Shown in pieces: positions 1 to 64,000 of a stretch of 64,000 nt of DNA. Origin of the DNA: a virus; IMG/VR virus record IMGVR_UViG_3300008267_000004, positions 96,001 to 160,000 of that record; one strand, 5' to 3'. The translations under genes were made by a program, and so were the position numbers. How positions within the stretch are numbered: the first letter of the stretch is position 1; every line of letters starts with the position of its first letter. The notes below the pieces were generated by a model. It worked only from the letters and a program-made list of their open reading frames with translations. It was not told the origin of the DNA and did not search any database.

Positions 1-214
1 TATCTTTCCGAACTTTATCTGTTTCACCAGATCCTTGTTCTTCATCTGTTAATTCCCAATCACTAAAGATATGCTTTGGAGAACAAAATTCCTCATGTGT
101 CCAATCTAATTCAATATAGGTTATATACGATTCATTTACGCCAGTTATTACTATAACTTCATTTTTGTTTTGATTACAGTACAACCTTCCTTCCTTAAAA
201 TCCTGTTTCGGCAT
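1..214 (-). CDS. small SH3/KOW-like array protein (runs off left edge; not in ORF track)
   Basis: Manual translation from ATG at 214: MPKQDFKEGRLYCNQNKNEVIVITGVNESYITYIELDW..., open to the window edge. The next member (IKFGKI) already begins near position 28. Confidence 0.75.
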   Translation of the reverse strand, partial: MPKQDFKEGRLYCNQNKNEVIVITGVNESYITYIELDWTHEEFCSPKHIFSDWELTDEEQGSGETDKVRKD

Positions 215-401
215 TTAATTCATTCATCCCATCTTTAAATGCTGCTGTATTCCAAGTGCAGTGTTCATCTGGTTCATCTAGGTAAAAAAATTCGATTAAG
301 ACTTCATGCTTTACTCTTCTTTTGCCAGTTACAACAACAACATCATCTTCATGTAAATATGGCTTACAACGAGTATACAGTTTACCTATTTGTATTTTCA
401 T
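195..401 (-). CDS. small SH3/KOW-like array protein
   Basis: Motifs IQIGKLY, VVVV, FYLDEPD; coupled to neighbours. Confidence 0.8.
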   Translation of the reverse strand: MKIQIGKLYTRCKPYLHEDDVVVVTGKRRVKHEVLIEFFYLDEPDEHCTWNTAAFKDGMNELNAETGF

Positions 402-612
402 GTTGAATATCTTTCCAATACATCTTAGCTAACCCTAATGCTCCTTCAACTACAGGAAAATCAGGTCTGTTAATATGATGATACCAAACTGAATCGGAGA
501 TTTCTTCTATGTTATCAACAACGACAACATCATTTTTAATTGGCTCAATATACAAACGTCCCGGCTCAATCTTCTTGACCATTACAAATCTCGTAATATT
601 GTGTAAACTCAT
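382..612 (-). CDS. small SH3/KOW-like array protein
   Basis: IEPGRLY, DVVVV, YHHINRPD. Confidence 0.75.
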   Translation of the reverse strand: MSLHNITRFVMVKKIEPGRLYIEPIKNDVVVVDNIEEISDSVWYHHINRPDFPVVEGALGLAKMYWKDIQHENTNR

Positions 613-775
613 ATAGATTAAAAAATGCTTCGTAACCCAAATGGACTATATGACCCCATACTTTATATGCTGTGTACGTTGTTGGTTGTGTTGAGACAAT
701 TTCTAAAGGTATAAAATATACTCTTGTGCATTTTTCTACTTTTTTTGTTACATATACCTTTCCAAATTGTATCAT
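566..775 (-). CDS. small SH3/KOW-like array protein
   Basis: IQFGKVY motif. Confidence 0.7.
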   Translation of the reverse strand: MIQFGKVYVTKKVEKCTRVYFIPLEIVSTQPTTYTAYKVWGHIVHLGYEAFFNLYEFTQYYEICNGQED

Positions 776-1017
776 ATAAATTCCCTTATCTCTTCAACTA
801 TAAATGTATCAAAAAAAGTTCTCATGTTTCCAATACAATTACTTTCCCTATTGATGTAATGATAGTTTATCCATCCACCATTTGCGATAGATCCTATCTC
901 GTCAAACATAATATATCTTTCTTCTTCTCCGGCAAATGTATTTTCTGGCTTTTTAAACTTTAGTTTGTATATTCTTCCTAAACAGAGATTCATATTTGTC
1001 CCTCCACTAGTTTCCAT
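772..1017 (-). CDS. small SH3/KOW-like array protein
   Basis: LCLGRIY, YHYINRE. Confidence 0.72.
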   Translation of the reverse strand: METSGGTNMNLCLGRIYKLKFKKPENTFAGEEERYIMFDEIGSIANGGWINYHYINRESNCIGNMRTFFDTFIVEEIREFI

Positions 1018-1211
1018 TTCTGCATTTGAATGATTTCTGGTGTTATAAACATTATATGGTCTGGGGAGTTTAGATTGAAGCCGGAATAGAACTCTCCAAT
1101 TGCTTCTTTATTGGGAATTCCATCGGGATGATGATTACATATCAACACATATTGATTAGATATTTTATATATCCGCCCTAATTTAACCATCATAGACCTT
1201 GCATGTGCCAA
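990..1211 (-). CDS. small SH3/KOW-like array protein
   Basis: VKLGRIY, FNLNSPD. Confidence 0.72.
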   Translation of the reverse strand: MAHARSMMVKLGRIYKISNQYVLICNHHPDGIPNKEAIGEFYSGFNLNSPDHIMFITPEIIQMQKWKLVEGQI

Positions 1212-1411
1212 TCTTCTGTTATTTCAAAATATCTGCTTCTAAAGATTGAAATGTTACAATGAAAATTAGATTCAAGTTCTTCTAGAACTGCAAATTGAAC
1301 TTCCCCACGTGGATAGATTTTTTTTACTATCACAACTTGTGGCATTGTATCAATTTGTGCGTTTGGTTTCATTCTGTAAATCTTGCCAACTTTTACTGAA
1401 TCAGTTACCAT
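1190..1411 (-). CDS. small SH3/KOW-like array protein
   Basis: VKVGKIY, VVIV, FAVLEE. Confidence 0.75.
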   Translation of the reverse strand: MVTDSVKVGKIYRMKPNAQIDTMPQVVIVKKIYPRGEVQFAVLEELESNFHCNISIFRSRYFEITEDWHMQGL

Positions 1412-1637
1412 CTTCCACCTCCATTAATTCAAATGTATCAAGTAATGTTCTTCTGGAAATAGGAAACAATTTATCTGGCTTATCTAATTCCATGTACCGA
1501 TATTGAGTATAATCTGGTCCATTTATTGCGGTGGCAGCTGTTGCATCCTCCATAAGGATAATGTATGGAGGATACAGGATATCTAATAGATCTTGAACAT
1601 CTTTTCTTTTTTTATAGACTCTGCCAAGTTTAACCAT
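1401..1637 (-). CDS. small SH3/KOW-like array protein
   Basis: VKLGRVY, YMELDKPD. Confidence 0.75.
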   Translation of the reverse strand: MVKLGRVYKKRKDVQDLLDILYPPYIILMEDATAATAINGPDYTQYRYMELDKPDKLFPISRRTLLDTFELMEVEDGN

Positions 1638-1861
1638 TAAATGAATCCCATTACTTTTTTACAATTATCAAAAAATTCTTCTGGCATTGTTTGTTGAAAA
1701 TCGAGGTTTCTTACGTTTGCAACTTTATATCTTTTTGTTTTTACAACAAATTCTAATACAATTATGTATTCCTCAAATCCATTCATATACCAGACAGATC
1801 CTGGTTTAACCTTCATGCTCAACCCAATTTTTGTTAATAAACGCACCTTCCAGTTCATCAT
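1637..1861 (-). CDS. small SH3/KOW-like array protein
   Basis: VKPGSVW, YIIVL; true start probably at MKVKPG. Confidence 0.68.
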   Translation of the reverse strand: MMNWKVRLLTKIGLSMKVKPGSVWYMNGFEEYIIVLEFVVKTKRYKVANVRNLDFQQTMPEEFFDNCKKVMGFI

Positions 1862-2000
1862 TGTTATCAGTCATTCGGAAAAAACTAGCTTGTGTCCATC
1901 CTTCTTTATATAAATGAACCCTAGAAATAAACACAATTGAATTGTTTTTTAGACACTTATAAACTTTACCGGCTTTAAATTTGATCATTGTCATATTCAA
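1806..2000 (-). CDS. small SH3/KOW-like array protein
   Basis: FKAGKVY, IVFI, C-terminal W. Confidence 0.72.
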   Translation of the reverse strand: MNMTMIKFKAGKVYKCLKNNSIVFISRVHLYKEGWTQASFFRMTDNNDELEGAFINKNWVEHEG

Positions 2001-2172
2001 TCCAAACGTTTTTAATTAACGAATAAGGAACCCATCTATGAATTGTTGGGTCTTTTAAAAGAACATATTCTAGATGGCCGTTTTTTTCATCTGTCACACA
2101 AACAGTTTCTTCTCTTCCAAAGAAGATATGATAATAAAATCCTCCTACCTTTATTTTTTTATCATCTGCCAT
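1975..2172 (-). CDS. small SH3/KOW-like array protein
   Basis: IKVGGFY, YVLLKDP. Confidence 0.75.
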   Translation of the reverse strand: MADDKKIKVGGFYYHIFFGREETVCVTDEKNGHLEYVLLKDPTIHRWVPYSLIKNVWIEYDNDQI

Positions 2173-2372
2173 CTATCCACCTGATCATTTTCATATGCTA
2201 CATGAATATTATCTGGTTCATCAAGCATATGATATTCAATTAAAGTATTTTCCTGTAGACGGCTTCTTTTTACATCGGTGATAACCATAATTGGTTGTTC
2301 GTCTGGATCTTCTTCCATATATCTTGAGAATTTAGTTCTTTTACGGTAAAGTTTTCCTACTTGGAATTCCAT
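2151..2372 (-). CDS. small SH3/KOW-like array protein
   Basis: FQVGKLY, MVITDV, YHMLDEPD. Confidence 0.8.
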   Translation of the reverse strand: MEFQVGKLYRKRTKFSRYMEEDPDEQPIMVITDVKRSRLQENTLIEYHMLDEPDNIHVAYENDQVDRWQMIKK

Positions 2373-2611
2373 TTAAACATCCTCATGTTTTCTTTTATCA
2401 ATACCCATTCACGTTCAGCGGTATCTTTCCATAAGAACCTCTCATTATTTGGTTCATCTAGATAATGATAGATATATCCATTCACAATATCATTTGGACC
2501 AAATTTTTCTGTTGAGAACTTTGTAACACAGATAATCTTCTTATCCCAATCTGCTGTATCGGGCCACAAGTATAATTTGCCTATTTTTATTGTTGTCACG
2601 CTAATTCCCAA
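2357..2611 (-). CDS. small SH3/KOW-like array protein
   Basis: IKIGKLY, ICVTK, YHYLDEPN. Confidence 0.8.
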   Translation of the reverse strand: MGISVTTIKIGKLYLWPDTADWDKKIICVTKFSTEKFGPNDIVNGYIYHYLDEPNNERFLWKDTAEREWVLIKENMRMFKWNSK

Positions 2612-2853
2612 TCGCTTTCATCTAGAAGAGAACTGTGTATATATTCTGCATCATTTAGAAAATAGTAATTATAGTATTCATACATTTCGTTATCAATTGA
2701 GTGACCAGCTATAACAATATAAGATGTATGATCTACCCCCGTTTGACGAAAGGTTCTTTTATAAACTTTTCCAATTTCTAATTTAAATTGTCTCATTACA
2801 CACTTCCCAACCACGACGAATAAATTTGTCGAATACAACGTGCTTTGTTTCAA
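2596..2853 (-). CDS. small SH3/KOW-like array protein
   Basis: LEIGKVY, YIVI, YYFLND; true start probably at MRQFK. Confidence 0.75.
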   Translation of the reverse strand: MKQSTLYSTNLFVVVGKCVMRQFKLEIGKVYKRTFRQTGVDHTSYIVIAGHSIDNEMYEYYNYYFLNDAEYIHSSLLDESDWELA

Positions 2854-3022
2854 GATTGTCTAAATAGCTGTATATTACGGTATAATAGATGTTATTAGGA
2901 TGATATGTGGATCCTATCATATGTTTAATAACCTCTTGAATAAGTATATAAGTGTTTTTGTGAGTTTTGGACCTGTATATTTTACCGACTTCGATAGTGT
3001 GTTTTTTCATAGCTTGGCCCAA
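2783..3022 (-). CDS. small SH3/KOW-like array protein
   Basis: IEVGKIY, YILI, YSYLDN. Confidence 0.78.
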   Translation of the reverse strand: MGQAMKKHTIEVGKIYRSKTHKNTYILIQEVIKHMIGSTYHPNNIYYTVIYSYLDNLETKHVVFDKFIRRGWEVCNETI

Positions 3023-3207
3023 TTACTCATAACGTGTACATTAAGCTCTACATCTGGATCTTGTATATCGTAGGCAGATGCAAAACGCTCACCTGCCCAC
3101 ATATCTACATAATCTATACAAACAACCATCCCTGTATGTTTATTTACATACAATCTACCAACCTCGAAAAAATCAACATTCGCCATACCAATCCTCAAAA
3201 TTTTCAA
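3007..3207 (-). CDS. small SH3/KOW-like array protein
   Basis: FEVGRLY, VVCI, YDIQDPD. Confidence 0.75.
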   Translation of the reverse strand: MKILRIGMANVDFFEVGRLYVNKHTGMVVCIDYVDMWAGERFASAYDIQDPDVELNVHVMSNWAKL

Positions 3208-3358
3208 TCGGCGTTTGTTCGATTAAATCAGGTTCATGCATACATTGATATTCTACATATACATCGCCTTCACTCTTAAAGATTTTTAAGATTACAACAC
3301 ACTCTTCTGGAAAGACGTAGTTTTGATATGCTTTACCAATTTTGAATACTTGATTCAT
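3173..3358 (-). CDS. small SH3/KOW-like array protein
   Basis: FKIGKAY, VVIL, YQCMHEPD. Confidence 0.78.
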   Translation of the reverse strand: MNQVFKIGKAYQNYVFPEECVVILKIFKSEGDVYVEYQCMHEPDLIEQTPIENFEDWYGEC

Positions 3359-3644
3359 TTACTCTCAACCAATCTTCATAACAGTGTCTGTAATTTACTG
3401 CTGTATTCCAGCTAAACTTACTAAAGTTATTACCTCCATGAGTATACCACTCAATTCGATAAACATCTCCTCTTTCCAGTTTTTCTATTATTTGTCCAAG
3501 ACAGTCTTGATATGGTGTCATTACAAAATCACCAATATTAACTTCTCTAGCTTTTTCCCAACTAGGTTTCTTCCCAATTTCTGTAGGCATCCTGATTCCA
3601 AGCACCATGGTTAAAATTTGGTTCATCAATATACCAAAAAACAA
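3333..3644 (-). CDS. small SH3/KOW-like array protein
   Basis: VNIGDFV, LGQI, YRIEW; true start probably at MPTEI. Confidence 0.72.
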   Translation of the reverse strand: MFFGILMNQILTMVLGIRMPTEIGKKPSWEKAREVNIGDFVMTPYQDCLGQIIEKLERGDVYRIEWYTHGGNNFSKFSWNTAVNYRHCYEDWLRVNESSIQNW

Positions 3645-3822
3645 TCTGTCTTAGTTGATTTGGCATTTGATCTAAAATTGATTCTACAACTAGATATCTT
3701 CCTGTTTCTCTATCTTTATACATCTTACCGGGAATTATTTCCCTTTCTAGTTGCTCAACACCATTATTTTTTTCTTTAACCAATTCCATCAATCTCTTAA
3801 GGCTTCCCGGTTGCATCTTCAT
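3562..3822 (-). CDS. small SH3/KOW-like array protein
   Basis: IIPGKMY, YLVV, FWYIDEPN. Confidence 0.78.
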   Translation of the reverse strand: MKMQPGSLKRLMELVKEKNNGVEQLEREIIPGKMYKDRETGRYLVVESILDQMPNQLRQIVFWYIDEPNFNHGAWNQDAYRNWEET

Positions 3823-4012
3823 TTATTCTCACCCAAAATCCTGTCTCATTTAAGAAAAAAGTAAACAACTCTTCGTCTGGTTCTTCAAGATAAATAAACT
3901 GAAATCCTTTATCATCTACTTTGGTAATGCATATAACAGATTCAGACCCATAACTTCCTCTGTATAGGCAACCTACTTTGTAGTAATTTGTTGGATTTCT
4001 TTTAATCATCAA
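3797..4012 (-). CDS. small SH3/KOW-like array protein
   Basis: YKVGCLY, VICITKV, FIYLEEPD. Confidence 0.8.
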   Translation of the reverse strand: MMIKRNPTNYYKVGCLYRGSYGSESVICITKVDDKGFQFIYLEEPDEELFTFFLNETGFWVRINEDATGKP

Positions 4013-4205
4013 AATTTTCTAGTTCATCTATTTTATCTATCAAAACGTCTAAATATTCTTTAAATGGAAAACTTGGAGCGTGTAATCTAAATACTCTACA
4101 GATCGCGTCTTCGGTATTAGGATTTATAATATCCGTTATTACCAAAAAAGATTTTTCATATAACTTATCTTTTTCTCTGTATATTTTTCCCGGCTGTATT
4201 ATCAT
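4002..4205 (-). CDS. small SH3/KOW-like array protein
   Basis: IQPGKIY, LVITDI, FRLHAP. Confidence 0.75.
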   Translation of the reverse strand: MIIQPGKIYREKDKLYEKSFLVITDIINPNTEDAICRVFRLHAPSFPFKEYLDVLIDKIDELENFDD

Positions 4206-4434
4206 TCCATGTCTCTTTAAAATCTTGTAAAAAAGATTTAACTGTTTTACCCATCGGATGTTTTTCTAAGTCAGAAACATAGTGAAATATTACCATATCC
4301 GACTTTTTTTCGGTTACAATAACATATTCTGGAACTGGTTCCATAGTGACAGGATCAATATATGATTTCCATTTTGTTGCATATATTTTACCCAGCTTTA
4401 TTTCTGCTGGCTCTCTTTTTTGACTCTGATCCAT
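4165..4434 (-). CDS. small SH3/KOW-like array protein
   Basis: IKLGKIY, YVIVTE, FHYVSD. Confidence 0.75.
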   Translation of the reverse strand: MDQSQKREPAEIKLGKIYATKWKSYIDPVTMEPVPEYVIVTEKKSDMVIFHYVSDLEKHPMGKTVKSFLQDFKETWNDNTAGKNIQRKR

Positions 4435-4601
4435 TCATCAATCACCTTTGAATTTTTATATGGTCCATGGACAATATATTTATTTTCTTTATTCATTTCT
4501 TCAGGTAGTTCTAAGGATGATTGTACACCTTTAGTCTCCTTATTTACATAAATATACCATCTCTCTGGGTCTTTCTCTTTATTGGCTTTTACTTTCATCA
4601 T
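4398..4601 (-). CDS. hypothetical protein
   Basis: Coupled minus-strand ORF within the array; lacks the family motif. Confidence 0.6.
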   Translation of the reverse strand: MMKVKANKEKDPERWYIYVNKETKGVQSSLELPEEMNKENKYIVHGPYKNSKVIDEWIRVKKESQQK

Positions 4602-4602
4602 T

Positions 4603-4794
4603 TCAATCCTTTACTTCAGTAAAGCAATTCAAAAATAACATTTTAGAAAACCAAGATTCTTTATCGTAAGTCATATATCTAATTTTATACATCATAACTT
4701 CATATGCGAATCCTTGCGGTAATCTTTTACCTTGCGAGATCACTACGACATGATTTTCGTTTTTATCCTTGAATACTTTTCCAATAACGCTCAT
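4603..4794 (-). CDS. small SH3/KOW-like array protein
   Basis: SVIGKVF, HVVVI. Confidence 0.7.
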   Translation of the reverse strand: MSVIGKVFKDKNENHVVVISQGKRLPQGFAYEVMMYKIRYMTYDKESWFSKMLFLNCFTEVKD

Positions 4795-5002
4795 TTACTT
4801 CCCTTGTTTTACCTAGAAAACTATCATAAAGATCATACCTAATTTCATCTGACTTAAGATTATGTAGCTGAACCCACTTTAGGTTGCCATCCATATATGT
4901 TTTAAGAACACAATATACATCCAGCATACTCATCTTTTGATAATAAAAATGTCCGACCTTAAGTGATCTTTTAGCCATTACCATTCTCCATACCACTCGC
5001 AA
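4763..5002 (-). CDS. small SH3/KOW-like array protein
   Basis: LKVGHFY, VYCVL; start probably at ATG 4978, in a TAATG overlap with the upstream member. Confidence 0.72.
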   Translation of the reverse strand: MRVVWRMVMAKRSLKVGHFYYQKMSMLDVYCVLKTYMDGNLKWVQLHNLKSDEIRYDLYDSFLGKTREVNERYWKSIQG

Positions 5003-5197
5003 AAAACTGAGACAGAATCTGTAATCATATGTTCTGGATCATCTATAGCATAGTATTCAATTATCATGCCTTTATATGCTTCAAAGATATCACTCACAAC
5101 CACAGGAATTGCCTCATCCCCGTCAACAATTATTCGATACATCCTACCGATAAGTGGTTCTTTTTTTTTTGTCTTTGAGACTATAATACTCCATCAT
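4978..5197 (-). pseudogene. array member frameshifted in an A10 homopolymer
   Basis: The T10 run at 5161-5170 (+ strand) gives a stop five codons later. With A9 the frame reads MMEYYSLKDKKKEPLIGRMYRIIVDGDEAIPVVVSDI...IEYYAIDDPE...W and ends in a TAATG overlap with the next gene. Confidence 0.75.
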
Positions 5198-5253
5198 ATT
5201 CTATCTTTTAACCGGCTTAATTGGAGAAATTGGTGTGACCGGAGCAACTGGAA

Positions 5254-5466
5254 TTATACCCATGATCCATCCTTTTTCGTAAATATATTTCTAAAATCAC
5301 TTACAGTTCTACAAAATGTTGGATAGAATGTCCCAACATCTGCAAGATTTGAAATATATTCTGCAAATACGGTAGATCCTTTTATATCGAGGATAACAAC
5401 ATATTTGTCATCTCCAATGTCTGGATCGTATCTAAACCAAAGTTCACCTATAGATGGAAAACTCAT
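5254..5466 (-). CDS. small SH3/KOW-like array protein
   Basis: PSIGELW, YVVILDI. Confidence 0.72.
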   Translation of the reverse strand: MSFPSIGELWFRYDPDIGDDKYVVILDIKGSTVFAEYISNLADVGTFYPTFCRTVSDFRNIFTKKDGSWV

Positions 5467-5689
5467 TAATCTTATCCTCTATTCCTCTTTTGGTAATTTC
5501 TTCAAAGCTCTTAGTAACTTTGTATTTATCATACGAGTTTGGACGCATTTGATGCAATCCAATATATGTATTATGATAAATTAATAATTCTTCATCAGAA
5601 AATAATTCTACTTCTTTATCAATAGCTGTAATCATTTCTTTAGTTAGTGACATCATATCCTTTCTCCATTTTTTGAAAAGTATATCCAA
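5444..5689 (-). CDS. hypothetical helical protein
   Basis: Coupled minus-strand ORF; no family motif. Confidence 0.6.
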   Translation of the reverse strand: MDILFKKWRKDMMSLTKEMITAIDKEVELFSDEELLIYHNTYIGLHQMRPNSYDKYKVTKSFEEITKRGIEDKINEFSIYR

Positions 5690-5861
5690 ACATTACATCA
5701 GGTTCGTTTGTTAGCGGGAACCAATCACACATATCAAGATTTTTTTCAATCCAATAAACTTTATATCTATTTATATCGGATCTATAATCGGTAACAACAA
5801 AATGATTTGTATCTCCAATCATATGAGTTTGTTTTATTACATCACCAATTTTAAACTTCAT
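5640..5861 (-). CDS. small SH3/KOW-like array protein (subfamily B)
   Basis: FKIGDVI, FVVTD, YKVYW. Confidence 0.75.
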   Translation of the reverse strand: MKFKIGDVIKQTHMIGDTNHFVVTDYRSDINRYKVYWIEKNLDMCDWFPLTNEPDVMFGYTFQKMEKGYDVTN

Positions 5862-6123
5862 CGGTTTTCTCTTCTTCCTCTTCCCTTAGAGAAATATTTT
5901 CATTTGCTACAATCCAAAAATTTCCATCTAATCTAACATGAGTATGTTCTTGATCATATGCAGTAGATTCAGTAAAAACTTCATTTACTGCATATCCTTT
6001 ACTTTCTTTCTCCATCACCTTACCAATAGCGTGTAGTTCTTTTTCATTTTTACCTTTGTAATAAATTGTAAATATTGGAGAACCTACTTTTACATATATT
6101 GGCTGTTCATGGTTGAAATACAT
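5851..6123 (-). CDS. small SH3/KOW-like array protein
   Basis: VKVGSPI, IGKV. Confidence 0.65.
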   Translation of the reverse strand: MYFNHEQPIYVKVGSPIFTIYYKGKNEKELHAIGKVMEKESKGYAVNEVFTESTAYDQEHTHVRLDGNFWIVANENISLREEEEEKTDEV

Positions 6124-6376
6124 TTGGAACCTTTCTGTACGTAAAAGGATAATCTGATTCTGGAGTGTCTTTTAGGAGCATATCGTTATACTCAATTCCG
6201 GTATTCAAGCAATACACATCATATAAATATTGTGATTCTATGTTTAGCTTAACTTTAAGTACTGTTATCATCACAGAAGTTTGATCTTCGATACAGAACT
6301 CTTCAACCATATCGCCAACATTGAATTTAGGATTGTCGAACAAAGTATTTCCAGAATGATTCAGCATATAGTTCAC
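6107..6376 (-). CDS. small SH3/KOW-like array protein
   Basis: FNVGDMV, ITVLKV, YDVY. Confidence 0.72.
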   Translation of the reverse strand: MNYMLNHSGNTLFDNPKFNVGDMVEEFCIEDQTSVMITVLKVKLNIESQYLYDVYCLNTGIEYNDMLLKDTPESDYPFTYRKVPNVFQP

Positions 6377-6584
6377 ACTCTTTTCCAGTTGCTATGTCAA
6401 TGTATTTGACTGTATGAACACATTTTTTAACTGGCTTAATCCTTGTTGTCCATTCTACTTTTTCAATATCTGTCACAGCAACTGAATTGCTATATATCTT
6501 ACCAATTTCAATTATTGCTTCATCATATTCATACTTAGAAAGTTTTGTTATCTTTCTTGCTGGAAAACCGCTTCCGTCACTCAT
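6327..6584 (-). CDS. small SH3/KOW-like array protein
   Basis: IEIGKIY, VAVTDI, YIDI. Confidence 0.72.
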   Translation of the reverse strand: MSDGSGFPARKITKLSKYEYDEAIIEIGKIYSNSVAVTDIEKVEWTTRIKPVKKCVHTVKYIDIATGKECELYAESFWKYFVRQS

Positions 6585-6903
6585 CTACCCTCCGAAGATA
6601 TTTAAGAGGGATAACAAACTCTCCAGTATATTTATCATCCATGATCGTACATGAAATGAGTGGAAAGCCGTTACGTTGATAGAAGATGCTATTGATTGCT
6701 ACTATAGAATCTTGAAACACATAGTAATTTGTTCTAGCCAAATCTCCGACTTTCCACTCATTTGTCATAGCATCTATCGCTTTCTGTTTAGACGACGTGC
6801 TCGACGTTTCTTGCTTCCTAACTTCCTGCGTCCTTTTCGTGGACGGTTCTTGTGTGGATGTGCCATGTGTATCGCCTCCCTTCTTAATTGTAAATATTGC
6901 CAT
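6577..6903 (-). CDS. small SH3/KOW-like array protein with basic N-terminal extension
   Basis: WKVGDLA; C-terminal IPLKYLRRV. Confidence 0.68.
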   Translation of the reverse strand: MAIFTIKKGGDTHGTSTQEPSTKRTQEVRKQETSSTSSKQKAIDAMTNEWKVGDLARTNYYVFQDSIVAINSIFYQRNGFPLISCTIMDDKYTGEFVIPLKYLRRVDE

Positions 6904-7150
6904 TAAACAACCTCACGTATTCAGAGATTTCAGAATCTTTGAAACCTGCACTTGTGAGTTGGTTATACTTTTCTTCTGTGATCAAAAATTGCGGTTTGAC
7001 ATAACCTGTCAGTCCGTCACTCCATTCAATATAAGGAATTGAAGTGCCTAATCTAAAATTTTGAATAGTACCCGAAACATTTCCCTTATCACCATACTTA
7101 GTGGCTTCGGGGCATACGACGCTGGTTCCTACCTTATAGATGCTCGACAT
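6884..7150 (-). CDS. small SH3/KOW-like array protein (subfamily B)
   Basis: YKVGTSV, GTI, YIEWSDG; directly downstream of the promoter at 7181-7209. Confidence 0.78.
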   Translation of the reverse strand: MSSIYKVGTSVVCPEATKYGDKGNVSGTIQNFRLGTSIPYIEWSDGLTGYVKPQFLITEEKYNQLTSAGFKDSEISEYVRLFNGNIYN

Positions 7151-7180
7151 ATGTTATTTCCTCGCTGAAAAGACACCGCC

Positions 7181-7209
7181 AGTATATCACGGGCCGGTTT
7201 AGAAGTCAA
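7181..7209 (-). promoter_or_regulatory. sigma70-like promoter
   Basis: TTGACT-17 nt-TATACT with TG extended -10. Confidence 0.8.
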
Positions 7210-7492
7210 GAACTTTTTTACCGTCAGGATTTATTAGAAACTGTAAATAATTATCTCTGAATCTATTAACATCATAAATATCATGTGGGACAATAGATTC
7301 CTTCCCTCCCTCCCACCATAACACTTCTGCATATATCCCATCTGATTGGAAATTTTGAACACATCCCATAATGTATTCACCACCATCAGAAAAAAATTGT
7401 TCAGATAGTTTGGTAACACCAGCAACCCGGTACAGCACCAGATCCCCTACTTTGTATTTTATTTTTCTCTGAGTTTTCTGTTTATGTCGCAT
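7199..7492 (-). CDS. small SH3/KOW-like array protein (subfamily B)
   Basis: YKVGDLV, MGCV, EVLWWEG. Confidence 0.75.
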   Translation of the reverse strand: MRHKQKTQRKIKYKVGDLVLYRVAGVTKLSEQFFSDGGEYIMGCVQNFQSDGIYAEVLWWEGGKESIVPHDIYDVNRFRDNYLQFLINPDGKKVLDF

Positions 7493-7505
7493 ACCAGCCG
7501 CCGCA

Positions 7506-7781
7506 TTATCCGCTTGCTTCTAGTTCTTTTTGACACACCTCGCTAAATTCAAGATACTTCTCTCGATACTCAAGAACATCTTTTTCAGCGAAGGCTTCAT
7601 CATCACCTTCATTATCTGACCATACAAGACGATAATAATATCCACTAGTATCAAAGTTGGTAGGAATTAAAACTTCAGTAATTTCACCAATTGCATATTG
7701 TCCTTCTACTATATTTTGCTTATCATCAAAGTAATCATCTAATACAATTTCACCAACTTTGAATTTTGGTTGTGGTCTCAT
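7506..7781 (-). CDS. small SH3/KOW-like array protein (subfamily B)
   Basis: FKVGEIV, IGEITEV, YRLVWSD. Confidence 0.78.
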   Translation of the reverse strand: MRPQPKFKVGEIVLDDYFDDKQNIVEGQYAIGEITEVLIPTNFDTSGYYYRLVWSDNEGDDEAFAEKDVLEYREKYLEFSEVCQKELEASG

Positions 7782-7789
7782 ATTAAATC

Positions 7790-8188
7790 CTAAAACTTGT
7801 AAGTCCCAATCATGGTTTCATCAACACTATAAACAACCTTAGAAATTCCTCGTTCCTCAAGCAAAGCATGGCACATATTGCAGGGTTTGCTCATACGCAT
7901 CGAACCATCCTTCTTAGACGCACGAACAACATACATCGTTGCACCCTTTGTTACGCTACGATCAAGGCCAAGTATGGCTGAAATCTCAGCGTGATAAGTG
8001 CTGTGTCCCTTATCACTATGCCTAAACTTAGCACCAACACTAGAATACTTCTCGTTATTAACACCCAAGCCGAGGATTGCCGAACCCTTTTCAAGAACTG
8101 CACCATGCCGAAAATTACCGTATTCGCTACTAACAGCGAGTTTTTGTGCCAACTTGGAGTAACCTCCGAATCTTCTTAGATGCATCAC
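7790..8188 (-). CDS. zinc-dependent cytidine/adenosine deaminase-superfamily protein
   Basis: HAE and PCNMC zinc motifs; RHGAV and SKVVY segments typical of the CDA fold. Confidence 0.9.
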   Translation of the reverse strand: MMHLRRFGGYSKLAQKLAVSSEYGNFRHGAVLEKGSAILGLGVNNEKYSSVGAKFRHSDKGHSTYHAEISAILGLDRSVTKGATMYVVRASKKDGSMRMSKPCNMCHALLEERGISKVVYSVDETMIGTYKF

Positions 8189-8490
8189 TCAGGCTGAATA
8201 TCGTTTCCATCGAGATCCTCCGGCTTAAAATGAAGCCCCATAGCTTCGTTAATACACTTCATCATGAACTTACCAGAACGAACAAATGCCTCTTTTTCAT
8301 ATCCTGGCATTGATTCGTCTGACCACTCAATTGCATATAATTTTGTAGATTCATCATAACCAACAACAGTTCCTACAATTGGTGATTCATGTTCTTGTGA
8401 CGGTTTTGCGTAGATCATATCACCATTCTTAATTTCTACTTTAGTCTCTGGCTTCTTCTTCATTTTCGTATCCCTCAAGTGTTTCCACAA
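8185..8490 (-). CDS. small SH3/KOW-like array protein (subfamily B)
   Basis: IKNGDMI, VGTV, YAIEWSD. Confidence 0.75.
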   Translation of the reverse strand: MWKHLRDTKMKKKPETKVEIKNGDMIYAKPSQEHESPIVGTVVGYDESTKLYAIEWSDESMPGYEKEAFVRSGKFMMKCINEAMGLHFKPEDLDGNDIQPE

Positions 8491-8716
8491 GTAAATGTTT
8501 ATATCTAGCTATTGAACCGCTATCGTAGCTCATGAGTTCATCTTCGTCGTTCCAAAGAACATGATATTCTTTATATCCCTTAATAACACCTGGAGTAATT
8601 TCCGAAATATAACCAATAATTGGTACATCCATTGAATCAAAATAATCTGGCTCTACACACATAACCAGATCGCCAACTTTATGCTTTTCAAAATTTACTT
8701 TGTAACCACTAGGCAT
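8441..8716 (-). CDS. small SH3/KOW-like array protein (subfamily B)
   Basis: HKVGDLV, IGYI, YHVLWND. Confidence 0.78.
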   Translation of the reverse strand: MPSGYKVNFEKHKVGDLVMCVEPDYFDSMDVPIIGYISEITPGVIKGYKEYHVLWNDEDELMSYDSGSIARYKHLLVETLEGYENEEEARD

Positions 8717-8922
8717 GGCTCATTTACCTTATCTTCTACCCATTCTTCTGCAAACCAACCACAATCAACACCAAATTCACCTAAATCTTCAGAAGGCTCG
8801 CAGAAGTGAATAAGATAATCATTATATCTTCCACGATGATTTTTTTTCTTGATTATCACTCCAAGACCATAATATTCATCATATATCAATTGACCGTTCT
8901 TGAATTTGAATTGGCAATCCAT
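8695..8922 (-). CDS. small SH3/KOW-like array protein (subfamily B)
   Basis: FKNGQLI, LGVI, YLIHF. Confidence 0.72.
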   Translation of the reverse strand: MDCQFKFKNGQLIYDEYYGLGVIIKKKNHRGRYNDYLIHFCEPSEDLGEFGVDCGWFAEEWVEDKVNEPCLVVTK

Positions 8923-9157
8923 TTAACGCATCCTGATAGTTTTGAATAATCTCAGCAATAAAGTTTGCTTCGTCGCTGTACCAATCATCATCGTTATCGT
9001 CAAAGATGATGTTGTATGGGAATGAAGTATTAGGATTTTTATCTATCGCAACAATCACTCCAATAGAGGGTTGAAGAAATTTATGATCTTCTCTATCTGG
9101 TTTTGGTAGAAACAAAACAGGTGTACCAACTTTATAATCCGTATCCATATTCCTCAC
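8879..9157 (-). CDS. small SH3/KOW-like array protein (subfamily B)
   Basis: YKVGTPV, IGVI, YNIIFDD. Confidence 0.78.
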   Translation of the reverse strand: MRNMDTDYKVGTPVLFLPKPDREDHKFLQPSIGVIVAIDKNPNTSFPYNIIFDDNDDDWYSDEANFIAEIIQNYQDALNGLPIQIQERSIDI

Positions 9158-9395
9158 TCAACCTTTCAGCTTCTTCTGGCATCATCTTGCCGTTAACAGC
9201 TTGTTTCCAATACAGTTCAACCCAAGGTTCTTCATACCATGAATCTTCATCATCTTCCCAGATGATTCTGTATACGTATTCGTTGTCCTCTTCTTTTATG
9301 TCCACAATTGCGCCCAACTGTGGGGTCATAATTTTTTCGTAATTGGGTCCAGTATCTATATAACAAACAACTGGAGTTCCTATCTTAAGGATCAT
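9132..9395 (-). CDS. small SH3/KOW-like array protein (subfamily B)
   Basis: LKIGTPV, LGAI, YRIIWED. Confidence 0.78.
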   Translation of the reverse strand: MILKIGTPVVCYIDTGPNYEKIMTPQLGAIVDIKEEDNEYVYRIIWEDDEDSWYEEPWVELYWKQAVNGKMMPEEAERLSEEYGYGL

Positions 9396-9426
9396 TGTTT
9401 TTCCTTTAGGTCAAGAAAAGTCAATT

Positions 9427-9600
9427 TCATGGGTTATATTTTTCCACAATATTAATATCCAACAAGATACCACACCAAGGACAATACGTAATTGGTTGTG
9501 GTTCCATGATTAAATAGAATCTATCAACTTCGTAATTAAAATAGATTCCATAACGTTCAGACTCATCACAACATTTTACGTCTACTGTATCGTTTGCCAT
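9427..9600 (-). CDS. small Cys-containing hypothetical protein (57 aa, not in ORF track)
   Basis: Manual translation MANDTVDVKCCDES...ITYCPWCG...; its start overlaps the stop of 9600..9845. Confidence 0.6.
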   Translation of the reverse strand: MANDTVDVKCCDESERYGIYFNYEVDRFYLIMEPQPITYCPWCGILLDINIVEKYNP

Positions 9601-9845
9601 TATGCCTTCCTGTTCCGCTCATTGTGCTTACGGAGCCTTTCTGAGTTTCTTTTAGCTAACAACGTAGCCGTCTTTAGCTGTTGCATTAATCTGATATGCC
9701 TATCTTGTTTTGCACGCTCCATATCCTTTATAAACCTACGATCAAGAACCCAGCTTTCAATCTTTGGAAGAATAAAGAGGTTCCAGATGTTAAAGAAGAA
9801 GATAGTACAGTTAATGAAAATAATCATATACAGTACATCACGCAT
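9600..9845 (-). CDS. hypothetical membrane-anchored protein
   Basis: N-terminal hydrophobic helix followed by a basic coiled tail. Confidence 0.6.
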   Translation of the reverse strand: MRDVLYMIIFINCTIFFFNIWNLFILPKIESWVLDRRFIKDMERAKQDRHIRLMQQLKTATLLAKRNSERLRKHNERNRKA

Positions 9846-10240
9846 TACGCCTTACCCTTGTGATTGGTGTTACCCTCAAACACGGCAACAGTCTGATAAG
9901 CAAAACCGGGTGACGACTTAAGTCCATGACCAATCTGGCATGACTTACCCTTGTGGAAACCGCTGTTTACCTGCCAGAAATCAATATAGGCAGCACGATC
10001 AGCTTCCGTATTGAAGCGCATAATGGACACGCCTGCCTGCTTACCGTCAGAATTCTGCACACCAGCATAACGAACAGTAGTCTCGTCGCTGCAATCAACA
10101 CAGTGAGTAGACAAACCACCAGCAGCACGCTTTGCCTTACTAAACGTATCAAACTCACCACCACACTCAACACATTCGCGGATCATATAAACCTCTGAAA
10201 AAGTGGTATAAGCGCCCAAACCCAGCAGATAGTATAGCAA
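9845..10240 (-). CDS. hypothetical zinc-finger protein
   Basis: CVECG...CVDC; real start probably at MIRECV (~10186), downstream of promoter 10231-10259. Confidence 0.7.
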   Translation of the reverse strand: MLYYLLGLGAYTTFSEVYMIRECVECGGEFDTFSKAKRAAGGLSTHCVDCSDETTVRYAGVQNSDGKQAGVSIMRFNTEADRAAYIDFWQVNSGFHKGKSCQIGHGLKSSPGFAYQTVAVFEGNTNHKGKA

Positions 10241-10259
10241 AAACTGGCTGTGAAGTCAA
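10231..10259 (-). promoter_or_regulatory. sigma70-like promoter
   Basis: TTGACT-17-TATACT with TG extension. Confidence 0.8.
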
Positions 10260-10286
10260 CCAGGAAAAAAACTGCACGGATAGAAC

Positions 10287-10318
10287 AAAAAAACCCCGCC
10301 TAACTTAATAGGCGGGGT
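10287..10318 (-). terminator. intrinsic terminator closing the tRNA/ncRNA operon
   Basis: ACCCCGCC-10 nt-GGCGGGGT hairpin followed by a U tract. Confidence 0.85.
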
Positions 10319-10552
10319 AAGTGGAAACCACACTAGAATATAATAATGTGTAGCTTATCGGGTTTTGCCATCTCTTCGCGGGCAAGTCACTAGATGCACT
10401 TCAATAACTTTCTAGGCTCTCCATGGGAACATGGAAGGGATAAATGTATGTAAAAATAAAAAGTCCCAAAACCTAGACTGGTGTTCATCAGCATCGTAAA
10501 ACACCATTTACTGTAAAATATGTCCTATCCACTTAGTTCTGAATTAAGTACA
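10319..10552 (-). ncRNA. putative structured ncRNA C (shared GCGAAGA motif)
   Basis: No ORF; AAGTGGA/TCCACTT closing helix, several hairpins, and a copy of the 40-nt motif at 10354-10393. Confidence 0.55.
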
Positions 10553-10555
10553 AAT

Positions 10556-10644
10556 TGGCGGAAAGTGTTGGATTTGAACCAACGGACCCTTTAGGGATCG
10601 ACAGTTTAGCAAACTGCTCGTTTAAGCCGCTCACGCAACTTTCC
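10556..10644 (-). tRNA. tRNA-Ser(GCT)
   Basis: Cloverleaf, long variable arm, loop TTGCTAA, CCA encoded. Confidence 0.92.
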
Positions 10645-10652
10645 ATGAAAAC

Positions 10653-10728
10653 TGGAGAGGGTAGTAAGATTCGCACTTACGATTGGGAGTTTTGCAGGCT
10701 CCTGCCTTACTCTCTTGGCTATACCCTC
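10653..10728 (-). tRNA. tRNA-Cys(GCA)
   Basis: Acceptor GAGGGTA/TACCCTC, loop CTGCAAA, U73, CCA. Confidence 0.9.
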
Positions 10729-10731
10729 ATA

Positions 10732-10820
10732 TGGAGGAAGAAGTGAGATTCGAACTCACGGACCCTTGTGGGATCTCTTGTTTTCTAGACAAGTACCATA
10801 AACCGCTCGGTCATTCTTCC
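10732..10820 (-). tRNA. tRNA-Ser(AGA)
   Basis: Perfect CTTGT/ACAAG stem, loop CTAGAAA, long variable arm, CCA. Confidence 0.85.
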
Positions 10821-10827
10821 AAAAAAT

Positions 10828-10903
10828 TGGTAGGTTCAACAGGAATTGCACCTGTACTCTCTCGATTATCAGTCGAGTGCTTTACTAATTAAGCTATGAA
10901 CCC
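10828..10903 (-). tRNA. tRNA-Ile(GAT)
   Basis: CTCGA-CTGATAA-TCGAG, CCA. Confidence 0.92.
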
Positions 10904-10904
10904 T

Positions 10905-11178
10905 CACAAAGCAAGTAGTTAACAGGGACACTTCGACTATGGTCCCCAATGGGATCGAAGAAATGTCCTTTTCGATGGGTAACTATCTTCGCTGTTACCA
11001 CACTAGAGTTATTTTTTAGCTTTTAGGCCCATTCCAGATTCTAAGTCTAGGGGAACCAAGGGGGCTTAATCACCAACCCACCTATTATCCCACGCCAGGG
11101 ATTCATCTAGCTAACTACAAAAAGTAACCCATCAGTTTGAGGATACTAAGTTTCAGCATAGCCTTGACAGGTTTTGTT
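10905..11178 (-). ncRNA. putative structured ncRNA A (shared GCGAAGA motif)
   Basis: Non-coding ~270 nt between tRNAs; GATGGGTTACT/AGTTACCCATC long-range pairing; motif copy at 10967-11006. Confidence 0.6.
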
Positions 11179-11180
11179 AT

Positions 11181-11258
11181 TGGCGAGGAGTACGGGACTT
11201 GAACCCGTGATCTCTGGCGTGACAGGCCAGTGCTTTAAACCAACTAAGCTAACTCCCC
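11181..11258 (-). tRNA. tRNA-Asp(GTC)
   Basis: CTGGC-CTGTCAC-GCCAG, CCA. Confidence 0.93.
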
Positions 11259-11269
11259 ATTAAAAGATT

Positions 11270-11354
11270 TGGTAGGGTCAGTCGGATTCGAACCGACACT
11301 CCTTGCGGAACCAGATTTTGAGTCTAGCGTGGCTACCTGTTACACCATGACCCC
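11270..11354 (-). tRNA. tRNA-Leu(CAA)
   Basis: CTAGA-CTCAAAA-TCTGG, long variable arm, CCA. Confidence 0.92.
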
Positions 11355-11362
11355 ACAAAAAG

Positions 11363-11706
11363 AACAGCATAAGGTGTGTTACTACACCAAAAGGAACCCA
11401 TACTTGCTACTTTGCATACCTCACGTTATCATCCGCTTGGCACTGTTCTGCTTGTATGCCGGGCATTCTCCTATTCCCCAACCCAGCAGGACTGATTTAT
11501 TTACAATTAAGTTAGTCGTGGTTTACCTACTTAACCCGGCTGATTACGGTTTTGAACCATCTATAGTTTATCGGGGTTTCCATAGACAATTTTCAGTACG
11601 CTTTCGCTCTGTCCACGCTGGAAAACAGCTTAACTAACACCTGCCTAGGATTTCGTCCTACTCATTATAAGATGGCTACTCTTAAGCCAACTTCCCGTAT
11701 GCTGTT
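11363..11706 (-). ncRNA. large structured ncRNA containing a 23S rRNA H43/H44 (uL11-binding) domain mimic
   Basis: 9-bp terminal helix AACAGCATA/TATGCTGTT; 5' part GGGAAGTTGGCTTAAGAGTAGCCATCTTATAATGAGT and 3' part GTGTAGTAACACACC align to 23S nt ~1054-1105 with compensatory changes. Confidence 0.8.
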
Positions 11707-11716
11707 TACAACTATT

Positions 11717-11791
11717 TGGTTCCGGTAGATGGATTCGAACCACCGTTCACAGATTCAAAGTCTGCTGTCCTGCCAGTTAGACGATACCGGA
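11717..11791 (-). tRNA. tRNA-Gln(TTG)
   Basis: GCAGA-CTTTGAA-TCTGT, CCA. Confidence 0.92.
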
Positions 11792-11796
11792 TCAAA

Positions 11797-11881
11797 TGGT
11801 GGGCAAGGTCGGAATCGAACCGACACTCCTTTCGGAACTGGCTTCTAAGACCAGCGCGGCTACCAGTTACGCCACCTGCCC
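11797..11881 (-). tRNA. tRNA-Leu(TAG)
   Basis: CTGGT-CTTAGAA-GCCAG, long variable arm, CCA. Confidence 0.92.
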
Positions 11882-11890
11882 ATACTACTA

Positions 11891-12289
11891 TTAGAAATCT
11901 ACAATCTTCTTGAATTCAGTACCCGGTTCCATAACCAAGGGTTCCTCGCGTACCTCTACCCAACCGCTGTAGTAGCCGTTTGATGAGTTACGGAATTCAA
12001 TCGTACAGTGACCCTTATCGGTCTTAACCTTGATCATGTTAACCTGGATAAGGTTATAGTTGTCCTCCCATGAATCCCCGCCAACATTCTCGTATTCAAG
12101 GAACTTGGCATTGTCAAACACCAGAGCGTTATCACAATGTTCAAACCATGAATTAGAACAACAATCACCGTAGGCGTTAAGGCTATACCACACACCATCA
12201 ACCTTCCACATCATAACGTCGCGGTTCTGGTTGATAAGCGCATCAGTAATCGTTTTGCCCACCATCGGCTCAAAATCATTATAACCCAT
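11891..12289 (-). CDS. conserved phage hypothetical protein within the tRNA cluster
   Basis: 132 aa with GDCCSNSWFE and SNGYYSGW motifs; RBS-like AGGTGT upstream. Confidence 0.8.
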   Translation of the reverse strand: MGYNDFEPMVGKTITDALINQNRDVMMWKVDGVWYSLNAYGDCCSNSWFEHCDNALVFDNAKFLEYENVGGDSWEDNYNLIQVNMIKVKTDKGHCTIEFRNSSNGYYSGWVEVREEPLVMEPGTEFKKIVDF

Positions 12290-12339
12290 AATACACCTAT
12301 ACGATTTGTGGCGGCTGGCAGGCCGCGTTAGACAAAATT

Positions 12340-12413
12340 TGGTGCTTCCACTCAGAATCGAACTGAGAACGCTGCGTTACAAAGGCAGAGTTATACCGTT
12401 TAACTATAGAAGC
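12340..12413 (-). tRNA. tRNA-Thr(TGT)
   Basis: Loop TTTGTAA; acceptor GCTTCTA/TGGAAGC; CCA. Confidence 0.88.
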
Positions 12414-12417
12414 ATGA

Positions 12418-12633
12418 TGAATCTGCAATTGAAAGATTGAATTTCAATGGGGTTTGCAAGCCCTATTCAACCCTTGTCGATGGCAAACGATCTTCGCTGT
12501 TTGCACACTAGCTGCTTTGTTTGTTAATTGCTCTGATGCCGCTTAACAGAGTTGGCAACTCCTAGTCGTCAGTTTGCATGGTGTAAGTAGCAAAACATCC
12601 ACTAAAGTTATTCATCTATCTTTTGCAGATTCA
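12418..12633 (-). ncRNA. putative structured ncRNA B (shared GCGAAGA motif)
   Basis: Perfect 11-bp terminal helix TGAATCTGCAA/TTGCAGATTCA; motif copy at 12472-12511. Confidence 0.65.
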
Positions 12634-12636
12634 AAT

Positions 12637-12711
12637 TGGTTGGAGAACTAGGATTCGAACCTAGATAGGCAGATTCAGAGTCTGCCGTCCTGCCCGTTAG
12701 ACGATTCCCCA
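12637..12711 (-). tRNA. tRNA-Gln(CTG)
   Basis: GCAGA-CTCTGAA-TCTGC, CCA. Confidence 0.92.
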
Positions 12712-12716
12712 ACAAA

Positions 12717-12793
12717 TGGCGAGGATAGTAGGAGTTGAACCTACAACTTCCAGACTCGTAATCTGGTACTCTCTCCAATTGAGTTATATCCCC
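12717..12793 (-). tRNA. tRNA-Arg(ACG)
   Basis: CCAGA-TTACGAG-TCTGG, CCA. Confidence 0.92.
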
Positions 12794-12797
12794 ATGT

Positions 12798-12871
12798 TGG
12801 CAGGTCGTGAAGGAATCGAACCCTCGTCAACTGATTTGGAGGCAGTTATGTTTCCATTACACTAACGACCC
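12798..12871 (-). tRNA. tRNA-Trp(CCA)
   Basis: Loop CTCCAAA; acceptor GGGTCGT/ACGACCT; CCA. Confidence 0.9.
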
Positions 12872-12878
12872 ACTAACC

Positions 12879-13259
12879 TTACGTTTCTGACTTTGTTTCC
12901 TCTGCTGGGGTTTCATCCTTAACATAACGCAGGGCAAGATGATTAAAGATATCTACCTTGACGTTATAACTAAGTTCAACCTCAACAATATCGCAGTTCA
13001 GATATGGATTGTGCTTCATATCAGCAAATGCACCAAAGTCAAACGTGCTAAATCTTCCATCCTGTCCACGCTTTAGAACAGCATTTCTTCCGTAATAATT
13101 ATCTTTGTATACATTGGTTAGATGTAGGTTAAGAGTCTTTAACGAATCCCACATTTTACCATGACGACCAAAACACGGCCAACTTGATCCAGATGAAAAA
13201 AGACCATCTTTACGACGACGAATCATATAGATTTTATTTTCTTCCTGCTTTTCCTTCAT
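12879..13259 (-). CDS. phage hypothetical protein within the tRNA cluster
   Basis: 126 aa, motif GLFSSGS...FGRHGKMW...LHL; RBS GAGG upstream. Confidence 0.75.
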   Translation of the reverse strand: MKEKQEENKIYMIRRRKDGLFSSGSSWPCFGRHGKMWDSLKTLNLHLTNVYKDNYYGRNAVLKRGQDGRFSTFDFGAFADMKHNPYLNCDIVEVELSYNVKVDIFNHLALRYVKDETPAEETKSET

Positions 13260-13286
13260 ATTATCCTCAAGTAGTTAGAACATATT

Positions 13287-13361
13287 TGGTGACCCTACAG
13301 GGAATTGAACCCTGATCTAGAGATTGAGAATCTCTTGTCCTAACCTTTAGACGATAGGGCC
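13287..13361 (-). tRNA. tRNA-Glu(CTC)
   Basis: AGAGA-TTCTCAA-TCTCT, CCA. Confidence 0.92.
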
Positions 13362-13365
13362 AAAT

Positions 13366-13441
13366 TGGGGTGGACAACGGGAATCGAACCCGTATAGCCG
13401 GAGTCACAGTCCAGTACTTTAACCATTTAAGATATGTCCAC
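13366..13441 (-). tRNA. tRNA-His(GTG)
   Basis: CTGGA-CTGTGAC-TCCGG, C73, CCA; the -1 position is T, not G. Confidence 0.9.
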
Positions 13442-13446
13442 ACTTT

Positions 13447-13523
13447 TGGTTGAAACGGTGGGAGTCGAACCCACAATAATCTGCGTATGAGACAGATGCT
13501 TTAACCTGTTAAGCTACGTTTCA
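13447..13523 (-). tRNA. tRNA-Met or Ile2 (CAT)
   Basis: TCTGT-CTCATAC-GCAGA; paired T1-A72 and no GGG/CCC anticodon stem, so not an initiator. Confidence 0.85.
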
Positions 13524-13530
13524 ACGATCT

Positions 13531-13605
13531 TGGTCGGAACAACAGGATTTGAACCTGTAACATTCTGCGTGTAAAGCAGACGCTCTACCATTGAGCTATG
13601 TTCCG
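13531..13605 (-). tRNA. tRNA-Val(TAC)
   Basis: TCTGC-TTTACAC-GCAGA, CCA. Confidence 0.92.
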
Positions 13606-13617
13606 ATAAAACAAAAT

Positions 13618-13694
13618 TGGTCGGGGTAGCAGGATTCGAACCTGCGACCTCTTGATCCCAAATCAAGCGCACTACCAAGCTGTGCTATACCCCG
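13618..13694 (-). tRNA. tRNA-Pro(TGG)
   Basis: CTTGA-TTTGGGA-TCAAG, C1-G72, CCA. Confidence 0.93.
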
Positions 13695-13698
13695 GTTA

Positions 13699-13785
13699 TG
13701 GTGGGAGATGAAGGAGTCGCGCCTACGGAGTCCCATGGACGATAGATTTACAGTCTACCCCGTCCCTCTAACGGTATAACCTCCC
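13699..13785 (-). tRNA. tRNA-Tyr(GTA), atypical D/T loops
   Basis: GTAGA-CTGTAAA-TCTAT, long variable arm, T loop CGCGACT, CCA. Confidence 0.82.
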
Positions 13786-13810
13786 ATTTCTAATTATCTT
13801 AACAGTCTCC

Positions 13811-13845
13811 AAAAAAAGTCCAGCTTTTTCGCCAAGAAGCTGGAA
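13811..13845 (-). terminator. terminator-like hairpin inside the tRNA cluster
   Basis: CCAGCTTCTT-GGCG-AAAAAGCTGG followed by ACTTTTTTT. Confidence 0.6.
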
Positions 13846-14124
13846 ACTTGTTCGATGCTGGCTGATTTATAGCTTTCGCTATACGAGAACCACTCGCTTT
13901 CTTAATGTTAGTGGAACCTTTTTGCTCCATCGCAAGCATTGGCAGTTCCAAGCCAAAATCTTTTTTCTGTGAGTTGATTGCCCGAAAGGAAACACAGATG
14001 GTAGATTAGACCGAAAAAGAAAGACGAGTCAGTACCGCTTAATTGCAGTTAAGCTTCCTTCGCTTCTGCAAGAACCGCACATAAGATTCCCGCTCATATT
14101 GGGGAATCTTATGTGCGCTCGTCT
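13811..14124 (-). ncRNA. putative structured ncRNA D
   Basis: No ORF; perfect 15-bp hairpin 14077-14116, AGACGAG/CTCGTCT helix, TATAGC-GAAA-GCTATA hairpin, TGGAAC/GTTCCA helix. Confidence 0.55.
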
Positions 14125-14126
14125 AA

Positions 14127-14202
14127 TGGTGAATCGGGAGGGAATCGAACCCTCAACAAACTGGTTAAGAGCCAGTTACTCTACCAATTGAGTTACCGAT
14201 TC
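14127..14202 (-). tRNA. tRNA-Lys(CTT)
   Basis: ACTGG-CTCTTAA-CCAGT, CCA. Confidence 0.92.
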
Positions 14203-14207
14203 ATATT

Positions 14208-14283
14208 TGGTGCTGCCCCTTGGAATCGAACCAAGTTCAAAGGCTCTTCAGACCTCCGCTATGACCACATCAGCTAAAGCAGC
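14208..14283 (-). tRNA. tRNA-Phe(GAA)
   Basis: GAGGT-CTGAAGA-GCCTT, CCA. Confidence 0.9.
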
Positions 14284-14288
14284 ATAAT

Positions 14289-14363
14289 TGGTGACCCTAA
14301 GCGGATTTGAACCGCTGTAACAGCCTTGAAAGGGCTGTGTCCTAACCGTTAGACGATAGGGCC
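14289..14363 (-). tRNA. tRNA-Glu(TTC)
   Basis: CAGCC-CTTTCAA-GGCTG, CCA. Confidence 0.93.
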
Positions 14364-14428
14364 ATGAAAGATGACCCCTGCGTACCCGAATAGTCTACAG
14401 ACTAAACGGGCAGAGGCAAGGGCCGTTA

Positions 14429-14505
14429 TGGTAGGAAATGTGAGATTCGAACTCACGACCAATCGCTTAAAAGGCGAGTGCTCTAACCGACTGAGCTAAT
14501 TTCCC
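14429..14505 (-). tRNA. tRNA-Lys(TTT)
   Basis: Loop CTTTTAA, CCA. Confidence 0.92.
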
Positions 14506-14511
14506 ATGAAT

Positions 14512-14587
14512 TGGCTGATCCGGTAGGATTCGAACCTACGGTAGGCGAGTTAACAGCTCGCTGCCTTACCTGCTTGGCTACGGATCA
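14512..14587 (-). tRNA. tRNA-Asn(GTT)
   Basis: GCGAG-CTGTTAA-CTCGC, G73, CCA. Confidence 0.92.
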
Positions 14588-14778
14588 ACATATTCTTTTA
14601 GTACAGATTCTGTTAGGGTTATAGTAACTTCGTTACCATTTCGTCTATGCTTACCGACTACATAATAAACTCCGCTATTACTACCATACCACAAATTTGG
14701 TCCAACGATTCGCATTGGCTGAATAATCTCTTCTGAGAAGATACAAGTTACAAGATCACCCGGCTTAAAACGATTCAT
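14578..14778 (-). CDS. small SH3/KOW-like protein within the tRNA cluster
   Basis: FKPGDLV motif and C-terminal ESVLKEY; RBS GGAGAG; its stop codon lies within the 5' end of tRNA-Asn. Confidence 0.7.
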   Translation of the reverse strand: MNRFKPGDLVTCIFSEEIIQPMRIVGPNLWYGSNSGVYYVVGKHRRNGNEVTITLTESVLKEYVDP

Positions 14779-14793
14779 TGAACTCTCCTAAAT

Positions 14794-14870
14794 TGGCGAT
14801 CCCGGCAGGAGTCGAACCTGCAACCTAGTGGGTAGAAGCCACTTGCTCTATCCAATTGAGCTACGGAACC
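14794..14870 (-). tRNA. tRNA-Arg(TCT)
   Basis: AGTGG-CTTCTAC-CCACT, CCA. Confidence 0.92.
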
Positions 14871-14877
14871 ATTAAAT

Positions 14878-14963
14878 TGGTAGGTGTGGACGGACTCGAA
14901 CCGTCAAGCCTGTTAAGGCAACAGATTTTAAGTCTGTCGTGTATACCATTCCACCACACACCC
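14878..14963 (-). tRNA. tRNA-Leu(TAA)
   Basis: ACAGA-CTTAAAA-TCTGT, long variable arm, CCA. Confidence 0.93.
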
Positions 14964-15047
14964 ATATGGGCAAGTTTTTGTCAAGGGAACTTGCAAACCC
15001 GTCAGAGTATTTCTGTTGGAAACCAACAATGGCATCTCTTTGCCTTA

Positions 15048-15138
15048 TGGTGCGCCGTGAGGGAATCGAACCCACACTAAGGCCGATAATCTGTCGGAAG
15101 GAGTTTATAAGTCTCCCCTGCATCCAATGCGACGGCGC
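15048..15138 (-). tRNA. atypical tRNA with TAT anticodon (nominally Ile, AUA)
   Basis: GCGCCGT/ACGGCGC acceptor, minimal D arm GCAT-TGG-ATGC, loop CTTATAA, long variable arm, A73-CCA. Confidence 0.7.
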
Positions 15139-15221
15139 ATAACTTACATTAATTACTATATCATACTTAATTCAGTTGTTAAAGAGCAAAGTTTTTTTCT
15201 TTCTCACTTAATTACCTGCCC

Positions 15222-15250
15222 ATTATAGCACAAGCAAAAGTGCCGGTCAA
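15222..15250 (-). promoter_or_regulatory. sigma70-like promoter, proximal to the tRNA operon
   Basis: TTGACC-17-TATAAT with TG; TACTCTAT box at 15270-15277. Confidence 0.85.
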
Positions 15251-15314
15251 GAAGAAAAAAACAGCAGCGATAGAGTAAAAATTTCATTCATAACGCTGCA
15301 CAACCGCCCGGTAG

Positions 15315-15344
15315 ATTATACCACAAGTCGGCGGGCGGAGTCAA
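15315..15344 (-). promoter_or_regulatory. sigma70-like promoter
   Basis: TTGACT-18-TATAAT with TG. Confidence 0.75.
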
Positions 15345-15536
15345 GCACTTTTTTTCAGTGCCATGTCGTTTTTTTTCGGATTAGCGCCAACTCTGTATGA
15401 GAAAGTTTGTTTGGGTCGGTTCGTATTTAAACGACGGATCGACAACCCTGCATTGATTTCGCTTATAACTTAATGTTGATAAAAGCGTTTTCATAACAAA
15501 CCTCTGATACTGTTTCTCTCTCAAACTTACCCGCAC

Positions 15537-15565
15537 ATTGTACCACGGGCAGCGGAGGGAGTCAA
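15537..15565 (-). promoter_or_regulatory. sigma70-like promoter
   Basis: TTGACT-17-TACAAT with TG. Confidence 0.75.
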
Positions 15566-15672
15566 GCACTTTATTTAGGCACCATGTCGTTTTTTAATCG
15601 GTTACGCATGGCATTGTATAAACTATATAGTAGCTAGTTCTAGAAAAGACTATATCACAGTTTATTTTTTTG

Positions 15673-15930
15673 TTAAATATTTTTTAATGGCTCTCTTGAG
15701 CCAACATTTGGAGGTGGACCTGGATCTTCCCCGTAATACCTTATTCTAAATTCTCTCATAAAATCCCAATATGTGTCTAGAATTTTATTACAGTTCTCAC
15801 AGCGAAAATCTAAAGCATTGCTATTATCGCCACGCATTACCCAAACAGGTTTATGTTCAACACCCTCTTTTCCTTTGCACCATTTACGTCTATTTTTTTT
15901 TGAGCGATGCTTAGGAATCTCGTTTTCCAT
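15673..15930 (-). CDS. hypothetical basic Zn-ribbon protein
   Basis: KKNRRKWCKGKEGVEH and CENC motifs. Confidence 0.65.
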   Translation of the reverse strand: MENEIPKHRSKKNRRKWCKGKEGVEHKPVWVMRGDNSNALDFRCENCNKILDTYWDFMREFRIRYYGEDPGPPPNVGSREPLKNI

Positions 15931-16183
15931 CTGTCACCTTTTTATCATTATAGCATTTACGGGTATATTTTGTAACCTTCATAAACTGTGTATAAAACTG
16001 TGTTGCATAAAGCTGCAACATTGGTGAATCTGGTGTCATGGGTTCAACCTCAATATAGTTACCACAGACTCTAACAATTCCCACTAAACTTGTATAAGGT
16101 GGGTTTGTAGAAATCCACAAATCACCAGCAACTGCCTCTAATTTATGTTTATAAACAACTCCACCAGATGTTAAGGTTATCAC
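15911..16183 (-). CDS. hypothetical protein
   Basis: Coupled minus-strand ORF. Confidence 0.55.
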   Translation of the reverse strand: MITLTSGGVVYKHKLEAVAGDLWISTNPPYTSLVGIVRVCGNYIEVEPMTPDSPMLQLYATQFYTQFMKVTKYTRKCYNDKKVTDGKRDS

Positions 16184-16473
16184 GACTTCAACTCATCAAA
16201 CGTATGCTGGCTCATATCAGTTACGTTATCGTGATCGACCGTACAGTTAGGATCATCGCAAACACGAACATCACTTAGAAAATCCCAAGCAACGCTACCA
16301 TCTTCATCAAACTGTAGAAGTGCAAACTTGCAACCACCATTTAGTGCATCGTTGAAATCTTCCATAATCTCAGGAAGATCTGGATTAGTGGTGAAATACT
16401 TGTCGAGCATAGCCTTTAGTTCACCCATCGGAATAACACGGTTCTGCATTTTATACCTTCTCTTCCCAGTCAA
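16180..16473 (-). CDS. hypothetical protein
   Basis: Coupled ORF with biased codon usage; CDDPNC motif; start probably at MQNR. Confidence 0.65.
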   Translation of the reverse strand: MTGKRRYKMQNRVIPMGELKAMLDKYFTTNPDLPEIMEDFNDALNGGCKFALLQFDEDGSVAWDFLSDVRVCDDPNCTVDHDNVTDMSQHTFDELKS

Positions 16474-16645
16474 GAGTGTCTAGAACAAAATATGATTGAA
16501 CATGGGTTAGTATTTCTTTTCTATCCCAGATTTCTTGTCTACGTTTTTGCGCTTCTGATTCATTCCTAAAGACACCCATAATTTCAACCATATGGTCCCT
16601 CATATCTGGATTATGTCTTGTAACGATATACACTGATTCCTGCAT
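16451..16645 (-). CDS. hypothetical phage protein
   Basis: VYIV...IMGVF..E.EA pattern common in small phage proteins. Confidence 0.65.
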   Translation of the reverse strand: MQESVYIVTRHNPDMRDHMVEIMGVFRNESEAQKRRQEIWDRKEILTHVQSYFVLDTLDWEEKV

Positions 16646-16887
16646 TAAATCTCCACAACCAACTTAGCTTTTAATTCCCTAACCAACAGGTCTTTTTCTT
16701 TTTCCTCAACAAAAGTTTTTTCTGGATATTCCCCAAGAATCACGTACTCATATAGATTGTTCTGATGATCATATCCAAGATACATACAAACATCATTAAA
16801 CCCATCAGGAATGGTAAATACATCACCAAGCGATAGGGTATATAATTGTTTTGTAGGAACTTTGCTATCTACATATTCAATGTCCAT
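16645..16887 (-). CDS. hypothetical phage protein
   Basis: LSLGDVF motif; resembles 54652..54879. Confidence 0.65.
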   Translation of the reverse strand: MDIEYVDSKVPTKQLYTLSLGDVFTIPDGFNDVCMYLGYDHQNNLYEYVILGEYPEKTFVEEKEKDLLVRELKAKLVVEI

Positions 16888-16895
16888 TTCACCCT

Positions 16896-17153
16896 CTAAA
16901 CAACATCAGCAAGTGTTGCACCACGCTTCATCCAGTTTTGCTGGTGAAAACGCCAATCTTCTTCGTGTAGTGAATCGTTTGCAATCTTGATAGAATCCTC
17001 CATGCTATTACTTGCCCTAGCATTTTCGTAAGCATACATCCAGATTCTAAGAGCAACCATTCCAAATTCAGCAGCTTCCTTTTGCGCCTGCACTAGCTTA
17101 TCGTTTTCCATTTTACCCTCTGAGAGAAACCATATACACAATAAATGACACAA
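16896..17153 (-). CDS. hypothetical protein
   Basis: Start probably at MENDK with GAGG RBS. Confidence 0.6.
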   Translation of the reverse strand: MCHLLCIWFLSEGKMENDKLVQAQKEAAEFGMVALRIWMYAYENARASNSMEDSIKIANDSLHEEDWRFHQQNWMKRGATLADVV

Positions 17154-17200
17154 GATATATAAGAGACAAAATTATTAAAGTTGTATCTAACTTTTCTCTG

Positions 17201-17413
17201 CTAATCATCATCGACCGTATCATCGCCAAAAAATTCTGTTTGTGGAAATTTTGCTGGGTCCGATACGCCCACACATTTCTGACTCTCACAGTAAGCATCG
17301 CCTCTTGTTGCTTCTCGCGCTAAGTCCTCAATACTCCACTCGTTTGTGGGATACTCAGTCCAGATTGTAATTGTTGTTTTGTACAGTTTTTGTGGTTTTC
17401 CAGTTGTTGACAT
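17201..17413 (-). CDS. hypothetical protein
   Basis: GGAG RBS upstream of MSTTG. Confidence 0.6.
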   Translation of the reverse strand: MSTTGKPQKLYKTTITIWTEYPTNEWSIEDLAREATRGDAYCESQKCVGVSDPAKFPQTEFFGDDTVDDD

Positions 17414-17549
17414 ATTGACTCCTTACAGGTAGCGGAAAAAGTCGTAGATACGTTGTATAATATCTACGACAATTTCCACAAATACTGATATGGCTGCAAA
17501 AACAAAAAGAATGCAGATAAAACCAAATGCAATTGCTGCCCAAATCATA

Positions 17550-18434
17550 TTATTTACTATCTGCGGCGGCTGGTAACTCGTCAACGTCAACAAGTTTCAG
17601 GCATCGCTCCATTACAGCAGATTCTTGACCGTGCATAAACCACATGACCCTAATTTCACGCGATCCCACACCATAAGTGTGATTTGCACCAATTTTTTTC
17701 ATTACAGTGCCAATTCGATCCATCTTCTTTAGATCGGGATTGTAATTATGATATAGTGGATCTTTCCCACGCTTATCATAAAATTCACGCTTCAGCCTTA
17801 CAACATCTCCAGCAGAAAACTTCAACGGTCTTGAATTTTCTACCATCGACTTAAATTTTCTACCATTACAGGCTTGTGCAAAAGAATACAAAGTAAGTTC
17901 TTCTGCTAGTTCTTCACCTTGACTGCCATATTCATATGTACTCTTGCGGTTACGAATCCTGGCATTGACTTCAACACGATATGCATTATATACTTCGGCA
18001 ACACCGGGACGAGTTTTGATCCATTCATTAAAAGCATTTACAGCATCTTGAAATGTAGCAGTACGCATCGCAATTTTTTTAGCGACCATGTTTGTAACTG
18101 TCTGAAATTCATAAGTTAGCCTAGTTCCATCTTCTGGCCTATATTGCTCAGATGGCTTTCCATCTGCTACAAATTTCAACATTTCTTGAAATTGCGTCTT
18201 AACAATTTCTTGTTGAAATCCTACTTCTTCTGGATAATCTGAATCAACCATCATTGACCAGAATTCTTTCTCTTTTCCAGACTCTATATAATCTCTGTGA
18301 ATTTGACTCAGCAAGCCTTGATGTCTATAATAAGAGCTGTTGTGATAAAAAATACATTCATCAGCATTATACTTCCTTTTAGTACCATGCTTATACTTAA
18401 AATCCAACTTATACTGTGAACTTGTGTAACCCAC
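17550..18434 (-). CDS. hypothetical protein with C-terminal SH3/KOW-like domain
   Basis: 294 aa; C-terminal FSAGDVV...IGTV...IRVMW...LK. Confidence 0.8.
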   Translation of the reverse strand: MGYTSSQYKLDFKYKHGTKRKYNADECIFYHNSSYYRHQGLLSQIHRDYIESGKEKEFWSMMVDSDYPEEVGFQQEIVKTQFQEMLKFVADGKPSEQYRPEDGTRLTYEFQTVTNMVAKKIAMRTATFQDAVNAFNEWIKTRPGVAEVYNAYRVEVNARIRNRKSTYEYGSQGEELAEELTLYSFAQACNGRKFKSMVENSRPLKFSAGDVVRLKREFYDKRGKDPLYHNYNPDLKKMDRIGTVMKKIGANHTYGVGSREIRVMWFMHGQESAVMERCLKLVDVDELPAAADSK

Positions 18435-18572
18435 TATTCCTCCCTATTGTTTTTCCAATTACGGCAAGCCTTGCGATTATTTTCTTTCCTCTTATCAACA
18501 TGAATTGCTGCCTTAGTCGCTCCAGCGATAATAAGCAGCATATTGTAATCTCTAGTTTTAATATCGTTAGGA

Positions 18573-18755
18573 TCAATGTACAACGTGTTCTCTTCCCTGC
18601 AACGCATTTCTTAGCGCCTCCTCATACAACATTTTATCAAATTCTTCTTTAGTCCAGCCATGTTCTGCATCTTCGCTAAATAGTTTTTCAAGTGCCTTAT
18701 TTACGGCAATTTCGTAATAAAAAACCATTTGCTCATAAGGAATTTTAGTTGACAT
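18573..18755 (-). CDS. hypothetical protein
   Basis: Coupled minus-strand ORF. Confidence 0.55.
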   Translation of the reverse strand: MSTKIPYEQMVFYYEIAVNKALEKLFSEDAEHGWTKEEFDKMLYEEALRNALQGREHVVH

Positions 18756-18757
18756 TA

Positions 18758-19432
18758 TTAATCCTTCATCCGATACTTCTTGAGCATCTTCTCTTCAACG
18801 GTGTTTTCCTCGCCAGAATTCATCCAAAGGACTCGGTACTGACGACCACCAATGTTTGCAGAGCGACGATTAACCTCGTCAAGAACCTTGACGACTGTAC
18901 CAACTTCGGGTTCATCACCACGACGACGCATTTGAACAACATCACCCGGCTCAAAAGCATTATTTGTCATGTTATGAATTAGACGCTTTGCATACTTGTT
19001 CTCACACATAGCGCGGAACTGCTTTTCAGTCGGGATGAACGACTTATCCTTGAGAGCCTTAGCTGCCAAATCTTGGAAGTAAGGAGTCTGGGAATAATAC
19101 TTAGCGCAAATCTCAAGCTGCTTCGCCTTCCAAGCATCCCAAGTGTTTGCCCATGCAGCACGATCTGCCTGCGCTTGAGCAACTACAGCAGGATCATACC
19201 GATTCTCGACAACCTCAAAATACTTATACTGATTGGCGCTCATGTTGTTAAACCGCTTCCAAGTGCTATCAAGGCTCGTAATAAATTCACGATCCTTCTG
19301 CGTCAGGGACGCATTTGCAAGCAGCTTGGTAAGACGTTCGCCAACAACAGGATCAGTAACGCGATCCGTTGCAGGGGCAGAGTTAAAACTACGATTGCGA
19401 GCGCGGTCAGCAAGATAACCCATTTTATTCAT
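18758..19432 (-). CDS. hypothetical protein with C-terminal SH3/KOW-like domain
   Basis: 224 aa; FEPGDVV...VGTV...YRVLW...LK; strongly biased codons. Confidence 0.82.
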   Translation of the reverse strand: MNKMGYLADRARNRSFNSAPATDRVTDPVVGERLTKLLANASLTQKDREFITSLDSTWKRFNNMSANQYKYFEVVENRYDPAVVAQAQADRAAWANTWDAWKAKQLEICAKYYSQTPYFQDLAAKALKDKSFIPTEKQFRAMCENKYAKRLIHNMTNNAFEPGDVVQMRRRGDEPEVGTVVKVLDEVNRRSANIGGRQYRVLWMNSGEENTVEEKMLKKYRMKD

Positions 19433-19649
19433 TCTCCGTGAAAAAGTTTTCCGTGATTAGTTCCAGATGATCCAAACTATGAAATCCGTATCTACCCATA
19501 GATTGCCACATTACCTGCACAATCTGTTTTCCGTTCTCGTTGTGAATATTCATTACAACACCCGGTCCAAGAAACAATGGATGGGTAACAATTGAGCCGA
19601 CATTAATTTTCATAGCATCTCCCTCAACCTTACCCACCCATTGTATCAA
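19425..19649 (-). CDS. small SH3/KOW-like protein
   Basis: INVGSIV.HP...GVV...VQVMW; start probably at MKINV (19614). Confidence 0.72.
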   Translation of the reverse strand: MIQWVGKVEGDAMKINVGSIVTHPLFLGPGVVMNIHNENGKQIVQVMWQSMGRYGFHSLDHLELITENFFTENE

Positions 19650-19668
19650 AGACCGCGTGTAAAGTCAA
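19640..19668 (-). promoter_or_regulatory. sigma70-like promoter
   Basis: TTGACT-17-TACAAT with TG; TACTCTAT box at 19689-19696. Confidence 0.8.
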
Positions 19669-19712
19669 CCCACAAAGAAACACTAGGGATAGAGTATATC
19701 ATCTGCCCTAAA

Positions 19713-19910
19713 TTACTGTTCCTTAACAGTAATAAACTTTGTGGTTGAATCAGGGCGTTTGCTGTTCATGCATTCACACTCAAATGCTGCCAGTTGCTCA
19801 CTTTCATAGCGCAATAGTTCGCCTTTGTTGTTTCTGATTAAATGCCCACCAAGTGGATAGATTGCCTTAATGTTCCAATACTGTTTCACGTTACACCCCT
19901 TTTCGCTCAA
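19713..19910 (-). CDS. hypothetical protein
   Basis: Coupled minus-strand ORF. Confidence 0.5.
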   Translation of the reverse strand: MSEKGCNVKQYWNIKAIYPLGGHLIRNNKGELLRYESEQLAAFECECMNSKRPDSTTKFITVKEQ

Positions 19911-20208
19911 TCACGTTTGCTACTGAAATGCGTTTTGCAACTTCAACACTAAAATAATTTTTGTCTTCGTCTTCCCTAAATACAGTTACAATTGTATCAC
20001 CACAAACTCGAGATTGTAAATTTCCTTCCTCTACAATCATCTCGCGTACCATTTCCTCAACCCACTTATTTACCTCGGTTTGAGGAATATGAACGGCGGC
20101 TGGCGATACTGAATTCCACTCTACAGAGAAAAGCATTTGATCACCAGACATTTTTTGATTTGTACCGTAATGTTTAAATACCATATCAGTTCTGCTAATT
20201 TCAGTCAT
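19891..20208 (-). CDS. hypothetical protein
   Basis: 105 aa coupled ORF. Confidence 0.65.
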   Translation of the reverse strand: MTEISRTDMVFKHYGTNQKMSGDQMLFSVEWNSVSPAAVHIPQTEVNKWVEEMVREMIVEEGNLQSRVCGDTIVTVFREDEDKNYFSVEVAKRISVANVIERKGV

Positions 20209-20355
20209 TAATAATCCTCGTCATAGGAATCACTATCATCTTCTGGAGCGCAACTTACGCAATATGGAGCATCATGCGTATCATCTACTGGCACCATCAC
20301 AACTTCTGATTCATCAATATATCGTTTGCAGGAAGTACATTTTACGACGCCCATA

Positions 20356-20607
20356 TTAAGCCTTCGCCTCCCACTTGCGGATCATTTCTTCATGACCTTC
20401 ATATGCTTCAGTTTCATCGTTATAACGATCAACGTCCACTTCTGCAAAATCAATGTCACCTGTCTCAGAATTACGATTAAAGACCATAGTCTCCCAACCC
20501 TGATCCCAGGTTAGATTTGTTGAAATAAAGTACCTACCATTCTTAGTATAGTGCTTCTTCTGCTTATCATATGATTGCATCTTGCCCATCAAATCCAAAT
20601 CAAACAT
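20356..20607 (-). CDS. hypothetical phage protein (ETMVF family)
   Basis: WETMVF...Y....EA..GH motif shared with 21259..21558; RBS AGGAG. Confidence 0.7.
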   Translation of the reverse strand: MFDLDLMGKMQSYDKQKKHYTKNGRYFISTNLTWDQGWETMVFNRNSETGDIDFAEVDVDRYNDETEAYEGHEEMIRKWEAKA

Positions 20608-20615
20608 TTTATCTC

Positions 20616-21266
20616 CTAGGAAAAGTAATTAATCTGTGTAAGTGTCAGCTTCTTTTGACCATGATAAACAAGGCCAATATTAATCTCGCCAGTAATTGCT
20701 GGAAGATCGTTTACATTACCATCAATGTAACCGGCTTTCTCTCTTGCCTCATGGCTTGAAAAGATACGAGAATGACTCTTAGACCTATCAAGGATTCTAT
20801 CATAGATTCCACCTAAAGATTGAATAATCTGAAAATTAGATGGCTTATTTGTCCACAGATCAAGATCAAGTGCTTTTGTGTAGGCGTAAAATAACCTATC
20901 AGGCATCTTGGTTGCAATTTCATACCACTTGTCAAGATACTCTTGATTATAGAAGTCACCAGAATCATGTACGCGAACAGTGTTATAACTACGCTTTGAT
21001 CTTAGCGCCTCGACCATATCATTTACAAAATAATTTGAAATGGTAGCATCAAGATTCTTTTCCCTTGCAGCTTTTACATTAGGCATCAAATAACGACCCT
21101 GCCGCGCATAACAAGGTTTAATGCAAGCATTAGCGCCTCGACAGGTATTATACGACTCTCCGTTTACAGAAAAGTCCATATATGCTGGAATTCCGAAACC
21201 GATAATTTTATATTCGGTTCCGTTTGGCTTACTAAGCTTTGCGTTTCCTTGCGAAAGACTAATCAT
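20616..21266 (-). CDS. Gp88-like phage protein (radical-SAM-like Cys cluster)
   Basis: CRGANACIKPCYA and VRVHDSGDFY, AYTK motifs. Confidence 0.8.
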   Translation of the reverse strand: MISLSQGNAKLSKPNGTEYKIIGFGIPAYMDFSVNGESYNTCRGANACIKPCYARQGRYLMPNVKAAREKNLDATISNYFVNDMVEALRSKRSYNTVRVHDSGDFYNQEYLDKWYEIATKMPDRLFYAYTKALDLDLWTNKPSNFQIIQSLGGIYDRILDRSKSHSRIFSSHEAREKAGYIDGNVNDLPAITGEINIGLVYHGQKKLTLTQINYFS

Positions 21267-21558
21267 TGTTTCCTCTGAAACTTTCCCATGTTTGTAAGTG
21301 ACACAAATACGCTTTATCTTCTGAGTATGTATACTTTGTTTTTACACATCTGTCAATATCTGGCGATCCATCATTTTTGCATGGAAAGACCATTGTTTCA
21401 TACTTTCTCTCATTAAATTTTATTCTATTATATTCCATATGAGCAGACCTGTGTTCAACAGTGATTACTATAAATCCAGTTTCAGTTTTATTTTCCATAT
21501 AAAACTTGGTATAATACTCATTGTTGTGCATTGGGTCTCCATAAATAGGAAAGGGCAA
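21259..21558 (-). CDS. hypothetical phage protein (ETMVF family)
   Basis: YETMVF...Y..E..A...H motif. Confidence 0.6.
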   Translation of the reverse strand: MPFPIYGDPMHNNEYYTKFYMENKTETGFIVITVEHRSAHMEYNRIKFNERKYETMVFPCKNDGSPDIDRCVKTKYTYSEDKAYLCHLQTWESFRGNND

Positions 21559-21589
21559 CCAAAATTAATTGGTTGCCCCCGATTCCTAA

Positions 21590-21943
21590 TTAAAATGGAA
21601 TAGGCTCGATTTCCATACCATCTTGCTCAATGGTATCTTCATCACTTGCCCGAACGTCAGTATCGTCTGACTCATCATTCTCAGAATCTTCGGTCTCTAC
21701 TGATTTTGCCTCAATAGTTGCAGACTCGGGAAAACAAAGTCCGCCCGTTCGACCGCGCTTTCCGACAATAGCTCCTGCCTTCTTTAGATCTGCAACTAGC
21801 TTTAGAATCAGCTTCTTATGTTGCTTGCCAAACTTCTCGTCAATTAGATAATTAACGGGACAGTTAGTTCGACCCTCGTCATTAGACGCGATATACAGGG
21901 TGATAGCAGAGATAATGTCAGACTTGGTAACGGTAGTAGCCAT
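21590..21943 (-). CDS. possible winged-helix protein with acidic tail ending in PF
   Basis: Basic helix then GAIVGKRGRTGG wing-like segment; D/E-rich tail ending EPIPF. Confidence 0.6.
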   Translation of the reverse strand: MATTVTKSDIISAITLYIASNDEGRTNCPVNYLIDEKFGKQHKKLILKLVADLKKAGAIVGKRGRTGGLCFPESATIEAKSVETEDSENDESDDTDVRASDEDTIEQDGMEIEPIPF

Positions 21944-21999
21944 TTGTGTAGTTTCCTTTTTTCTTAGTGGTTTGGGTATTACTGGTTAGGGGTTAAAAT

Positions 22000-22266
22000 T
22001 TAGTACGGGTTCTCGCAAAGAATCTCAGTATTATCTACTTGCTCTGTCTTACCGCAACTGCCACACTCCCAATTTTCAAAAATTGTGAGATCATAGAGAT
22101 CATCGTTCCACTCATGAACTTCCTCACGATTAACGAGATACATATTATCGCGGCAATTACACTCCATTTCAGACCTCCTCGTAGATGCTTGTATCAACAC
22201 ACTTGTCAATGTCTCTTGCGCCACGACGCAGATAATCTTTTCCGCCGTCAACGAATAGATTTTCAC
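22000..22266 (-). CDS. small Cys-rich hypothetical protein
   Basis: CNC...CGSCG; real start probably at MECNC. Confidence 0.5.
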   Translation of the reverse strand: MKIYSLTAEKIICVVAQETLTSVLIQASTRRSEMECNCRDNMYLVNREEVHEWNDDLYDLTIFENWECGSCGKTEQVDNTEILCENPY

Positions 22267-22366
22267 ACTTGCACATCACAAAATCGTGACGATGCTTGCT
22301 CTCAATCTCTTCTCCACAAAGCATACACTTTGCACTATTACGCTTGATCTTCTGCTCATTAGACAT
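22169..22366 (-). CDS. conserved phage Zn-ribbon protein
   Basis: N.AKC..CG..IES.HRHDF..C.C....VDGG..YLRR signature. Confidence 0.8.
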   Translation of the reverse strand: MSNEQKIKRNSAKCMLCGEEIESKHRHDFVMCKCENLFVDGGKDYLRRGARDIDKCVDTSIYEEV

Positions 22367-22595
22367 TTGTGTTCTTTTCCTTTCCGTCTGAATGGTAAAC
22401 GCTCATAAGGTATCTAACGATCCTTGGACGAATTTCTTTATGAACACGAATTGCATTATTTACATTTGCAATACCAACCTTTCTCCAGCACTCGTACATA
22501 TCTTTATCATTGAGAGTGTTAATATGATCAATTACCATCTTATATGTTTCATCTGTAAAATCAGCAACAAGTACGCTATTATCCATTTTGATCAC
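22359..22595 (-). CDS. hypothetical protein
   Basis: First gene after promoter 22618-22646. Confidence 0.65.
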   Translation of the reverse strand: MIKMDNSVLVADFTDETYKMVIDHINTLNDKDMYECWRKVGIANVNNAIRVHKEIRPRIVRYLMSVYHSDGKEKNTNV

Positions 22596-22617
22596 CTTTT
22601 CTCAAAAGTACCCCGTC

Positions 22618-22646
22618 AGTATACCACGGACAGCTTGTGAAGTCAA
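22618..22646 (-). promoter_or_regulatory. sigma70-like promoter
   Basis: TTGACT-17-TATACT with TG. Confidence 0.8.
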
Positions 22647-22679
22647 CCCACAAAAATACTACAGCGTGATAGTAAAACA

Positions 22680-22961
22680 TCAGTACGACAAAACAACAAT
22701 CTTACCAGATTCAATTTCACCATCGAGGTGAGATAATCTTGAAAACTTCAGTTCACTCATTGGTAAATCTGTTTCTGTTTTGATACACCTAAGATGTACC
22801 ATCTTTGTACCATTTGAAAGAGTCAAAGGATAACAAATCTCAAATACAGCGGAGTTTTGCCAAACACCAGTTATCAGGCTACCAATTCGCCACTTCTTCA
22901 TATTGCTCCAAAAACATTTGCGGCGGCTGGTAGCCACAAAAAGACTACCAACCGCACGCAA
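22680..22961 (-). CDS. small SH3/KOW-like protein
   Basis: WRIGSLI motif; start probably at MKKWR. Confidence 0.5.
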   Translation of the reverse strand: MRAVGSLFVATSRRKCFWSNMKKWRIGSLITGVWQNSAVFEICYPLTLSNGTKMVHLRCIKTETDLPMSELKFSRLSHLDGEIESGKIVVLSY

Positions 22962-22966
22962 ATATT

Positions 22967-24208
22967 TTAGTCAACGCTGATAACCCGTTCAGTCGTGCTG
23001 AAATACGGATTATTAGCACCAGCATCATCGGTCATCCACATTCGCTGACACTTGGAAGGTCCGGGCTTCGGTGCCTCCATGTCAGTTAGGATGATATGAC
23101 CATCAAAGTTATGCTCGTTAACATACTTTGTAGGTGCATCAAAGTTAGTACCACCGCAAAGCACACGCTCAACCTTGCGATTTTGACCCTTCTTCCAGAC
23201 ATAGATCTTATCTGGTGCAACATCAAAGTCGAACGGAATAACCGTGAACGACGCAAGATCAGAAAGTTCGTTAAGTTCAGTAAAGAACTTGGTCAGTAGT
23301 TCATCACTAACCGAACCAGACTGGTCGATTGAAATAGCGATGTTTGCATGACGACGAACCTTCTTGCCGGGATGAATCATCGGATAACGCTTGTTGAGGC
23401 GCTTAACCGTTGAATTCTTGTCGGAACGGCGAGAGGTCTTAATGAAGTAACGGAGAACGGCACGCCAATTAACCTTGCCCTTGATCCGCTTCATAATATC
23501 CTTACGCATATCTTCAGATACCGTACCCCAACTACTTCCACGCTTTGCAGTATCTTCAGCAGCTTGCTTCATCATTTCCTTTAGACGCTGCTTTGCAATC
23601 TCCTTAATTTCATCAGGCAAAGGACTGCCTTCACCATCCCAACCAGAATGATCATCCATCTCGTTGCCATCATCATTATCTTCCTCGTTTAGGCGAGCAA
23701 AATAATACTCGGCAACTTGCTTGCTAGGATACTTCTCAAACGGTCCCTCACCAGGAATACAACCCTTTTCAGGCAACATATCGCGGGGAATGTGAGAATT
23801 AATTGCAAGATCTGCAGCAACATTCCAACGTCGAAAAAGCTCCTTGTCTTCGGGCTTACGAGTTGTAACGTGTTCCAGAAGCAGATGATAGAACTCATGC
23901 ATCAGAACACCCTTTTGCTGTTGCTCGGTCAACTCACTAAAAAAGTTGTTATTATATACCATCTCATAACGACCTTCTTCTGTTACGCGAACACCAGCAG
24001 TAGGACATGATTTATCTTCACGCTTGTCAACGTGTCGAGACAAAGCGGCAAAGAAAGGCTCCTCCTTGAGCAAATGATAGAGCATGATATTAAGATCAAA
24101 TGCAGGCTTCTGAATAACAGTATTTTCTTCTGACATTTCTACCTCACGGTTTTTTGTTTGTCCATATATAGGAAAGGGCAACTGGCGAAAACCAGTTGCC
24201 CAATCCAA
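22967..24208 (-). CDS. DUF2201-type putative metallopeptidase plus VWA-like domain protein
   Basis: MHEFYH (HExxH), WNVAADLAINS, DDHSGW, SIDQSGSV (MIDAS DxSxS), GGTNFD, LTD; start probably at MSEEN. Confidence 0.9.
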   Translation of the reverse strand: MDWATGFRQLPFPIYGQTKNREVEMSEENTVIQKPAFDLNIMLYHLLKEEPFFAALSRHVDKREDKSCPTAGVRVTEEGRYEMVYNNNFFSELTEQQQKGVLMHEFYHLLLEHVTTRKPEDKELFRRWNVAADLAINSHIPRDMLPEKGCIPGEGPFEKYPSKQVAEYYFARLNEEDNDDGNEMDDHSGWDGEGSPLPDEIKEIAKQRLKEMMKQAAEDTAKRGSSWGTVSEDMRKDIMKRIKGKVNWRAVLRYFIKTSRRSDKNSTVKRLNKRYPMIHPGKKVRRHANIAISIDQSGSVSDELLTKFFTELNELSDLASFTVIPFDFDVAPDKIYVWKKGQNRKVERVLCGGTNFDAPTKYVNEHNFDGHIILTDMEAPKPGPSKCQRMWMTDDAGANNPYFSTTERVISVD

Positions 24209-24213
24209 CCTAA

Positions 24214-25290
24214 TTACTTCTTCTCAGGAGCCTTCTCTGCATTACCACCAGTCATGATTTCAACAATGTGGTTGCCAAGAGCGTTATGCAGGTTAACGGC
24301 GTTCTTAATGTTCTGCGGACCAACTGACTTCCACAGCTTCATAAGAGCCTCACCGGGCATACGGCGACCCCAATCAGCAAGATGCTTGATCGTCTTTGCA
24401 TCAAGCGGCTTCTTGAGAACTTCGCTTGCAATAACCTTGTCGATCATTGAAACGTGATCATTGATACCCCAAGTCTCCATAGCATCATGGCGACCATTCA
24501 TGATATCGTCAACAGTGACCTGCGATTCGTACTTCTCGGCAAAGTCGCGGAACTTAACCGCTGCCTCGAAACCAACGAACGCAGTAGCCAACTCAAACAC
24601 CGTACCGAGATTGTGCTTGAAGTCCTTAGAAGAACCCTCAAGCAGCTTACCAGTTGCAAGGCAATCGTTTAGACGGAACCACGAACGTCGTGAAGGAAAA
24701 ACCTTGTTAGGCTCATATTCACCCTTGAACTCAAGGTGAGCGCGATCCTGGTTGATAAAGTCCCAAACGATAGGGAGAACCTTACCCTTAGCATGATCAA
24801 GCCAATCCTCGATAGAAGGCTCAACGTCGAACACCGTCCAACGATCCAACTCAGCAGGGTCCATCTCGCCAACCTGATACTGTGAACCATGCTCACCACC
24901 GTTAACGGCAGCAAAGATCAAAGTATTGCGGTGCAGATGCCAACCGTTCAGCTTACGGGAGTCAGTCAGTTCGAAGATACCCTGACGGACTTCCTGCGTT
25001 GCACGATCAACCTCGTCCAGAAACAGGACAACGCCATTATCACAAGCCTCCTTGAGCCAATCCGGCGCGTTCCATCGCGTCGAATTACCCTCAATAGAAG
25101 GCAGACCCATAAGATCACCTTCGGTCATTTGAGAAGCACGACGCTCGACAACAGACATATTACGCATCAAAGCATACTGATAAACCAGTTCAGACTTACC
25201 AATACCGTGACGACCACGGAGCAGAACAGGCTTGCGAATATCCGTTACGAAAGGGACAACCTTGAGGAAGGACTTAAAATCAATAGCCAT
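24214..25290 (-). CDS. MoxR-like AAA+ ATPase
   Basis: Walker A GRHGIGKS, Walker B LFLDEVDR, MDPAELDRW, PSRRSW; adjacent to a VWA partner. Confidence 0.9.
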   Translation of the reverse strand: MAIDFKSFLKVVPFVTDIRKPVLLRGRHGIGKSELVYQYALMRNMSVVERRASQMTEGDLMGLPSIEGNSTRWNAPDWLKEACDNGVVLFLDEVDRATQEVRQGIFELTDSRKLNGWHLHRNTLIFAAVNGGEHGSQYQVGEMDPAELDRWTVFDVEPSIEDWLDHAKGKVLPIVWDFINQDRAHLEFKGEYEPNKVFPSRRSWFRLNDCLATGKLLEGSSKDFKHNLGTVFELATAFVGFEAAVKFRDFAEKYESQVTVDDIMNGRHDAMETWGINDHVSMIDKVIASEVLKKPLDAKTIKHLADWGRRMPGEALMKLWKSVGPQNIKNAVNLHNALGNHIVEIMTGGNAEKAPEKK

Positions 25291-25365
25291 CTTGTATTAC
25301 CTTTTCCTTTTTTACTTACGTTAAAGAATCAATGGGAACCCATTTCCCACCGAAACAGAGCAGAC

Positions 25366-25394
25366 ATTATAGCACGCGGCATGGCGCGTGTCCA
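25366..25394 (-). promoter_or_regulatory. sigma70-like promoter
   Basis: TGGACA-17-TATAAT with TG; TACTCTAT box at 25414-25421. Confidence 0.75.
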
Positions 25395-25459
25395 GCACAA
25401 AAAAACAGCAGCCATAGAGTAAAAAATCCGCCTGTTTTTCTCGCAACCGAACAGCGCCT

Positions 25460-25488
25460 ATATTACCACGGCCCGCTTGTGAAGTCCA
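25460..25488 (-). promoter_or_regulatory. sigma70-like promoter
   Basis: TGGACT-17-TAATAT with TG; TACTCTAT box at 25508-25515. Confidence 0.65.
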
Positions 25489-25517
25489 CAACAAAAAAAC
25501 AACACCGATAGAGTAAA

Positions 25518-26105
25518 CTATCTGCGCGACTTACGTTTATTGCGCTTCGTATCTTCCAAGACTCGGGGAACACCATATGTGCCGTAACCCCAATCTTTTG
25601 GAAACTGACGATCAACTATTTCTGGGGCGATAGGAGAAAGAACCTTGCATCCCCAAGTCCCAGAAGTAGGCGGTGGAATCCACGAAATCATCACCCAGCG
25701 ATCATCTGCTGCTGTAATTGATTTACCACCAAATCCATACAAACTATCTTTTGACAGATCGTTGAAATTAATATCAACAATCTCATAGACATTATCTTCA
25801 CCACCATATTGCACAAGCGCACCAATACCAAGACCAGCTTGCTTCATATCTTCTTTAAATTTATATGCCCAGCTGCTGTTATCCTCGATCCAGTTTTCTC
25901 TTGCCGTTTTACGAATAGGGCAGGTTGAACGGGTGTGAGTGCGATCAACCTTAAACTCATAACGACGACAATAACTACATGAAGCAGAACGCTTACCTGA
26001 TGGAGAAAAGTTATTCTCCGTTCCAGTAGGAATAGTTTTACTAATATGTGGACACGTTTGCCTATTGTGTCCAGCTACTCGACAATATCCACAACGACGA
26101 TGCAT
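25518..26105 (-). CDS. double zinc-knuckle protein
   Basis: CGYCRVAGHNRQTC and CSYC...HTRSTC; later GIGALVQY SH3-like segment; RBS GAGGT. Confidence 0.8.
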   Translation of the reverse strand: MHRRCGYCRVAGHNRQTCPHISKTIPTGTENNFSPSGKRSASCSYCRRYEFKVDRTHTRSTCPIRKTARENWIEDNSSWAYKFKEDMKQAGLGIGALVQYGGEDNVYEIVDINFNDLSKDSLYGFGGKSITAADDRWVMISWIPPPTSGTWGCKVLSPIAPEIVDRQFPKDWGYGTYGVPRVLEDTKRNKRKSRR

Positions 26106-26155
26106 ATCTACCTCAAATCAAAAATGGTGCTACTGTAGCGCCAAACAGATGCCCT

Positions 26156-26185
26156 AGAGTACCACGGGAGGGGTTGTGAAGTCAA
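26156..26185 (-). promoter_or_regulatory. sigma70-like promoter
   Basis: TTGACT-18-TACTCT with TG; TACTCTAT box at 26206-26213. Confidence 0.6.
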
Positions 26186-26214
26186 CCAACAAAAAAACAC
26201 TACAAATAGAGTAG

Positions 26215-26256
26215 CGGCGGCTGGTTTATTCTAATAGAATAAACGGCGGCTGGTTT
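26215..26256. repeat. 13-bp direct repeats flanking a 21-bp palindrome
   Basis: CGGCGGCTGGTTT at 26215-26227 and 26244-26256; GTTTATTCTA-A-TAGAATAAAC at 26224-26244. Confidence 0.8.
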
Positions 26257-26373
26257 GCGACTACACGCCCCGTCCGCGATATTACCATAGATCGGTGTGT
26301 GAAATCTAGCACACAAAAACACTACGGCTAGAGTAAAGATTTTATTTTTAATGTTTTTAATAATTTACGGCCC

Positions 26374-26403
26374 TTGACGCGGAACATTATTCTGTGATAT
26401 AAT
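26374..26403 (+). promoter_or_regulatory. plus-strand sigma70-like promoter with no downstream plus-strand ORF
   Basis: TTGACG-18-TATAAT with TG, preceded by an AT-rich tract. Confidence 0.65.
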
Positions 26404-26535
26404 AACACATCTCGGTTGAATTCAGATTAGTCATTTAACTATTTTAGTTAGAATCTATTTGTTTTGATCTTGGAACTTCTTTACTCTACTGCTGTAGTTT
26501 GTTATCTAGCAGATGAATTAATCATCTCGATATAA

Positions 26536-27171
26536 CTACTGTTTTAGAACTCCGCTCTGTTCTGGAGCGTCGAGTAATTCCCCATCATAATTTGATTCCC
26601 AATTTTTCATATATTCTTCCAATTCGTCTATACTTAACATTTCACATTCTTTCGCTAGAATAAAATTTTCATCATACATTGTTAAAATTTTATACTGTGG
26701 TCTGTGATATTTAATTTTTACATTTGAGTTTGGATTATAATAATTTGGTTCCCACTTTAGATCTTCGAACTGAATTAATGCTGCATTATATTTTTGCTGC
26801 TCTTCAGCTGGTCGATATGTATCTAACTCATCAAATTTAGTATAACCTATAACATAGCCAATTTCACCAGAATTTACAAAATAAATTCTATCAGACCTAA
26901 GTTTGTTGTGTGGAAGGCATGGAGTAAAACTGTTTGTATTTATCCTATTAACTTGTAATACTTCTGTAAAAGTTAGATGCTTTTGAAGTTGCATTTGACT
27001 TTTTATATTTTGTTTAGACATGGACATCATACCATATAGAGCAATATCCATATAATTTGGAGTTCCGTTATAGACCCCCTCCCACACTGGTACTGGGGTA
27101 CTAGGATCTCTTTTTCTTGGATCTAACCAAAATCTAATTCCACCTTCAGGCTTTCTTGATGATAATCCCAT
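26536..27171 (-). CDS. hypothetical protein
   Basis: 211 aa, RBS GGAG. Confidence 0.75.
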   Translation of the reverse strand: MGLSSRKPEGGIRFWLDPRKRDPSTPVPVWEGVYNGTPNYMDIALYGMMSMSKQNIKSQMQLQKHLTFTEVLQVNRINTNSFTPCLPHNKLRSDRIYFVNSGEIGYVIGYTKFDELDTYRPAEEQQKYNAALIQFEDLKWEPNYYNPNSNVKIKYHRPQYKILTMYDENFILAKECEMLSIDELEEYMKNWESNYDGELLDAPEQSGVLKQ

Positions 27172-27183
27172 GGGACTCCTTTG

Positions 27184-27609
27184 TTAGATTTGCACAAGAC
27201 TATATAATCCAGTTTTTTCTTCATCTATTGAAACTTGATCAATTGTTTCATATAATTTAAACTCTGACTCACCCTCTGGTGCATTTATAAGATCACACAC
27301 ATATGTAATTTCTTGAAACTTTTTATTGTTTAATACTTCTTTGTCATGAATAACGCTATCAAGAAATACGAAAGCATAAGCTTGCTCTTTTGGAGTACGA
27401 GAATGATAGTCTACAAATTCTTCATGCACAACTACATACATTCTCCCTCTCTGCATTTCAGAGAGTTTATACATTCTCTCTCCTCTAAATTTCATTTGTT
27501 CCCTCGCAAACATATATTGGTTTATTTCTAAAATCTCCCATATATTCTTTCCCATCTTCATAGATCTCATATTTAATAGAGTTAGAATGTAGCATAAGCT
27601 CACCAACAA
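27184..27609 (-). CDS. hypothetical protein
   Basis: Real start probably at MYKLSE (GGAGAG RBS). Confidence 0.55.
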   Translation of the reverse strand: MLVSLCYILTLLNMRSMKMGKNIWEILEINQYMFAREQMKFRGERMYKLSEMQRGRMYVVVHEEFVDYHSRTPKEQAYAFVFLDSVIHDKEVLNNKKFQEITYVCDLINAPEGESEFKLYETIDQVSIDEEKTGLYSLVQI

Positions 27610-27700
27610 ATTTAGCTTGATCTAGAGTACCATATATTTTCACTCTTTCAGCAAAATAGCCATCTCTTTTTCGGGAAGTTACTAGCCAGATTTTATTCAT
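27485..27700 (-). CDS. hypothetical protein
   Basis: RBS GGAGG upstream. Confidence 0.65.
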   Translation of the reverse strand: MNKIWLVTSRKRDGYFAERVKIYGTLDQAKFVGELMLHSNSIKYEIYEDGKEYMGDFRNKPIYVCEGTNEI

Positions 27701-27712
27701 ATCGCCTCCAAT

Positions 27713-27745
27713 AAAAAGGGCAGCATATCTTTTGATATGCTGCCC
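27713..27745 (-). terminator. intrinsic terminator
   Basis: GGGCAGCATATC-AAAA-GATATGCTGCCC 12-bp hairpin followed by TTTTT. Confidence 0.85.
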
Positions 27746-27762
27746 ATAATTATATTCTATTT

Positions 27763-28098
27763 TTAACGAGCGCGGACTTCTAGTTCGCGGTCAAGGAACG
27801 CCTTGAATGCACGGGCTTCTGATAGTGTCATTACAAAACGACGAGAAGGGCCGTCCGCATCTGTTGGCTTCCAAAGAACTACATTGCTGTAGTCACCGTG
27901 TCGGGTGTCGCCACGACGAATACCCATACCAATGCGCTTTAGTTTGCGCTCGCTCTTGTAAACACCACCATCATATTCAGATGGATCAAAAACTTCAACC
28001 TGACGCTTTTGAGTACGTGTTGAAGTTGGGCGGCTTGAAGAGCGATCTGAAGAACGGTTGTTAGAACGGGTGTTGGTGTTAGTGTTGCGTACTGACAT
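27763..28098 (-). CDS. hypothetical nucleic-acid-binding protein with R/S/N-rich N-terminus
   Basis: Start MSVRNTN after an AAGGA RBS; strongly biased codons; beta-rich core plus C-terminal helix LSEARAFKAFL. Confidence 0.7.
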   Translation of the reverse strand: MSVRNTNTNTRSNNRSSDRSSSRPTSTRTQKRQVEVFDPSEYDGGVYKSERKLKRIGMGIRRGDTRHGDYSNVVLWKPTDADGPSRRFVMTLSEARAFKAFLDRELEVRAR

Positions 28099-28102
28099 AT
28101 TA

Positions 28103-28438
28103 TCATCCTTTGCCTTTGGGGCGGTTAAAAACAGCTTTCTGCACAGCAGAAGCATGTTTGCATTTATTGCGGAAACGATATCCGCTACAATCACAAGTAA
28201 TTTTTTTATCATTCCATACCTCGACAATATATTTTGATTTTCCATTAGAAGATTTAACGGAATATTTTTGCATTGGTTTCGGTAATTCGGGTCTTTCATA
28301 AATTGCATAAAGATGCAAATTTTCACGGGTTGTACCGTTTGGAATCTCGACCCAATTTCCTCCAACGGCGTAAGTTTTACCTCCAGACACTAAAATAGCA
28401 GGAGGCTGATTCATTTTGGCGGGGTAGCTCTCAATCAT
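28103..28438 (-). CDS. SWIM zinc-finger protein
   Basis: CDCSGYRFRNKCKH motif. Confidence 0.85.
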   Translation of the reverse strand: MIESYPAKMNQPPAILVSGGKTYAVGGNWVEIPNGTTRENLHLYAIYERPELPKPMQKYSVKSSNGKSKYIVEVWNDKKITCDCSGYRFRNKCKHASAVQKAVFNRPKGKG

Positions 28439-28444
28439 AGAGAC

Positions 28445-28473
28445 ATAATACCACGCTAAAATAGCGCCGTCAA
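28445..28473 (-). promoter_or_regulatory. sigma70-like promoter
   Basis: TTGACG-17-TATTAT with TG. Confidence 0.7.
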
Positions 28474-28519
28474 GGGCAAAAAATACTGTCGATGTTTTTT
28501 TACTGAGAGTGGAAGGACA

Positions 28520-28792
28520 CTAATCGTCTAGGTCATCTTCAAACTCATCATCTATAAGAGCTTCTTCAAGTAAGTCTTCATCGTCTACTATATCATCATC
28601 TTTGCGATAATAATCTTTCTGTGCTTCATTCCAATAAAATTTATCTTCTTCGAACTCGGCTAGTAGATCTTCTATTTTTTCTTGCTCATCTTCATCCAAG
28701 AGATCCATCATATCTTCATATTTATCTCTTGCCTGTTCTACATCATATTTTCCTGACTCTAAACCTTTTTTTAAAATTTTAAATAATGACAT
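28520..28792 (-). CDS. small acidic protein
   Basis: Very D/E-rich 90 aa ORF after promoter 28820-28848. Confidence 0.7.
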   Translation of the reverse strand: MSLFKILKKGLESGKYDVEQARDKYEDMMDLLDEDEQEKIEDLLAEFEEDKFYWNEAQKDYYRKDDDIVDDEDLLEEALIDDEFEDDLDD

Positions 28793-28819
28793 ATATTATC
28801 GGCTCCTGCTGACTGTGTA

Positions 28820-28848
28820 TTTATACCACGGAAAAATCGCGGGGTAAA
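28820..28848 (-). promoter_or_regulatory. sigma70-like promoter
   Basis: TTTACC-17-TATAAA with TG. Confidence 0.55.
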
Positions 28849-28857
28849 GCACTTTTT

Positions 28858-29367
28858 TCACTCTCTATCTGGAAGTTTATTCGCAATAAATTCATAATGA
28901 GAGGAAAATTTATCAGTATATAGATCGATCTTTTTCTGTTCGTCATCCCACATCTCAATTTTTTTAATTGTTGGATGTTTTCTTAAAATTTTTCTTATTT
29001 CTTCTGTCTTAAAATCTCCTGTATCCATACCCATAGGATTCAATTTAACAAAATCAAAATTAAGACCTTTAAATTTTATCAGATCCCTAATTCTTTCATC
29101 AAAAACAGAATCTACTCTTCCAGTAAGCATGATACAAAATGTTTTTCTGTCAGATAATTCTTTTTTTGCGGCATCAACAGTGGAATCTATCCAAAATCCA
29201 TTACCTTTTAATGGTACAGAAGGAGGAGATAATGATATTAGTTCTCCCCACCAATTTCTTTTATAACCCTGCGGTTTATTTGGACTTCTAAATAAAGTTC
29301 CATCGAAATCAAATACCGATAATTTATTATAATATTCTCGTCTTTCCGTTAGGGTAATTTTAATCAT
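28858..29367 (-). CDS. HAD-superfamily phosphatase (Swiss-army-knife RNA repair type)
   Basis: FDFDGTLFRSP (motif I), LTGR (II), K, WDD (IV). Confidence 0.85.
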   Translation of the reverse strand: MIKITLTERREYYNKLSVFDFDGTLFRSPNKPQGYKRNWWGELISLSPPSVPLKGNGFWIDSTVDAAKKELSDRKTFCIMLTGRVDSVFDERIRDLIKFKGLNFDFVKLNPMGMDTGDFKTEEIRKILRKHPTIKKIEMWDDEQKKIDLYTDKFSSHYEFIANKLPDRE

Positions 29368-29368
29368 T

Positions 29369-29701
29369 CTATCCTCTTGTTTTTTCGTATTCTAAATATT
29401 CTGCCACTGTCTCTATAGCTTCTGTAGCAACTGCAATTTTCTCTTGAACCCAAGGTTCTAAATCATCTTCATCATTTACTAACTTAGATAGCATTGAGGC
29501 GTGTTTCATTAAGTTATAAACATTACTTCTAGCCATACGACCATCTGAGTCGTAGCTTTCTTTATCGGAGTCTCCTAATTTTAGTTTTACTACACCACCT
29601 CCAGTGAATGGCATATCTCCACTTAACATTCCCATATCTGCCATACATTCTTGTATTTCTTCAGATATAATCTTTTTTAAAGATTCTTTGGTTATTTTCA
29701 T
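29369..29701 (-). CDS. hypothetical protein with MKIT-leader
   Basis: MKITKESLKKIISEE; DGRMA...DDLEPWVQEKI segment. Confidence 0.8.
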   Translation of the reverse strand: MKITKESLKKIISEEIQECMADMGMLSGDMPFTGGGVVKLKLGDSDKESYDSDGRMARSNVYNLMKHASMLSKLVNDEDDLEPWVQEKIAVATEAIETVAEYLEYEKTRG

Positions 29702-29710
29702 ATTTTTTCC

Positions 29711-31732
29711 TCAATTATCAAATATTACAAATACAGGATTTGATGGATTACTTTGTGGAAGTATACCAATATTTCCTACATGAGAATCATGTAAATAATT
29801 TCCAGTTTTTATAAACAAATAAATTGTCTTTGCTAAACTCACAAATTCATTTTTTGTTAAAGCACTTGGATACATTTTCTTTTTTTGCATAAAATCTTTA
29901 AATATAGAAGCGATCTTTTCTTGGCTAAAAAGAAAAAACTTTTTACTATATTTCTGCTCTATTTCTATCATCATATCCTTACACAATTCATAGTCAGATT
30001 CAGCATCATCTGCAGATCTTCTAGTTTCTTCCATAAAATCTGATAATGGAATTACTCTAGCCATTTCTACATAATTTACTTGCTCTCCAGCATCAAGTTT
30101 TATTTCACCCTCGTCATATATTGGAAGATCTGTAATATTACCAGCACTTGAGAACATTCTTGCTTTTGTTCCCTTATACCAATACATATCACCACCGCCA
30201 GAATAGTCATCCTGATATAGTTTTAATATATGCCCATTATCTAGTAGGTAGATAAAACCTTTTGTTCCAGCTGTTAACAACTCTTGAATTGGCTTACTTA
30301 ACACAGGGCATTTTTTTACTAACTCAACGGCATCTTGTAAACTTAAATTAAAATATTTAAGAATATTTTTAGTTCTTTTTCTTTGCCCAAGCTTTAAAAT
30401 ATCATATTCTTCTACATCGCCAATTAGTTTAAAAAAATTTTCTTTTTGTATATCCGATAATGAATCAAATAGTGGATTAGATTGGTTTTCTCCAATTGGA
30501 CCAAATGATTCGCCCGGTGCAATTGTCGCGCCGCCAGCTTGTTTACTTCTTTTTCTATAAACTTTAGCTACGCCACCAGTTCTATCTTTACTGTACGGAT
30601 ATTTAGAGGTTATTTTAGCATCTTTATATGGATTTGGCAAGGACTTTTTTTTACTTAAATTTTTTGGAGATTTTAATTTTGCTAATTTTTTTTCTTGCAT
30701 TTTTTTCTTTAGAGCTAATCTCTTTTTCTTGACTTTCTCTAAAAATTCAGAAATCTCCTCTGATAACTCCTCTGTGCCTTGTAGTTCTTTTTCAAAGATT
30801 TTATGTATCTTTGCATTCATACTTCTGGACTTTTCCTGTTGTAGTTGTGCCCATTCAAGATCTAGCTTGTTTCCTGGTTTTCTTTTCGCGTGTTTAGATC
30901 TTGAATCTGCTCTTATTTTCCAATAATTACTTAAAGTGGCTTCCCCTAATAAATTTTTAGTATTTCTGACTAACATCTCATTGAATGTTTCATCAGAAAT
31001 TCCTATCTCCCTATCTGTTTTTTTAAACCTGTTAGATGTTATTAATCGATCAAAACCTTCTGATTTAGAAGGTTCTTCAAAGTTTTTATATATTTCTTCG
31101 TAATCTGATTTAGATACTCCCCTATCAAATTCTGGACCGTATCTTTCTAGGAAGTCTTTTGCTCTTAATTCCGCTGATCTTAAAATTTGTTTTTCATATC
31201 CCTTAAAAGGAAATACAACACCAATTATATTAAAATCGTCCCTGCCAGATATATAATCAATTGTAGTTTTTCTATTGCTTCTAGTCATATGTATTGCATC
31301 TACTACAATATTTTTTACATCAGAAGAAATAGCATTTTTTAATTCTGAATCATATATGGCATTTAATTCTTCACCAGCAGCATGAGCGTTTTCAAACGCT
31401 AATTCTTCTACTTCCTTTCCCTTACTCTTACTGAATCTTGTATATTTTGTTAATCTTCCAAGTTTCTTTTTTTCTGGATGCTCTTCACCAACTTCAAGAT
31501 CTTGTGTTGGAACCTTAAAAATATCCTTGTTTGCTAGATTATATTTTGGAAATATAACATCCTCTATTATTTCATCTTTAGATATAATAATTCTATTGTC
31601 CTTAACATTGTTCTCTATCCAGCTAGATTTTCCTACAGCTGGCGGTCCTATTAAGACAAAGAAATTTCTTTTAGAAGAATTAGATTCTTCTTTTTCTTCT
31701 AATAGCCATTTCTTGAATTTAAATATATTCAC
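29711..31732 (-). CDS. fusion of P-loop polynucleotide-kinase-like domain and protein-kinase-like domain
   Basis: GPPAVGKS and VVDAIHM in the N-terminal part; GTKG...ILK...YVEM...LHDSHVGN...IFD in the C-terminal part. Confidence 0.8.
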   Translation of the reverse strand: MNIFKFKKWLLEEKEESNSSKRNFFVLIGPPAVGKSSWIENNVKDNRIIISKDEIIEDVIFPKYNLANKDIFKVPTQDLEVGEEHPEKKKLGRLTKYTRFSKSKGKEVEELAFENAHAAGEELNAIYDSELKNAISSDVKNIVVDAIHMTRSNRKTTIDYISGRDDFNIIGVVFPFKGYEKQILRSAELRAKDFLERYGPEFDRGVSKSDYEEIYKNFEEPSKSEGFDRLITSNRFKKTDREIGISDETFNEMLVRNTKNLLGEATLSNYWKIRADSRSKHAKRKPGNKLDLEWAQLQQEKSRSMNAKIHKIFEKELQGTEELSEEISEFLEKVKKKRLALKKKMQEKKLAKLKSPKNLSKKKSLPNPYKDAKITSKYPYSKDRTGGVAKVYRKRSKQAGGATIAPGESFGPIGENQSNPLFDSLSDIQKENFFKLIGDVEEYDILKLGQRKRTKNILKYFNLSLQDAVELVKKCPVLSKPIQELLTAGTKGFIYLLDNGHILKLYQDDYSGGGDMYWYKGTKARMFSSAGNITDLPIYDEGEIKLDAGEQVNYVEMARVIPLSDFMEETRRSADDAESDYELCKDMMIEIEQKYSKKFFLFSQEKIASIFKDFMQKKKMYPSALTKNEFVSLAKTIYLFIKTGNYLHDSHVGNIGILPQSNPSNPVFVIFDN

Positions 31733-31734
31733 TA

Positions 31735-32355
31735 CTAACCTCCAACTTTAACTTTCATAATCAAGAAGCCGTCTTTAACCTCTGAACTAACAGTACTTGC
31801 TTTTCCGCTTGATACTCTGGATCCACCAACATCTCTACCTCTTACCGCATCAACAGCCATAGCTCTTGCGTCCATTTGAGCAGACTCTAATCCCATGCTG
31901 CCACCTCTTACAGGAACTTTTACGGTTACTACATTTCCATCTACCTTAAGGACTTCACCTCTTCCAGCTTTTTTGGCAGGGGCTGATGGTTTGACAGAGC
32001 CAGCATCAGATCCTAAATCTGCTCCTGATGTTGGTTTTACACCAACTGTTACAAATTTTCCTGGGCCGTATCTACTATCTAGTAGATCGTTCATAACATC
32101 TCTAACTTCGGAAGCGTTTGCACCTAAATCATCAACAACAATTGAACGAGTAGATCCATCTTTAACATTCTTGACGGTTACTTTTACTGGTTCTGCTTCT
32201 GCTGTATTGGCAGCACCGTAACCCATGCTCATAAGAGCGCCAGCAAACAATGCTGCGATGTTTTGTTTTAAACCTTCGAATAGTTCTTCTTGCTCCAACT
32301 CTTTTTTAATTTCTTCTGATACAATTTGATTGAGTTTTGATACTGTAATTTTCAT
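31735..32355 (-). CDS. hypothetical protein with MKIT-leader and hydrophobic helix
   Basis: MKITVSKLNQIVSEE; IAALFAGALMSMG. Confidence 0.8.
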   Translation of the reverse strand: MKITVSKLNQIVSEEIKKELEQEELFEGLKQNIAALFAGALMSMGYGAANTAEAEPVKVTVKNVKDGSTRSIVVDDLGANASEVRDVMNDLLDSRYGPGKFVTVGVKPTSGADLGSDAGSVKPSAPAKKAGRGEVLKVDGNVVTVKVPVRGGSMGLESAQMDARAMAVDAVRGRDVGGSRVSSGKASTVSSEVKDGFLIMKVKVGG

Positions 32356-32364
32356 TTTTTTCTC

Positions 32365-32730
32365 CTACTGTAAGGTTAATAAGTACTTTAGTTTGTTAAC
32401 TTCTGCTAACATTTCATCTCTTATATTCATAAGATCACTATCGCAACTAGGATCTAGTATAGCACTGATTCCAATTAACATTTCACAACATGCGTTACAA
32501 AATTCTATTGGTTTTAATTCTTGTAAATTTTTTAACTCCAAACTACAAGATTCATCTAAAATAAATCTATCATGTTTTCCCATGCATATTTCAACATATT
32601 TGTCTATAAGGCCACTTAATGTATCATAAGTAGCACCAAAAGCTTGGTGACGAGCATAAGATTTTGTTTGCCAATGAAATATTCTTAACTGCTGTTCCAT
32701 TTGTATAAGTGAAATAATTATCTTATCCAT
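32365..32730 (-). CDS. ferritin/Dps-like phage protein (DUF5856-like)
   Basis: QLRIFHWQT.SYARH.A.G..YD.L..LID.YVE and NIRDEML...KLKYLLTL. Confidence 0.8.
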   Translation of the reverse strand: MDKIIISLIQMEQQLRIFHWQTKSYARHQAFGATYDTLSGLIDKYVEICMGKHDRFILDESCSLELKNLQELKPIEFCNACCEMLIGISAILDPSCDSDLMNIRDEMLAEVNKLKYLLTLQ

Positions 32731-33749
32731 TAAAAATCCCCTGTTTCAGAACCATATTTATCTTTATCTGCCATATCTTGCAATTCTAGCTCTTCTGCAT
32801 ATTCAGGAATTTCTTTTGCTAGTGCTTGCTTGTATTCTTCTACTGACATATTTTCAAATTCTGCCTCGGAAGGTAAAAATCCATAAATTTGAGGGTATTC
32901 ATCTGCAAATCTACTTTCAACATCATCATAAATATTTTCTTTCTCTCGCTGTTTTTTTTGAAAATCTGTAATTTCGGATATTTTTTGCTCTATAAGAGTT
33001 CTTATATACTTTTTAGTAATTTTTTGTTTATTCTCTTTCATGGAATCAGCTACCTTTTTTAAGCTTGGGACATTATCAACAGAAACCACTTCATCAAAAC
33101 CTTCTGCGGCTTGATCAACTTTTTGAAAACTTTTAAACATTCTATCAAATGCAGCTTCTGGGATTGTTTTTGATTTACCTGCTGCTTTTGCTTCGGCTGC
33201 GCGTTTTGCTGCCACACTCTTAATTATATCTTCTGCGCCTTCAAAGTTAAACACCACAGCGACTTTGTGATAATCACTTTCAGACCCTTCAATTGCTTTT
33301 AAAGCTCCTTTTCTAGCTCCTGGAGTCATATTAGTCATATCGACAACAATAACTGGTTGTCCTTTTGCTTCCTGAACTCTGCCATTGAACCTTCCAAAGA
33401 CTCTTCCGTTTGCCTCAATAACTTTGTCATAGGCGGTTGGATTAAAGGCTGCATGTGGAGGAGATTTAATCACTGTACCATATTTTTCACTAACATCTCC
33501 CTCTTTAGCATCTGGTGGAGGAAGCATAAACATATCATCATATGTCCATCCATAGTCAGCTGCAATTGCCTCTACAATATCATCTCTATTAATAATATAT
33601 GGATCTTGATTTCCAAAAGTTTTTTGAATCCAAGTAGATTTTCCAACAGATGGTGGACCAACTAAAACGTAAATTTTCTTTTTATCCAATTCTTCATTTA
33701 GCGTAGAAAACTTCCTCCAGTTTTCCATAATAATTTTCATATTTTTCAT
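32730..33749 (-). CDS. P-loop polynucleotide kinase-like protein (AAA_33)
   Basis: GPPSVGKS, INRDD, VVDMTN (T4 Pnk-like); leader MKIIMENWRKF. Confidence 0.82.
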   Translation of the reverse strand: MKNMKIIMENWRKFSTLNEELDKKKIYVLVGPPSVGKSTWIQKTFGNQDPYIINRDDIVEAIAADYGWTYDDMFMLPPPDAKEGDVSEKYGTVIKSPPHAAFNPTAYDKVIEANGRVFGRFNGRVQEAKGQPVIVVDMTNMTPGARKGALKAIEGSESDYHKVAVVFNFEGAEDIIKSVAAKRAAEAKAAGKSKTIPEAAFDRMFKSFQKVDQAAEGFDEVVSVDNVPSLKKVADSMKENKQKITKKYIRTLIEQKISEITDFQKKQREKENIYDDVESRFADEYPQIYGFLPSEAEFENMSVEEYKQALAKEIPEYAEELELQDMADKDKYGSETGDF

Positions 33750-33773
33750 ATTATTATCCTATATTATATCTTA

Positions 33774-34184
33774 TTACCACTTCCTACATGACCAATATCT
33801 AGCTTTTGTTCTTGGACCTGGATTAGCGCAGTTATGACGAGCACGAAATGATTTACGACGTTTTGGATTACTTTTTTTAATACGCATATTCTTATCGCCA
33901 AAGTTTACTTTTTTAACGTTTCCGGTTGAAGGGTCGCGTACAAATACTTTAAACTTTTTTACATCTCCCCTCATTGGTTTTCCTAGAGGAACAGTACGTC
34001 CTTGATACTTTGCTTCTTCAAGTTTATCTGGGCATCCGCATGTTAATTCTTCATATAGACATGCTTCGCAAACAAGAGTGCCGTCTTCTAAGGTAGAATC
34101 ATTATTGCCTAGTTGTTCAACAATTAATGCTTCATGGATGCTTTCTTTTACGACTTTTCTTAAGTCTGATTGTGAAATTTTCAT
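33774..34184 (-). CDS. conserved large-phage protein with basic Cys/His C-terminus
   Basis: Leader MKISQSDLRKVVKE; KKVNFG...RRKSFRARHNC...ARYWSC..W. Confidence 0.8.
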   Translation of the reverse strand: MKISQSDLRKVVKESIHEALIVEQLGNNDSTLEDGTLVCEACLYEELTCGCPDKLEEAKYQGRTVPLGKPMRGDVKKFKVFVRDPSTGNVKKVNFGDKNMRIKKSNPKRRKSFRARHNCANPGPRTKARYWSCRKW

Positions 34185-34780
34185 TCTTGTTCCTCTTTTT
34201 TAGTTTTCCAAGATACTCTTTTTGAGCTTTTTTTCTGACTAGCCCCTTTTCTGTTACAAGCACTTGGAGTAGGACGACAGGCCGGATATTTACTTCTTTT
34301 TTCACCGTCACTTCTGCCACAGGTTTTACAAGTTTTTCGACCAGTCTTAGGATTAGTCCTACAGGTATTACAATCTACCCATCCTTTACTTTTACCCTTG
34401 CCGCCCTTACGAGCAAACCATCCATGAAGACCTTGAGATTTTTCTTTATCAAAAGTGCCTTCATCCAGTTCTAACTCTAGAGTTTCATCTACCTCTTCAT
34501 TTGCTTTTTTTTTACGTCCTACTTTACCTTTACGGCAACGAACAATAAATCCTGAAGCATATGCTGAAGGGAATACATCATATTTTTGTTTGGCTAAATG
34601 ATAACATCTATCTTTTTTTTCATAAATAACACTTTCATCTAAGTTAGAGTCTTCTTCCATTCCAACGTATTCTAAACGATTATCACCAGCAGAGTCTATC
34701 TCTCCCGCTCCTCGTCGTAAATCATCATTTTGTTTATTTAACTCTAAAACTCTTTTACGTGAAATTTTTACTTTTATCAT
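34181..34780 (-). CDS. conserved large-phage basic Cys-rich protein
   Basis: DRCYHLAKQKYDVFPSAYASG and GL.GWF...GWVDC...KYPACRP; start at MIKVK, 5 nt after ACTATTTA. Confidence 0.8.
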   Translation of the reverse strand: MIKVKISRKRVLELNKQNDDLRRGAGEIDSAGDNRLEYVGMEEDSNLDESVIYEKKDRCYHLAKQKYDVFPSAYASGFIVRCRKGKVGRKKKANEEVDETLELELDEGTFDKEKSQGLHGWFARKGGKGKSKGWVDCNTCRTNPKTGRKTCKTCGRSDGEKRSKYPACRPTPSACNRKGASQKKSSKRVSWKTKKEEQE

Positions 34781-34785
34781 ACGAA

Positions 34786-34793
34786 TAAATAGT
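34786..34793 (-). promoter_or_regulatory. candidate late promoter ACTATTTA
   Basis: Same octamer upstream of 36938, 45056 and 57577. Confidence 0.5.
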
Positions 34794-34804
34794 AACATTA
34801 AAAC

Positions 34805-34831
34805 AAAACGGGAGGCATTTCTGCCTCCCGT
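34805..34831 (-). terminator. intrinsic terminator after Hsp20
   Basis: ACGGGAGGCA-4 nt-TGCCTCCCGT followed by TTT. Confidence 0.8.
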
Positions 34832-34850
34832 CGATTAAAAAATATATCTT

Positions 34851-35234
34851 TTAATTTACAACTACATCAACATTTATTTTTTTTGTCACTGGCTCTTTAT
34901 GATTCAAAATTACAGTCAGTAATCCATTTACAAGTTTAGCAGAAACAGATTCGCTATCAATATTATCAGGAACTAACCAGTTTTCTTCAAACTGTCTTGC
35001 ATAAGCTGAATCAGTAGAAGGTTTTACCACAATTTTTAGCATTTTATCTACAACTTTAACAGATACATCGTCTTTTGACGCACCAATTGCTGGTATTTCA
35101 AGTCTATATCCATTATCATTTTTATGTTGTACATATTCCGGCGTTCTGTGTTGAGGTTTTCGATAATATGTGTGAGGTGTTGTAAATGCTTTTGTTACAT
35201 CATCAAAAAGTACGTCTAAATTACCAATTGCCAT
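34851..35234 (-). CDS. small heat-shock protein (Hsp20/alpha-crystallin)
   Basis: YRLEIPAIG..K.DVSV..., VSAKLVNGLLTV, KKINV. Confidence 0.88.
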   Translation of the reverse strand: MAIGNLDVLFDDVTKAFTTPHTYYRKPQHRTPEYVQHKNDNGYRLEIPAIGASKDDVSVKVVDKMLKIVVKPSTDSAYARQFEENWLVPDNIDSESVSAKLVNGLLTVILNHKEPVTKKINVDVVVN

Positions 35235-35306
35235 ATATATTTCTCCTTTGTTGTTGCGGAATCCCGCTCAACAAATAATCTAAAACACAATTTTTGTGTG
35301 TCAAGA

Positions 35307-35708
35307 TCAATTTAATTCATACTTAAATCCATATTCTTGAAGCAGTAATTGTTTTTGTTCCTCTATGGATAAAGAAAATTTCTGTAGAAGGGTCAACTCA
35401 AATTTTGTAACTAGAACATCTTTTATGTTATTTTCATTACAGAATTTTATTTCTTCTTCTGGTGGGTCGTTTATCTTTTTATCTAATAGTTCCCTCAAAG
35501 AGGATAATATAACAACAGTTTCCATAAAATCAGGAATTGGTGTATTTTCCCAATTATCTATATTATGTTCTAGTATCAACTCTTTTAATTTATCGGCAAC
35601 CATATAATAATATCTATCAGTGTCAGTCATCAGTTCTATATACTTATCAAATAGAATAGTATAATATTGTGGTTGCTCTTTTGCCATTATCTGTTTCCTA
35701 TACCCCAA
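35307..35708 (-). CDS. hypothetical protein
   Basis: Coupled minus-strand ORF. Confidence 0.65.
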   Translation of the reverse strand: MGYRKQIMAKEQPQYYTILFDKYIELMTDTDRYYYMVADKLKELILEHNIDNWENTPIPDFMETVVILSSLRELLDKKINDPPEEEIKFCNENNIKDVLVTKFELTLLQKFSLSIEEQKQLLLQEYGFKYELN

Positions 35709-36205
35709 AAATTTTCGTTTGATTTAGAATCTGTAACGAGTTCAATAGCAATTATTTCTTTATTAAACTTGTTTATGGTTCTAAAACCATATAACTGCAA
35801 ATTACCATATGGTTTTTTGGGATCTTTTTTCTGACCTTTCTTTTTAGTTTCGGTCTGATTTAAATAGTTTACACATCTTACAACGATTTGTTCATCTGTA
35901 AGACCATTATTTCTATGTTTTTCTAGGTCTGTATCCAAATAGGCCAAAACAACAAAAGAGTTCTTACCAAATCTATTTAATGTATATGTAGATTGTGCAT
36001 ATCTACCAGCTTTTTTAATTTCGTTATTGATATGTGAATATTCATTAATGGGTACAAGAGAACATTCTAACATTTCTTCAGTAGAGAGATCAAATGTAGG
36101 AGCTACATATGGTTTAGATTCAACTACAAAAACCTCTGGTGTTTTATTTTTATCTTTTGGAGGTCGCCCTAGTCTTTTACCGTTTTTACTAAGTTTAACA
36201 GTCAT
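35687..36205 (-). CDS. hypothetical protein with AT-hook-like motif
   Basis: KRLGRPPKDK near the N-terminus. Confidence 0.7.
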   Translation of the reverse strand: MTVKLSKNGKRLGRPPKDKNKTPEVFVVESKPYVAPTFDLSTEEMLECSLVPINEYSHINNEIKKAGRYAQSTYTLNRFGKNSFVVLAYLDTDLEKHRNNGLTDEQIVVRCVNYLNQTETKKKGQKKDPKKPYGNLQLYGFRTINKFNKEIIAIELVTDSKSNENFWGIGNR

Positions 36206-36208
36206 GTA

Positions 36209-36586
36209 TTATCCCTCTCCATTTTCTTTATTTTCATCTTTATTTACGTTAGGAAGCACTAATCTTTCAGGCTCTAGCTCGCTAGCTTTATGTTTAGCAT
36301 AAGCAGTTAAAATACTAAAACAATCAGAGCAAACCATATCTATATATGCTATTTCATCCCTAAAATTATTTAGGGTTTCTGCTGCTTTTATAATGTTTTG
36401 AGTCTGGATAAGGCTCAAAACATCTTCAAGTATTTTACAGGCTGATTTTTGCATCATATTTACTGATTGTAATTTTGCAGTAACTTCTTTTGGAAGATCA
36501 TCTACTTTTACAGTTATTTGTATTTTTGCATTTTTCATATTTTCTCCATAAAAAATCGGACAGTTGTTTTTCAACTGTCCGATCAT
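36209..36586 (-). CDS. hypothetical helical protein
   Basis: Start probably at MKNAK (GGAG RBS). Confidence 0.65.
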   Translation of the reverse strand: MIGQLKNNCPIFYGENMKNAKIQITVKVDDLPKEVTAKLQSVNMMQKSACKILEDVLSLIQTQNIIKAAETLNNFRDEIAYIDMVCSDCFSILTAYAKHKASELEPERLVLPNVNKDENKENGEG

Positions 36587-36617
36587 TATAACTCATTTAT
36601 TTTACTCAGTCAAGCCA

Positions 36618-36938
36618 TTATTTAGATATTAAATCTGTAAAAATTTTAACCATAACTGAAATAATTCCGCCTCCTAGTAACCACATAAATTTAGCATGAG
36701 TTTCTTGTGAATTTTTGATAAGAGCTAATTCTTTATGTAATTCTGGCGGGGTTGTCTGCTCTAATACAAGAACTTTTTTCTCTAATTCTTCTACCGTTTT
36801 ATCCATTTTGCATAATGAGGTTTCGAGTCTGGAGACTCCGCTATTTAATTGATCTAATTTTGATATTAGTCTTTCCGTTCCTAATTTTATTTCTATAACC
36901 ATCATCTCTAAGTCTTTTTTATTATCTTGTTCAGACAT
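36618..36938 (-). CDS. coiled-coil protein with C-terminal transmembrane helix
   Basis: Heptad region, then FMWLLGGGIISVMVKIF; ACTATTTA at 36962-36969. Confidence 0.75.
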   Translation of the reverse strand: MSEQDNKKDLEMMVIEIKLGTERLISKLDQLNSGVSRLETSLCKMDKTVEELEKKVLVLEQTTPPELHKELALIKNSQETHAKFMWLLGGGIISVMVKIFTDLISK

Positions 36939-36970
36939 CTTATTTCCTCGTTAGATGATAGTAAATAGTT

Positions 36971-38548
36971 TTATACTTCAATAATAGCATGAGAAGTTGT
37001 TAATAAAGTTGAGGCAGCAGATACAGCATTTTGTAATGCACATCTTGTAACTTTTGTTGGATCTACAATACCTTCTTCAATTAAATCAACATAAGACCTA
37101 CTAACAAAATCATAACCAACCAAAGGGAGATCGGAAATATATAATACCTGATGAACTATAACGTCTGGGCTTTCATCGCAGTTCTTAGAAAGTGTTTTTA
37201 TTGGCTCGTAACAGGCTTTTTTAATTATTTCTACACCAAATTTTTGATCTTCATTATCCAGTTCTACTTCTTTTTCTAGTTCAAATGAACATCTCAATAG
37301 TGCCAATCCACCTCCAGGTAAAATACCCTCTTGTTGTGCGCTGCGTACAGCTTCTAAAGCATCTTCTATGCGATGCTTTCTTTCAGTCATATCTACTTCC
37401 GTAGAACCACCAACTCTTATAATTGCAATACCCGCAACTAAACGCGTAATTCTATCTTGAATAGATTCACACTCTTTTACATCACTACTTTGTTCAATTT
37501 CTGCTTTAAGAGAGTCTATCTTTTTTTGTACTTCCTCATAGTTTCCGCCGCCGCCGACTACCGTTGTCCAGTTTTTCAAAGATTCAATAGTCTTACAGCT
37601 TCCCATATGACTTCTTTTTACTTCTTTTAATGACATACCACTTTCTCTAGAAATAAATGTCGCACCTGTTGCCAACGCTAAATCTTTTAGCAGGTTTCTT
37701 CTTTCTTCACCGTATTTAGGCGCTTTGATGGCAGCGACTTTCATGCTGCCTCTTTTAAGGTTTAGAACCATAGCAGCTAAAGATTGTCCCTCTACATTTT
37801 CTGCAAAAATAATAAAAGGTTTATTCTCTCTTGCAGCAATTTCCAGTGCTGGCATTATATCGTCAAGGTTGTCAATTGAGTAATCAGTTACTAATAGTAT
37901 AGCATTTTCATATCTCATTGCCCCTCGACGTGGATCAGTTACAAACTCTGCTGATACAAAGCCGGATGGAATTTGAAACCCCTCAACAACATCTAAAGTT
38001 GTATCTACAGATTTGCCTTCCTCAATTGAAATAGCGCCATCTTTTCCTACTTTATCAACAGCCATAGCAATAAGTTTACCAATCTGTTTATCACCATTGG
38101 CAGATATTGTTGCGATATGTTCTATGTCTTCTATACTAGATACTTCTTTTGACATGCGATGCAATCTAGATACAATCGCAGTTACTGCTTTATCCATCCC
38201 ACGTTTAAGTTCTACTGGGCTTGCTCCGGCTGTAATGTATTTTTGAGCGTTTTGCATAACTGCTCTAGCTAGGACAGTAGCAGTTGTAGTTCCATCTCCA
38301 GCTTCTATAGCAGTAACCTCAGAAGCTTGTTTTAGCACTTGCGCTCCAACATTCTCAAAAGGATTTTCATATTCAATATTTTTAGCTACGGTAACTCCAT
38401 CTTTTGTAATTATAGGGTTTCTACCCTTAAGATGTATTACTACGTTTCTTCCTTTAGGGCCGAGAGTTGAACTGACAGCATCTGCCAGTTTGTTGACTCC
38501 ATCTAATATTGCTTTATTTAAAGAAGTTCCATTATCATATACTTTCAA
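36971..38548 (-). CDS. groEL: chaperonin GroEL
   Basis: TLGPKGRNV, TKDGVTVA, AGDGTTTA, RIEDAL, GGG, IVDP.KVTR.ALQNA.S.A; 525 aa. Confidence 0.97.
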   Translation of the reverse strand: MKVYDNGTSLNKAILDGVNKLADAVSSTLGPKGRNVVIHLKGRNPIITKDGVTVAKNIEYENPFENVGAQVLKQASEVTAIEAGDGTTTATVLARAVMQNAQKYITAGASPVELKRGMDKAVTAIVSRLHRMSKEVSSIEDIEHIATISANGDKQIGKLIAMAVDKVGKDGAISIEEGKSVDTTLDVVEGFQIPSGFVSAEFVTDPRRGAMRYENAILLVTDYSIDNLDDIMPALEIAARENKPFIIFAENVEGQSLAAMVLNLKRGSMKVAAIKAPKYGEERRNLLKDLALATGATFISRESGMSLKEVKRSHMGSCKTIESLKNWTTVVGGGGNYEEVQKKIDSLKAEIEQSSDVKECESIQDRITRLVAGIAIIRVGGSTEVDMTERKHRIEDALEAVRSAQQEGILPGGGLALLRCSFELEKEVELDNEDQKFGVEIIKKACYEPIKTLSKNCDESPDVIVHQVLYISDLPLVGYDFVSRSYVDLIEEGIVDPTKVTRCALQNAVSAASTLLTTSHAIIEV

Positions 38549-38567
38549 AGTATTACCCTTTACCTTT

Positions 38568-39038
38568 CTATTTTGAAAAAACTTCTTCTACTGTAGCATC
38601 TACAGTAAAAGGTTCAATTGATTTCCAATCTTTAATTTTTGCCGCTAAAAACGGCTTTACTGTTTCATCTCTTAACATGGCTGTTATATGAGGCACTCCA
38701 CTTTGTACGTACATATCCGTATCAACTTTCCAAGCGGCTATTCCAAGCTTTTCATCTACTCCAAAGGCAACTATCTTTAGTTTAGTTGGTACATTTAACT
38801 CTATAGGAGTTTTAGATTTATTTGCTGGGGAAGGTACTATAGTCATGTGATGATTTAATTGTTCATTCCCATGAGAACCTACAGAGGAGTCTTTCCATCC
38901 TTCTACCCTAAGTCCTAATTCATCTAGCTTAGAATTTAAATTTTCTACATCTTGTACAACAGCACCTGTATATAACGCTACTTTAGCATCTTCTTTTAAG
39001 AAATTTCTCCAACCTTCCATTAATTTATCTAAACTCAT
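38568..39038 (-). CDS. 2H phosphodiesterase (tRNA-ligase CPDase-like)
   Basis: Two HxT motifs (HHMTI, PHIT); leader LMEGWRNFLKE. Confidence 0.78.
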   Translation of the reverse strand: MSLDKLMEGWRNFLKEDAKVALYTGAVVQDVENLNSKLDELGLRVEGWKDSSVGSHGNEQLNHHMTIVPSPANKSKTPIELNVPTKLKIVAFGVDEKLGIAAWKVDTDMYVQSGVPHITAMLRDETVKPFLAAKIKDWKSIEPFTVDATVEEVFSK

Positions 39039-39043
39039 TCACT

Positions 39044-40291
39044 TTACCTCGTCTTTATCTTTAGATCATCTCTTTTATCACTTAACATGTTAGAATGAAA
39101 CTTAACAGAATGTATTGTTAATGGTTCTAATCCAGGAATATCTATAATAATATTAGCTCCTTCACTTCTAATAATATCATTTTTATTCATCATTTTTAAT
39201 TTATTAATATTAGGCTTCGCTTCCTCTTGAGAGATCAATTTAACACCTTCTGATGTCGATGTTAACTTCAAAAATTTATCATATTCTTTACGCTCGTCAG
39301 CAACTCCTAGATGGGCTTCGTTAACCATGTCAACTAGATCTTTTAAACGTAGGCGTTTTAAATTATGTATTAACACTTCTCTTATCTTGGCGTAGACTTC
39401 CTCCATCGCCTCCTTGTATAAGTCTGGATGATCCTCCTTCGCTTTTGTCATCCAAGCTGGACATTCAACGCCTTCTCCTTTTGGCACATATTTACGCTTA
39501 CCAACTTTTTTAGCGAAGATTTGTCTTCCTACAACCCACCACGGTTCCCCAGATGGATTACGAACTAGATTGTCATCTTTTTCATCACCATATCCAAGAT
39601 TTTTATTATATGTAAATCTTACACCACGACCTTCCTCTGTTACTAACTTAATAGACAAGCCTATTTTTTTTCCGTCTTCCGAATAAAGAACTAGATCCGC
39701 TTTTGAATTTTGACTTCCTACGGATTCTACCTTTTTTATTTTTCCAACTGATTTTATTATCTTTTTTTTACCTACTAGAGCAACTTTAAAAACTTCTAAG
39801 AATTCATTTTTTAATTTACTTATAACATCATCTTTTGATGAATTAGGAGATAAATCAATGCGATTTTTTAACTGGTCGTCTATTTGACCAGATAATAAAA
39901 AACGGATGATCTGCTCAAGAGCAAGACCATCCCTTATACCTAATTCTGTTTTATAGACAATATACGCCTTTCCACTACCATCTTTATATTCAACAGTAGT
40001 AACATCGGCAGAAGAATAAAACTTTGGGATATGGTCGTCAGACAAACTCAAATCAGAGTTTTTGATGGCAGTCTTGATTTTTTTCACCCCTTTGGTAAGA
40101 CTGTCCTTATCTTCAAACCTAACGACCACTCCCAAATCCGTTTTATTTGATGCTGTAACGGAGACTATTCCGGCATCTTTTACGGAACCTATCTTTTGAT
40201 AAAGATAGTTTATAAGCTTCTCTTGATTATATAATTCTTCATCAAGAGAAGCCCTTATTTCACTTAATAGATATCTACTGATCTTATTCAT
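39044..40291 (-). CDS. PD-(D/E)xK nuclease-fold protein
   Basis: GLALEQ...SKADLVL...GLSIKL. Confidence 0.6.
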   Translation of the reverse strand: MNKISRYLLSEIRASLDEELYNQEKLINYLYQKIGSVKDAGIVSVTASNKTDLGVVVRFEDKDSLTKGVKKIKTAIKNSDLSLSDDHIPKFYSSADVTTVEYKDGSGKAYIVYKTELGIRDGLALEQIIRFLLSGQIDDQLKNRIDLSPNSSKDDVISKLKNEFLEVFKVALVGKKKIIKSVGKIKKVESVGSQNSKADLVLYSEDGKKIGLSIKLVTEEGRGVRFTYNKNLGYGDEKDDNLVRNPSGEPWWVVGRQIFAKKVGKRKYVPKGEGVECPAWMTKAKEDHPDLYKEAMEEVYAKIREVLIHNLKRLRLKDLVDMVNEAHLGVADERKEYDKFLKLTSTSEGVKLISQEEAKPNINKLKMMNKNDIIRSEGANIIIDIPGLEPLTIHSVKFHSNMLSDKRDDLKIKTR

Positions 40292-40295
40292 TATT

Positions 40296-42077
40296 TTATT
40301 TTTTTACTTGCTGTTGAACAAGCGCAGTTTTAACATCAATATTTTTTGCAGCTTGTTGGGCTGCTGTTGCGTTAGCATCTTCAACCATACCATTTGCAAA
40401 ATATGCATTAATATTAGTAGTTAGCACATTTAAACTTTCAAAAATTTCATATACTTCTGTATTAATAGCATCTTTTAGCTTATTCAATAAGCCTTCTATT
40501 GACGTTCTACCGACAGTAAGGGTAGCAACTTTTTGCTCTTGTCCTGCTGCAGCAATAAGATCAAACACTTCTAGTTTAGTAAAACCAAACTGCATGATAT
40601 CTAAATATCCATAAGTATTCTTTAAAGCTTTCTTTTTTAATTCTTGATTTGCGTCTACAGAATTTAAATATGCTACAGATTCTTCTGTTGAAGCAAAAAG
40701 AATACCAGGCATTAGCTCTTCACTAGCTGGTGCTTTTGATTTTGTTGTCTTTTTTTCAGTTAGAAGATTGGATGCTGTAAATAAATTTCTCTTTCTAGCT
40801 TCTTCTAAAGCTTGAGGAGTAGCTTCGCCTTTTACTATAGCAAAATCTTTTGCTTTTTCATACAAGTCAATAAAGAAATTTGCATAAGAAGGCCATGCTC
40901 TTTTTTCACCAGTTATATCACTTTTAAACACTTTTCTAGCGGACGATGCCATGTCTGGATTATCTAATAGACCTTGTTCGGCAAAACCAGTAAATAAATT
41001 ATTTACAAATGTCTTTCCTGGGCTACTCTTTCCAAGGACACCTAGCTTATCTTCTTTGCCGCCTTCAAAAAATTTAGGTTCTGACATCTCGCTTTGTTTT
41101 AGGATTTTATACCACTGTTCAAAATTTTCATCTTTTGCATACTCTGATTTTCGAACTTGTGCATCGAACCAATCTTCTATTTCTTCTTGAGATTTATAAG
41201 TCTTCTTAAGGTGTGAATAGTCAGTTCCATTTTTTATAAATGACACTGGTAGTCTTATACACAATCTGGAGCTTTTACCTCCTAGAGACATAACATTTTC
41301 TATGTTTTTTAAATCTATATCAAATTGGTGTACATCTATAGTACCTGTCATTTTTAATGCTTCACCGCTTAGACTCTTCACAGCTACAACATATCTAATA
41401 AAAGGCTTAGATGGATTTTTTGGACTAATCATATCATTAACTAAATCCGAAAAACTTCCGCCTACGTGTACTTTTTTATCCGAATATAGTTTTAAGCTTA
41501 TTCCTATTCCATCGCTTGTTTTTAAGTCTGCAATCGTACCACTGTTTGTAGGAACCTGCTCACCGCCCAATAAAACACCTAAAAATGATTCAAAAGCGAA
41601 ACCGGCTGCAGCAGCATTAAAGTTTGTTATAATAGTGGTTAATGTTTTAATAAACACTAGATAAGACATAATTTGTTGAATTCTAGTAGTTCTGGAAGAT
41701 TTATCTAGGATTCCTTTTTCCATCAGGGCATCTAGATCAGCATTATAAAACTCACTTATATTTTTAAACTTTTCTGCAAGATCTGCGCCTTTGATATTGT
41801 TTAAGTACTGTTCTAGCTGTTTTCTCTGCTCAGAAGAAACTTTAATGGTTGAACCAGCCTCTGATTCAACAAGCGATGACCAACCAAGTTCAGAAACTGA
41901 GATTTCCGGGATCGAACTAAATTTAATTCCAAAATTTTTTGGAATAGGCGCAACTGCTTCTTCGTTTAATAGTTTATTAAACTCTTCTCTAACTAAATAT
42001 TCAAGAAGTCCTGTAGTAATGACATTTTCCTTTTTAGCAAAAAAGGATTCAACAATTTGATTCATATCTTTTTTCAT
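40296..42077 (-). CDS. PD-(D/E)xK nuclease-fold protein
   Basis: AGFAFESFLG...IADL...ISLKL. Confidence 0.55.
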   Translation of the reverse strand: MKKDMNQIVESFFAKKENVITTGLLEYLVREEFNKLLNEEAVAPIPKNFGIKFSSIPEISVSELGWSSLVESEAGSTIKVSSEQRKQLEQYLNNIKGADLAEKFKNISEFYNADLDALMEKGILDKSSRTTRIQQIMSYLVFIKTLTTIITNFNAAAAGFAFESFLGVLLGGEQVPTNSGTIADLKTSDGIGISLKLYSDKKVHVGGSFSDLVNDMISPKNPSKPFIRYVVAVKSLSGEALKMTGTIDVHQFDIDLKNIENVMSLGGKSSRLCIRLPVSFIKNGTDYSHLKKTYKSQEEIEDWFDAQVRKSEYAKDENFEQWYKILKQSEMSEPKFFEGGKEDKLGVLGKSSPGKTFVNNLFTGFAEQGLLDNPDMASSARKVFKSDITGEKRAWPSYANFFIDLYEKAKDFAIVKGEATPQALEEARKRNLFTASNLLTEKKTTKSKAPASEELMPGILFASTEESVAYLNSVDANQELKKKALKNTYGYLDIMQFGFTKLEVFDLIAAAGQEQKVATLTVGRTSIEGLLNKLKDAINTEVYEIFESLNVLTTNINAYFANGMVEDANATAAQQAAKNIDVKTALVQQQVKK

Positions 42078-42079
42078 TT

Positions 42080-42766
42080 TTAGATTACCTCATCAGCTAT
42101 TCCGTATTTCACCGCCTCTTCTGCTGATAAATAGATGTTAACATGCTTTTCAAGCAATTTTTTCATTGTAGTTTGTGTTAATTTAGTTTCTGCAATTAGG
42201 GCATTGATATAGCGATCCTGTGTCCATCTAATTTCATTCATCTCATTTTCCAGACTATGAATTGGTCCTTCACTCCCTCCCAAAACAGAATGTAGCATCA
42301 CTCTACAATTTTTACCGATTTTTCTCTTACCTTTGCTGCCTGCTGCTAATAAAAGAACACCAGCACTCATCACCTTTCCTACTCCGATTGTAGAAATATC
42401 AATATCCTTTTTGACTTGACGCATGATATCATAAATTGCAAACATATCACTAGCTGATCCACCGTGTGTGCTAATGTATAATTCAATTGGATCTGGTTTC
42501 TCTTTTTTAGATTTTTTATCCTGTTCTTCGATTTTTGCTTTATTTCTATTTTCATTCCAAATTGTTAAAAGAGCGTATACGATTTCACTACCCTTTTCTT
42601 CGTTTATATCACCAAATAATCCAATACTCTTGATACCTCCCTGAGCATCATCTAGTCCTGGTAACATTATTAAATTCTGTACAGTCTTTTCTGTTGAGAC
42701 ATCTTCTGATGTCTCTTCGGATTCTACTTCCTTCTTCTTGTTATTTCTGCGGCTTGTAAGACTCAT
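42080..42766 (-). CDS. clpP: ClpP-family protease subunit
   Basis: YISTHGG, GKVMSAG, RVMLH, YLSAEEAVKYGIADEV. Confidence 0.9.
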   Translation of the reverse strand: MSLTSRRNNKKKEVESEETSEDVSTEKTVQNLIMLPGLDDAQGGIKSIGLFGDINEEKGSEIVYALLTIWNENRNKAKIEEQDKKSKKEKPDPIELYISTHGGSASDMFAIYDIMRQVKKDIDISTIGVGKVMSAGVLLLAAGSKGKRKIGKNCRVMLHSVLGGSEGPIHSLENEMNEIRWTQDRYINALIAETKLTQTTMKKLLEKHVNIYLSAEEAVKYGIADEVI

Positions 42767-43071
42767 TATTTTCCTCTTTTCTTTTTATTCTTACAGGTTA
42801 ATTGTACCTTTTCTTCTTTATCCCGTTTAACTTTTATTTCAAAAAGTTTTATTGGACAAGTTTTGGCCCACTTTAACCATTCTTTTTGATCTTCAAACTC
42901 CTTGTTATATACGAGGAATTGATCACCGTTTTTCATATTCCATCCGGTAGCAGACTGTTTCCATTCCTTAAATAATTTCTTTAATTCACTCTTATCGGAC
43001 TGCTTAACTTCATTAACTTGCAAGCTATAAACATTGGCATAACTTTTCCAAGCACATGCATACATTTTCAT
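42766..43071 (-). CDS. hypothetical protein
   Basis: Coupled ORF. Confidence 0.65.
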   Translation of the reverse strand: MKMYACAWKSYANVYSLQVNEVKQSDKSELKKLFKEWKQSATGWNMKNGDQFLVYNKEFEDQKEWLKWAKTCPIKLFEIKVKRDKEEKVQLTCKNKKKRGK

Positions 43072-43340
43072 TCTTTACCTCTTTTTATGGAACCAACTTT
43101 GATTATCCCATTATCCCAATATAAATTAATTTGCCCAGTCATATGTCTTTCAACTTGACTGAGATATTGTAAGATTTCATTTGTATCTTTTGTATTACTA
43201 AAGATCCATTTTACAACAGACGCAGCAACAAATAATTTTTCTAGATAATAAACATTATCCTCAGAAGAGCAGTATTTGATTTTTAATCCTTTTATTATAT
43301 CTTCTGGAGGTTTTATTTTCATGTCGATATTTTCCGTCAT
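43068..43340 (-). CDS. hypothetical protein
   Basis: Coupled ORF. Confidence 0.65.
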   Translation of the reverse strand: MTENIDMKIKPPEDIIKGLKIKYCSSEDNVYYLEKLFVAASVVKWIFSNTKDTNEILQYLSQVERHMTGQINLYWDNGIIKVGSIKRGKE

Positions 43341-43720
43341 AATTTCTTATAATTCCTTTCTAGGAATTTTACTGCTTCATCCCAATTTTTATATGCTGGT
43401 TTATACGGTAGCATGTCAGTAATTCTTTTAACGTATTGTTCCCCCAACTCTTGATATTTCTGTTCAATTTTTATTTTTACAAGTTTAAATTCTTCTTGAT
43501 ACTTCAGATCTCTATATGCCGCATCTTCATAAGATAGTTCTAGAATTTTTATAGCTTGAGATCTCCATTGAATAAAAAGAGAGCTTAATAGTAAAAATCT
43601 CATTTCTAACTCTTGCATATATTTTACATATGTACCTATCATAAATAGATATGAAAATAGAGATCTAATAAAAAAACCTATAAAAAATCCTAAACACCAG
43701 ATAATAAATTGATTAGTCAT
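43337..43720 (-). CDS. hypothetical membrane-anchored protein
   Basis: N-terminal transmembrane helix; RBS AGGAG. Confidence 0.7.
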   Translation of the reverse strand: MTNQFIIWCLGFFIGFFIRSLFSYLFMIGTYVKYMQELEMRFLLLSSLFIQWRSQAIKILELSYEDAAYRDLKYQEEFKLVKIKIEQKYQELGEQYVKRITDMLPYKPAYKNWDEAVKFLERNYKKL

Positions 43721-43758
43721 TCCTAACTCCTGACATAATTATACCACACTTAATAAAG

Positions 43759-43790
43759 AAAAAACCCACCTAAAATAGGTGGGTTTTTTT
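43759..43790. terminator. bidirectional intrinsic terminator
   Basis: AAAAAACCCACCTA-AAA-TAGGTGGGTTTTTTT. Confidence 0.85.
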
Positions 43791-43814
43791 ATCAATCTTT
43801 ACTTAGAACCTTTT

Positions 43815-44087
43815 TTAATCTTCTAAAACATCTTTTAGAACATTCTGTACCATACCTTCTGGCAGATTTTCCATAAACGCTTCTAATGCTTCTCTTGGAA
43901 TTTGAGATTCCTCTAAAACTTCTAGAAAATCTATAATCGCATCTTTAGAAACGAACTCTGCATCAGCATCTTCTGCATATCCATAGGCATAGCTTTCTAC
44001 CAAAGTCTCTGTGTGATCTTTTTCTTTTTCAACACGTTGGACTTCTTCTGCAATAATTTGCTTTAATTCGCCTCTTGTAATTTGCAT
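43815..44087 (-). CDS. acidic protein with MQIT-leader
   Basis: MQITRGELKQIIAEE. Confidence 0.78.
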   Translation of the reverse strand: MQITRGELKQIIAEEVQRVEKEKDHTETLVESYAYGYAEDADAEFVSKDAIIDFLEVLEESQIPREALEAFMENLPEGMVQNVLKDVLED

Positions 44088-44096
44088 AGTGATTCC

Positions 44097-45056
44097 TTAT
44101 TTGTGTTTGTTGCTACCTTTTCCAGTCAAACCGCTGGTTTTCTTGTGAGTTGTTGTATGCCCACCAGAAGATTTTAGAGGTGTCATTTCATGACCACCTT
44201 CACCTTTTTTAGACCACTTCATATTCTTGTGTTTAGAATATAGTTTATCTTTATTCTTTCCCTTTGAAGCCAAACCAGAACCTGAAGATTTTCCATGTGT
44301 TACTTTGTGGCTTTTTTCTTCTTCTAGTTTCTTTTTCTTAGCTTCGGCTTCTTTTTTCTTTGCCTGCATTTTCTTCTTAACGTCTTTAGCTTTTTTATCT
44401 TCTGGTTTTTTCTTGGCTTCTGCTAATAATCTAGCAGTTACTCTGCGTAATACATTTTCTACTAACTCAGATTTATTCATGAATCGAGATTCTTTTAGTT
44501 CTTCTTCATCCATCTCTTCTTCTTCATTCATTTCATCTTCTTCTTGATACATATCTTCTTCATTCATTTCATCTTCTTCGTCGCCTTCGCCATCTTCCTC
44601 ATCGCCCATATCCATTTCGTCGTCGCCCATGTCTACATCGCCCATGTCGTCGTCATCCATGTCTACGTCAAACTCTCCACCTTCTTCGTCGTCTTCGACT
44701 GTTCCTTCAACGCCTAAAGCGTCTAGAACAGCTTGAACAACTCTTTTTGCGACCTCTGGAGATACGGCACCAGATTCTTCATCAGAAAAATCTGCTCCTT
44801 CATCATCTCCAAAATCCATATCCTCACCGTCTTCAGAATCTTCTTCATCTCCGCCTAAATCTAATTCTTCGGCTTCTTCTTGTGTATCCATATCTGGACG
44901 GCCATATTTTTTAGCCACTTCGCTTTCTTTCATTTCTTCTTCTTCGTTATATCCCGGTCCTGATTCACTTAAGAATCTGTCGGTTAGTGGCTCAAGATTT
45001 GCAAGTCTCATAAACTTGCGAATTGTTGATTCTTCTAGCAATTGTTTTTTACTCAT
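44097..45056 (-). CDS. highly acidic, then basic, low-complexity protein (scaffold/core-like)
   Basis: LLEESTIRKFMRLA leader, long D/E/M tract, K-rich tail; ACTATTTA at 45095-45102. Confidence 0.8.
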   Translation of the reverse strand: MSKKQLLEESTIRKFMRLANLEPLTDRFLSESGPGYNEEEEMKESEVAKKYGRPDMDTQEEAEELDLGGDEEDSEDGEDMDFGDDEGADFSDEESGAVSPEVAKRVVQAVLDALGVEGTVEDDEEGGEFDVDMDDDDMGDVDMGDDEMDMGDEEDGEGDEEDEMNEEDMYQEEDEMNEEEEMDEEELKESRFMNKSELVENVLRRVTARLLAEAKKKPEDKKAKDVKKKMQAKKKEAEAKKKKLEEEKSHKVTHGKSSGSGLASKGKNKDKLYSKHKNMKWSKKGEGGHEMTPLKSSGGHTTTHKKTSGLTGKGSNKHK

Positions 45057-45132
45057 ATAAGGTATCTCCTAAAAAGATTGATGTTCTTAACAAATAAATA
45101 GTGTGTAAATCCTAGAAAGGATTTTATTTATA

Positions 45133-45390
45133 CTATAAATAGTAAGAATCCTTCAAAGAGGCTTTTATTTTTTCTTTAGCTGTGTCTTCTATTTGTTTTA
45201 CCCTAACAAAAGATAAGCCTATACGCTCCGATACCTCTCTCAGTGTCAACTCACCATATTTATCCGCCGCAATAACAGCGCAATTTAGATCATCTTCATA
45301 ATTCATCCAATTTCTGCAATCTTTATTCGGGCATGATTCATCTAATTTAATGCAGGCTTCTGTACATGTTTTAAATTTATATTCACTCAT
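45133..45390 (-). CDS. sigma70 region-4-like HTH protein with Cys-rich N-terminus
   Basis: LTLREVSERIGLSFVRVKQIE; C..C...C....C. Confidence 0.8.
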   Translation of the reverse strand: MSEYKFKTCTEACIKLDESCPNKDCRNWMNYEDDLNCAVIAADKYGELTLREVSERIGLSFVRVKQIEDTAKEKIKASLKDSYYL

Positions 45391-45815
45391 AGGTCTGGAT
45401 TCTCCATCGCTATAATATCAAAAATATCTTTAATCTCCTCTTCATTTAATCCAAAATTTTCTTCATTTTGTCTTAATTGCTTAAGATCTTTTTTTATATT
45501 TTTTTTACTTCTAGCACTTTTTTCTTTTTCAATTTTTTTATATATGAAAGACATAAACTCTTCATCTTTATTTTCATAAGCTTCCATACACATTCTAAAA
45601 AATTTAGCTTGCGCTAAATCATCATATCTTAACTGTATTCTAAATCTAGCATGAAAATTTTCATCAGCAAAAAATACTACCTTTTTCTCTCCGGGTTTAT
45701 GCTTTCGAGAGAATGTGTGTCCAGCTTTCATGTTGTCCTGCCGTTGTTTGCTGGACGTATTTTGCGAGTCTTTTAAATTCATCAATGCTTCTTGCTCCAG
45801 TATATGAGAACCCAC
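45387..45815 (-). CDS. hypothetical protein
   Basis: Start uncertain (overlaps the IMPDH end); core HARFRIQLRYDD...AKFFR. Confidence 0.6.
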   Translation of the reverse strand: MGSHILEQEALMNLKDSQNTSSKQRQDNMKAGHTFSRKHKPGEKKVVFFADENFHARFRIQLRYDDLAQAKFFRMCMEAYENKDEEFMSFIYKKIEKEKSARSKKNIKKDLKQLRQNEENFGLNEEEIKDIFDIIAMENPDL

Positions 45816-46752
45816 TTTTAATTCCTCCTACGATATCCATAAATAGTGGCTCAAGTTCTCCTTTGTATGGAATAGTTGTAGAAATTCCTTCTGGTGCGGA
45901 TGATTTACCTCTCCAATCATTCTGAGCTTCACGACTAGCCATACCACGATAAACTTTACGCATACCGTTTGCGGTTGAAAGCAATTCTCCTGGCGCTTCT
46001 TTAGTTCCGGCTAGCATCGATCCAAGCATTACAAAATCAGCACCAACGGCTAAAGCTTTTACAATGTCTCCGCTATTTTTAATTCCCCCGTCAGCAATAA
46101 TCGCAGGAGCTTTTTGTCCACATGCATAAAAGTAACTTTTCTTACTCCTAGCGCAATCCTGCAAAGCTGTAACACTTGGAACCCCATGACCAGTGTTTAA
46201 CCTAGTGCTACAAATAGATCCGTTTCCAATACCAACTTTAACTGAATCAGCTCCCCAACCAGCCAAATCTTCATATGCATCTGATGTTGCAACATTACCA
46301 GCCATAACGTGTTTAATATTTGAATTTTGTTTCAATTTATCAATTGCATTTTTCATATGCATATGATGACCATGAGCAATATCAATACAAATAAAATCAG
46401 CACCAGCGGCGGTTAGCGCAAATGCTCTTTCATCAAAATCCCCAGTTGCACCTACTGCGGCACCAACAAATTTTGTTCCATTACGTTTTGCTTCTCTAAC
46501 CAGTGTAACTTGTTCTGGTATTGTGTTATACCTGTGTATAATAGCACAACCACCAAGTCTACTAATTGACTCTGCCATATCTAAACCAGATACAGTATCC
46601 ATCGGAGCAGAAAAAATGGGAACTTCCAACTCAATTTCATCAGAAAGTTTATTGGCTATTGATACTTCTGACCTTGATTGAATATCAGAATAATTCGGAA
46701 TTAATAAAATATCATCATATGTTAGTGCTAGATTGTTTTTGCTGCAACTCAT
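45697..46752 (-). CDS. guaB: IMP dehydrogenase / GMP reductase family protein (no CBS domain)
   Basis: [50 protein letters not shown]. Confidence 0.88.
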
Positions 46753-47017
46753 GTTTCCTCTTTTCATAACACTCGGGACAATATAAGTCCACTCGTTTTT
46801 GTTCGTTATATACCTCTACGAACCATGTCATCACCATTTCTTTGTTAAGTTTATCATAACTTTTTTTACAAGTCAAGCACTCTGTGGGTATATTTAACAT
46901 TAAATTTATTTTTTCTACATTTTCTTTGCCCATTTGCTTTTCTAGACTTCTTTTTTGTTTTCTATTCATATGTTCCTCAAAAAAGCACATAAAAAACCCG
47001 TGGTGTTTTGGCACCAC
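46715..47017 (-). CDS. hypothetical Zn-finger protein
   Basis: MNRKQKR start; CLTC...LYCPEC. Confidence 0.7.
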   Translation of the reverse strand: MVPKHHGFFMCFFEEHMNRKQKRSLEKQMGKENVEKINLMLNIPTECLTCKKSYDKLNKEMVMTWFVEVYNEQKRVDLYCPECYEKRKHELQQKQSSTNI

Positions 47018-47022
47018 GGGTT
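46991..47022 (-). terminator. intrinsic terminator after dUTPase
   Basis: CCCGTGGTG/CACCACGGG hairpin plus T tract. Confidence 0.8.
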
Positions 47023-47026
47023 AATT

Positions 47027-47509
47027 TTATCGGGTTCCTGTGCTACCAAAACCTCCCGAGCCACGCTTATCACCACTTACATCAAATTCCTCGACTTCCA
47101 CCAATTGTGAGTTGTAAACTCGTTGAACTGTAAATTGAGCAATCTTATCATGATGCCCAATCCTAATTTCATCTTTTGTTCCATTATGGACAACAATACC
47201 CCAAGGGCCAGTATAATATGAATCAACTAGTCCAAGAATAACGAACTTGCCTTTACTGTTCATACCGCTACGACCACGGATATCACAAGCCCAGCCTTCA
47301 GGTGGCATAATAGCAATATTAGTTGGAACAATAGTCGTTGCTCCTGAGATGATTAACATGCCTCCTGGGCAATCGGCATATAAATCCCATGCTGCATCTT
47401 CGTGATGTGCTTTTTGCGGGCCTTTAGCTGTTTGTGTTAATTTCTTCCACTGTAGACGAACTGATTGATCCATTAGAACATCTACTCCATCAATTTTAAT
47501 GCTTCCCAT
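47027..47509 (-). CDS. dut: trimeric dUTPase
   Basis: AAWDL, GRSG, VDSYYTG, AQF, RGSGGFGSTG (motifs I-V). Confidence 0.95.
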   Translation of the reverse strand: MGSIKIDGVDVLMDQSVRLQWKKLTQTAKGPQKAHHEDAAWDLYADCPGGMLIISGATTIVPTNIAIMPPEGWACDIRGRSGMNSKGKFVILGLVDSYYTGPWGIVVHNGTKDEIRIGHHDKIAQFTVQRVYNSQLVEVEEFDVSGDKRGSGGFGSTGTR

Positions 47510-47510
47510 T

Positions 47511-47912
47511 TTAATCCTTTCGGCTCAATAGCCAAGATGAACTTTGAATTTTTGCACCTAAACCATCAATAATTGCAATACCTAATTCTCTACAAATTTT
47601 TGATTCGGGTATTTCATAGGTGTATCTATCTCCGCCTTTGGCAAAAATATCAGGTCTAACAAGCCATAGCGTTTTACACACCGTAGGATCTACATCTGCT
47701 GATAGAATTGCCATGTCAACACAACTTAAAGATCTAACAATTTGTAATCTCTCTTGCTCATCCATAAACTCTTTAGAGCCTTTAAGTTTTACTTGAAAGT
47801 CATTATTGACGATAACAATAAGCTTATCACCGAGAGTTTTAGCTCTCTCAAGATACTCTACATGTCCTTTATGTAGAGGATTGAAGTAACCACTTGCTGC
47901 TACGATTTTCAT
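47511..47912 (-). CDS. HxGH cytidylyltransferase-like protein
   Basis: SGYFNPLHKGH, VD, RPDIFAKGGD, SSS. Confidence 0.88.
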   Translation of the reverse strand: MKIVAASGYFNPLHKGHVEYLERAKTLGDKLIVIVNNDFQVKLKGSKEFMDEQERLQIVRSLSCVDMAILSADVDPTVCKTLWLVRPDIFAKGGDRYTYEIPESKICRELGIAIIDGLGAKIQSSSWLLSRKD

Positions 47913-48139
47913 GTTTCTATCCTTTTATAGAAAAAGTATACTACTTTCTCCCTATTTGAATTTAGTTTTAAAGATTCTTGTATTTGAGTTTTTATACCCT
48001 CATTGGAGCAGTACAGATTTTTTTCTGAGACTCCTTCAATATAAAAATCAAATTTTTCTTCTGGATATGGTTCTCCGACCACATATACATTAGATTCAAT
48101 CTGTAAAAATTCCCATATTTCTTCGTTTTCTAACGACAT
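47909..48139 (-). CDS. hypothetical protein
   Basis: RBS GGAGG; coupled. Confidence 0.6.
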   Translation of the reverse strand: MSLENEEIWEFLQIESNVYVVGEPYPEEKFDFYIEGVSEKNLYCSNEGIKTQIQESLKLNSNREKVVYFFYKRIET

Positions 48140-48154
48140 TCATTTTGCCTCCAA

Positions 48155-51100
48155 TTATCCTAATAGTTTAAAATTATGCTTAATGCTTCTAGTGCTAAAT
48201 CCCCAATCATCATGTTGAAGTTTTCCGAGGTATGGTCTATTTAACCAGACCTTATCTTTTTTAGGATCAACACCCCAGCATTTAATACTGGTCAGCTGAT
48301 TTGTATTATCCGTAACTTCAAGTATCCAATAGATTTTACCGTTTTTGGTTTTCTTTTCGGTATATTTACGTGGAATAAACCATACAACCTGGTTTAAGTC
48401 TTCATTTTCCTCAAACATGCTGATGGGTGGAATATACTTCTCCTCCAGTCGTTTTAAAGTGGGTGCATCCATAACAAGACTTATCGGATAAATACCGGAT
48501 AATGATACCAAGTTTTCAATTTTTTCTTCAACAGAAAAATCTCCTTCTGGTTTATATTTTTGGATATTTTCATCCAATTTTTTCTTAGTTTTTGGTCTGT
48601 CCACTACAACTGCTGACCAGAAATGTTTTAATCCACTAAAACGATTATCCACTAATGAATTCATTGCTTCGGTTCTAACTAGAGCATCAAGAGCTTTTTT
48701 ATTTACCTTACTATAGATAATTTCATCGTGAAATAATATTTCTTCAACTGTCTTAAATGGACGATATTTCATAATCTGATCAATGGCTACTTCACCGAGA
48801 CCTTTAACCGAAGTCAAGGGCTGGATAAGAGTTTTGCCATCATCGCCAACTTCCCATTTAACTCCAGACGAGTTAATATCTAATCGACGAATATTATATC
48901 CATAGCCTTTAGCTGTAGCAATAGCCTGCTCTTTTCTATCTTCCGGTTCTTTATCTAGGAATGCAGCGAGCCATTCCGCTGGGTGATAATGAAAAAGATA
49001 GGCACACTGGTAAGATAGAATGGAATAACAAACAGCGTGAGACAAATTGAACCCGTAACCAGAGAAAAATTCCATAGTTTTCCATAGATTTTCTGCATCG
49101 ACTTTTCTAATGTTTTTTTCCATGCAGCCGTCCACAAATTTTCCATATAGTTTCTCCTTTACTTGGGCTTCCTTACCAGTACCTTTTTTAGTTAATACCT
49201 TACGAAGTTCATTACCTTCATCAAGCGAAATATCTTTTCCAAGTTTATGAGCAAGCAGGCTCAATTGTTCTTGGAACACGATAAATCCATATGTCTCTTC
49301 TGTTACTTCTTTTACTACATCATGCATATAGAAAATATCGCTTGGATTATTTTTTGCTTCGATGTATTTTGTATGTACGTTTGCAGAAAGTGGACCGGGA
49401 CGATAGATAGAAGTAATGGCGGCAATATCTACAATGCTTTTTGGTTTTGCCTGCATACAAAACTTTTGAGCACCCATGTTAGTAAACTGAAATGTACCAC
49501 AGAAGTTTCCCTCTCCAAATACATAATCATAGACTTTTTGATCATTTAGATCAATCTTGTCTGGATGTAGATTATCACGATAATACTTCTTCACATCTTC
49601 AAACGTTGGATTTTTAATCCCATGTTTACGCTTTAAGATGTGCTCAATACAAGTTTCGATCATCCTTAGCGATGCTAGACCAAGAATATCAAATTTAATG
49701 AATCCAAGAGGTTCCAAATGACGTACAGTTTGGCCCTCAGTCCAAGGAGTTTGTGTTACTCCACCACTATTAATCAACGGCATTTTTTCGTTGATATTTT
49801 CTGCAAATAGTACACCACCAGCATGACGGGAAATACTGCGAATCTGACCCTGTAGGTTCTCTACATGCGTAGCTACATCTGGATATCTCTCCAAATATCC
49901 ACGGAGCGACGGAGAGTGCTCTTTCAGTTCTTCCCAAGTCGGAATATAAACACCAGCGGTAATTCCGTGAATACGTTTACATACAGGAATTGCCTCTGCT
50001 TGCATCTTGCTGGTTACTTCATTTACCTCTTGAAATGGAATATCGTAAAGCTTAGAGATATCCTTAATCAGTGAACGAATTTGTAGGGTGTTGTAGTTGG
50101 AGATTGGAACTACAGTATTTTCACCATACTTTGCAATCATCAATTCTTTGATTGCCATTGGATCACTTACGTCGAAGTCAATATCAGGATAATCCTTTGC
50201 GTTCTTACGAATAAAACGTGAGAACTGAAGTTTATACTTGATTGGATCGACTTCTGTAATATCAAGAAGGTACGATACTAGAGAGCCAGCACCAGATCCA
50301 CGACCACCACCACAAAGTTGTACATCTTTAGCGTCATTAGCAATATTTTTCATTGTTAGGAAGTAACGAGAAAAACCACGATCCTTGATCGTGTGAAGTT
50401 CTTCCTTTAGACGATCAACATATACATTATCTTTGTGTAGTCCAGCTGCTTTTAGCTTTTCAATTGCAATTTTAGCTAGAGCAGAGTCGGCACTTTCGCC
50501 TTCTGGAATTACGAATGATGGCAATTTTACTTCTGTATCTGGTACATAATTCTCGATACGATTTTTTACAATATCGCTAGTTCTCTCGATACTTTCAGCG
50601 ATAAGATCATCATCGTATTTAAATCCTAGTTTCTTAGAAGTCTCTTTATAAAATTGAAATAGTTGATCACCGTTTTTTGGATATAGTTGATAAGCCATTT
50701 CTTCTAGAGAAACAGGGAGGTTGCCCATAGATAGCTCTTCTTTGTTTTTTCCAAGCCATCCAAGCATTTTGTAAATTTCACGATCCTTCCAAAGGTCTGG
50801 TGAAGGATAGTGGGCATCACAAGTTGTTACAAGCTTAAACCCATATTGTTGGGAAAGCTTGATAATATATTGATTTAGGATATGCTGTTCTGGTGCCATA
50901 GCCCATTGAAGTTCGCCATAAAAACGATCTCCAAAGATGTTCATCATCTGTTGAACAGTTTTTTCCATAGCACTATAAACAGCGGTCTCACCAGCATCTC
51001 GGTTACGCCAATAATCATTAGCAAGAACCCCACCCAAACAGGCAGAGGAAGCGATGATTCCTTCGCCATGTTGACGAAGCATATCGTAGTCAATACGGGG

Positions 51101-51592
51101 GAAACGGTAAAAGTTGTCACCACTATAACTGGTAGAAACCAGCTTAAAAAGATTGTTAAGACCTGTTTGGTTTTGGGCAACAAGAACAAGGTGGCTTCTT
51201 TGATTGAGGGCGCTTTTAATTCCTTTTTTTGTTTCAGATTCATCTTCGACAACCAAACCAATTTCATCATCAACCTGTTTTGCAAGTTTTGCATCATCTT
51301 CATATCTTTCCTTTTCTTTTTTCCAGTCTGGAATTGAAGGATGGACATAGGCTTCAATTCCATACATAACCTTAAAATCAGTTTTACCTTCGTCCTTCAT
51401 TTTCTTTGACTTCATAAAGGCATAAGAAAAAGAGTTCATATTACCATGATTAGTAAATGCAATACCATCCAAACCATTACCGTAAGCATAATCAATATGC
51501 TCGTCGGGAAAGCCTAGACCATCGAAAATACTAAATGTATCGTGATTGTGTAGATTTGCGAACTTTAGGTTTGAATTTTTACGATCAGACAT
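48155..51592 (-). CDS. dnaE: DNA polymerase III alpha subunit (family C)
   Basis: PHP domain (LHNHD...), GRGSGAGSLV, PDIDFD, KFDILGL, FNLSH, C-terminal OB fold; 1145 aa. Confidence 0.96.
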   Translation of the reverse strand: MSDRKNSNLKFANLHNHDTFSIFDGLGFPDEHIDYAYGNGLDGIAFTNHGNMNSFSYAFMKSKKMKDEGKTDFKVMYGIEAYVHPSIPDWKKEKERYEDDAKLAKQVDDEIGLVVEDESETKKGIKSALNQRSHLVLVAQNQTGLNNLFKLVSTSYSGDNFYRFPRIDYDMLRQHGEGIIASSACLGGVLANDYWRNRDAGETAVYSAMEKTVQQMMNIFGDRFYGELQWAMAPEQHILNQYIIKLSQQYGFKLVTTCDAHYPSPDLWKDREIYKMLGWLGKNKEELSMGNLPVSLEEMAYQLYPKNGDQLFQFYKETSKKLGFKYDDDLIAESIERTSDIVKNRIENYVPDTEVKLPSFVIPEGESADSALAKIAIEKLKAAGLHKDNVYVDRLKEELHTIKDRGFSRYFLTMKNIANDAKDVQLCGGGRGSGAGSLVSYLLDITEVDPIKYKLQFSRFIRKNAKDYPDIDFDVSDPMAIKELMIAKYGENTVVPISNYNTLQIRSLIKDISKLYDIPFQEVNEVTSKMQAEAIPVCKRIHGITAGVYIPTWEELKEHSPSLRGYLERYPDVATHVENLQGQIRSISRHAGGVLFAENINEKMPLINSGGVTQTPWTEGQTVRHLEPLGFIKFDILGLASLRMIETCIEHILKRKHGIKNPTFEDVKKYYRDNLHPDKIDLNDQKVYDYVFGEGNFCGTFQFTNMGAQKFCMQAKPKSIVDIAAITSIYRPGPLSANVHTKYIEAKNNPSDIFYMHDVVKEVTEETYGFIVFQEQLSLLAHKLGKDISLDEGNELRKVLTKKGTGKEAQVKEKLYGKFVDGCMEKNIRKVDAENLWKTMEFFSGYGFNLSHAVCYSILSYQCAYLFHYHPAEWLAAFLDKEPEDRKEQAIATAKGYGYNIRRLDINSSGVKWEVGDDGKTLIQPLTSVKGLGEVAIDQIMKYRPFKTVEEILFHDEIIYSKVNKKALDALVRTEAMNSLVDNRFSGLKHFWSAVVVDRPKTKKKLDENIQKYKPEGDFSVEEKIENLVSLSGIYPISLVMDAPTLKRLEEKYIPPISMFEENEDLNQVVWFIPRKYTEKKTKNGKIYWILEVTDNTNQLTSIKCWGVDPKKDKVWLNRPYLGKLQHDDWGFSTRSIKHNFKLLG

Positions 51593-51675
51593 TTATTCTC
51601 CAATAAGAAAGCCACCGATAGGTTCAACTATCAGTGGCTATTGTAGCACTGTAAATTCTCAGAGTCAAGAAGTTT

Positions 51676-51939
51676 TTACTCTTCCATATTATTTTTGCCC
51701 ACGACTGCTGCCTCAATATTGCTGTTTTTTAGTAATGCTACTTCATCTTCTGTTTGACTAGATACTATCGTATTATATAAATACCTTTTATTTTTTGGCT
51801 TCCAAAACGCAATAAATTTATAAAGGTTTGAAAAAAAGATTGCCCAATTTATCCTATACATTCTTCTGTATTCTCTTTTTACTACAACAACTTCTTCTTT
51901 ATTGAAGAGATCTTTCAATGTTGGTCCGATAAAATTCAT
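51676..51939 (-). CDS. hypothetical protein
   Basis: RBS GGAG. Confidence 0.55.
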   Translation of the reverse strand: MNFIGPTLKDLFNKEEVVVVKREYRRMYRINWAIFFSNLYKFIAFWKPKNKRYLYNTIVSSQTEDEVALLKNSNIEAAVVGKNNMEE

Positions 51940-51948
51940 AATTTTCTC

Positions 51949-52173
51949 CTATTCCCAAAGACCGTATCTTCGAACATCCACTTGACCATCCATATGTTGC
52001 TGGACATATTCTTTTCGAGCTTCTGAAGCACCTTCTAGTGTTTTATGGATTGATAAAATTTTTATCAGACCTGTTAACTCATCTGGTTGTCTTGCAACAA
52101 TATAAACTGTCTCTGGCGCTGTACTATTTCTAAATTTCCAATCATAATATAACTTTTTAAAAAATTTAATCAT
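51949..52173 (-). CDS. hypothetical phage protein
   Basis: VYIV...SIHKTLEGA pattern, similar to 16451..16645. Confidence 0.6.
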   Translation of the reverse strand: MIKFFKKLYYDWKFRNSTAPETVYIVARQPDELTGLIKILSIHKTLEGASEARKEYVQQHMDGQVDVRRYGLWE

Positions 52174-52354
52174 TTATTTCTTCCTCCTTATACTCTCCTA
52201 CTTTAAATCTAAGAGTAGACCACCAACAATTATCATTTCTCATATCAGCATTTTTTTGCGCGTCATCTCTGTTTTCAAATAAAATAGGTTTTAAACTGCC
52301 GTCTGTTTCTATCCAGCTACCGGCATCACAATATCTGATAATAACGTATTTCAT
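52166..52354 (-). CDS. hypothetical protein
   Basis: Coupled ORF. Confidence 0.55.
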   Translation of the reverse strand: MKYVIIRYCDAGSWIETDGSLKPILFENRDDAQKNADMRNDNCWWSTLRFKVGEYKEEEIND

Positions 52355-52671
52355 CTATTTTCCTTTGATTTTTGATAGCATGAGTTTGAGCAATATTGCT
52401 TTTGTTCTCCTACACCTTCACCACAGGCAATAAATGTACCAGGAATTATTTCTTTACATTGGTATTGTGAATCTACTTCAAACAACTCTAAATATTCATA
52501 TGTAAGTTTAGCATTAAAAAGATAACTTGGGTAAAGATCACTATAACTGAAATCTGTTCCGCATGTTTCGTTTATTCTTTCTTTAAATTTTCCAAAAGAA
52601 ATTTCTCCCCCATCTAAATACTCTTTAAGGGGTCCATTTATAAAATCCAGTATTAGTTTTTTTTTATCCAT
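52351..52671 (-). CDS. hypothetical protein
   Basis: Start at MDKKK; C-terminal Cys motif. Confidence 0.6.
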   Translation of the reverse strand: MDKKKLILDFINGPLKEYLDGGEISFGKFKERINETCGTDFSYSDLYPSYLFNAKLTYEYLELFEVDSQYQCKEIIPGTFIACGEGVGEQKQYCSNSCYQKSKENR

Positions 52672-52855
52672 TTTGTTTCCATTTTTTGTATTCTTCATAA
52701 GCAAAAAATAAACCTGATAGTTTTTCATCACAAATATAGCACCCATAGCCATCTTTTTTAAGATCATCAAGCTCTTCAAAAAGAACCATAAGTAATTCAT
52801 TCTCTCTATGCATTTTTACAACTTTTTGAAAAATCTCTTCTTCCTCTTTTGTCAT
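52664..52855 (-). CDS. hypothetical protein
   Basis: Coupled at both ends. Confidence 0.55.
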   Translation of the reverse strand: MTKEEEEIFQKVVKMHRENELLMVLFEELDDLKKDGYGCYICDEKLSGLFFAYEEYKKWKQNG

Positions 52856-53709
52856 ATCTTATCTCTTTTTTCTCCGATAAAAAGATCTTTATTTCTGACT
52901 AATTGTAAATTTTTACCTATAAAATTAGAATATCTTTCCCAAGAAGAAATATCATAAAACCATGGTGATTCTACCACAGAAGAATTTTCTAAGTCAAGAT
53001 TTTTAAATATATATTCTACACCAAGAGCTAAAGTTTTCTTCCTATGAGAAAGAGGTATATGCTCAGAATCTCCTGACCATGTATCTATTGCATATCTTTT
53101 TACTAGATCTCTAGCTTTTTTAAAATCATTAGCATCAAATGTAAAATTTATATAAATACCGTCTTTTACTGTTTTACCTAGATTTGAAAATATAACCTGT
53201 TTTGGGCTTAATAACAATTTTCTATTATTTTTTATTGTGTCGTCATCGATTACTCCATAAGGAAATGAGCAAAAAAATTTTTCTGGAGTGACCCACTTAC
53301 TTATCATTTTACATAAGCAGTAAGCTCTATTAGCGCCGTATAGTACACTCCAACCTATTGAGTCTCTTCTATCTCTATCTTTTGGATGAACTGGTATGTA
53401 GTATATGTTAACTCTGCTCGACAGTTTTGCATCATCTCTCTCAGATATATTTACACTTATCGGTCTTACGACCGTATCTCCTATTCTTTTTCTAAGAAGA
53501 GGGATAGTACCCATGTGGCACACAATCCAAACTGTAGAACACCCCGCTAATACACATTCCCAAATAGATTTTTCAACAGCTAAATAATCTTGTGCTATTG
53601 GCATCATTGCATCAGGCCATGGCATATTAAAATCCAGAGGTTGTCCAGCAACTGGTACTATACCCGCTAAATGATATACTGTATTGTCTGATTTTATTAG
53701 GCTTTCCAT
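52852..53709 (-). CDS. nucleotidyltransferase-like (GT-A) protein, degenerate
   Basis: LAGIVPVAG...MPI......E.SI.EC..AGC..VWIV resembles the N-terminus of NDP-sugar pyrophosphorylases. Confidence 0.6.
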   Translation of the reverse strand: MESLIKSDNTVYHLAGIVPVAGQPLDFNMPWPDAMMPIAQDYLAVEKSIWECVLAGCSTVWIVCHMGTIPLLRKRIGDTVVRPISVNISERDDAKLSSRVNIYYIPVHPKDRDRRDSIGWSVLYGANRAYCLCKMISKWVTPEKFFCSFPYGVIDDDTIKNNRKLLLSPKQVIFSNLGKTVKDGIYINFTFDANDFKKARDLVKRYAIDTWSGDSEHIPLSHRKKTLALGVEYIFKNLDLENSSVVESPWFYDISSWERYSNFIGKNLQLVRNKDLFIGEKRDKI

Positions 53710-54464
53710 AATCTGCTTTCTATAAAGTTTAGATATCTATCTTCTACTTTTGGACCACCTAAGATTTTTTCATGGGAATCCGTTAAAATAGAAATATTGT
53801 CTGGAAATTCATAAATATTCTTGCCTAAAGGATATATTTCTCTCCTAATGTGTTGTAAGGTTTGCATATTCTGATATATCCGATATAACCTTAGTCGCAT
53901 GTAAGACTCTGAGAAGTCTATTTTTTCTAATTCTTCATCCGACAATAGCGAATTTATTATTAAATTCTTAAACTGTTTAGTTCCAGAAACATAAGTACCT
54001 GGGTAATATATTGTTCTTGGACAGTCATTGCTTGTGTCTCCCATAAATTTTAATACGTATGTATCTGCTATTCCAAAATAATCAATTACACAATTACTAT
54101 AAGATGTTTTATCTTTTACCGGTGGAAGTCCTTCCACTTTATAATCATCACTTATTATTAATTTATTATATTTAATCTTAATTAGACAATTAGTATTTGT
54201 TGTTACTCTTAGCATATTTTCTTCGTCTAATCTTATAGATTGAACTTTGTCTGATAAAGGACAATATCTATTTATTGATAGCATATAAAACATATGTTCG
54301 TATATTTTTAATTTTTCTTCATAATCAAAATCAAATCCATATTTATATGGTTTTAATCTACGAATATATATAAACGGAACTTTTTGGGCATAAGAAAAAG
54401 AAAGCGCACTCAGATCTGCGCCTATAACAATTGTGTCATAGTGTAAATCTAGAGTGCGCTCCAT
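53697..54464 (-). CDS. protein with degenerate FAD/Rossmann-type N-terminus
   Basis: YDTIVIGADLSAL. Confidence 0.5.
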   Translation of the reverse strand: MERTLDLHYDTIVIGADLSALSFSYAQKVPFIYIRRLKPYKYGFDFDYEEKLKIYEHMFYMLSINRYCPLSDKVQSIRLDEENMLRVTTNTNCLIKIKYNKLIISDDYKVEGLPPVKDKTSYSNCVIDYFGIADTYVLKFMGDTSNDCPRTIYYPGTYVSGTKQFKNLIINSLLSDEELEKIDFSESYMRLRLYRIYQNMQTLQHIRREIYPLGKNIYEFPDNISILTDSHEKILGGPKVEDRYLNFIESRLWKA

Positions 54465-54466
54465 TT

Positions 54467-54652
54467 TTATCCTCTATCGTAGTGTTTAAGGAATGCAATA
54501 AAGTATAATGAAAATCTATGTATGGGTCCGTCATACCAGTCTTCAGTATATCCCCAATCACGGCAAGTTGGATGATTCCAACCTACATAATATGCCATAT
54601 CCTTATATACAAATCCAAAATATTTAGATTCCCAACTACCTATAAATTTCAT
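54467..54652 (-). CDS. hypothetical protein
   Basis: Coupled ORF; WYDGP motif. Confidence 0.55.
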   Translation of the reverse strand: MKFIGSWESKYFGFVYKDMAYYVGWNHPTCRDWGYTEDWYDGPIHRFSLYFIAFLKHYDRG

Positions 54653-54879
54653 TATCCCCTCAAAATTAATTCTGCATCAAGAAGTATTACTAAACTAGTA
54701 TCTGAAAAATGACAAACACATCCGTCACTAATACAAACAGAATTAAATTTTAAATCCTCTTCTGGATGTAGAACTTCTTCAATTTTAATATAACAATTCA
54801 TATTCCATTCAAAAACTTGTCCTAATGTGACTTCTTTAAAGTTTAATTTATGTATTGATGATTTTCTTGTTATTTTCAT
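54652..54879 (-). CDS. hypothetical phage protein
   Basis: FKEVTLGQVF......YIK pattern. Confidence 0.65.
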   Translation of the reverse strand: MKITRKSSIHKLNFKEVTLGQVFEWNMNCYIKIEEVLHPEEDLKFNSVCISDGCVCHFSDTSLVILLDAELILRG

Positions 54880-54881
54880 AT

Positions 54882-55124
54882 TTACTCCGAAGTAGTCTCC
54901 CTAAAACGATCTAATTCTTTCATATCTTCTTGAACCCACTGCATATAACAATTACAACGGTATATGTTTTTTTCCCATGATAAACAATTATAATGATGAG
55001 TTAGAAGCATTGGATCTTTTGTCATGCGTTTATTCATATTCGTCGCAACTGCATTTGAGACACCCAACCATCGGTGCATGATAAACAATACTGTGACCAC
55101 AATAACTACAATCCCCAATAGCAT
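54882..55124 (-). CDS. hypothetical membrane-anchored protein
   Basis: N-terminal transmembrane helix. Confidence 0.55.
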   Translation of the reverse strand: MLLGIVVIVVTVLFIMHRWLGVSNAVATNMNKRMTKDPMLLTHHYNCLSWEKNIYRCNCYMQWVQEDMKELDRFRETTSE

Positions 55125-55147
55125 TTTTTACCTTAGTTTCTTTAGAT

Positions 55148-55888
55148 TTATTTTTCTTCATGAGATGGATTCCTTACTTCATAATACGCTTTAATTGTTT
55201 CTGGATAAAGCTGCTCAAGGATTTTGAGCATCGCATCGGCAACTTTCTGAATTTCCCATTGTGCGCCATCGTGGCTCCTTAAATCAATAAACTTTAGGAT
55301 ATTATTCAAGTTTGCACTTGCATAATACTCTGTATACATATTTTGTGGCAATACACCACGGGCTTGTTCACGGCAAACTCCAGCTTCCATTAACTGGTTA
55401 TATGTTCTAACGGCATCGTCGTGTAAGTCTCTGACAATATCTGATGCTCGTCTTCCTTGAATCCATTGATCTGGTTCTTCGATCCATGGATTAATTTGCT
55501 CGTCGTTATTACTTGCTTGTCTGTTATTAGAATGCTGAGTTCTAAACTCTGTAGGGGCGTAAAACTCAAGATTTTCCGGCGTATAACGCCTACTGATTTC
55601 ATTGTAACTCCATGTTCGGTGTCTGTGATGTTGTGATCTAATAAATAATGGTACTTTTACACGGAAAGTAACAAAACAGTGCTCAAGAGTTGAAGTATGC
55701 CTATGCTTAATAAGATATCTAATGAGCTTACGGTCTTTATCTTCCAGTTCGGCTTTGTGAACTCCAAAACTAACCCTAGCAGAGTTAACAATTGTAAGAT
55801 CACTTCCGACATGATCAACAAGTTCCACTTTTCCAATTCCGTCATGATATAAATTAATACTCAATTGATTCTTTGTAGTCTGGTCCAT
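55148..55888 (-). CDS. thyX: flavin-dependent thymidylate synthase ThyX
   Basis: NSARVS, HTSTLEH, RHRTWSYNEISRRY, EQARGVLP, AQWEI. Confidence 0.95.
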   Translation of the reverse strand: MDQTTKNQLSINLYHDGIGKVELVDHVGSDLTIVNSARVSFGVHKAELEDKDRKLIRYLIKHRHTSTLEHCFVTFRVKVPLFIRSQHHRHRTWSYNEISRRYTPENLEFYAPTEFRTQHSNNRQASNNDEQINPWIEEPDQWIQGRRASDIVRDLHDDAVRTYNQLMEAGVCREQARGVLPQNMYTEYYASANLNNILKFIDLRSHDGAQWEIQKVADAMLKILEQLYPETIKAYYEVRNPSHEEK

Positions 55889-56156
55889 TTTTAAAAACTC
55901 CATATACTGCTGATTCTGGAATGATTGAATACTTTTTCCCTTCATGGTCAAAAGTTTGCATCATATGTGCTTCAAATAACACATAGCTTCCAACATCATG
56001 TTGAAATTGACCAGATTGTGCATCTATAACTTTTGCAACTTTTAGTCTAGAAGCTGCTTTTACATAATCATCTGGTAGAAAAACACCGTTTTGTTGCTGT
56101 TGTTTTTCATCTTCTACTTCAATTACTAGATTTCTATTTCTAGAATAGAAATTCAT
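55854..56156 (-). CDS. groES: GroES-like co-chaperonin
   Basis: RNLVIE...NGVFLPD...VG.YVLF...GKKYSII.E..V.GV. Confidence 0.72.
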   Translation of the reverse strand: MNFYSRNRNLVIEVEDEKQQQQNGVFLPDDYVKAASRLKVAKVIDAQSGQFQHDVGSYVLFEAHMMQTFDHEGKKYSIIPESAVYGVFKNGPDYKESIEY

Positions 56157-56157
56157 G

Positions 56158-56430
56158 CTATACCTTCTTTCCTGTAACCTTTTTGTACATAGAATCTAAT
56201 TCGGTCATATCGGTTTCATCTTTCATTAAACGATATGCCTTTAGTGCCATCTTAATATCATCTTTTGATAGCCAATTATTGCTAACGTAACTTTTCTTAA
56301 GATCTGTTTTTTGATCTTTGAATGGCTGAATAGCTTGTTCAATTGCTACAAGCGACTTTACAAAATCTCTTACTCGATCCTCTTTAGTTTTTTCATCTTT
56401 CGTACCGTTTAATGACATTACTGAACCCAT
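56158..56430 (-). CDS. DsbA/GapR-like dsDNA-binding protein
   Basis: RVRDFV..L..IE..I...KD.K.DL...Y...IK.AL...R helical pattern. Confidence 0.6.
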   Translation of the reverse strand: MGSVMSLNGTKDEKTKEDRVRDFVKSLVAIEQAIQPFKDQKTDLKKSYVSNNWLSKDDIKMALKAYRLMKDETDMTELDSMYKKVTGKKV

Positions 56431-56496
56431 TTTATCTCCATTCTTGTACCAAGTACAACGAACATACTATAACACACAAAAATATTGTGTGCAAAT

Positions 56497-56535
56497 AAAA
56501 AAATATACGCCGTTTTTTAAGCGGCGTATAAAAAA
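56497..56535. terminator. intrinsic terminator (bidirectional-looking)
   Basis: TATACGCCG/CGGCGTATA hairpin flanked by A tracts. Confidence 0.75.
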
Positions 56536-56548
56536 TTATAAATTTTAT

Positions 56549-57577
56549 TTATTTAACAAAAGCCCTTATATTATTCATCAAACTAAAAAATGCTGTTTTA
56601 TACTGGGAAGGGTCGCCTGTTACATGTTTCTTTTTTAGTAATGCAGTTACAATATCTTTTAGATGTTGAGCATCAACCTCACCAGTGTATCCAGCTTTTT
56701 TAAGCGCAGCTAATAATTCTGCTTTAGAATGAATAGCTGCTACTGTTTCTCTGCCAGCAAATTTTGCTGCTTCTTGCAAATATTGAGCACTTTGCTCTGC
56801 GGTCGCTTGTGTGGCATCAATTAAACTACCCATTCTGTCTAGAACCTCTGGCGATTTTAGAACCGCATCTGATTTTAAATGTTCATGCATGGCAGTAAAC
56901 ATATTATTAAATTCTGTCATATCTGACACATCAAATGTTTTCTTTGATCTTATAAATGCATCTAGTTTTTCTACCATCTGAGGAGAAAGATCTACTCCCA
57001 TTTTATGCATAGCGGCTTTATTATGTAGTAAGTTTAGCATCGCTTGAGAATCCGATGTTAATCTAACCTTTTCTCCATAATCGCTATAAACAACATCAGC
57101 TTTTGCAGTTCCAACCATAGAATTATATACTAAATATGCTATAGCTGCCCAAAAAGCCACTTTAACAACCAGTGCAACTATACTATAAAGAGTTGGATAA
57201 TTTTGTTTAAATTTTTCAACTAAACTAAAGACTTTTTGTATTAAGCCAAAGACAGCACCTGCACCCTTAATAGCTAATTGTAGCACTTTAATGCCCATTT
57301 CGTTAATTTTATTAACGACTGCATCTTTTATTCCCTTTAACGCTCCAACAGCTTTTGTTAGGATTCCTTCATTTATAAATTTTAAATCATTTTCTATAGA
57401 TTCTGCTAATATCTTAATATATTCTTCTCTTGAAATTCTGTTTAATGATAATTCTTCATTTAGAACATCTAACTTGAAAGAGCCAAATTTTGTTTCTAAC
57501 AATAAATCAGTAGATTTTTTTTCTACATCATTTGAAAAATTTCTCCAATTTTCCATGATAAGCTGCATATCTCTCAT
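56549..57577 (-). CDS. membrane-associated protein with IMENW leader
   Basis: MRDMQLIMENWRNF; hydrophobic helix LYSIVALVVKVAFWAAIAYLVY. Confidence 0.8.
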   Translation of the reverse strand: MRDMQLIMENWRNFSNDVEKKSTDLLLETKFGSFKLDVLNEELSLNRISREEYIKILAESIENDLKFINEGILTKAVGALKGIKDAVVNKINEMGIKVLQLAIKGAGAVFGLIQKVFSLVEKFKQNYPTLYSIVALVVKVAFWAAIAYLVYNSMVGTAKADVVYSDYGEKVRLTSDSQAMLNLLHNKAAMHKMGVDLSPQMVEKLDAFIRSKKTFDVSDMTEFNNMFTAMHEHLKSDAVLKSPEVLDRMGSLIDATQATAEQSAQYLQEAAKFAGRETVAAIHSKAELLAALKKAGYTGEVDAQHLKDIVTALLKKKHVTGDPSQYKTAFFSLMNNIRAFVK

Positions 57578-57595
57578 ATTAATTCCCCTAATAAA

Positions 57596-57628
57596 ACTCC
57601 GATAATACTTAAATAGTATTATCGGAGT
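57596..57628 (-). terminator. terminator hairpin containing the ACTATTTA octamer
   Basis: ACTCCGATAATACT-5 nt-AGTATTATCGGAGT 14-bp inverted repeat followed by TTT; octamer at 57610-57617. Confidence 0.7.
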
Positions 57629-57641
57629 GTATTAGTAAAAT

Positions 57642-59310
57642 TTATTTAACTGGGCAAGCACCACCAGCACATTCCATAGAATCTTCTAGTTCACCATCAC
57701 CAATATTTTGGTCGTTAATAGGCTTAATTTTTGCTGATAGTTTCTCGTATTGATCTTTTGTAATGGTTTCTTTTGGAGCTTGTTTGAAACCGTGTTCGCT
57801 ATGACATAGGAATGAAATAGTTTTTAGATATTTCAAATTATCATTTAGCCATACCTTTAATTGTTCAATATCTTCACGCTTATAATATACTGTAACTGAC
57901 ACGGATTGATCTGCCCAGTGTTTTTGGGCCATCTTTACAACATCTAATTGTTTCCAAGTTGTCCAATCTTCATCTGCAACAGGCGCATCGTCTGGTGCTG
58001 CAACATAGAAATCAACAACAAGAGTGTTGTGATCTAAGCTACCGTCGAATCTTACCACAGGCTCCATGTAATGTCCAGCTTCTTTTAGGAGTGGAATTAA
58101 TGAATCATTTGCTGAGAATCGTACACGCTGAATAATATAGCGTGAATATCCTGGATGTACTCCTTCATAGCAATCAAATACCTTAGAAATAGTTCCAGAA
58201 GGCTTAATAACTGTGGTACGAATACTTTCTGGAATTCCTAGTTCGCGTGAATATTTTACGTTCTCGTCTTGGATTGCAGCATATGCACGGTCAAGAACAT
58301 CTGGCGTAAATAATGGGCTTTGTAGGCAACCAGTAATACCAGTTCCAATTCTACGATTACGTTTTACAACCGCATCACATTTAGGCTGATGATATTTTTC
58401 TGTTGTTACACGCTTACCCCAACGGTGCATAAGACGCGCAGCTTCAATAAACTCTTCTTCATTTTTTAGATTGGGAAGAGCAATTTCTTGAAGATTACAT
58501 GGCTCACCATCTTCTAGAGTTGCCTCTGCACATGGATTAACACCAATAGCTGTATCTGGCTTTAGTTCACCCATGCGAGCAAATTTTTGCATATTCTCAC
58601 GGTTTACAATACCAAATGGTTCACCTTCTTCATAGGTTTTCCAGAATAGTGGATGTAAATCTTGTGCATCATCTACAACAACTGAGAAGTTAGCCATAGC
58701 TCTTTGGGTTGGAATATTACCAAGATCCCAGCGTTTAGCCTTTAAGTACTCTTTATCCCAACAATCACCGAGAATAATAATAGCTGAACGACGAACATTA
58801 CCGGCAACGACCATCTCAGCAATTGAACACAAGATATCAGATGCGTCAAGAGGTTTGACGACCTTCACGACTATCTGGTACAATAAAATCAGCATCGTGA
58901 GTGTCTTTATTGACAATTTGTACTTCTTTCTTAACTTTTGGTAACTTGCTGACATATCTGTGCTCAACAGACATACCAACACCGCCACCTAACATAAGTA
59001 GATCTTGAGCAAGTACAAAATTGGTCCAATCATCACCAGCAACGAACCAACAGTTATTTAATGCAACACCACCGAGCCGCTTATGAGATGGAGCACCTGA
59101 ATACCACCAACCACGACCAGCGGGACCAGCTTTACGTTGCATTAAATAGTATCGTAGACGATTAATTTCTTCTTCGCTTACATTATGACCAACTACATTT
59201 CCATGTATAACACGTTCTACGGTGTCTTCCCAATTTTCTAACGCGCCATAATCTTTACGTGCGTATGTTCTTTTATATACAACTTTAGCTAGATTGGACC
59301 AATTTGACAT
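57642..59310 (-). pseudogene. nrdJ: class II (B12-dependent) ribonucleoside-triphosphate reductase, split by deletion/frameshift
   Basis: N-part 58846..59310 (YKRTYAR, GRGWW, LNNC, GGGVG, PDSREG); C-part (VVAGNVRRSA, NPCAE, EPCNL, KPSGT, C-terminal CAGGACP) in a different frame; the IRxxGxxIxGFGGxASGP segment is absent. Confidence 0.8.
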
Positions 59311-59325
59311 TACTTATTTCTCCTA

Positions 59326-59574
59326 TTATAGAATTTCTTTTAACTTGGTGACATTTGCACCACCAACCACTCTTTGTACCTCTGTGTTATTTTCTAATAC
59401 AACAAATGTTGGAACCCCCGCTACACCAAAATTAGTAGCCATTACTGGGTTTTCGTCAACGTCAACTACTTCAAATTGAACTCCCTGTACTGACTCTTTT
59501 AATTGATTAAATACGGGCTTTGCTTGACGACATGGACCACACCAACTAGCTGAAAACATAATTACTTTCTTCAT
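59326..59574 (-). CDS. trxA: thioredoxin
   Basis: WCGPC, VPTF. Confidence 0.92.
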   Translation of the reverse strand: MKKVIMFSASWCGPCRQAKPVFNQLKESVQGVQFEVVDVDENPVMATNFGVAGVPTFVVLENNTEVQRVVGGANVTKLKEIL

Positions 59575-59575
59575 T

Positions 59576-60988
59576 TTATTCTCCTACGGCTTTTCGTTCC
59601 TTACGAAAGCTCTTGTATTTTTGCTTTAAGTTCTCTTCTTGCTTTTTTGTAGCACTTTCAATAATTTCACTTGCTGTTTCCGTACTCTGAGATAGGACTT
59701 TAATCTTAACATTGCTTGTATCCATAAAAATAGGGAATACTAAACCATCGGGACCATTTCGATTCTTAGCAACGAAAATACGTCCCTCGTTTGTGTTCTT
59801 ATCTTTTATTGTTCTGGATACGGTAAAGATGAGGTCTGCAACGAAACACTTGTTAAAGGCTTCGCTAATTGACTCCATTGTGATGACTTCTGCGTTAAGC
59901 CCGCTTCGATTGGTTTGCGAGGCGGTCCATAATGTACAACCATATGTTTGTGCCAACCCTCTAAGTTCTTCATAGATGCTCTCCAACTCATTTCGTTTCT
60001 CTTTTTGTGCAGAGATAGGTTTAAGTAGATCGCCGTAGTCCACAATGACCATATCAATTTTAAAATCTTTACGTTTTAATTTCTCAAGGTGATTTTTAAT
60101 TGTATTTGTCGATGCAGATTTTGTAGGATACTCTTTAATAATAAGCTTACCCTGTACGTCTTTTACACCTTCCCATACCTGATCTTTTTGTTCTTTTACA
60201 TCAGATAATTGAATACCAGTAATACATGAATCGTAACGTAAAGCTACAACTTTATCTTGAAGCTCCAGAGTGTAATGTACCACGTTTAAACCTGCCTGTA
60301 AAGCCATCGCACCTAAATGTACAAGTGCCATAGATTTACCTGCGCCGGTTGGAGCAATAACTACACCTAGTTCGCCTCTGCCTAATCCACCTTTTGTAAT
60401 ATTATCAATTAGATCCCAGCCAGTTGTAATTGGATTACGAGCTACAATATCAAAACGCTTTTCAAAGTCAACAATAAAATCGTAACCATGATCATTGTCT
60501 GTGCCTAGTTTTAGAGCATCGTTGATAATTTTACTAATCTCATCATAAGATGAGTTTTGAATTAATCCAACACTTTTAATCATAGCTTCTTTTAGTTTCT
60601 GCTTTTTGCAGAAATCCAAAGATACGTCTTTAATGTGCTGTTCACCATCAAGTGAAAATTCATTAGATTGAATACGAGCATAGAAATCACGAACTTGTTT
60701 CTGTAATAGTTCATTCTCTTTCTCAATATCTGACCTAAGTATGGTTGTCATAGTATCGCGTGATGGGTGCGTACCATATTTTTTTCTATATGCAAAAACT
60801 TTTTCTACGAAAAGACGTAGATATTTTACATCTAGAAAGTTGATATCTAGAACTTCACTAATTTGATCACAAAACTGTCTATCGTCCAACATAAGTTGGA
60901 CTAGGTTCTCTTGAAACTTTGTTCCAAATTTTTCAAATGTAGCTTTTTCATTAACAAATGACATATATTTCTCCCAAATCATGTACAC
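59576..60988 (-). CDS. dnaB: replicative DNA helicase (DnaB/SF4)
   Basis: GGLGRGELGVVIAPTGAGKS, TLE, IVDYGDL, TASQTNR, AKNRNG. Confidence 0.92.
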   Translation of the reverse strand: MYMIWEKYMSFVNEKATFEKFGTKFQENLVQLMLDDRQFCDQISEVLDINFLDVKYLRLFVEKVFAYRKKYGTHPSRDTMTTILRSDIEKENELLQKQVRDFYARIQSNEFSLDGEQHIKDVSLDFCKKQKLKEAMIKSVGLIQNSSYDEISKIINDALKLGTDNDHGYDFIVDFEKRFDIVARNPITTGWDLIDNITKGGLGRGELGVVIAPTGAGKSMALVHLGAMALQAGLNVVHYTLELQDKVVALRYDSCITGIQLSDVKEQKDQVWEGVKDVQGKLIIKEYPTKSASTNTIKNHLEKLKRKDFKIDMVIVDYGDLLKPISAQKEKRNELESIYEELRGLAQTYGCTLWTASQTNRSGLNAEVITMESISEAFNKCFVADLIFTVSRTIKDKNTNEGRIFVAKNRNGPDGLVFPIFMDTSNVKIKVLSQSTETASEIIESATKKQEENLKQKYKSFRKERKAVGE

Positions 60989-61002
60989 TATAGCACAGGA
61001 AA

Positions 61003-61983
61003 TTAGCAGTTCTCAAGTACAATCTTTTTTAGGTGAATAAAAAGGTCGTCCAAATTTAAAGATGGGAATCCATCTTGTATCATCATACGGACAATATCTA
61101 ATTTATTAAATGTACATTCACTATTCTCTAATGCATAATCTATTTTTTGTGAATCCTGAATAGAAATATTGGGAATAGCTAACTGCATAATTTTGTAATT
61201 GTCTCTAATTTTATTTTGTTGCTCAAGAACACTACTATATGCTTTTACTTTAGATTCTGCGTTTACACAAAAATCTACTAATTCATCCACAGTATATGTT
61301 TTTTCTTCAGCAAGAATAGGAAAACGTTTGGCAACAGTTGGCAATCCAACTCCACCAATGCCTTCAATATTATCTGATTTATCCCCAGATAAAGCTCTAG
61401 CCAAACAGAAGTTATTTGGATGAATTCCATATTCTTCTATTATTTTTTTCTTGTTAAGAACTTCATGCTGGACAGGACGGTACAGAACAGTCGAATTATC
61501 ACATAACTGAATAAAATCTTTGTCACTAGATACAATTACCTTATTGTAGTTAGTCAATGTTTTATGATTAACTACGGCTGATATAATATCATCTGCCTCA
61601 ACACCGTCAAGCAGAAGTTGTACAATAGGCATAGCATTGATATATTCTACCAATCTAGTCATTTGCCAAATTTTATTATCTATTTCTTCATTTTCAGATA
61701 GATTTCTAATATTTCTATTTAGTCGAATCGGACTTCTGCCTTCTTTATATCCCTTATTCATGGATTTACGTTTAGAAGACCCACCTTTTCCATCCCAACA
61801 AATTACAACCCTGTTTGGGTTTGTTTCCCTAATTAATTTTTGTAAAATTTTTACAAAACCAGTAATTCCCCCAACAGGTTGACCATTGGAGGAAACACTT
61901 GGATCTACAACATATGCTCTAAAATAGTTATTATTACCATCAATTATAAGGACTTTTTTCTTATCCACTAATACCTCAAACAT
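61003..61983 (-). CDS. 5'-3' exonuclease / flap endonuclease (T4 RNase H / PolA N-domain-like)
   Basis: IIDGNN, CWDG, YKEGR, VEADD, SSDKDF, GDKSDNI.GI.GVG. Confidence 0.92.
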   Translation of the reverse strand: MFEVLVDKKKVLIIDGNNNYFRAYVVDPSVSSNGQPVGGITGFVKILQKLIRETNPNRVVICWDGKGGSSKRKSMNKGYKEGRSPIRLNRNIRNLSENEEIDNKIWQMTRLVEYINAMPIVQLLLDGVEADDIISAVVNHKTLTNYNKVIVSSDKDFIQLCDNSTVLYRPVQHEVLNKKKIIEEYGIHPNNFCLARALSGDKSDNIEGIGGVGLPTVAKRFPILAEEKTYTVDELVDFCVNAESKVKAYSSVLEQQNKIRDNYKIMQLAIPNISIQDSQKIDYALENSECTFNKLDIVRMMIQDGFPSLNLDDLFIHLKKIVLENC

Positions 61984-62100
61984 TCATCTCTATGAATGTC
62001 ACGTTGTAAAGTATTTCTACAAACTGAAGGAATTTCTTCCCTTCTTTCTTGTTTTTCTGTAGTAGCACATGAAAAAAATACAGTCAATAAAAGCAAATAT

Positions 62101-62349
62101 TTAATCATTATTTTCCTCAACAACGATAAAAGTTAAATCTGGGTCCATGTTTGAGGCCATCCTATTGTTCCTCTCGCTAACCTCAAGTTCAGCATATCTT
62201 TTTTCTGTATATCTAAGTGGTCTACCATCATAACTTTTAAGAGTTAAAAGATGCTCACCTGTATTTTTTGAATATAGCACTACATTATATAACATTATTC
62301 TTTCTCCTATGAAACTGGCATAACTTCTATAAACCCATATCCATCCCAT
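62101..62349 (-). CDS. hypothetical protein
   Basis: Start probably at MLYN (AGGAGA RBS). Confidence 0.55.
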   Translation of the reverse strand: MGWIWVYRSYASFIGERIMLYNVVLYSKNTGEHLLTLKSYDGRPLRYTEKRYAELEVSERNNRMASNMDPDLTFIVVEENND

Positions 62350-62549
62350 TTAACAATTCTAAATGGTGAATTTTCTGGGTGTGTCCTATTAACACGCTCA
62401 AGAACATGATTTAAAGTACTTGGCGGTAATCTTGCATTACAAGCGTCTACAATGTCTCCATCGCGATCAATGACCATATAACATGGATTTAATACCATTT
62501 TAATATCCTCTTTTCTTTCATGTACTCTATAAAAATATTTAAGAACCAT
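62307..62549 (-). CDS. hypothetical protein (paralog of 62539..62736)
   Basis: PCYMVID.DG.IV...SPF.IVKW.G. Confidence 0.6.
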   Translation of the reverse strand: MVLKYFYRVHERKEDIKMVLNPCYMVIDRDGDIVDACNARLPPSTLNHVLERVNRTHPENSPFRIVKWDGYGFIEVMPVS

Positions 62550-62736
62550 TATCTTTACTCCACTCTATAAATGTATAGCCGGTCCATTTAAAAACTTTAT
62601 AGGGTGAAACATCACTTGGTTTCCAATCACAATCTCTGTACGCAATTATATTACCCCATTTGTCCACTATCAGGTAGAATGGTTGTTTTGGACTCATTTT
62701 CTTTTCTCCAACGGCGCTGTTCAGCATGTTCATCAC
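62539..62736 (-). CDS. hypothetical protein (paralog of 62307..62549)
   Basis: PFYLIVD.WG.II...SPY.VFKW.G. Confidence 0.55.
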   Translation of the reverse strand: MMNMLNSAVGEKKMSPKQPFYLIVDKWGNIIAYRDCDWKPSDVSPYKVFKWTGYTFIEWSKDNGS

Positions 62737-63139
62737 AAAGAGTGATCATCCAACCATCATCTCTTGTTTTACCTTTTTGACCACATGTTTCACAAATTTT
62801 TCTGGACATGGCTTCCGCAGTAAATATCACGCCACGGTCAAATTCGTCACCTCCAGATACATAAAAACGTAGTCCACCAAACTTTTCTTTAATCTGAACA
62901 GCTTTTACTGGATAATACTCTTTTGTTTCTTGCTGCTTTCCCATTTTAATCAGAAGTTTTGTATTCGCTTCGTGACGTTTTTGGTTTGAAATTACACCAT
63001 CACAAATAGTAGTAATAAGATCATACCAGCCATCACCAATATCTAGGTAACATTTGGTTACAATTCCTGTGACTTCGCAGGTATCAGTAAGTACTGTAGG
63101 AAATTTATCGTATAGTTCGTTTGCTAGTTCTTCTTTCAT
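62651..63139 (-). CDS. conserved phage protein
   Basis: GDGW..LI, QIKEKFGGLRFY, CETCG..G...GW..TLC. Confidence 0.8.
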   Translation of the reverse strand: MKEELANELYDKFPTVLTDTCEVTGIVTKCYLDIGDGWYDLITTICDGVISNQKRHEANTKLLIKMGKQQETKEYYPVKAVQIKEKFGGLRFYVSGGDEFDRGVIFTAEAMSRKICETCGQKGKTRDDGWMITLCDEHAEQRRWRKENESKTTILPDSGQMG

Positions 63140-63494
63140 CTTTTTTCTCCGCTTTTCTTATGATCATTTGCTGAATAGCAAGAATCATCTGACCAATATC
63201 AGATGTTCCATTCATATATATTTCCTGTTTTTTATTTTTCTTAAAACAGTCGTCGCATGGAACATATCCCCATTGATCTAGCTTACGCTGATCTTTTTCA
63301 GATAGCTGTTGTTTGTACTCAAAATATGTTCTACCAGCAACAAAAACTTCCACACAACAGTCTGGGATGTTTGAGTAATTTCCTTCTATTCTGTTAAATG
63401 CGTCTGTTAGAAGTAATACTGTATCTGCTAAATTTTTGTCGTCTGACAAAGACGGCTTAAGATGCTTTCTCATGATTTCTTTAGACTTTGACAT
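63105..63494 (-). CDS. hypothetical protein
   Basis: YSNIPDCC...GYVPC..C motif. Confidence 0.65.
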   Translation of the reverse strand: MSKSKEIMRKHLKPSLSDDKNLADTVLLLTDAFNRIEGNYSNIPDCCVEVFVAGRTYFEYKQQLSEKDQRKLDQWGYVPCDDCFKKNKKQEIYMNGTSDIGQMILAIQQMIIRKAEKKDERRTSKRTIR

Positions 63495-64000
63495 TAAAAT
63501 CCTCTCGTAGTTTAAAAATTGCCAAGTTCTTGCTTTTTGCTTCTACATCAATATCTACAGTATCATCTCGCATATATTGCAACTGAAAGTCGGGAACGTA
63601 ATGGATCATTTGCGAGTGCGCTCTTCTATCGTTAAAGCCAGCATTTTCTTTGCCTGGTTCGGTGTTGGATAGATGTTGCAGACCTTTAATCTTACCCCAT
63701 GTAGAAAGCGCAAGATTAGATGCATCAATAGGTGTAAGACCTCCAGTATTGAAATTATGATGGTGAGAATCAAATACAACAGGCACACCGCAATGATTAT
63801 GAATCTGAACAAGATCAGTAACGGTATAGCTTTTTTCATCGTTTTCTAACGTTAGACGACTCTTTACAGACTCGGGTAATGACTTGATTACACTAATTAG
63901 CTGTTCCTTACGATTCGCTTTACCGCCATGAATGTTGATTGCATAGTAAGGTGTCCGATCAAAACCCATTTGGTCAAAAATCCACGCATGATATTCTAGC
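63481..64000 (-). CDS. uvsE: UV DNA damage endonuclease UvsE (5' truncated by window edge)
   Basis: Frame open to the edge (LEYHAWIFDQMG); INIHGG, RLTLENDE, PVVFDSHHH, HLS, DIDVEAKSK. Confidence 0.9.
   Translation of the reverse strand, partial: LEYHAWIFDQMGFDRTPYYAINIHGGKANRKEQLISVIKSLPESVKSRLTLENDEKSYTVTDLVQIHNHCGVPVVFDSHHHNFNTGGLTPIDASNLALSTWGKIKGLQHLSNTEPGKENAGFNDRRAHSQMIHYVPDFQLQYMRDDTVDIDVEAKSKNLAIFKLREDFNVKV

Follow-up and report, generated by a model that had tools for sequence, protein, structure and literature searches.

A hypervariable array of two paralog families of predicted small β-barrels in an uncultured phage, putatively diversified host- or defence-binding modules

An uncultured water phage with a myovirus-type genome of 187 kb carries an array of small genes that directly follows its tRNA cluster, and by sequence comparison this array comprises two families of strongly diverged paralogs, designated A and B. 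Representatives of both families are predicted to fold as SH3-like small β-barrels. Related phages retain the locus, while its copies appear to have been wholly replaced by gene birth and death. Our best guess at a putative function is that the copies serve as diversified host- or defence-binding modules. Mini-barrel copies of the two families make up roughly one-sixth of the genes of this phage, which also encodes a DnaE-type polymerase, GroEL and 24 tRNAs.

Organization of the array

Positions 1–9600 of the window (the whole 64,000-nucleotide stretch that was analysed) are densely filled with small minus-strand ORFs (Table 1). The first-pass annotation correctly described ORFs that overlap end to start and continue past the left edge: overlaps occur at 40 of the 49 gene junctions (median −14 nt), and the run extends ∼2.1 kb further, to genome position 93898. 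Five small ORFs and a deaminase gene belong to neither family, and an HNH endonuclease gene lies inside the family A run. One family A copy to the left of the window lacks its stop codon and reaches 114 aa, compared with 76 aa in relatives. Another begins within the conserved first-strand motif (4978..5142), where the in-frame upstream sequence reads ...PLIGRMY and contains no preceding ATG, GTG or TTG.

Promoter-like sites with an extended −10 element were found at window positions 10259 and 7209 only, the next ones lying beyond the array; promoter-like pattern matches overall are not enriched in the region (48 found versus 46.6 expected from shuffles). Because the genes share one strand, mostly overlap and are served by no more than two candidate promoters of the host type, they are likely to be transcribed as long polycistronic messages and to be translationally coupled.

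Table 1. Features of the array and its surroundings, in window coordinates. LOO z, leave-one-out HMM score relative to 100 shuffles; two values refer to two models.
Feature	Position	Strand	LOO z	Other evidence or remarks
Family A copy	2..214	-	11.4	runs 4 nt off left edge
Family A copy, modelled	195..401	-	30.8	IQIGKLY...VVVV...FFYLDEPDE; AF2 pLDDT 89.7
Family A copy	382..582	-	8.9	
Family A copy (weak)	566..775	-	4.0	
Family A copy	772..993	-	7.3	
Family A copy	990..1190	-	6.3	
Family A copy	1190..1411	-	13.6	
Family A copy	1401..1637	-	11.3	
Family A copy	1637..1816	-	8.0	
Family A copy	1806..1988	-	6.0	
Family A copy	1975..2172	-	6.4	orthologue 85% identical on short metagenome contig
Family A copy	2151..2372	-	13.5	orthologue elsewhere 94.5% identical
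Family A copy	2357..2599	-	9.8	
Family A copy	2596..2796	-	13.1	
Family A copy	2783..3010	-	8.1	
Family A copy	3007..3186	-	8.5	
Family A copy	3173..3358	-	6.2	
Family B copy in A run	3333..3590	-	11.2 (B model), 1.3 (mixed model)	
Family A copy	3562..3789	-	8.2	
Family A copy	3797..4009	-	15.2	
Family A copy	4002..4205	-	11.1	
Family A copy	4165..4434	-	11.3	
Small ORF, neither family	4398..4601	-	0.3	no Pfam or PHROG match
Family A copy	4603..4794	-	6.3	
Family A copy (weak)	4763..4978	-	3.0	49% identical relative matches profile
Family A copy	4978..5142	-	5.7	start codon within first-strand motif
Small ORF, neither family	5254..5466	-	1.5 and -0.3	
Small ORF, neither family	5444..5656	-	-0.2	
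Family B copy	5640..5861	-	5.8	
Family B copy (weak)	5851..6123	-	2.4	
Family B copy (weak)	6107..6367	-	2.8	
Small ORF, neither family by profile	6327..6584	-	2.1 and 0.2	internal IEIGKIY
Family B copy (weak)	6577..6903	-	3.5	long basic Ser/Thr-rich N-terminal extension
Family B copy	6884..7150	-	9.6	
Sigma-70-like promoter candidate, extended -10	7181..7209	-		48-nt gap between B copies 7199-7492 and 6884-7150; TTGACT-17-TATACT + TG, 10/12; pattern match only
Family B copy	7199..7492	-	11.7	
Family B copy, modelled	7506..7781	-	14.9	barrel + C-terminal helix; AF2 pLDDT 89.8
Cytidine/dCMP deaminase-fold gene in B run, not a family member	7790..8185	-		PF00383, E 1.2e-13; phrog_174
Family B copy	8185..8463	-	9.2	
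Family B copy	8441..8716	-	9.0	
Family B copy	8695..8922	-	10.6	
Family B copy	8879..9148	-	16.4	
Family B copy	9132..9395	-	10.2	transcriptionally first small-barrel gene of run
Small Cys-rich ORF upstream of array, neither family	9427..9600	-	-0.6	
Sigma-70-like promoter candidate, extended -10	10231..10259	-		upstream of whole block; TTGACT-17-TATACT + TG; pattern match only
Terminator-like hairpin	10293..10318	-		end of tRNA operon just upstream of array; 10-bp stem, 7 GC pairs, then T run
224-aa protein, fused family B barrel	18758..19432	-		C-terminal residues 163-222; hmmsearch, iterated B model

Two families of diverged paralogs

The first-pass annotation had proposed 39 copies of a single scaffold among about 42 ORFs. 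The tandem paralog array is real, with 24 family A and 13 family B members in the window, and the annotation is partly confirmed in its observations and partly supported in its interpretation. Its exact seven-residue N-terminal pattern occurs in 14 of the ∼42 ORFs and reaches ∼37 only when relaxed. The core of this pattern, G[KRD][ILV][YV], lies near the N terminus (first 45 aa) in 27 of the 50 array ORFs, compared with 0.8 expected from shuffles and with 3 of the genome's 245 other ORFs.

Family A comprises 31 copies of 54–114 aa, of which 24 lie at 2–5142 and seven further left; none was detected elsewhere in the phage genome. They follow the pattern h-K-h-G-K/R-h-Y ... VVV ... Y-x-l-D-E-P-D ... 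W, where G6, Y9, the VVV strand, a Y/F-x-x-L-D-E-P turn and the C-terminal W are conserved and the remaining columns have an entropy of 3–3.8 bits. The VVVI strand and aromatic-acidic YLDEPD motif previously assigned to the whole array are present in family A but not in family B. The latter has the pattern K-V-G-D-x-V ... G-x-I ... Y-x-V-x-W followed by a C-terminal helix, and consists of 13 window copies (3333–3590 and 5640–9395), three dispersed copies and one domain fused to a larger protein. The fused barrel scored 29.6 bits (domain E 8e-11 in an hmmsearch of only 2 targets) and was taken in at E ≤ 1e-3 by an iterated search of ∼2,257 sequences.

Nearly all members scored above shuffled controls in leave-one-out HMM tests (z 4–30, 100 shuffles). 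Median pairwise identity among the paralogs is 18–20%, BLASTP connects just a few pairs, and at the DNA level the only repeats are short and code for motifs common to the copies, in keeping with the first-pass remark that the similarity is obvious in protein but not in DNA. The closest pair is 34% identical; with no recent duplicates, the suggestion of a gene accordion is unsupported. The notion of an expanded and strongly diversified set fared better, since both families conserve a hydrophobic core, one Gly and one turn while their surface positions are near-random. The families feature no conserved polar residue set of a catalytic type, and the net charge of the copies spans −13 to +4, so that they show no evident common binding chemistry, DNA mimicry for example.

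It is possible, if somewhat short of an even prospect, that A and B are a single very old family that diverged past profile detection. Their models share top structural neighbours (the MRG15, MRG701 and MSL3 chromo barrels, the BmPAPI Tudor domain, VapX and R67 DHFR), the first strand of both opens with h-K-h-G-x-h-h, the families are interleaved, one B copy lying among the A copies, and some ORFs of one related phage (G015, below) score weakly with both models. However, hhalign gave a probability of 0.4–0.5% over 11–22 columns for A versus B, and the two sets stayed unmerged in iterated searches that included two relatives and recruited 0 of 1765 decoys. In addition, the long C-terminal helix and Y-x-V-x-W strand occur only in B and the D-E-P-D turn only in A. 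At the sequence level, the array therefore appears to be two families and not one scaffold.

Predicted fold and relatives

One representative of each family was modelled with AlphaFold2 (AF2); pLDDT was 89.7 for A and 89.8 for B, and both models are SH3/Tudor/chromo-like barrels. This agrees with the small β-barrel fold anticipated from the sequence and would place both representatives in the SH3-like small β-barrel class (∼5 bent antiparallel strands, ∼60 residues). Structural neighbours include Tudor, chromo, SH3 and KOW-type barrels, CarD-RID, VapX and DUF1653. The Tudor, chromo and SH3 domains matched at TM ∼0.6 and Z 5–7, a Z range that the search tool flags as a possibly common arrangement.

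Sequence searches returned little: none of 42 ORFs matched Pfam at E ≤ 0.1, the KOW motif PF00467 included, and PHROGs and PDB sequence searches revealed no relatives of the families, the family B matches to eS4 and L24 in the PDB being weak (E 0.1–0.3). An exhaustive profile search of 1.84 billion protein representatives yielded 31 matches in all, of which 13 were the phage's own copies and one was a spurious repeat protein. Orthologues of array copies were identified on other contigs at 45–95% identity, and no cultured relative of the phage exceeds 31% identity. Both families appear to be lineage-restricted.

Structurally, family A is closest to phage DUF1653-like proteins (PF07866; 3be3; including proteins from jumbo phages of Erwinia and Serratia), which resemble it in size (∼60–80 aa), in consisting of one small barrel and a short helix or strand at the C terminus, and in being frequent in phages. 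Family A aligned to DUF1653 models with TM 0.70–0.78 (E 3e-3 to 2e-2) in BFVD and TM 0.82 and 0.75 in the ESM Atlas, and to PDB 3be3_B with Z 6.2 (rmsd 2.4 over 57 residues), a score in the common-arrangement range. The PF07866 model, whose gathering score is 23.5 bits, matched none of 42 ORFs at E ≤ 0.1 and nothing in the whole phage genome at E ≤ 1, although here the initial filter passed no candidates. To our knowledge, DUF1653 proteins have not been described as tandem arrays of dozens.

[quoted passage not shown] Like the array, these are small phage barrels with extremely divergent paralogs. The T4 proteins differ in that they are 119–141 aa long, carry a second C-terminal domain after a linker and are encoded by three dispersed genes, whereas the array features 47 single-domain copies in tandem, family A being a lone barrel and family B a barrel plus one helix. 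Profile comparison with GoF and MotB.1 gave hmmsearch E ≥ 0.1 and hhalign probabilities ≤0.5%.

Turnover in related phages

Comparison of array content among related phages, as the first-pass annotation had advised, revealed turnover of the repertoire in two relatives. Contigs G013 and G015 hold the same locus with 27 and 89 small ORFs, respectively: in the former, 3 copies belong to A and 17 to B, while the ORFs of the latter fall into at least 11 paralog clusters. No one-to-one orthologues exist between the array copies of the three phages (median best identity 32%), yet the flanking single-copy genes are 50–60% identical between our phage and these relatives. The locus thus appears to be retained while its copies are wholly replaced by gene birth and death.

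Arbiol et al. 2010 reportedly describe the hyperplastic regions of T4-type phages as small early ORFs between conserved modules. The array resembles such regions as a fixed locus between conserved genes, beside tRNA genes, whose small ORFs differ between relatives. Unlike them, it is dominated by two paralog families instead of unrelated ORFans, and the DnaE-type polymerase of this phage is not of the T4 type.

Possible functions

We consider it doubtful that the copies are LSm/Tudor/KOW-type nucleic-acid binders that adjust how stable phage or host RNAs are or how they are processed, including the neighbouring tRNA operon. A role of this kind has reportedly been proposed for T4 GoF(D25Y) or Cef, the latter a protein of 71 aa that modifies suppressor tRNAs. 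The fold class also contains LSm, KOW and PWWP domains, the array comes straight after the tRNA cluster, and Cef scored 9.6 bits with the A model, a value reached by 2 of 500 shuffles. This score is borderline after 32 tests, however, and Cef lacks the first strand; hhalign probabilities to GoF, MotB.1 and MotB were ≤1.5%. Moreover, the copies have no conserved basic or aromatic binding face, many are strongly acidic (net charge −8 to −13), and it is difficult to see why a phage would need 47 different RNA binders.

Redirection of host transcription by RNA polymerase-docking Tudor-like domains, as in CarD/CdnL, Mfd and UvrD/PcrA, is improbable. CarD 4l5g was the top match to A in a wide search (Z 7.1, rmsd 2.4 over 61 residues), and Mfd 6ac6 (Z 6.4), the RNAP-lobe-bound UvrD C-terminal domain 7egs (Z 6.1), the PcrA Tudor domain 5dma and CdnL 2lqk were also among the top matches, but these Z values lie inside the tool's noise band. 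CarD and UvrD are also neighbours of B, whose K-V-G-D-x-V opening resembles CarD; against this, the CarD_TRCF RID family (PF02559) matched none of 42 ORFs at E ≤ 0.1, and one target poorly fits dozens of divergent copies with full turnover.

The lost start and stop codons and the HNH gene could be taken as signs that the array is largely functionless duplication debris, an amplification relic or the result of selfish spread, which a large genome tolerates. This is highly improbable, given that all 49 array ORFs are open, tightly packed and score best for codon usage in the called frame, core residues are kept across copies merely 18% identical, 45–95% identical orthologues persist on other contigs and relatives maintain the locus.

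A locus that is kept while being filled with entirely different copies has the look of a collection of binding proteins that turns over quickly. We therefore tentatively favour, at somewhat less than even confidence, a hypervariable accessory locus of mini-barrels acting as diversified host- or defence-binding modules, in which the binding, its timing and its targets are what we infer. The two mini-barrel families would consist of single-domain SH3/Tudor-like proteins. Each copy would be produced after infection as a small cytoplasmic binder that attaches stoichiometrically to its own host, defence or toxin protein, distinct from those bound by the other copies. The result would be a changeable repertoire of binders or inhibitors and not one gene with one target.

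A more specific version, which we regard as unlikely, is a clade-wide birth-and-death repertoire of counter-defence or antitoxin-like mini-barrels at a fixed site, each copy directed at a different defence or toxin protein, while a conserved face may dock one common partner. VapX, a neighbour of both models, neutralises VapD. The G-K/R-x-Y motif and D-E-P-D turn of family A form a candidate docking face. If such a counter-defence repertoire exists, it would represent a phage counterpart to gene repertoires of the immune type.

Two paralog families in the array

The small minus-strand ORFs of the array, described in the first-pass annotation as one tandem family, fall into two families of SH3/Tudor-like barrels, A and B. 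Leave-one-out HMMs were built and each left-out sequence was scored against 100 shuffles of itself. These shuffled controls upheld both families: family A comprises 31 copies, 24 of them within the window, with z-scores of 4–30 for ORFs from window −2102 to 5142 (the sole exception, at 4763–4978, had a z-score of 3.0), while a separate family B model gave z-scores of 5–16 for ten array ORFs in 3333–3590 and 5640–9395, and 2.4–3.5 for three further array ORFs. When the A profile was searched against all six frames of the genome, matches were confined to genome 93916–101169; family B totals about 17 copies, some of which are dispersed (see the table). Five small array ORFs belong to neither family.

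The profile tests kept A and B apart, and a single family was rejected at the level of sequence profiles. Profile–profile comparison aligned the first strand alone, at a probability of 0.4–0.5%, and iterated searches, run on this genome plus the contigs of two relatives and 1765 shuffled decoys, admitted none of the decoys and at no point merged the two sets. Family B is also used as a fused domain, as its barrel ends two paralogs, one of 224 aa and one of 294 aa, that belong to no Pfam family; the match is strong in the former and weak in the latter.

Pairwise identity is low, with medians of 18% (A) and 20% (B) and a maximum of 34%. Family A has an invariant G6, a nearly invariant Y9 and, at position 7, a residue that is usually basic (Lys in 16 of 30 copies, mostly Arg in the others); its second strand resembles V-V-V. 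About half of the copies have a Y/F-x-x-L-D-E-P-D turn, followed towards the C-terminus by a Trp in 20 of 31, and the other columns have entropies of 3–3.8 bits. Family B runs from K-V-G-D-x-V through G-x-I and Y-x-V-x-W-x-D to a long C-terminal helix. Net charge ranges from +4 to −13, family B copies being mostly strongly acidic. The seven-residue N-terminal pattern originally proposed occurs in its exact form in just 14 of about 42 window ORFs, but its shorter core, G[KRD][ILV][YV], holds up well: it lies within the first 45 residues of 27 of 50 array ORFs, compared with 3 among the 245 ORFs elsewhere and 0.8 for shuffled sequences.

Organization and expression signals

Small minus-strand ORFs form a gapless tiling of window 1–9600 and continue for a further 2.1 kb leftward, ending at genome 93898, so the run does extend past the left edge as first annotated. 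With starts picked by motif and RBS, the array contains 49 small ORFs and two other genes, which encode a deaminase and an HNH-type endonuclease. The end-to-start overlaps were also borne out, at 40 of 49 junctions (median −14 nt). The remark that similarity is visible in protein and not in DNA was correct, as BLASTP links few pairs of array ORFs and the DNA repeats are exclusively motif-coding 16–37-mers. A recent gene accordion, which had also been suggested, was ruled out by paralog identities of at most 34% and the lack of DNA repeats beyond these motif-coding stretches; its strict form is unsupported, given that the copies all differ from one another at the DNA level.

Several loci within the array are irregular. 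The HNH-type gene (160 aa; phrog_3322, E = 1.6e-33) lies within the family A run, and just beyond it is a 19-residue match to the family A N-terminal strand (E = 0.006), which may be the remnant of a disrupted copy. One family A ORF of 114 aa runs approximately 110 nt into the next gene and has apparently lost its stop codon, since relatives on other contigs that are 88–95% identical have only 76 aa. In another copy, the start Met lies inside the conserved first-strand motif; the in-frame upstream sequence reads ...PLIGRMY with no ATG, GTG or TTG and is followed by a 111-nt gap up to window 5253, so this copy may have a non-canonical start or be decaying. The deaminase gene, inside the B run, has 65–66% identical homologues in the related phage contigs G001 and G002 that sit elsewhere, flanked by counterparts of genome 158.1 and 158.6 kb, which indicates that this gene has moved.

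Coordinates of features in and around the array
Feature	Window	Genome	Remark
Dispersed family B copies (three)		83015, 84782, 86880	
GC-rich island		87800–93000	GC 0.41–0.45 vs 0.33
Family A ORF, 114 aa	−1269 to −928	94731–95072	apparent lost stop
Match to family A first strand		95108–95164	19 residues
HNH-type endonuclease gene	−845 to −363	95155–95637	
Family A ORF modelled	195–401		
Family A copy with internal start Met	4978–5142		
Extended −10 sigma-70-like site	7209–7181		pattern match, coding strand
Family B ORF modelled	7506–7781		
Deaminase gene	7790–8185		
Zn-ribbon gene	9845–10240		
Extended −10 sigma-70-like site	10259–10231		pattern match, coding strand
24 tRNAs	10556–14963		
294-aa protein	17550–18434		ends in family B barrel (weak match)
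224-aa protein	18758–19432		C-terminal 60 residues match family B

Promoter-like sites are not in excess (48 against 46.6 expected), which ruled out a promoter for each gene. Only two extended −10 sites lie near the array on the coding strand; the one beside the tRNAs directly follows the strong terminator that closes the tRNA operon, and the next such site is at genome 93696, past the array end. No terminator-like hairpin was found on the coding strand within the array, where the T4 late-promoter motif occurs once. Taken as pattern matches, these signals fit one or two long polycistronic transcripts that would be read by host polymerase.

Predicted fold

AlphaFold2 models, one per family and built with the family alignments, had pLDDT values of 89.7 (A) and 89.8 (B). 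Foldseek against the PDB returned weak matches only (E ≥ 0.08, TM ∼0.6), all of them small barrels, in agreement with the beta-barrels first proposed: MRG and MSL3 chromo barrels, Tudor domains, R67 DHFR, eS4 KOW, VapX and HspQ. A wide VIA search ranked CarD (Z 7.1), the BAHCC1 Tudor domain, VapX (6.8), TraI and Mfd for family A, followed by DUF1653 3be3 (6.2), R67 DHFR and the UvrD C-terminal domain, and Tudor, chromo and MBT domains (Z ≤ 5.6) for family B, all of these Z values falling in the tool's "common arrangement" band. Among predicted viral structures, the best matches to A were phage DUF1653-type proteins (TM 0.70–0.78), and an ESM Atlas structure search agreed (TM 0.82 and 0.75). 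DUF1653 is therefore the nearest structural class, but without sequence membership: Pfam and PHROGs gave nothing significant for 42 array ORFs, the PF07866 (DUF1653) model had no match in the whole genome, and PDB sequence profiles yielded nothing significant.

The same locus in related phages

The source IMG/VR record is rated complete at 187,450 bp and carries essentially all genes on the minus strand. Genes for a DnaE-type polymerase, GroEL, DnaB helicase and ribonucleotide reductase are present, as are those for portal, large terminase, major head and tail sheath proteins. The phage has no close cultured relative (polymerase identity ≤31%); among cultured phages, megablast of the array plus 20 kb beside it gave no useful match, and tblastn with one A and one B copy gave no match.

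Relatives identified by DnaB comprised 11 IMG/VR contigs without family A or B, but none of these covers the locus. The two largest, G001 and G002, both end at its expected position, and the other nine lack the left flank. Synteny with G001 is limited to genome 130.8–187.4 kb and 1–26.3 kb; G002 (IMGVR_UViG_3300023174_000056; 168 kb, 92% complete) brackets the array, as its ends map to genome ∼84.8 kb and 108.6 kb. A search by left-flank gene provided two contigs that do cover the locus. In the first, G013, 27 small ORFs occupy 6.7 kb; three are assigned strictly to A and 17 strictly to B. Its homologue of the Zn-ribbon gene is 55% identical and stands in a different gene order. The second, G015 (IMGVR_UViG_3300020577_011395), is a more distant relative with a much larger array of 89 small ORFs over ∼23 kb (2.1–23.4 kb and 31–32.8 kb); seven are assigned strictly to A and one to B, and its small ORFs form at least 11 paralog clusters of their own (sizes 21, 9, 6, 5, 5, 4 and smaller). 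The GC-rich island that separates the array from the conserved left flank holds duplicated genes of 125–128 aa, and G013 has the same duplicated genes at 37–43% identity.

Comparison of array content among related genomes revealed complete turnover, the small genes numbering 47 here, 27 in G013 and 89 in G015. For copies in the relatives, the best match to any copy here has a median identity of 32% and, in most cases, a non-significant E-value, whereas single-copy neighbour genes are 50–60% identical; the locus is thus conserved and its contents are not.

With the A profile, an exhaustive search through 1.84 billion representatives yielded 31 proteins (E ≤ 1e-3), comprising 13 of the phage's own copies, one spurious repeat protein and 17 others with 27–95% identity to one or another own copy. 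Clear orthologues (85–95% identity) are present among the foreign proteins, three of them on contigs of the same 2813 bp; others are at most ∼30% identical to every own copy, which indicates that related phages hold paralogs absent from this genome. A word-indexed search with family B gave eight matches. The foreign A homologues looked up are on contigs of 0.5–3.2 kb, with fellow cluster members on contigs of up to 21 kb. Three single homologues (P0007, P0008 and P0044) had no match among viral contigs, both scans of metagenome contigs for homologues were empty, and a fourth protein (P0022) gave only spurious 14–30-residue matches to genome contigs. The G001 and G002 assemblies break at or around the array locus; together with the short contigs that carry A homologues, this may be a sign that the array differs between strains in natural populations.

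Putative function

We suggest that the array is a repertoire of putative binding modules under changing selection, whose likeliest targets would be host proteins, or defence and toxin proteins. This reading draws on several features that jointly fit such a repertoire: the proteins are small and show no catalytic signature, their core is conserved and their surface free, the genes are tightly packed as an operon, and they are confined to a single phage clade, with wholesale turnover at a locus that stays fixed.

A rival reading is RNA binding of the T4 GoF or Cef type. T4 Cef (T4 6267–6482), a 71-aa protein that modifies suppressor tRNAs, reaches 9.6 bits with the family A model, as do 2 of 500 shuffles; this is notable because the array abuts the tRNA operon, and is a weak lead that becomes borderline after multiple tests. 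The closest parallel in the literature is the T4 GoF/MotB.1/Frd.2 "LSm-like fold" family (PMC12152347), but its architecture differs from that of the array proteins, and no profile similarity to GoF, MotB.1 or MotB was found. Docking to RNA polymerase is a second rival, of the type represented by CarD, Mfd or UvrD. The third would treat the array as debris; the called frame has the best codon score in all 49 small ORFs.

Our literature search found nothing directly relevant on tandem SH3-like small phage paralogs, and sequence comparisons suggest that A and B are two new orphan families. The case reveals no new mechanism by itself. It supplies two orphan families whose folds are modelled with confidence and whose conserved core is mapped, and direct comparative evidence of a locus kept across a phage clade while its contents are fully replaced. 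It also provides a concrete sequence set for binding and anti-defence screens, and for the study of how phages make and discard small binders.

Follow-up and report, generated by a model that had tools for sequence, protein, structure and literature searches.

Two small stable RNAs whose roles are unknown, rnaC and rnaD, are encoded at the distal end of the tRNA cluster of bacteriophage T4 (PMC3014915). Located on the tRNA strand, rnaC (species 1) and rnaD (species 2) have lengths of 119-139 nt and lie 1-6 nt from the last tRNA. Y RNAs of the YrlA type, which occur with Ro60/Rsr and some of which are phage-encoded, combine a conserved protein-binding handle with a variable, partly tRNA-like module. 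Theta ribozymes, small structured RNAs linked to the maturation of tRNAs, lie within phage tRNA arrays (PMC10879173), and the phage-associated structured RNAs GOLLD and ROOL, which have no known partner, are likewise cited alongside tRNA arrays (PMC12286853).

The window analyzed here, a stretch of 64,000 nt from a 187-kb viral genome, contains a tRNA operon with three structured elements, A, B and C, each of which carries one copy of a 40-nt motif (Table 1). Between the candidate promoters and the predicted terminator, we found only weak (9/12) minus-strand promoter-like matches and one short terminator-like hairpin, the latter inside tRNA-Ser(AGA), and all motif copies lie in this interval on the tRNA strand. 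The co-transcription with the tRNAs that had been proposed in the preliminary description is consistent with the strand, the promoter-like sites and the terminator. The sequencing runs listed for the stretch are all DNA, and we infer transcription, as well as processing and stability. The only RNA run on that list, a metatranscriptome belonging to the study that also includes X2, contains almost none of the sequence words of the stretch. The contigs obtained from four of the DNA runs were mostly identical, together with joints showing a mosaic tRNA array, and yielded neither usable new variants nor evidence on RNA ends. No TROVE (Ro60), L7Ae or RtcB gene was found in the phage as a potential partner gene, and the ORFs in and beside the operon (a DUF7448 protein, unknowns and a possible zinc ribbon) were not informative on a partner. 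A neighbouring spacer, D, resembles the uL11 site of 23S rRNA and matches positions 1055-1088 of that RNA at 27 of 34 nucleotides.

Table 1. Features of the tRNA operon and its structured RNA elements in the analyzed window.
Feature	Position	Strand	Description
Candidate promoters (three)	15155..15344	-	sigma-70-like with extended -10, upstream of the first tRNA; consensus matches only
Array of 24 tRNA genes	10556..14963	-	elements A and B embedded; element C follows the array
Element B	12418..12633	-	about 216 nt; 10-bp closing helix GAAUCUGCAA/UUGCAGAUUC
Motif copy B	12472..12511	-	frame as in copy A; stem GCAAAC/GUUUGC
Element A	10915..11118	-	about 204 nt; 9-bp closing helix GUAGUUAGC/GUUAACUAC
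Motif copy A	10967..11006	-	CUAGUG, U, 6-bp stem GGUAAC/GUUACC, closing A-U, 7-nt loop GCGAAGA; a 1-nt 3' bulge and CAUCGAAAAGG follow
Element C	10318..10535	-	about 218 nt; closing helix UAAGUGGA/UCCACUUA; final RNA of the operon
Motif copy C	10354..10393	-	frame as in copy A; stem UUGCC/GGCAA, closing C-G pair, 2-nt bulge
Predicted intrinsic terminator	10293..10318	-	10-bp GC-rich stem and 7-T run; directly 3' of element C

The coordinates and sequences originally given for the three motif copies proved to be exact. Copies A and B differ at 6 of the 40 positions; four of these differences are two pair swaps in the stem (G-C to C-G and U-A to A-U), and the remaining two affect the base in the bulge and the n of CGAnAAG. 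Copy C retains CTAGTG, GCGAAGA and CGAnAAG around a stem that is unrelated to those of A and B. The pattern CTAGTG-N8-GCGAAGA has three exact matches in the window, compared with 0.00 in 100 dinucleotide shuffles, and no fourth exact copy was found anywhere in the 187-kb genome. The observation of the motif is correct, and its recurrence is far above chance. With model R1, copies A, B and C scored 64.4, 68.4 and 59.2 bits, respectively. Copy A is 100% conserved in the relative L012, copy B is identical in L028 and L038, and the C.A mismatch at the base of the stem in copy C becomes a U-A pair in the L076 variant. A second CTAGTGTGG in element C (at about position 10336) was considered coincidental, as it is not conserved in L076.

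Related metagenome contigs brought the collection to eight sequence types, namely A, B and C of the window, a second C variant (in L076), E (in L028), F (in L074), F2 (in L077) and G (in L069). Model R1 scored F2 at 25.8 bits (E=0.0022), F at 22.4 bits (E=0.025-0.042) and G at 18.7 bits (E=0.13-0.22), and all three are located on the strand of the tRNAs and genes, either within a tRNA array or at its end. The tRNA arrays are mosaic, and the elements are acquired and lost in them as cassettes; in L041, for example, element B is absent and tRNA-Gln is adjacent to tRNA-Thr. This patchy presence among relatives indicates that the RNAs are dispensable. Searches of GenBank phages by DNA, for near as well as distant matches, and by a neighbour protein returned only tRNA matches or nothing. 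Exact-pattern scans of IMG/VR gave no further copy, and a loose scan gave 91 matches, none of them real according to model R1, the best (L129) being coding sequence. Only L012 and L028 were real among the 31 matches of a metagenome scan, and the hairpin was present in none of the 26 matches of a scan of bacterial and archaeal genomes. Relatives found via DnaE and ORF132 (L005 and L006) were without tRNAs and without the motif, and a profile of ORF126 homologues had no match in IMG/VR.

The alignment of the eight types, which was made by hand, suggests a common architecture for whole elements of 140-220 nt. Each RNA would form a multi-helix junction, in which a closing helix P1, with its own sequence in each member, is followed by UAG, the variable domain P2, a linker rich in A with CUAGU at its end, the motif hairpin P3, CGAnAA, a second hairpin P4 and the 3' strand of P1. 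P3 consists of 6 bp, a 3' bulge of 0-2 nt, one closing pair and a 7-nt loop, RYNAAGA. In the hand-registered P3 table of the eight types, 53 of the 56 cells are Watson-Crick pairs, two are G-U pairs and one is unpaired; the stem sequence differs in every type, with 3-4 pair types at each of the seven pairs. Covariation in the homologues was also strong by other means: all seven pairs were altered on both sides in the model-fitted alignment, the covariation value was 0.837 compared with 0.214 for shuffled alignments (none of 500 shuffles was as high) and 0.07-0.40 for slid controls, and RNAalifold recovered the same P3 stem from an independent MAFFT alignment.

Compensatory changes extend beyond P3. 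The comparison of element A with L012 shows UCGGC/GCCGA substituted for a stem UCCC/GGGA and, in the 3' hairpin, one U-A to C-G swap and three wobble-compatible changes. A helix of element B carries an A-U to C-G change in relatives. Between element C and L076, a P1 pair changes from U-A to A-U, an internal stem pair from A-U to U-A, and a P4 pair from U.G to U-A. The P3 stems of A, B, C and E are purely Watson-Crick and, taken alone, strand-neutral. G-U pairs are present, however, in P3 (F and F2) and in P4 (A and C); they would be A.C mismatches on the opposite strand, so that the helix changes fit the tRNA strand only. At the level of comparative analysis, these substitutions show the hairpin and the closing helices to be under selection as RNA on the tRNA strand, and the predicted fold of the element is well supported. 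By the same comparison, the three window spacers and the five variants in relatives are one undescribed family. The core of the preliminary reading, a paralogous family of structured RNAs within the tRNA transcription unit, thus gains support.

The junction nucleotides UAG, CUAGU and CGAnAA are conserved and do not covary; the variants observed are CAA in place of CGA in L076 and CUAAC in place of CUAGU in G. The upstream CTAG reported earlier for each element is present in the three window copies, but its proposed pairing with the CTAG of the motif is not conserved in relatives: the upstream CTAG of element B is lost in L028 and is located elsewhere in L038, and member E has none. CTAG is as frequent as expected from base composition (genome, 568 observed and 571 expected; operon, 3.1 per kb). 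Conserved instead is the UAG directly after the closing helix, which never varies and could pair with the CUA of the motif. Three further candidate interactions were rejected, namely a pairing of GAUGAA with the 3' flank, which only A and B have, a non-conserved pseudoknot in which the P3 loop would pair with a UCUU segment, and an extension of P3 (G4.U32, U5-A31, G6-C30), which is possible in A and B only.

The individual elements differ in their surroundings and variable parts. Element A (fold z = -2.06, calculated for its entire spacer) includes, besides a variable domain, the motif hairpin and a hairpin on the 3' side. Element B (z = -2.85) begins 3 nt past tRNA-Gln and stops 4 nt short of tRNA-Thr, gaps like those of a tRNA in the array; in L028 and L038 its 5' domain covaries, with no change in the 3' 120 nt. 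Element C has a fold z of -3.89. One hairpin of element A combines the anticodon stem of the phage tRNA-Leu(CAA) with the loop of the phage tRNA-Leu(UAG), and one loop of element B is identical to the anticodon loop of tRNA-Gly(GCC). Across the family, five such anticodon-arm look-alikes were observed and 2.4 expected, an enrichment that is not significant (28 of 300 shuffles were as high).

No family of Rfam 15 was assigned to the elements. At the gathering score the 24 tRNAs passed and nothing else did, and at E<=10 the elements gave only noise at E>1, mostly on the terminator (PyrR, GcvB, ncr1575). Known loop motifs were considered as well. The loop GCGAAGA corresponds to the C-GAA-GA bulged strand of Haloarcula marismortui Kt-7, and GAAGA to the pentaloop of the lambda nutL boxB. 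In Kt-7, however, the strand lies between two helices and faces a GA strand; here the sequence forms the 7-nt loop of a hairpin, has a covarying closing pair and varies as RYNAAGA, and the phage has no L7Ae-family gene, so that a kink-turn was rejected. The closing pair of boxB is impossible in A and B, where C is opposite U, and a boxB reading was rejected as well. These two resemblances are leads only. A bulged-G motif (sarcin-ricin/loop E, S-turn) was also rejected: its AGUA calls for a conserved A in fourth place, where the members have G, U, A or C, the base after GA varies, and the outer side has no flanking helix.

Compared with the systems described above, T4 rnaC and rnaD are the closest analogues. 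They resemble elements B and C in kind and in genomic logic, a likeness confined to the genomic context. Model R1, run with filters off, had no match in T4 70908-71171, and homology was rejected. Neither sequence nor structure matches, the present family has several paralogs per operon with one core, and the 3' end of T4 rnaC can be read as a T-arm-like GGGUUCGAAUCCC hairpin, which the present family lacks. Theta ribozymes are about 50 nt long, and the elements are 3-4 times longer, mostly do not lie at a tRNA 3' end and have no HDV-family match in Rfam. The modular plan of the YrlA-type Y RNAs is shared, in that a handle and a variable module are proposed here too, but the YrlA model matches only true tRNAs here, the phage has no TROVE/Ro60 gene, and nothing in the elements mimics a T-arm or a D-arm. 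GOLLD and ROOL exceed the present elements in size by a factor of roughly 3-4 and have no Rfam match to them.

The explanation that we favor, held as a whole with slightly more confidence than doubt, is that the 40-nt motif is the invariant core of structured non-coding RNAs of 140-220 nt, which are optional cassettes of the tRNA operon, and that the family is restricted to the lineage of this uncultured freshwater phage and its relatives. Our best guess for their function is a stable RNA that would be released by tRNA processing and in which the motif would serve as a docking handle. The RNAs would be transcribed within the tRNA precursor; cleavage at the neighboring tRNAs by RNase P and the enzymes that process tRNA 3' ends would release the elements; and P1 would then shield the ends, allowing the elements to accumulate as stable small RNAs. 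Most speculatively, the conserved junction strands and the P3 loop may together offer a shared docking handle to a protein or RNA partner, and P2 may be a member-specific cargo. The cargo of A and B would include the anticodon-arm look-alike, which would be in keeping with a role as decoy or sponge.

A more far-reaching reading, which we regard as rather improbable, is that the junction (UAG, CUAGU, CGAnAA) and the RYNAAGA loop form the core of a new RNA class, either a self-cleaving or self-processing ribozyme or a decoy-presenting handle. The ribozyme would help to dismantle the tRNA precursor. The handle would present member-specific baits, the tRNA-Leu(UAG) look-alike in A and the tRNA-Gly(GCC) look-alike in B, to host defense nucleases that target tRNAs, and the tRNA operon of the phage would then launch RNA decoys besides spare tRNAs.

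Taken by itself, a new catalytic RNA, whose junction strands and loop would constitute an active site, cleaving the precursor and assisting in the release of the flanking tRNAs, also seems rather unlikely. Conservation in the joining strands with variable peripheral helices is typical of small ribozymes, theta ribozymes that mature phage tRNAs are known (PMC10879173), and element B abuts the 3' end of tRNA-Gln. It is, however, the only element that abuts a tRNA 3' end; A, C and G sit 20-170 nt from the upstream tRNA; host enzymes can process the flanking tRNAs unaided; and the natural variant L076 alters the conserved CGA. No Rfam ribozyme family matched at E<=10. A hammerhead was rejected, its core being absent (CUAGUG stands in place of CUGAUGA, and GAnAA is variable at its third base), and no HDV-type Rfam match was obtained for an HDV-like or theta ribozyme, although minimal variants can escape these models.

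It is unlikely that the elements are degenerate tRNA-derived or tRNA-like units that act as punctuation for the host tRNA-processing enzymes and have no function of their own. The order of the helices is cloverleaf-like (a 7-bp closing helix, UA, arms), element B occupies a tRNA-like slot, and A and B carry the tRNA-Leu and tRNA-Gly(GCC) anticodon-arm look-alikes. Nevertheless, ARAGORN and the Rfam tRNA and tRNA-like models (RF00005, YrlA RF02553, tmRNA) were all negative in the elements, which have no T-arm or T-loop and no encoded CCA after P1. Local alignment of the eight types with the 24 tRNAs gave scores not above those of shuffles, and descent from tRNAs was rejected. Moreover, punctuation needs no invariant non-tRNA loop and junction across paralogs with fully diverged stems.

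A mimic of an RNA of the translation machinery, such as 5S helix IV/loop E, that would sequester a ribosomal protein or factor is very unlikely. By eye, UAGUGUGG and CCCAU..CGA..AGG can be recognized both in A and B and in the 3' domain of E. coli 5S rRNA, and the 23S match of spacer D could be counted on the same side. The shared bases, however, are missing from C, E, F and G, alignment scores with 5S rRNA were 13-17 against shuffled maxima of 18-26, and RF00001 did not match; 5S rRNA was accordingly rejected. Local alignments of A, B, C and E with E. coli 5S, 16S and 23S rRNA were not above shuffles, except for one match between B and 23S rRNA (1 of 300 shuffles as high), which lies within the covarying stem and is therefore not a feature of the family.

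We attach similarly little probability to an element acting at the DNA level, in which the hairpin would form the end of a small mobile cassette, serve as a site of recombination or homing, or act as a signal in single-stranded DNA. Such an element would be in line with the gain and loss of cassettes and with the purely Watson-Crick P3 of A, B, C and E, and mini-hairpins of the GCGAAG type are very stable in DNA. Against it, the G-U pairs are tolerated on the tRNA strand only, every copy is oriented as the tRNAs, whole units are closed by a covarying helix, and neither terminal inverted repeats nor target duplications, transposase genes or endonuclease genes were found near the elements. Short peptide genes through the motif are scarcely credible: one frame is open across the motif in all copies, with GTG-started minus-strand ORFs at 10894-11001 (A, 35 codons) and 12444-12506 (B, 20 codons), but there is no Shine-Dalgarno sequence, the ORF of A enters tRNA-Ile, frame and length vary by member, and the copies differ by non-synonymous changes that are complementary in pairs, a pattern not expected of coding sequence.

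The tRNA clusters of phages are generally interpreted as a supply of tRNAs for codon usage or anti-defense. The present operon also carries several non-tRNA structured RNAs, one family of which now has clear comparative support. This family joins the few unexplained phage RNAs (T4 rnaC and rnaD, GOLLD, ROOL and Y-like RNAs) as a well-defined example, with full covariation and clear boundaries, and its compact 40-nt core is suited to mutation, probing and use as bait. If the reading as a docking handle with a member-specific cargo is wrong, this would still be a new Rfam-grade family from freshwater phages; if it is true, RNA decoys would take part in the contest between phage and host over tRNAs.

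A 40-nt motif had been reported once in each of three spacer elements (A, B and C) of the minus-strand tRNA operon of the window, and checking of the minus-strand sequence recovered the three copies exactly as described. Copies A and B are identical at 34 of 40 positions, four of the six differences being two pair swaps in the stem, and copy C retains CTAGTG, GCGAAGA and CGAnAAG around a stem unrelated to that of A and B. Three matches to the pattern CTAGTG-N8-GCGAAGA lie in the window, as against none in 100 shuffles; no further exact copy of it was found in the rest of the genome. The suggested Rfam search returned only tRNAs at the gathering score, and the elements had no credible match at E<=10. 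The preliminary description also put forward a pairing between the CTAG of the motif and a second CTAG upstream of it; this turned out not to be general, as the upstream CTAG of B is moved or lost in the related contigs L028 and L038 and is absent in element E, a further member of the family. CTAG is neither depleted genome-wide nor enriched in the operon. The only candidate partner with which the motif CUA could pair is an invariant UAG 3' of the closing helix, whose invariance leaves no covariation signal.

Related phage contigs were recovered by pattern scans and by look-ups via two small neighbouring proteins, ORF126 and ORF113. L012 and L028 share ~93% DNA identity with the window; L038 was located through its ORF126 homologue (80% identity), and L076, L074, L077 and L069 through ORF113 homologues (91, 85, 83 and 65% identity, respectively). 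Orthologues of A were identified in L012, of B in L028 and L038, and of C in L076. A covariance model, the construction of which had been proposed, was built from A, B, C and E, and the search detected the new members F, F2 and G (22.4, 25.8 and 18.7 bits; E 0.002 to 0.2), all on the tRNA strand and within or adjoining tRNA arrays. Pattern scans of IMG/VR, of GenBank phages and of 185,579 bacterial and archaeal species genomes did not detect the family. At internal joins, L012 (OGVZ01005493.1) and L028 (OGVZ01009111.1) carry copies of the random-amplification primer GTTTCCCAGTCACGATA; one join leads to a 16S rRNA fragment, and the ends of these contigs are therefore chimeric. Element E, in its 3' part, matches this primer partially, over 10 nt.

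Positions of the family members, operon features and neighbouring sequences (window numbering unless a contig is named)
Feature	Position	Strand	Remarks
Promoters	15344-15155	minus	three, sigma-70-like, extended -10; upstream of tRNA array
24 tRNA genes	14963 to 10556	minus	ARAGORN, Rfam
432-nt spacer	13695-14126	minus	separates tRNA-Pro from tRNA-Lys(CTT)
Element B	12633-12418	minus	10-bp closing helix; motif 12511-12472
Spacer D	11355-11716	minus	between tRNA-Leu(CAA) and tRNA-Gln(TTG)
Small separate hairpin	11126-11174	minus	between tRNA-Asp and element A; nearly invariant in L012
Element A	11118-10915	minus	9-bp closing helix; motif 11006-10967
tRNA-Ser	10732-10820	minus	anticodon AGA (A34); kept in L012 and L076
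Element C	10535-10318	minus	8-bp closing helix; motif 10393-10354
Terminator	10318-10293	minus	strong, intrinsic; downstream of array
Deaminase-family gene	7790-8188		cytidine or dCMP deaminase
E	L028		downstream of tRNA-Thr and a tRNA-His
F, F2	L074, L077		immediately upstream of ORF113 homologue
G	L069		between tRNA-Arg and tRNA-Asn
H	L069		truncated C-like copy, immediately before G

The idea of a structured, paralogous RNA family was borne out by the motif hairpin, which covaries across eight types (A, B, C, the C variant of L076, E, F, F2 and G), with all seven pairs changed on both sides. When the bulge was registered by hand, the 56 hairpin cells comprised 53 Watson-Crick pairs, 2 G-U pairs and 1 unpaired cell; three or four pair types occur at each of the seven positions, and the loop-closing pair covaries too (A-U, C-G, U-A). 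The model-fitted alignment has both C rows one column out of register, and the covariation holds regardless (7/7 pairs altered on both sides). The covariation score of the hairpin was 0.837 versus 0.214 when shuffled, with none of 500 shuffles as high, and it fell to 0.07-0.40 when the partner was slid by 1-3 columns. From a plain MAFFT alignment, RNAalifold gave the same stem. A, B, C and E share the loop GCGAAGA, which reads GUGAAGA in H, GUAAAGA in G, ACAAAGA in F and ACUAAGA in F2, giving the consensus RYNAAGA.

Every motif lies within a unit that a helix specific to that member closes. The closing helices of E, F, F2 and G are each of 7 bp and unrelated in sequence. The closing helix leads into UAG, mostly as GAUAGR, and then into a variable domain. 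An A-rich linker, with CUAGU (CUAAC in G) at its end, comes next and precedes the motif hairpin, beyond which lie YC-GAnAA, another hairpin and the return strand of the closing helix. The A, B and C spacers fold better than shuffled sequences (z = -2.1, -2.9 and -3.9, respectively). Moreover, substitutions between orthologues preserve the predicted flanking helices. Between A and its L012 orthologue one hairpin is swapped (stem UCCC/GGGA to UCGGC/GCCGA), and the 3' hairpin carries one U-A to C-G swap and three wobble-compatible changes. The B orthologues show A-U to C-G in an internal stem, their 3' 120 nt being invariant. Between C and its L076 counterpart, a U-A pair of the closing helix becomes A-U and an A-U pair of an internal stem becomes U-A; in the 3' hairpin, U.G is replaced by U-A and C-G by U.G. 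The G-U pairs are compatible with the tRNA strand only, and therefore indicate RNA-level selection on that strand. As judged from the alignments, both the hairpin-plus-junction core and the member-specific closing helices are kept by this selection.

The phage record, rated complete in IMG/VR, is 187,450 bp long (the window being bases 96001-160000) and encodes a DnaE-type polymerase, a GroEL-like chaperonin and a DnaB helicase. No close relative was found among GenBank phages, and the public runs containing the stretch are mostly freshwater and lake metagenomes. The plus strand of the whole genome is strongly asymmetric (G 14.5%, C 19.6%, T 36.5%, A 29.4%), and two more tRNA genes, at 74033-74736 of the genome, lie far outside the array. 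The promoter-like site of the next gene comes after the terminator, and these predicted signals put the elements within one unit that runs from promoter-like sites to a terminator.

The tRNA arrays of relatives are mosaic. In the contig L041, tRNA-Gln and tRNA-Thr are 7 nt apart and element B is absent; in L028, tRNA-His and element E stand in place of a window protein gene; and contigs in four runs contain additional joints, one of which reuses the 5' half of the A/B motif beside a different tRNA. The elements are therefore optional modules. L041, a more distant relative, has between tRNA-Trp and tRNA-Gln a 157-nt structured-looking spacer (1558-1714, plus strand), closed by GGUG/CACC and outside the A/B/C family, where the window has tRNA-Arg(ACG). 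At the site of the 432-nt spacer, L041 and L042 have a tRNA-Tyr(GTA); no tRNA-Tyr is called in the window by ARAGORN or Rfam. In spacer D, well conserved in L012, a 34-nt stretch agrees at 27 of 34 positions with the helix 43 region (1055-1088) of E. coli 23S rRNA, in the uL11/GTPase-associated centre (local score 33 versus a shuffled maximum of 28).

Several identities were considered for the elements and rejected. Peptide coding is contradicted by the complementary, not synonymous, differences between copies, and the short reading frames that cross the motif have no ribosome-binding sites. Hammerhead, kink-turn, boxB and bulged-G motifs were each ruled out across all eight types. Speaking against descent from tRNA, the elements show no similarity to the tRNAs of the phage itself and have neither a T-arm nor a CCA. 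As to rRNA mimicry, comparison of A, B, C and E with E. coli 5S, 16S and 23S rRNA gave no significant similarity, and a likeness between helix IV of 5S rRNA and copies A and B, noted by eye, is not shared across the family. The small stable RNAs of the T4 tRNA operon, rnaC and rnaD, have reportedly been known for long. These RNAs of a phage tRNA operon (PMC3014915) are placed at the end of the T4 tRNA cluster, an arrangement comparable to that of the present elements; homology was rejected, as they do not match the covariance model.

In element A, a hairpin at 11034-11050 (minus strand) has the 5-bp anticodon stem of the phage tRNA-Leu(CAA) and the 7-nt loop of its tRNA-Leu(UAG); in L012 the loop is kept and one stem pair changes from U.G to C-G. 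A hairpin of element B (~12543-12558, minus strand) has the loop UUGCCAA, the anticodon loop of tRNA-Gly(GCC); L028 and L038 keep this loop unchanged on an altered stem. Both look-alikes of an anticodon arm fall in the variable domains. No tRNA-Gly gene was called in the array by ARAGORN or Rfam, and anticodon-arm-like hairpins are not significantly enriched over the whole family.

We propose that the RNAs would be made as part of the tRNA precursor and released when RNase P and 3'-end enzymes cut the neighbouring tRNAs, after which the closing helix may stabilise them, as for T4 rnaC and rnaD (PMC3014915). More speculatively, the invariant loop and junction strands might be a handle for a common partner, with the variable domain as cargo; no genes for the candidate partners Ro60, L7Ae or RtcB were found in the phage. 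A catalytic role is possible by analogy with the theta ribozymes (PMC10879173). The family is narrowly distributed and dispensable, and its product and function are putative. It has no entry in Rfam and was not found described in the literature searched; it is genuine, has clear limits and lends itself to experiments. A small stable RNA in a phage tRNA operon is a known kind of object, to which this family would belong; the family itself appears to be new.

What the first reader, a model, noticed from the sequence alone, without database searches (positions are those of the whole stretch)
11363..11706. Phage ncRNA that rebuilds the 23S rRNA GTPase-associated centre (uL11-binding domain) around a large insertion
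Seen: a 344-nt element closed by AACAGCATA/TATGCTGTT. Its 5' part (11660-11696) aligns to E. coli 23S ~1054-1090 and its 3' part (11373-11387) to ~1091-1105, separated by about 270 nt of further helices (GCCGGG/CCCGGC, GCATAC/GTATGC, GAAA tetraloops). Differences from E. coli are compensatory: 1054-1105 A-U to G-C, 1058-1080 U-A to A-U, 1082-1086 U-A to A-U, 1092-1099 C-G to U-A together with C1072U. The last change preserves the known 1072:1092-1099 base triple. A1067 and A1095 are retained. Established: this 58-nt fold binds uL11 and uL10, contacts EF-G, EF-Tu and RelA, and binds thiostrepton. Inference: a selected tertiary-structure mimic that may titrate uL11/uL10 or translational GTPases/RelA (stringent response), or decoy rRNA-targeting toxins. 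It may overlap with described large phage RNAs; I cannot exclude that.
Basis: partly seen in the sequence, partly recalled or inferred. Interest (0 to 1): 0.92.

Follow-up and report, generated by a model that had tools for sequence, protein, structure and literature searches.

The report
Phage RNA copying ribosome's uL11-binding centre
A 187-kb uncultured phage carries, inside its tRNA gene cluster, a 344-base non-coding RNA whose two ends fold into a self-closed copy of the piece of 23S ribosomal RNA that binds protein uL11 and meets the translation GTPases; it belongs to a large phage RNA family that I could not find described, and what it does is untested.

Summary
Window 11363-11706 (minus strand) lies between tRNA-Gln and tRNA-Leu. 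Its 5' part matches 23S positions 1054-1090 and its 3' part 1091-1105, closed by a 12-bp non-rRNA helix around a 268-nt insertion.

It is not a one-off. Two pattern scans of viral contigs gave about 150 distinct elements with the same split design. The family also occurs in cultured phages (Pseudomonas pf16, Cronobacter GAP32, Aeromonas 4_4572), unannotated there.

Covariation is strong in every helix. The 1072:(1092-1099) base triple switches as a unit: C/C-G 109, U/U-A 22, U/U-G 5, one C/C-A exception. A covariance model built without the window hits both halves here (E 1e-11 and 2e-6) and nowhere else in the genome.

All 117 tRNA genes within 300 nt of an element lie on its strand. No neighbouring protein is conserved, and five complete carrier phages encode no uL11 or bL12.

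Rfam 15 has no matching family, and nine literature searches found no description.

This scan has noted the same family on other DNA: 136 findings in at least 105 genomes.

The function is inferred only. Most likely it is an off-ribosome, uL11-binding imitation of the stalk base that acts as a sponge or decoy.

The parts
11698..11706 (-). 5' strand of the closing helix (AACAGCAUA). It takes the place of the lower part of H42 and is not rRNA sequence.
   Evidence: Pairs with 11363-11371. The equivalent positions 1049-1055/1104-1110 covary with all four Watson-Crick types across 137 family members and in A1 (helix 1: all 10 of 10 pairs change on both sides).
11694..11697 (-). Top of H42: C1053, G1054, G1055, G1056.
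   Evidence: G1054-C1105 and G1055-C1104 are paired. In the family, G1056 opposite A1103 is kept as G.A or A.A in 128 of 137 members.
11669..11693 (-). H43 hairpin (1057-1081) with the A1067 loop. U1072 is at 11678 and A1067 at 11683.
   Evidence: Gap-free match to 23S. The 5' half scores 40.1 bits, E 1e-11, with model R1. Family covariation: 1057:1081 is AU 111 / CG 12, and 1058:1080 is UA 57 / GC 38 / AU 35 / CG 4.
11660..11668 (-). The 1082-1086 turn (A-U pair at 11668/11664) followed by G1087 A1088 G1089 U1090.
   Evidence: 1082:1086 is UA 67 / CG 39 / AU 17 in the family. A1085 and A1088 are invariant.
11392..11659 (-). Insertion of 268 nt between U1090 and G1091. Its terminal helix is AGGA (11659-11656) with UCCU (11395-11392).
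   Evidence: Insertion plus the 4-nt linker is 28-369 nt (median 156) in the family. The terminal helix covaries (helix 5: 4 of 4 pairs change on both sides, 89% paired). The inner helices of this copy are predictions only, and no family member shares its sequence.
11388..11391 (-). Conserved single-stranded linker UUUG, just before G1091.
   Evidence: The last five bases before G1091 read YUUUG or AUUUG in 125 of 137 members.
11373..11387 (-). H44 upper hairpin and 3' strand (1091-1105). U1092-A1099 is at 11386/11379 and A1095 at 11383.
   Evidence: The 3' half scores 24 bits, E 2e-6, with R1. G1093 and A1098 are invariant; U1094 is 136 of 137 and A1095 is 135 of 137. U1090-A1101 is present in all 137, although U1090 was fixed by the GAGT anchor used to parse the cores.
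11363..11371 (-). 3' strand of the closing helix (UAUGCUGUU).
   Evidence: Complement of 11698-11706.
11717..11791 (-). Upstream tRNA-Gln(UUG). Its 3' end lies 10 nt before the element.
   Evidence: ARAGORN and Rfam tRNA at 61.9 bits.
11270..11354 (-). Downstream tRNA-Leu(CAA). Its 5' end lies 8 nt after the element.
   Evidence: ARAGORN and Rfam tRNA at 52.5 bits.

Best explanation
The element is one member of a large, apparently undescribed family of phage non-coding RNAs. They fold into a free-standing, self-closed copy of the GTPase-associated centre of 23S rRNA: the top of H42, H43 and H44, which form the uL11 and thiostrepton site.

Shown here:
- The family exists.
- Its secondary structure and the diagnostic base triple covary.
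- It sits in phage tRNA arrays on the tRNA strand.
- No Rfam 15 family matches it.

Inferred:
- It is transcribed with the tRNAs and freed by the RNase P and 3'-end processing of its neighbours.
- Off the ribosome it binds host uL11, as the isolated 58-nt rRNA fragment does in vitro (established knowledge).
- It presents the A1067/A1095 cleft as an imitation of the ribosomal stalk base.
- It thereby works as a sponge or decoy during infection. Either it draws uL11 away from ribosomes, which would blunt uL11-dependent RelA activation, or it soaks up ligands that would otherwise act on the ribosomal site.

The insertion after U1090 is a variable add-on that projects from a three-way junction. 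It is not the conserved working part.
For: The family and its fold:
- Scans of viral contigs with a 5'-half and a 3'-half pattern gave 149 unique two-half elements, two of which are true rRNA or rRNA-like.
- The cores of 137 were parsed. Every helix covaries. In alignment A1, 88.4% of cells are paired against 66.5% in shuffles (0 of 500 shuffles reach it). The covariation score is 0.566, against 0.157 for shuffles and 0.10-0.18 for slid registers.
- Tertiary signature: positions 1072 and 1092 are C/C in 110 members, U/U in 27 and never mixed. The U/U-A state occurs on at least 11 backgrounds of the other covarying pairs.
- Nucleotides known to build the fold are invariant: U1060, A1077, A1085, A1088, G1093 and A1098.

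Membership of the window element: model R1 was built without it and hits both halves only here.

Context:
- A tRNA lies within 30 nt of 60 of 157 elements and within 300 nt of 85.
- All 117 such neighbours are on the same strand.
- No neighbouring protein is conserved; the largest cluster covers 10 of 157 loci.
- Five complete carrier phages have no uL11 or bL12 gene, so any protein partner would be a host protein.

The core is sufficient: insertion-less forms of about 60 nt exist.

The site is a real battleground: the Rhs toxin Tre23 ADP-ribosylates H44 at 1095-1098 (PMC8661411).
Against: - No binding, expression or phenotype data exist. uL11 binding is extrapolated from the rRNA fragment.
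- Seven members carry a second hairpin inserted after A1077 in the 3' strand of H43, in or next to the region I recall as the uL11 C-terminal-domain contact. I could not check the geometry.
- A1067 is G in 16 of 137 members. Positions 1096 and 1097 are free to vary, so the factor- and drug-contacting loops are under looser constraint than in rRNA.
- Stripping uL11 from ribosomes would also slow the phage's own translation.
- A substrate decoy is a weak defence against a catalytic toxin unless it binds as an inhibitor.
Confidence: 0.5

Rival explanations
1. Protective decoy against attack on the ribosomal site. The RNA, with or without uL11, offers a surplus of GAC-like targets or a tight pseudo-substrate. 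The attackers would be host abortive-infection effectors, interbacterial toxins or thiopeptides that act on H43/H44. Ribosomes then keep translating phage mRNAs. uL11 depletion is not the point.
For: The element is co-located and co-oriented with tRNA arrays. By established knowledge, such arrays often serve as replacement parts against tRNA-targeting defences. The A1095 loop residues G1093, U1094, A1095 and A1098 are at least 98.5% conserved and A1067 is 87% conserved, more than I recall uL11 C-domain binding requiring. At least one natural toxin, Tre23, modifies H44 at 1095-1098.
Against: No phage-defence effector aimed at the GAC is known. The family spans phages of Proteobacteria, Firmicutes, Actinobacteria and Chloroflexi bins, which argues for a universal partner rather than one toxin family. 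Positions 1096 and 1097, inside the Tre23 target window, vary freely. Catalytic toxins are hard to titrate.
Confidence: 0.25
2. Handle or scaffold. The GAC fold is only a very stable, protein-coated and nuclease-resistant module. The variable insertion is the part that acts, for example as a base-pairing or protein-binding domain.
For: Nearly all members carry an insertion at exactly the same backbone position, with a conserved YUUUG linker. About a quarter share an insertion module: a 3-bp hairpin with a GNRA or UAAC loop and a covarying closing pair, followed by UAAGG.
Against: The insertion with its linker ranges from 28 to 369 nt, with no sequence common to all members. The window's insertion resembles none of the others. 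Insertion-less forms of about 60 nt exist. The strongest conservation is in the GAC core.
Confidence: 0.1
3. Direct ligand for a translation GTPase, RelA/SpoT homologue or the tRNA elbow. The mimic binds these factors themselves, not uL11, and diverts or chaperones them.
For: On the ribosome, the A1067 and A1095 loops contact EF-G and EF-Tu and the elbow of A/T-state tRNA (established knowledge). The element is made together with tRNAs.
Against: Off the ribosome these contacts are weak, because factor binding also needs the sarcin-ricin loop and bL12 (established knowledge). Loop positions 1067, 1096 and 1097 are relaxed relative to rRNA.
Confidence: 0.08
4. No function of its own. The element would be a captured scrap of host 23S rDNA, a pseudo-rRNA interrupted by a mobile intron, or a cis-regulatory leader like those of ribosomal-protein operons.
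For: One member, L164, keeps about 12 further nucleotides of gamma-proteobacterial H42 sequence on each side, as a recent capture would. Ribosomal-protein leaders do mimic rRNA sites (established knowledge).
Against: The flanks are not rRNA and covary as a new closing helix. About 150 distinct copies keep the fold under compensatory change. Rfam finds no LSU rRNA, group I or II intron or leader match. The insertion can be as short as 28 nt with its linker. The neighbours are tRNAs, with no conserved downstream ORF.
Confidence: 0.03

Closest known systems
GTPase-associated centre of bacterial 23S rRNA (top of H42, H43, H44; E. coli 1051-1108; the 58-nt uL11- and thiostrepton-binding fragment)
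   Same: The secondary structure is the same and the H43 hairpin is nearly identical. The tertiary-contact nucleotides are the same: U1060, A1077, A1085, A1088, G1071, and G1093 opposite A1098. The same C/C-G to U/U-A covariation of the 1072:(1092-1099) triple occurs, and A1067 and A1095 are retained.
   Different: It is a free-standing RNA of 100-450 nt closed by an arbitrary helix, not part of a 2.9-kb rRNA. A helix plus a YUUUG linker is inserted between 1090 and 1091. Position 1101 is A, pairing with U1090, where rRNA has U. Positions 1061, 1067, 1068, 1070, 1096 and 1097 are relaxed. It is encoded by phages among tRNA genes. The Rfam LSU model does not match it.
rRNA-mimicking leaders of ribosomal-protein operons (for example the L10 leader RF00557, and the L1, S8 and L20 sites)
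   Same: These are RNAs outside the ribosome that imitate an rRNA protein-binding site.
   Different: The leaders are cis-acting mRNA segments upstream of the regulated protein gene in cellular genomes, and they copy only a local motif. This RNA copies a whole tertiary domain. It has no associated ribosomal-protein gene, sits between tRNAs in phages, and matches no Rfam leader.
Large ornate phage-associated RNAs (GOLLD, ROOL) found next to tRNA genes
   Same: These are structured non-coding RNAs of unknown function, carried by phages and often adjacent to tRNAs.
   Different: There is no Rfam match to either. Neither is described as containing an rRNA domain copy; the cryo-EM preprint on them holds no occurrence of 'GTPase-associated'. 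This family is smaller, and its conserved core is the GAC fold.
Phage tRNA arrays and RNA decoys in phage-host conflict (replacement tRNAs, pseudo-ToxI)
   Same: The genomic setting is the same, and the likely logic is the same: phage-made copies of host translation or antitoxin RNAs (PMC3475682, listed).
   Different: The thing copied is a ribosomal RNA domain. No such phage-encoded copy turned up in any search.

Membership tests
Phage split-GAC mimic RNA family (defined here; no published name found) | H43 hairpin plus the 1082:1086 pair plus GAGU at the 5' side | tested here: met
   Window 11693-11660. R1 scores the 5' half at 40.1 bits, E 1e-11.
Phage split-GAC mimic RNA family (defined here; no published name found) | YUUUG linker plus the H44 hairpin G-Y-GUARNA-R-C-ACAC at the 3' side | tested here: met
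   Window 11391-11374 reads UUUG-GU-GUAGUA-AC-ACAC. R1 scores the 3' half at 24 bits, E 2e-6.
Phage split-GAC mimic RNA family (defined here; no published name found) | Non-rRNA closing helix that pairs the two ends directly outside 1054-1105 | tested here: met
   A 12-bp helix with one C.U mismatch, 11706-11695 with 11363-11374. The modal family length is 8-12 bp.
Phage split-GAC mimic RNA family (defined here; no published name found) | Insertion between U1090 and G1091 that begins and ends in a helix | tested here: met
   The insertion is 268 nt, with AGGA/UCCU as its terminal pairs. It lies within the family range.
Phage split-GAC mimic RNA family (defined here; no published name found) | Position 1072 matches the state of the 1092-1099 pair (C with C-G, or U with U-A) | tested here: met
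   The window has U1072 with U1092-A1099. In the family the counts are 109 C/C-G, 22 U/U-A, 5 U/U-G and 1 exception.
Phage split-GAC mimic RNA family (defined here; no published name found) | Location in a phage tRNA array on the tRNA strand | tested here: met
   It lies between tRNA-Gln and tRNA-Leu, 10 and 8 nt away, on the same strand. In the family, all 117 of 117 neighbouring tRNAs are co-oriented.
Bacterial LSU rRNA (RF02541) | Significant match to the LSU covariance model, with continuity into flanking rRNA domains | tested here: not met
   No LSU hit at E<=10 over 11250-11800. The positive control L093 scores 2213 bits. The flanks are tRNAs.
GOLLD, ROOL and other Rfam large phage RNAs | Match to the family covariance model | tested here: not met
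   Nothing but tRNA at gathering score in the window or in 13 other member loci. Nothing relevant at E<=10.
Ribosomal-protein operon leaders (for example L10_leader) | Lies upstream of, and regulates, a ribosomal-protein gene | tested here: not met
   No PF00298 or PF00542 gene in the whole phage or in four other complete carriers. The downstream gene is a tRNA. There is no Rfam leader hit.
Group I or II intron inside an rRNA-like exon | Intron catalytic core in the insertion | tested here: not met
   No intron model hit in the element. Family insertions go down to 28 nt with the linker.
uL11-binding RNAs (functional class) | Binds uL11 with the tertiary fold of the 58-nt fragment | not testable with these tools
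   Only the sequence determinants of the fold could be checked, and they are conserved. Binding itself needs an experiment.

The most novel reading that the evidence does not exclude
Phages of many bacterial phyla make a free-standing RNA replica of the ribosome's stalk base as a general tool for taking over or shielding translation. Bound to host uL11, it would act as a decoy that switches off uL11-dependent RelA signalling. Alternatively it would absorb a still unknown, widespread class of defence effectors aimed at H43/H44. This would be the first rRNA-domain mimic encoded by a mobile element, and a new layer of the phage-host conflict over the ribosome. The boldest variant that the data do not exclude is that the insertion docks the replica onto ribosomes as a surrogate GTPase centre.
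Probability: 0.4. Interest if true: 0.95.

Novelty: categorically new. Interest (0 to 1): 0.88.

Why it matters
The GTPase-associated centre is one of the best-studied RNA tertiary folds. It is a hub for EF-G, EF-Tu, RelA, thiopeptide antibiotics and at least one toxin.

Hundreds of phages, from jumbo enterobacterial phages to gut and groundwater viruses, keep a covarying stand-alone copy of it among their tRNA genes. This implies a widespread and unrecognised way for viruses to interfere with, or protect, the host translation machinery.

The family offers several things:
- a natural series of GAC variants, with tolerated insertion sites and tested tertiary covariation;
- unannotated genes in cultured, tractable phages (pf16, GAP32, 4_4572, RSP15) for direct genetics;
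- a possible explanation for part of the non-tRNA content of phage tRNA arrays.

If the partner is uL11 or RelA, it links phage infection to control of the stringent response. If the partner is a toxin, it points to undiscovered GAC-directed defence systems.

Tried and rejected
- Rfam 15 at gathering score on the window and on 22 other loci, and at E<=10 on the element, gave only tRNAs, one true LSU rRNA (L093) and a group I intron elsewhere.
- Thermodynamic support is absent: z = -0.86. The argument therefore rests on comparison.
- The genome-contig scan with a 15-mer was mostly chance hits. Only 10 of 120 loci had both halves.
- I looked for a conserved neighbouring protein and found none; there is a TerD-domain gene in one lineage and scattered HNH endonucleases.
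- I looked for phage-encoded uL11 or bL12 in five complete carriers and found none.
- I looked for relatives of the window's own insertion within the family and found only an 18-nt match to L171.
- I first believed the insertion to be obligatory. A directed scan then found three insertion-less copies, so that claim is dropped.
- Of nine full-text searches, the eight that looked for a description of such an RNA, and look-ups in Fremin 2023 and Weinberg 2017, found none. The ninth search looked for the Tre23 toxin paper. One preprint on genome-language-model mining of ncRNAs, listed, could not be opened; its listing shows no occurrence of 'GTPase-associated'.
- Mapping the two insertion sites onto a GAC crystal structure was not possible because no RNA coordinates are at hand.

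Full report
**What is there.** On the minus strand, window 11363-11706 lies between tRNA-Gln(UUG) at 11717-11791 and tRNA-Leu(CAA) at 11270-11354. These belong to a run of 24 co-oriented tRNA genes. The window is bases 96001-160000 of a 187,450-bp IMG/VR virus record. That phage encodes a Pol III alpha subunit, a DnaB-like helicase, a ribonucleotide reductase and a GroEL-like chaperonin.

- AACAGCAUA (11706-11698) pairs with UAUGCUGUU (11371-11363).
- 11696-11660 aligns without gaps to E. coli 23S 1054-1090, and 11387-11373 to 1091-1105.
- The differences from E. coli are compensatory: 1054-1105 G-C, 1058-1080 A-U, 1082-1086 A-U.
- U1092-A1099 comes together with U1072.
- A1067 (11683) and A1095 (11383) are kept.
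- Between U1090 and G1091 lie 268 nt plus a UUUG linker.

**It is a family.**
- A scan of viral contigs for the H43 hairpin, with three free positions, returned 108 loci. Two of them continue as rRNA does. Rfam confirms L093 as LSU rRNA; L080 gave no LSU hit.
- All the others diverge after GAGU. Further on they carry YUUUG-GCGUARNAGCACAC, followed by the complement of their own 5' flank.
- Together this gives 149 unique two-half elements. The cores of 137 could be parsed completely.
- Ten more lie in bacterial genomes or MAG bins: Clostridia, Acidimicrobiales, Neisseriaceae, Anaerolineales and Pseudobdellovibrionaceae. The other 110 hits of that 15-mer scan were chance matches.
- The family is present and unannotated in cultured phages. 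I confirmed both halves in Pseudomonas pf16 (between tRNA-Asn and tRNA-Pro), Cronobacter GAP32 and Aeromonas 4_4572.
- The 5' core alone also matches records of Ralstonia RSP15, Xanthomonas XacN1, Serratia BF, Acinetobacter ME3, Yersinia fHe-Yen9-04 and Paenibacillus Pd_22F. The weaker of these matches have E of 0.1-0.3.

**Structure is under selection.**
- Across the 137 cores, the closing helix (1049-1055 with 1104-1110) uses all four Watson-Crick pair types.
- 1057:1081 is AU 111 / CG 12.
- 1058:1080 is UA 57 / GC 38 / AU 35 / CG 4.
- 1082:1086 is UA 67 / CG 39 / AU 17.
- I aligned 35 short-insertion members without the window sequence (A1). The rRNA-derived structure plus the insertion's terminal helix gives 88.4% paired cells, against 66.5% in shuffles (0 of 500 reach it).
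- It has 238 doubly changed cells against 84 in shuffles. The covariation score is 0.566, against 0.157 for shuffles and 0.10-0.18 for slid registers.
- The nucleotides that I know to build the tertiary fold of the 58-nt fragment are invariant: U1060, A1077, A1085, A1088, G1093 and A1098. G1071 is 136 of 137.
- A1095 is 135 of 137 and A1067 is 119 of 137.
- Some of this invariance was imposed by my own search and parsing patterns. GAGT at 1087-1090 was used as a parsing anchor, and the 3'-half scan fixed several bases of H44. The other core positions were matched only approximately, up to six mismatches in the H43 21-mer and four in the 3' 17-mer. The pair statistics and the triple correlation were not constrained.

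**The base triple.** Positions 1072 and 1092 are C/C in 110 members and U/U in 27, never mixed. The third partner, 1099, is G with C/C (109, plus one A) and A (22) or G (5) with U/U. Fisher's exact test gives 3e-29, but the sequences are related, so this is not a true probability. More telling, the U/U-A state appears on at least 11 different backgrounds of the other covarying pairs, which it shares with C/C-G members. This is the same covariation known from rRNA phylogeny for the 1072:(1092-1099) triple (established knowledge, recalled). It is hard to explain unless the RNA adopts the GAC tertiary fold. The window element is one of the U/U-A members.

**Membership of the window element.** Covariance model R1, built from A1, finds the window element as two hits, because the 268-nt insertion exceeds what the model allows. 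They are 11538-11704 (40.1 bits, E 1e-11) and 11363-11486 (24 bits, E 2e-6). The next best hit in the window has E 0.15, and there are no other hits in the 187-kb genome.

**The insertion.**
- With its 4-nt linker it is 28-369 nt long, median 156.
- It always starts directly after U1090 with a helix whose partner strand ends directly before the YUUUG linker. That helix covaries: all 4 pairs change on both sides.
- About 41 members share a module at the 3' end of the insertion. It is a 3-bp hairpin with a GNRA or UAAC loop and a covarying closing pair, followed by UAAGG. The window copy lacks it.
- The window's insertion resembles no other member apart from an 18-nt stretch shared with L171. 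Its internal helices are therefore predictions only.
- Seven members carry a second hairpin inserted after A1077.
- A directed scan also found three insertion-less, self-closed copies of about 60 nt.
- The GAC core is therefore the unit that is conserved and sufficient. The insertion is an elaboration that projects from a three-way junction (inference).

**Context.**
- Of 157 elements, 60 have a tRNA within 30 nt and 85 within 300 nt.
- All 117 of those neighbours are on the element's strand.
- This fixes the transcribed strand and suggests release by tRNA processing (inference).
- No protein family recurs beside the element. The largest cluster covers 10 of 157 loci and is a TerD-domain protein in one lineage.
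- Five complete carrier genomes, including this one, encode no uL11 or bL12 homologue. The same searches found uL11 in all 14 control genomes and bL12 in 10.
- Any protein partner is therefore presumably a host protein.

**Is it known?**
- Rfam 15 (4,227 families) has nothing for it, at gathering score or at E<=10.
- Of nine full-text searches, eight looked for a phage-encoded mimic of the GTPase centre and found none. The ninth located the Tre23 paper.
- The large surveys of candidate structured RNAs that I opened do not mention 23S, L11 or GTPase.
- One recent preprint could not be opened.
- Subscription journals are not covered, so absence is not proven.
- Earlier notes of this same scan report the family on other DNA: 136 findings in at least 105 genomes. 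Their follow-ups likewise found no description. Those are AI notes and not independent evidence. One of them prompted the insertion-less search that I then ran myself.

**How it most likely works.**
- Established: the isolated 58-nt fold binds uL11 tightly and binds thiostrepton. On the ribosome, its 1067 and 1095 loops meet EF-G, EF-Tu with tRNA, and uL11-dependent RelA.
- Established from a paper read here: the Rhs toxin Tre23 ADP-ribosylates H44 at 1095-1098 and blocks EF-G GTPase. The site is therefore a real target in bacterial conflict.
- Inference: an abundant, tRNA-co-transcribed RNA with this fold will be loaded with free or exchanging host uL11 and will act off the ribosome as an imitation of the stalk base.
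- I put about 0.5 on a uL11-binding sponge or decoy in general. Within that, uL11 withdrawal that blunts the stringent response is the most concrete consequence.
- I put about 0.25 on a protective decoy against GAC-directed effectors or drugs.
- Less goes to a scaffold role for the insertion, to direct factor binding, or to no function.

**Points against the leading idea.**
- A hairpin insertion is tolerated at 1077/1078, in or next to the region I recall as the uL11 contact.
- Positions 1067, 1096 and 1097 are relaxed.
- uL11 depletion would cost the phage's own translation.
- uL10 binding is doubtful, because the H42 part has no conserved sequence.

**Verdict.** The structural interpretation is strongly supported and generalised to a large, apparently undescribed phage RNA family. 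The function is untested.

Noticed in passing
window 10955-11020, 12460-12525, 10342-10407 (minus strand): Other non-tRNA gaps of the same tRNA array share a motif: CUAGUG, then a stem, then AGCGAAGAU, then the stem complement, then CCAUCGAnAAGG. Copies A and B differ by compensatory changes in the stem (GGUAAC/GUUACC against GCAAAC/GUUUGC). Copy C keeps only CUAGUG and GCGAAGA. This is probably a second small structured RNA family in the array.
   Followed up: partly
window 11891-12289 (minus strand): A 132-aa ORF sits inside the tRNA array. It matches Pfam DUF7448 (E 5.7e-13). Its function is unknown.
   Followed up: partly
L118, L150, L164, L176, L204, L205, L208: Seven family members carry a second inserted hairpin in the 3' strand of H43, directly after A1077, in addition to the insertion after U1090. 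This second tolerated insertion site could show which face of the fold must stay free.
   Followed up: partly
L164 (IMGVR_UViG_3300020172_006270), element about 90 nt between its two halves: This member keeps about 12 extra nucleotides on each side that read like gamma-proteobacterial 23S H42 (GACAGCCAGGAU... and ...CACUGGCCGAGCC). It sits among tRNAs and has no Rfam LSU hit. It may be a recent capture from host rDNA and a hint to the family's origin.
   Followed up: partly
L335:1044-1071, L336:4891-4918, L337:322-349: These are insertion-less, self-closed GAC copies of about 60 nt, closed by AUGUGG/CCACAU. All three follow the same A/T-rich upstream sequence (UAUAAGAUGUCUUGAAAUAGUAUAAAAAUG in two; the third has UUA for UUG). 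They have C at 1067. They combine U1072 with C1092-G1099, which breaks the triple rule seen in the split forms.
   Followed up: partly
About 41 family members, last ~45 nt of the insertion (for example L007, L018, L109, L332): These share a module: CAC, then CC-N-(GNRA or UAAC)-N'-GG, then UAAGG. The N:N' pair covaries (G.U, U-A, A-U, C-G, G-C). It looks like a tetraloop hairpin placed to dock on the core. The window element lacks it.
   Followed up: partly
L080 (IMGVR_UViG_3300029275_000010, 2726 nt): The H43-H44 region reads like genuine contiguous LSU rRNA (…AAAGAAAGCGUAAUAGCUCAC…). Rfam nevertheless reported no LSU hit on this locus at gathering score.
   Followed up: no
L055:2334-2589: A group I intron (Rfam RF00028, 72 bits) lies about 2.7 kb upstream of that phage's GAC-mimic element, near tRNA genes.
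   Followed up: no
window 36971-38548 and 48155-51592 (minus strand): The phage encodes a GroEL-like chaperonin (Cpn60_TCP1, E 3e-68) and a bacterial-type DNA polymerase III alpha subunit (PHP, NTPase and finger domains).
   Followed up: no
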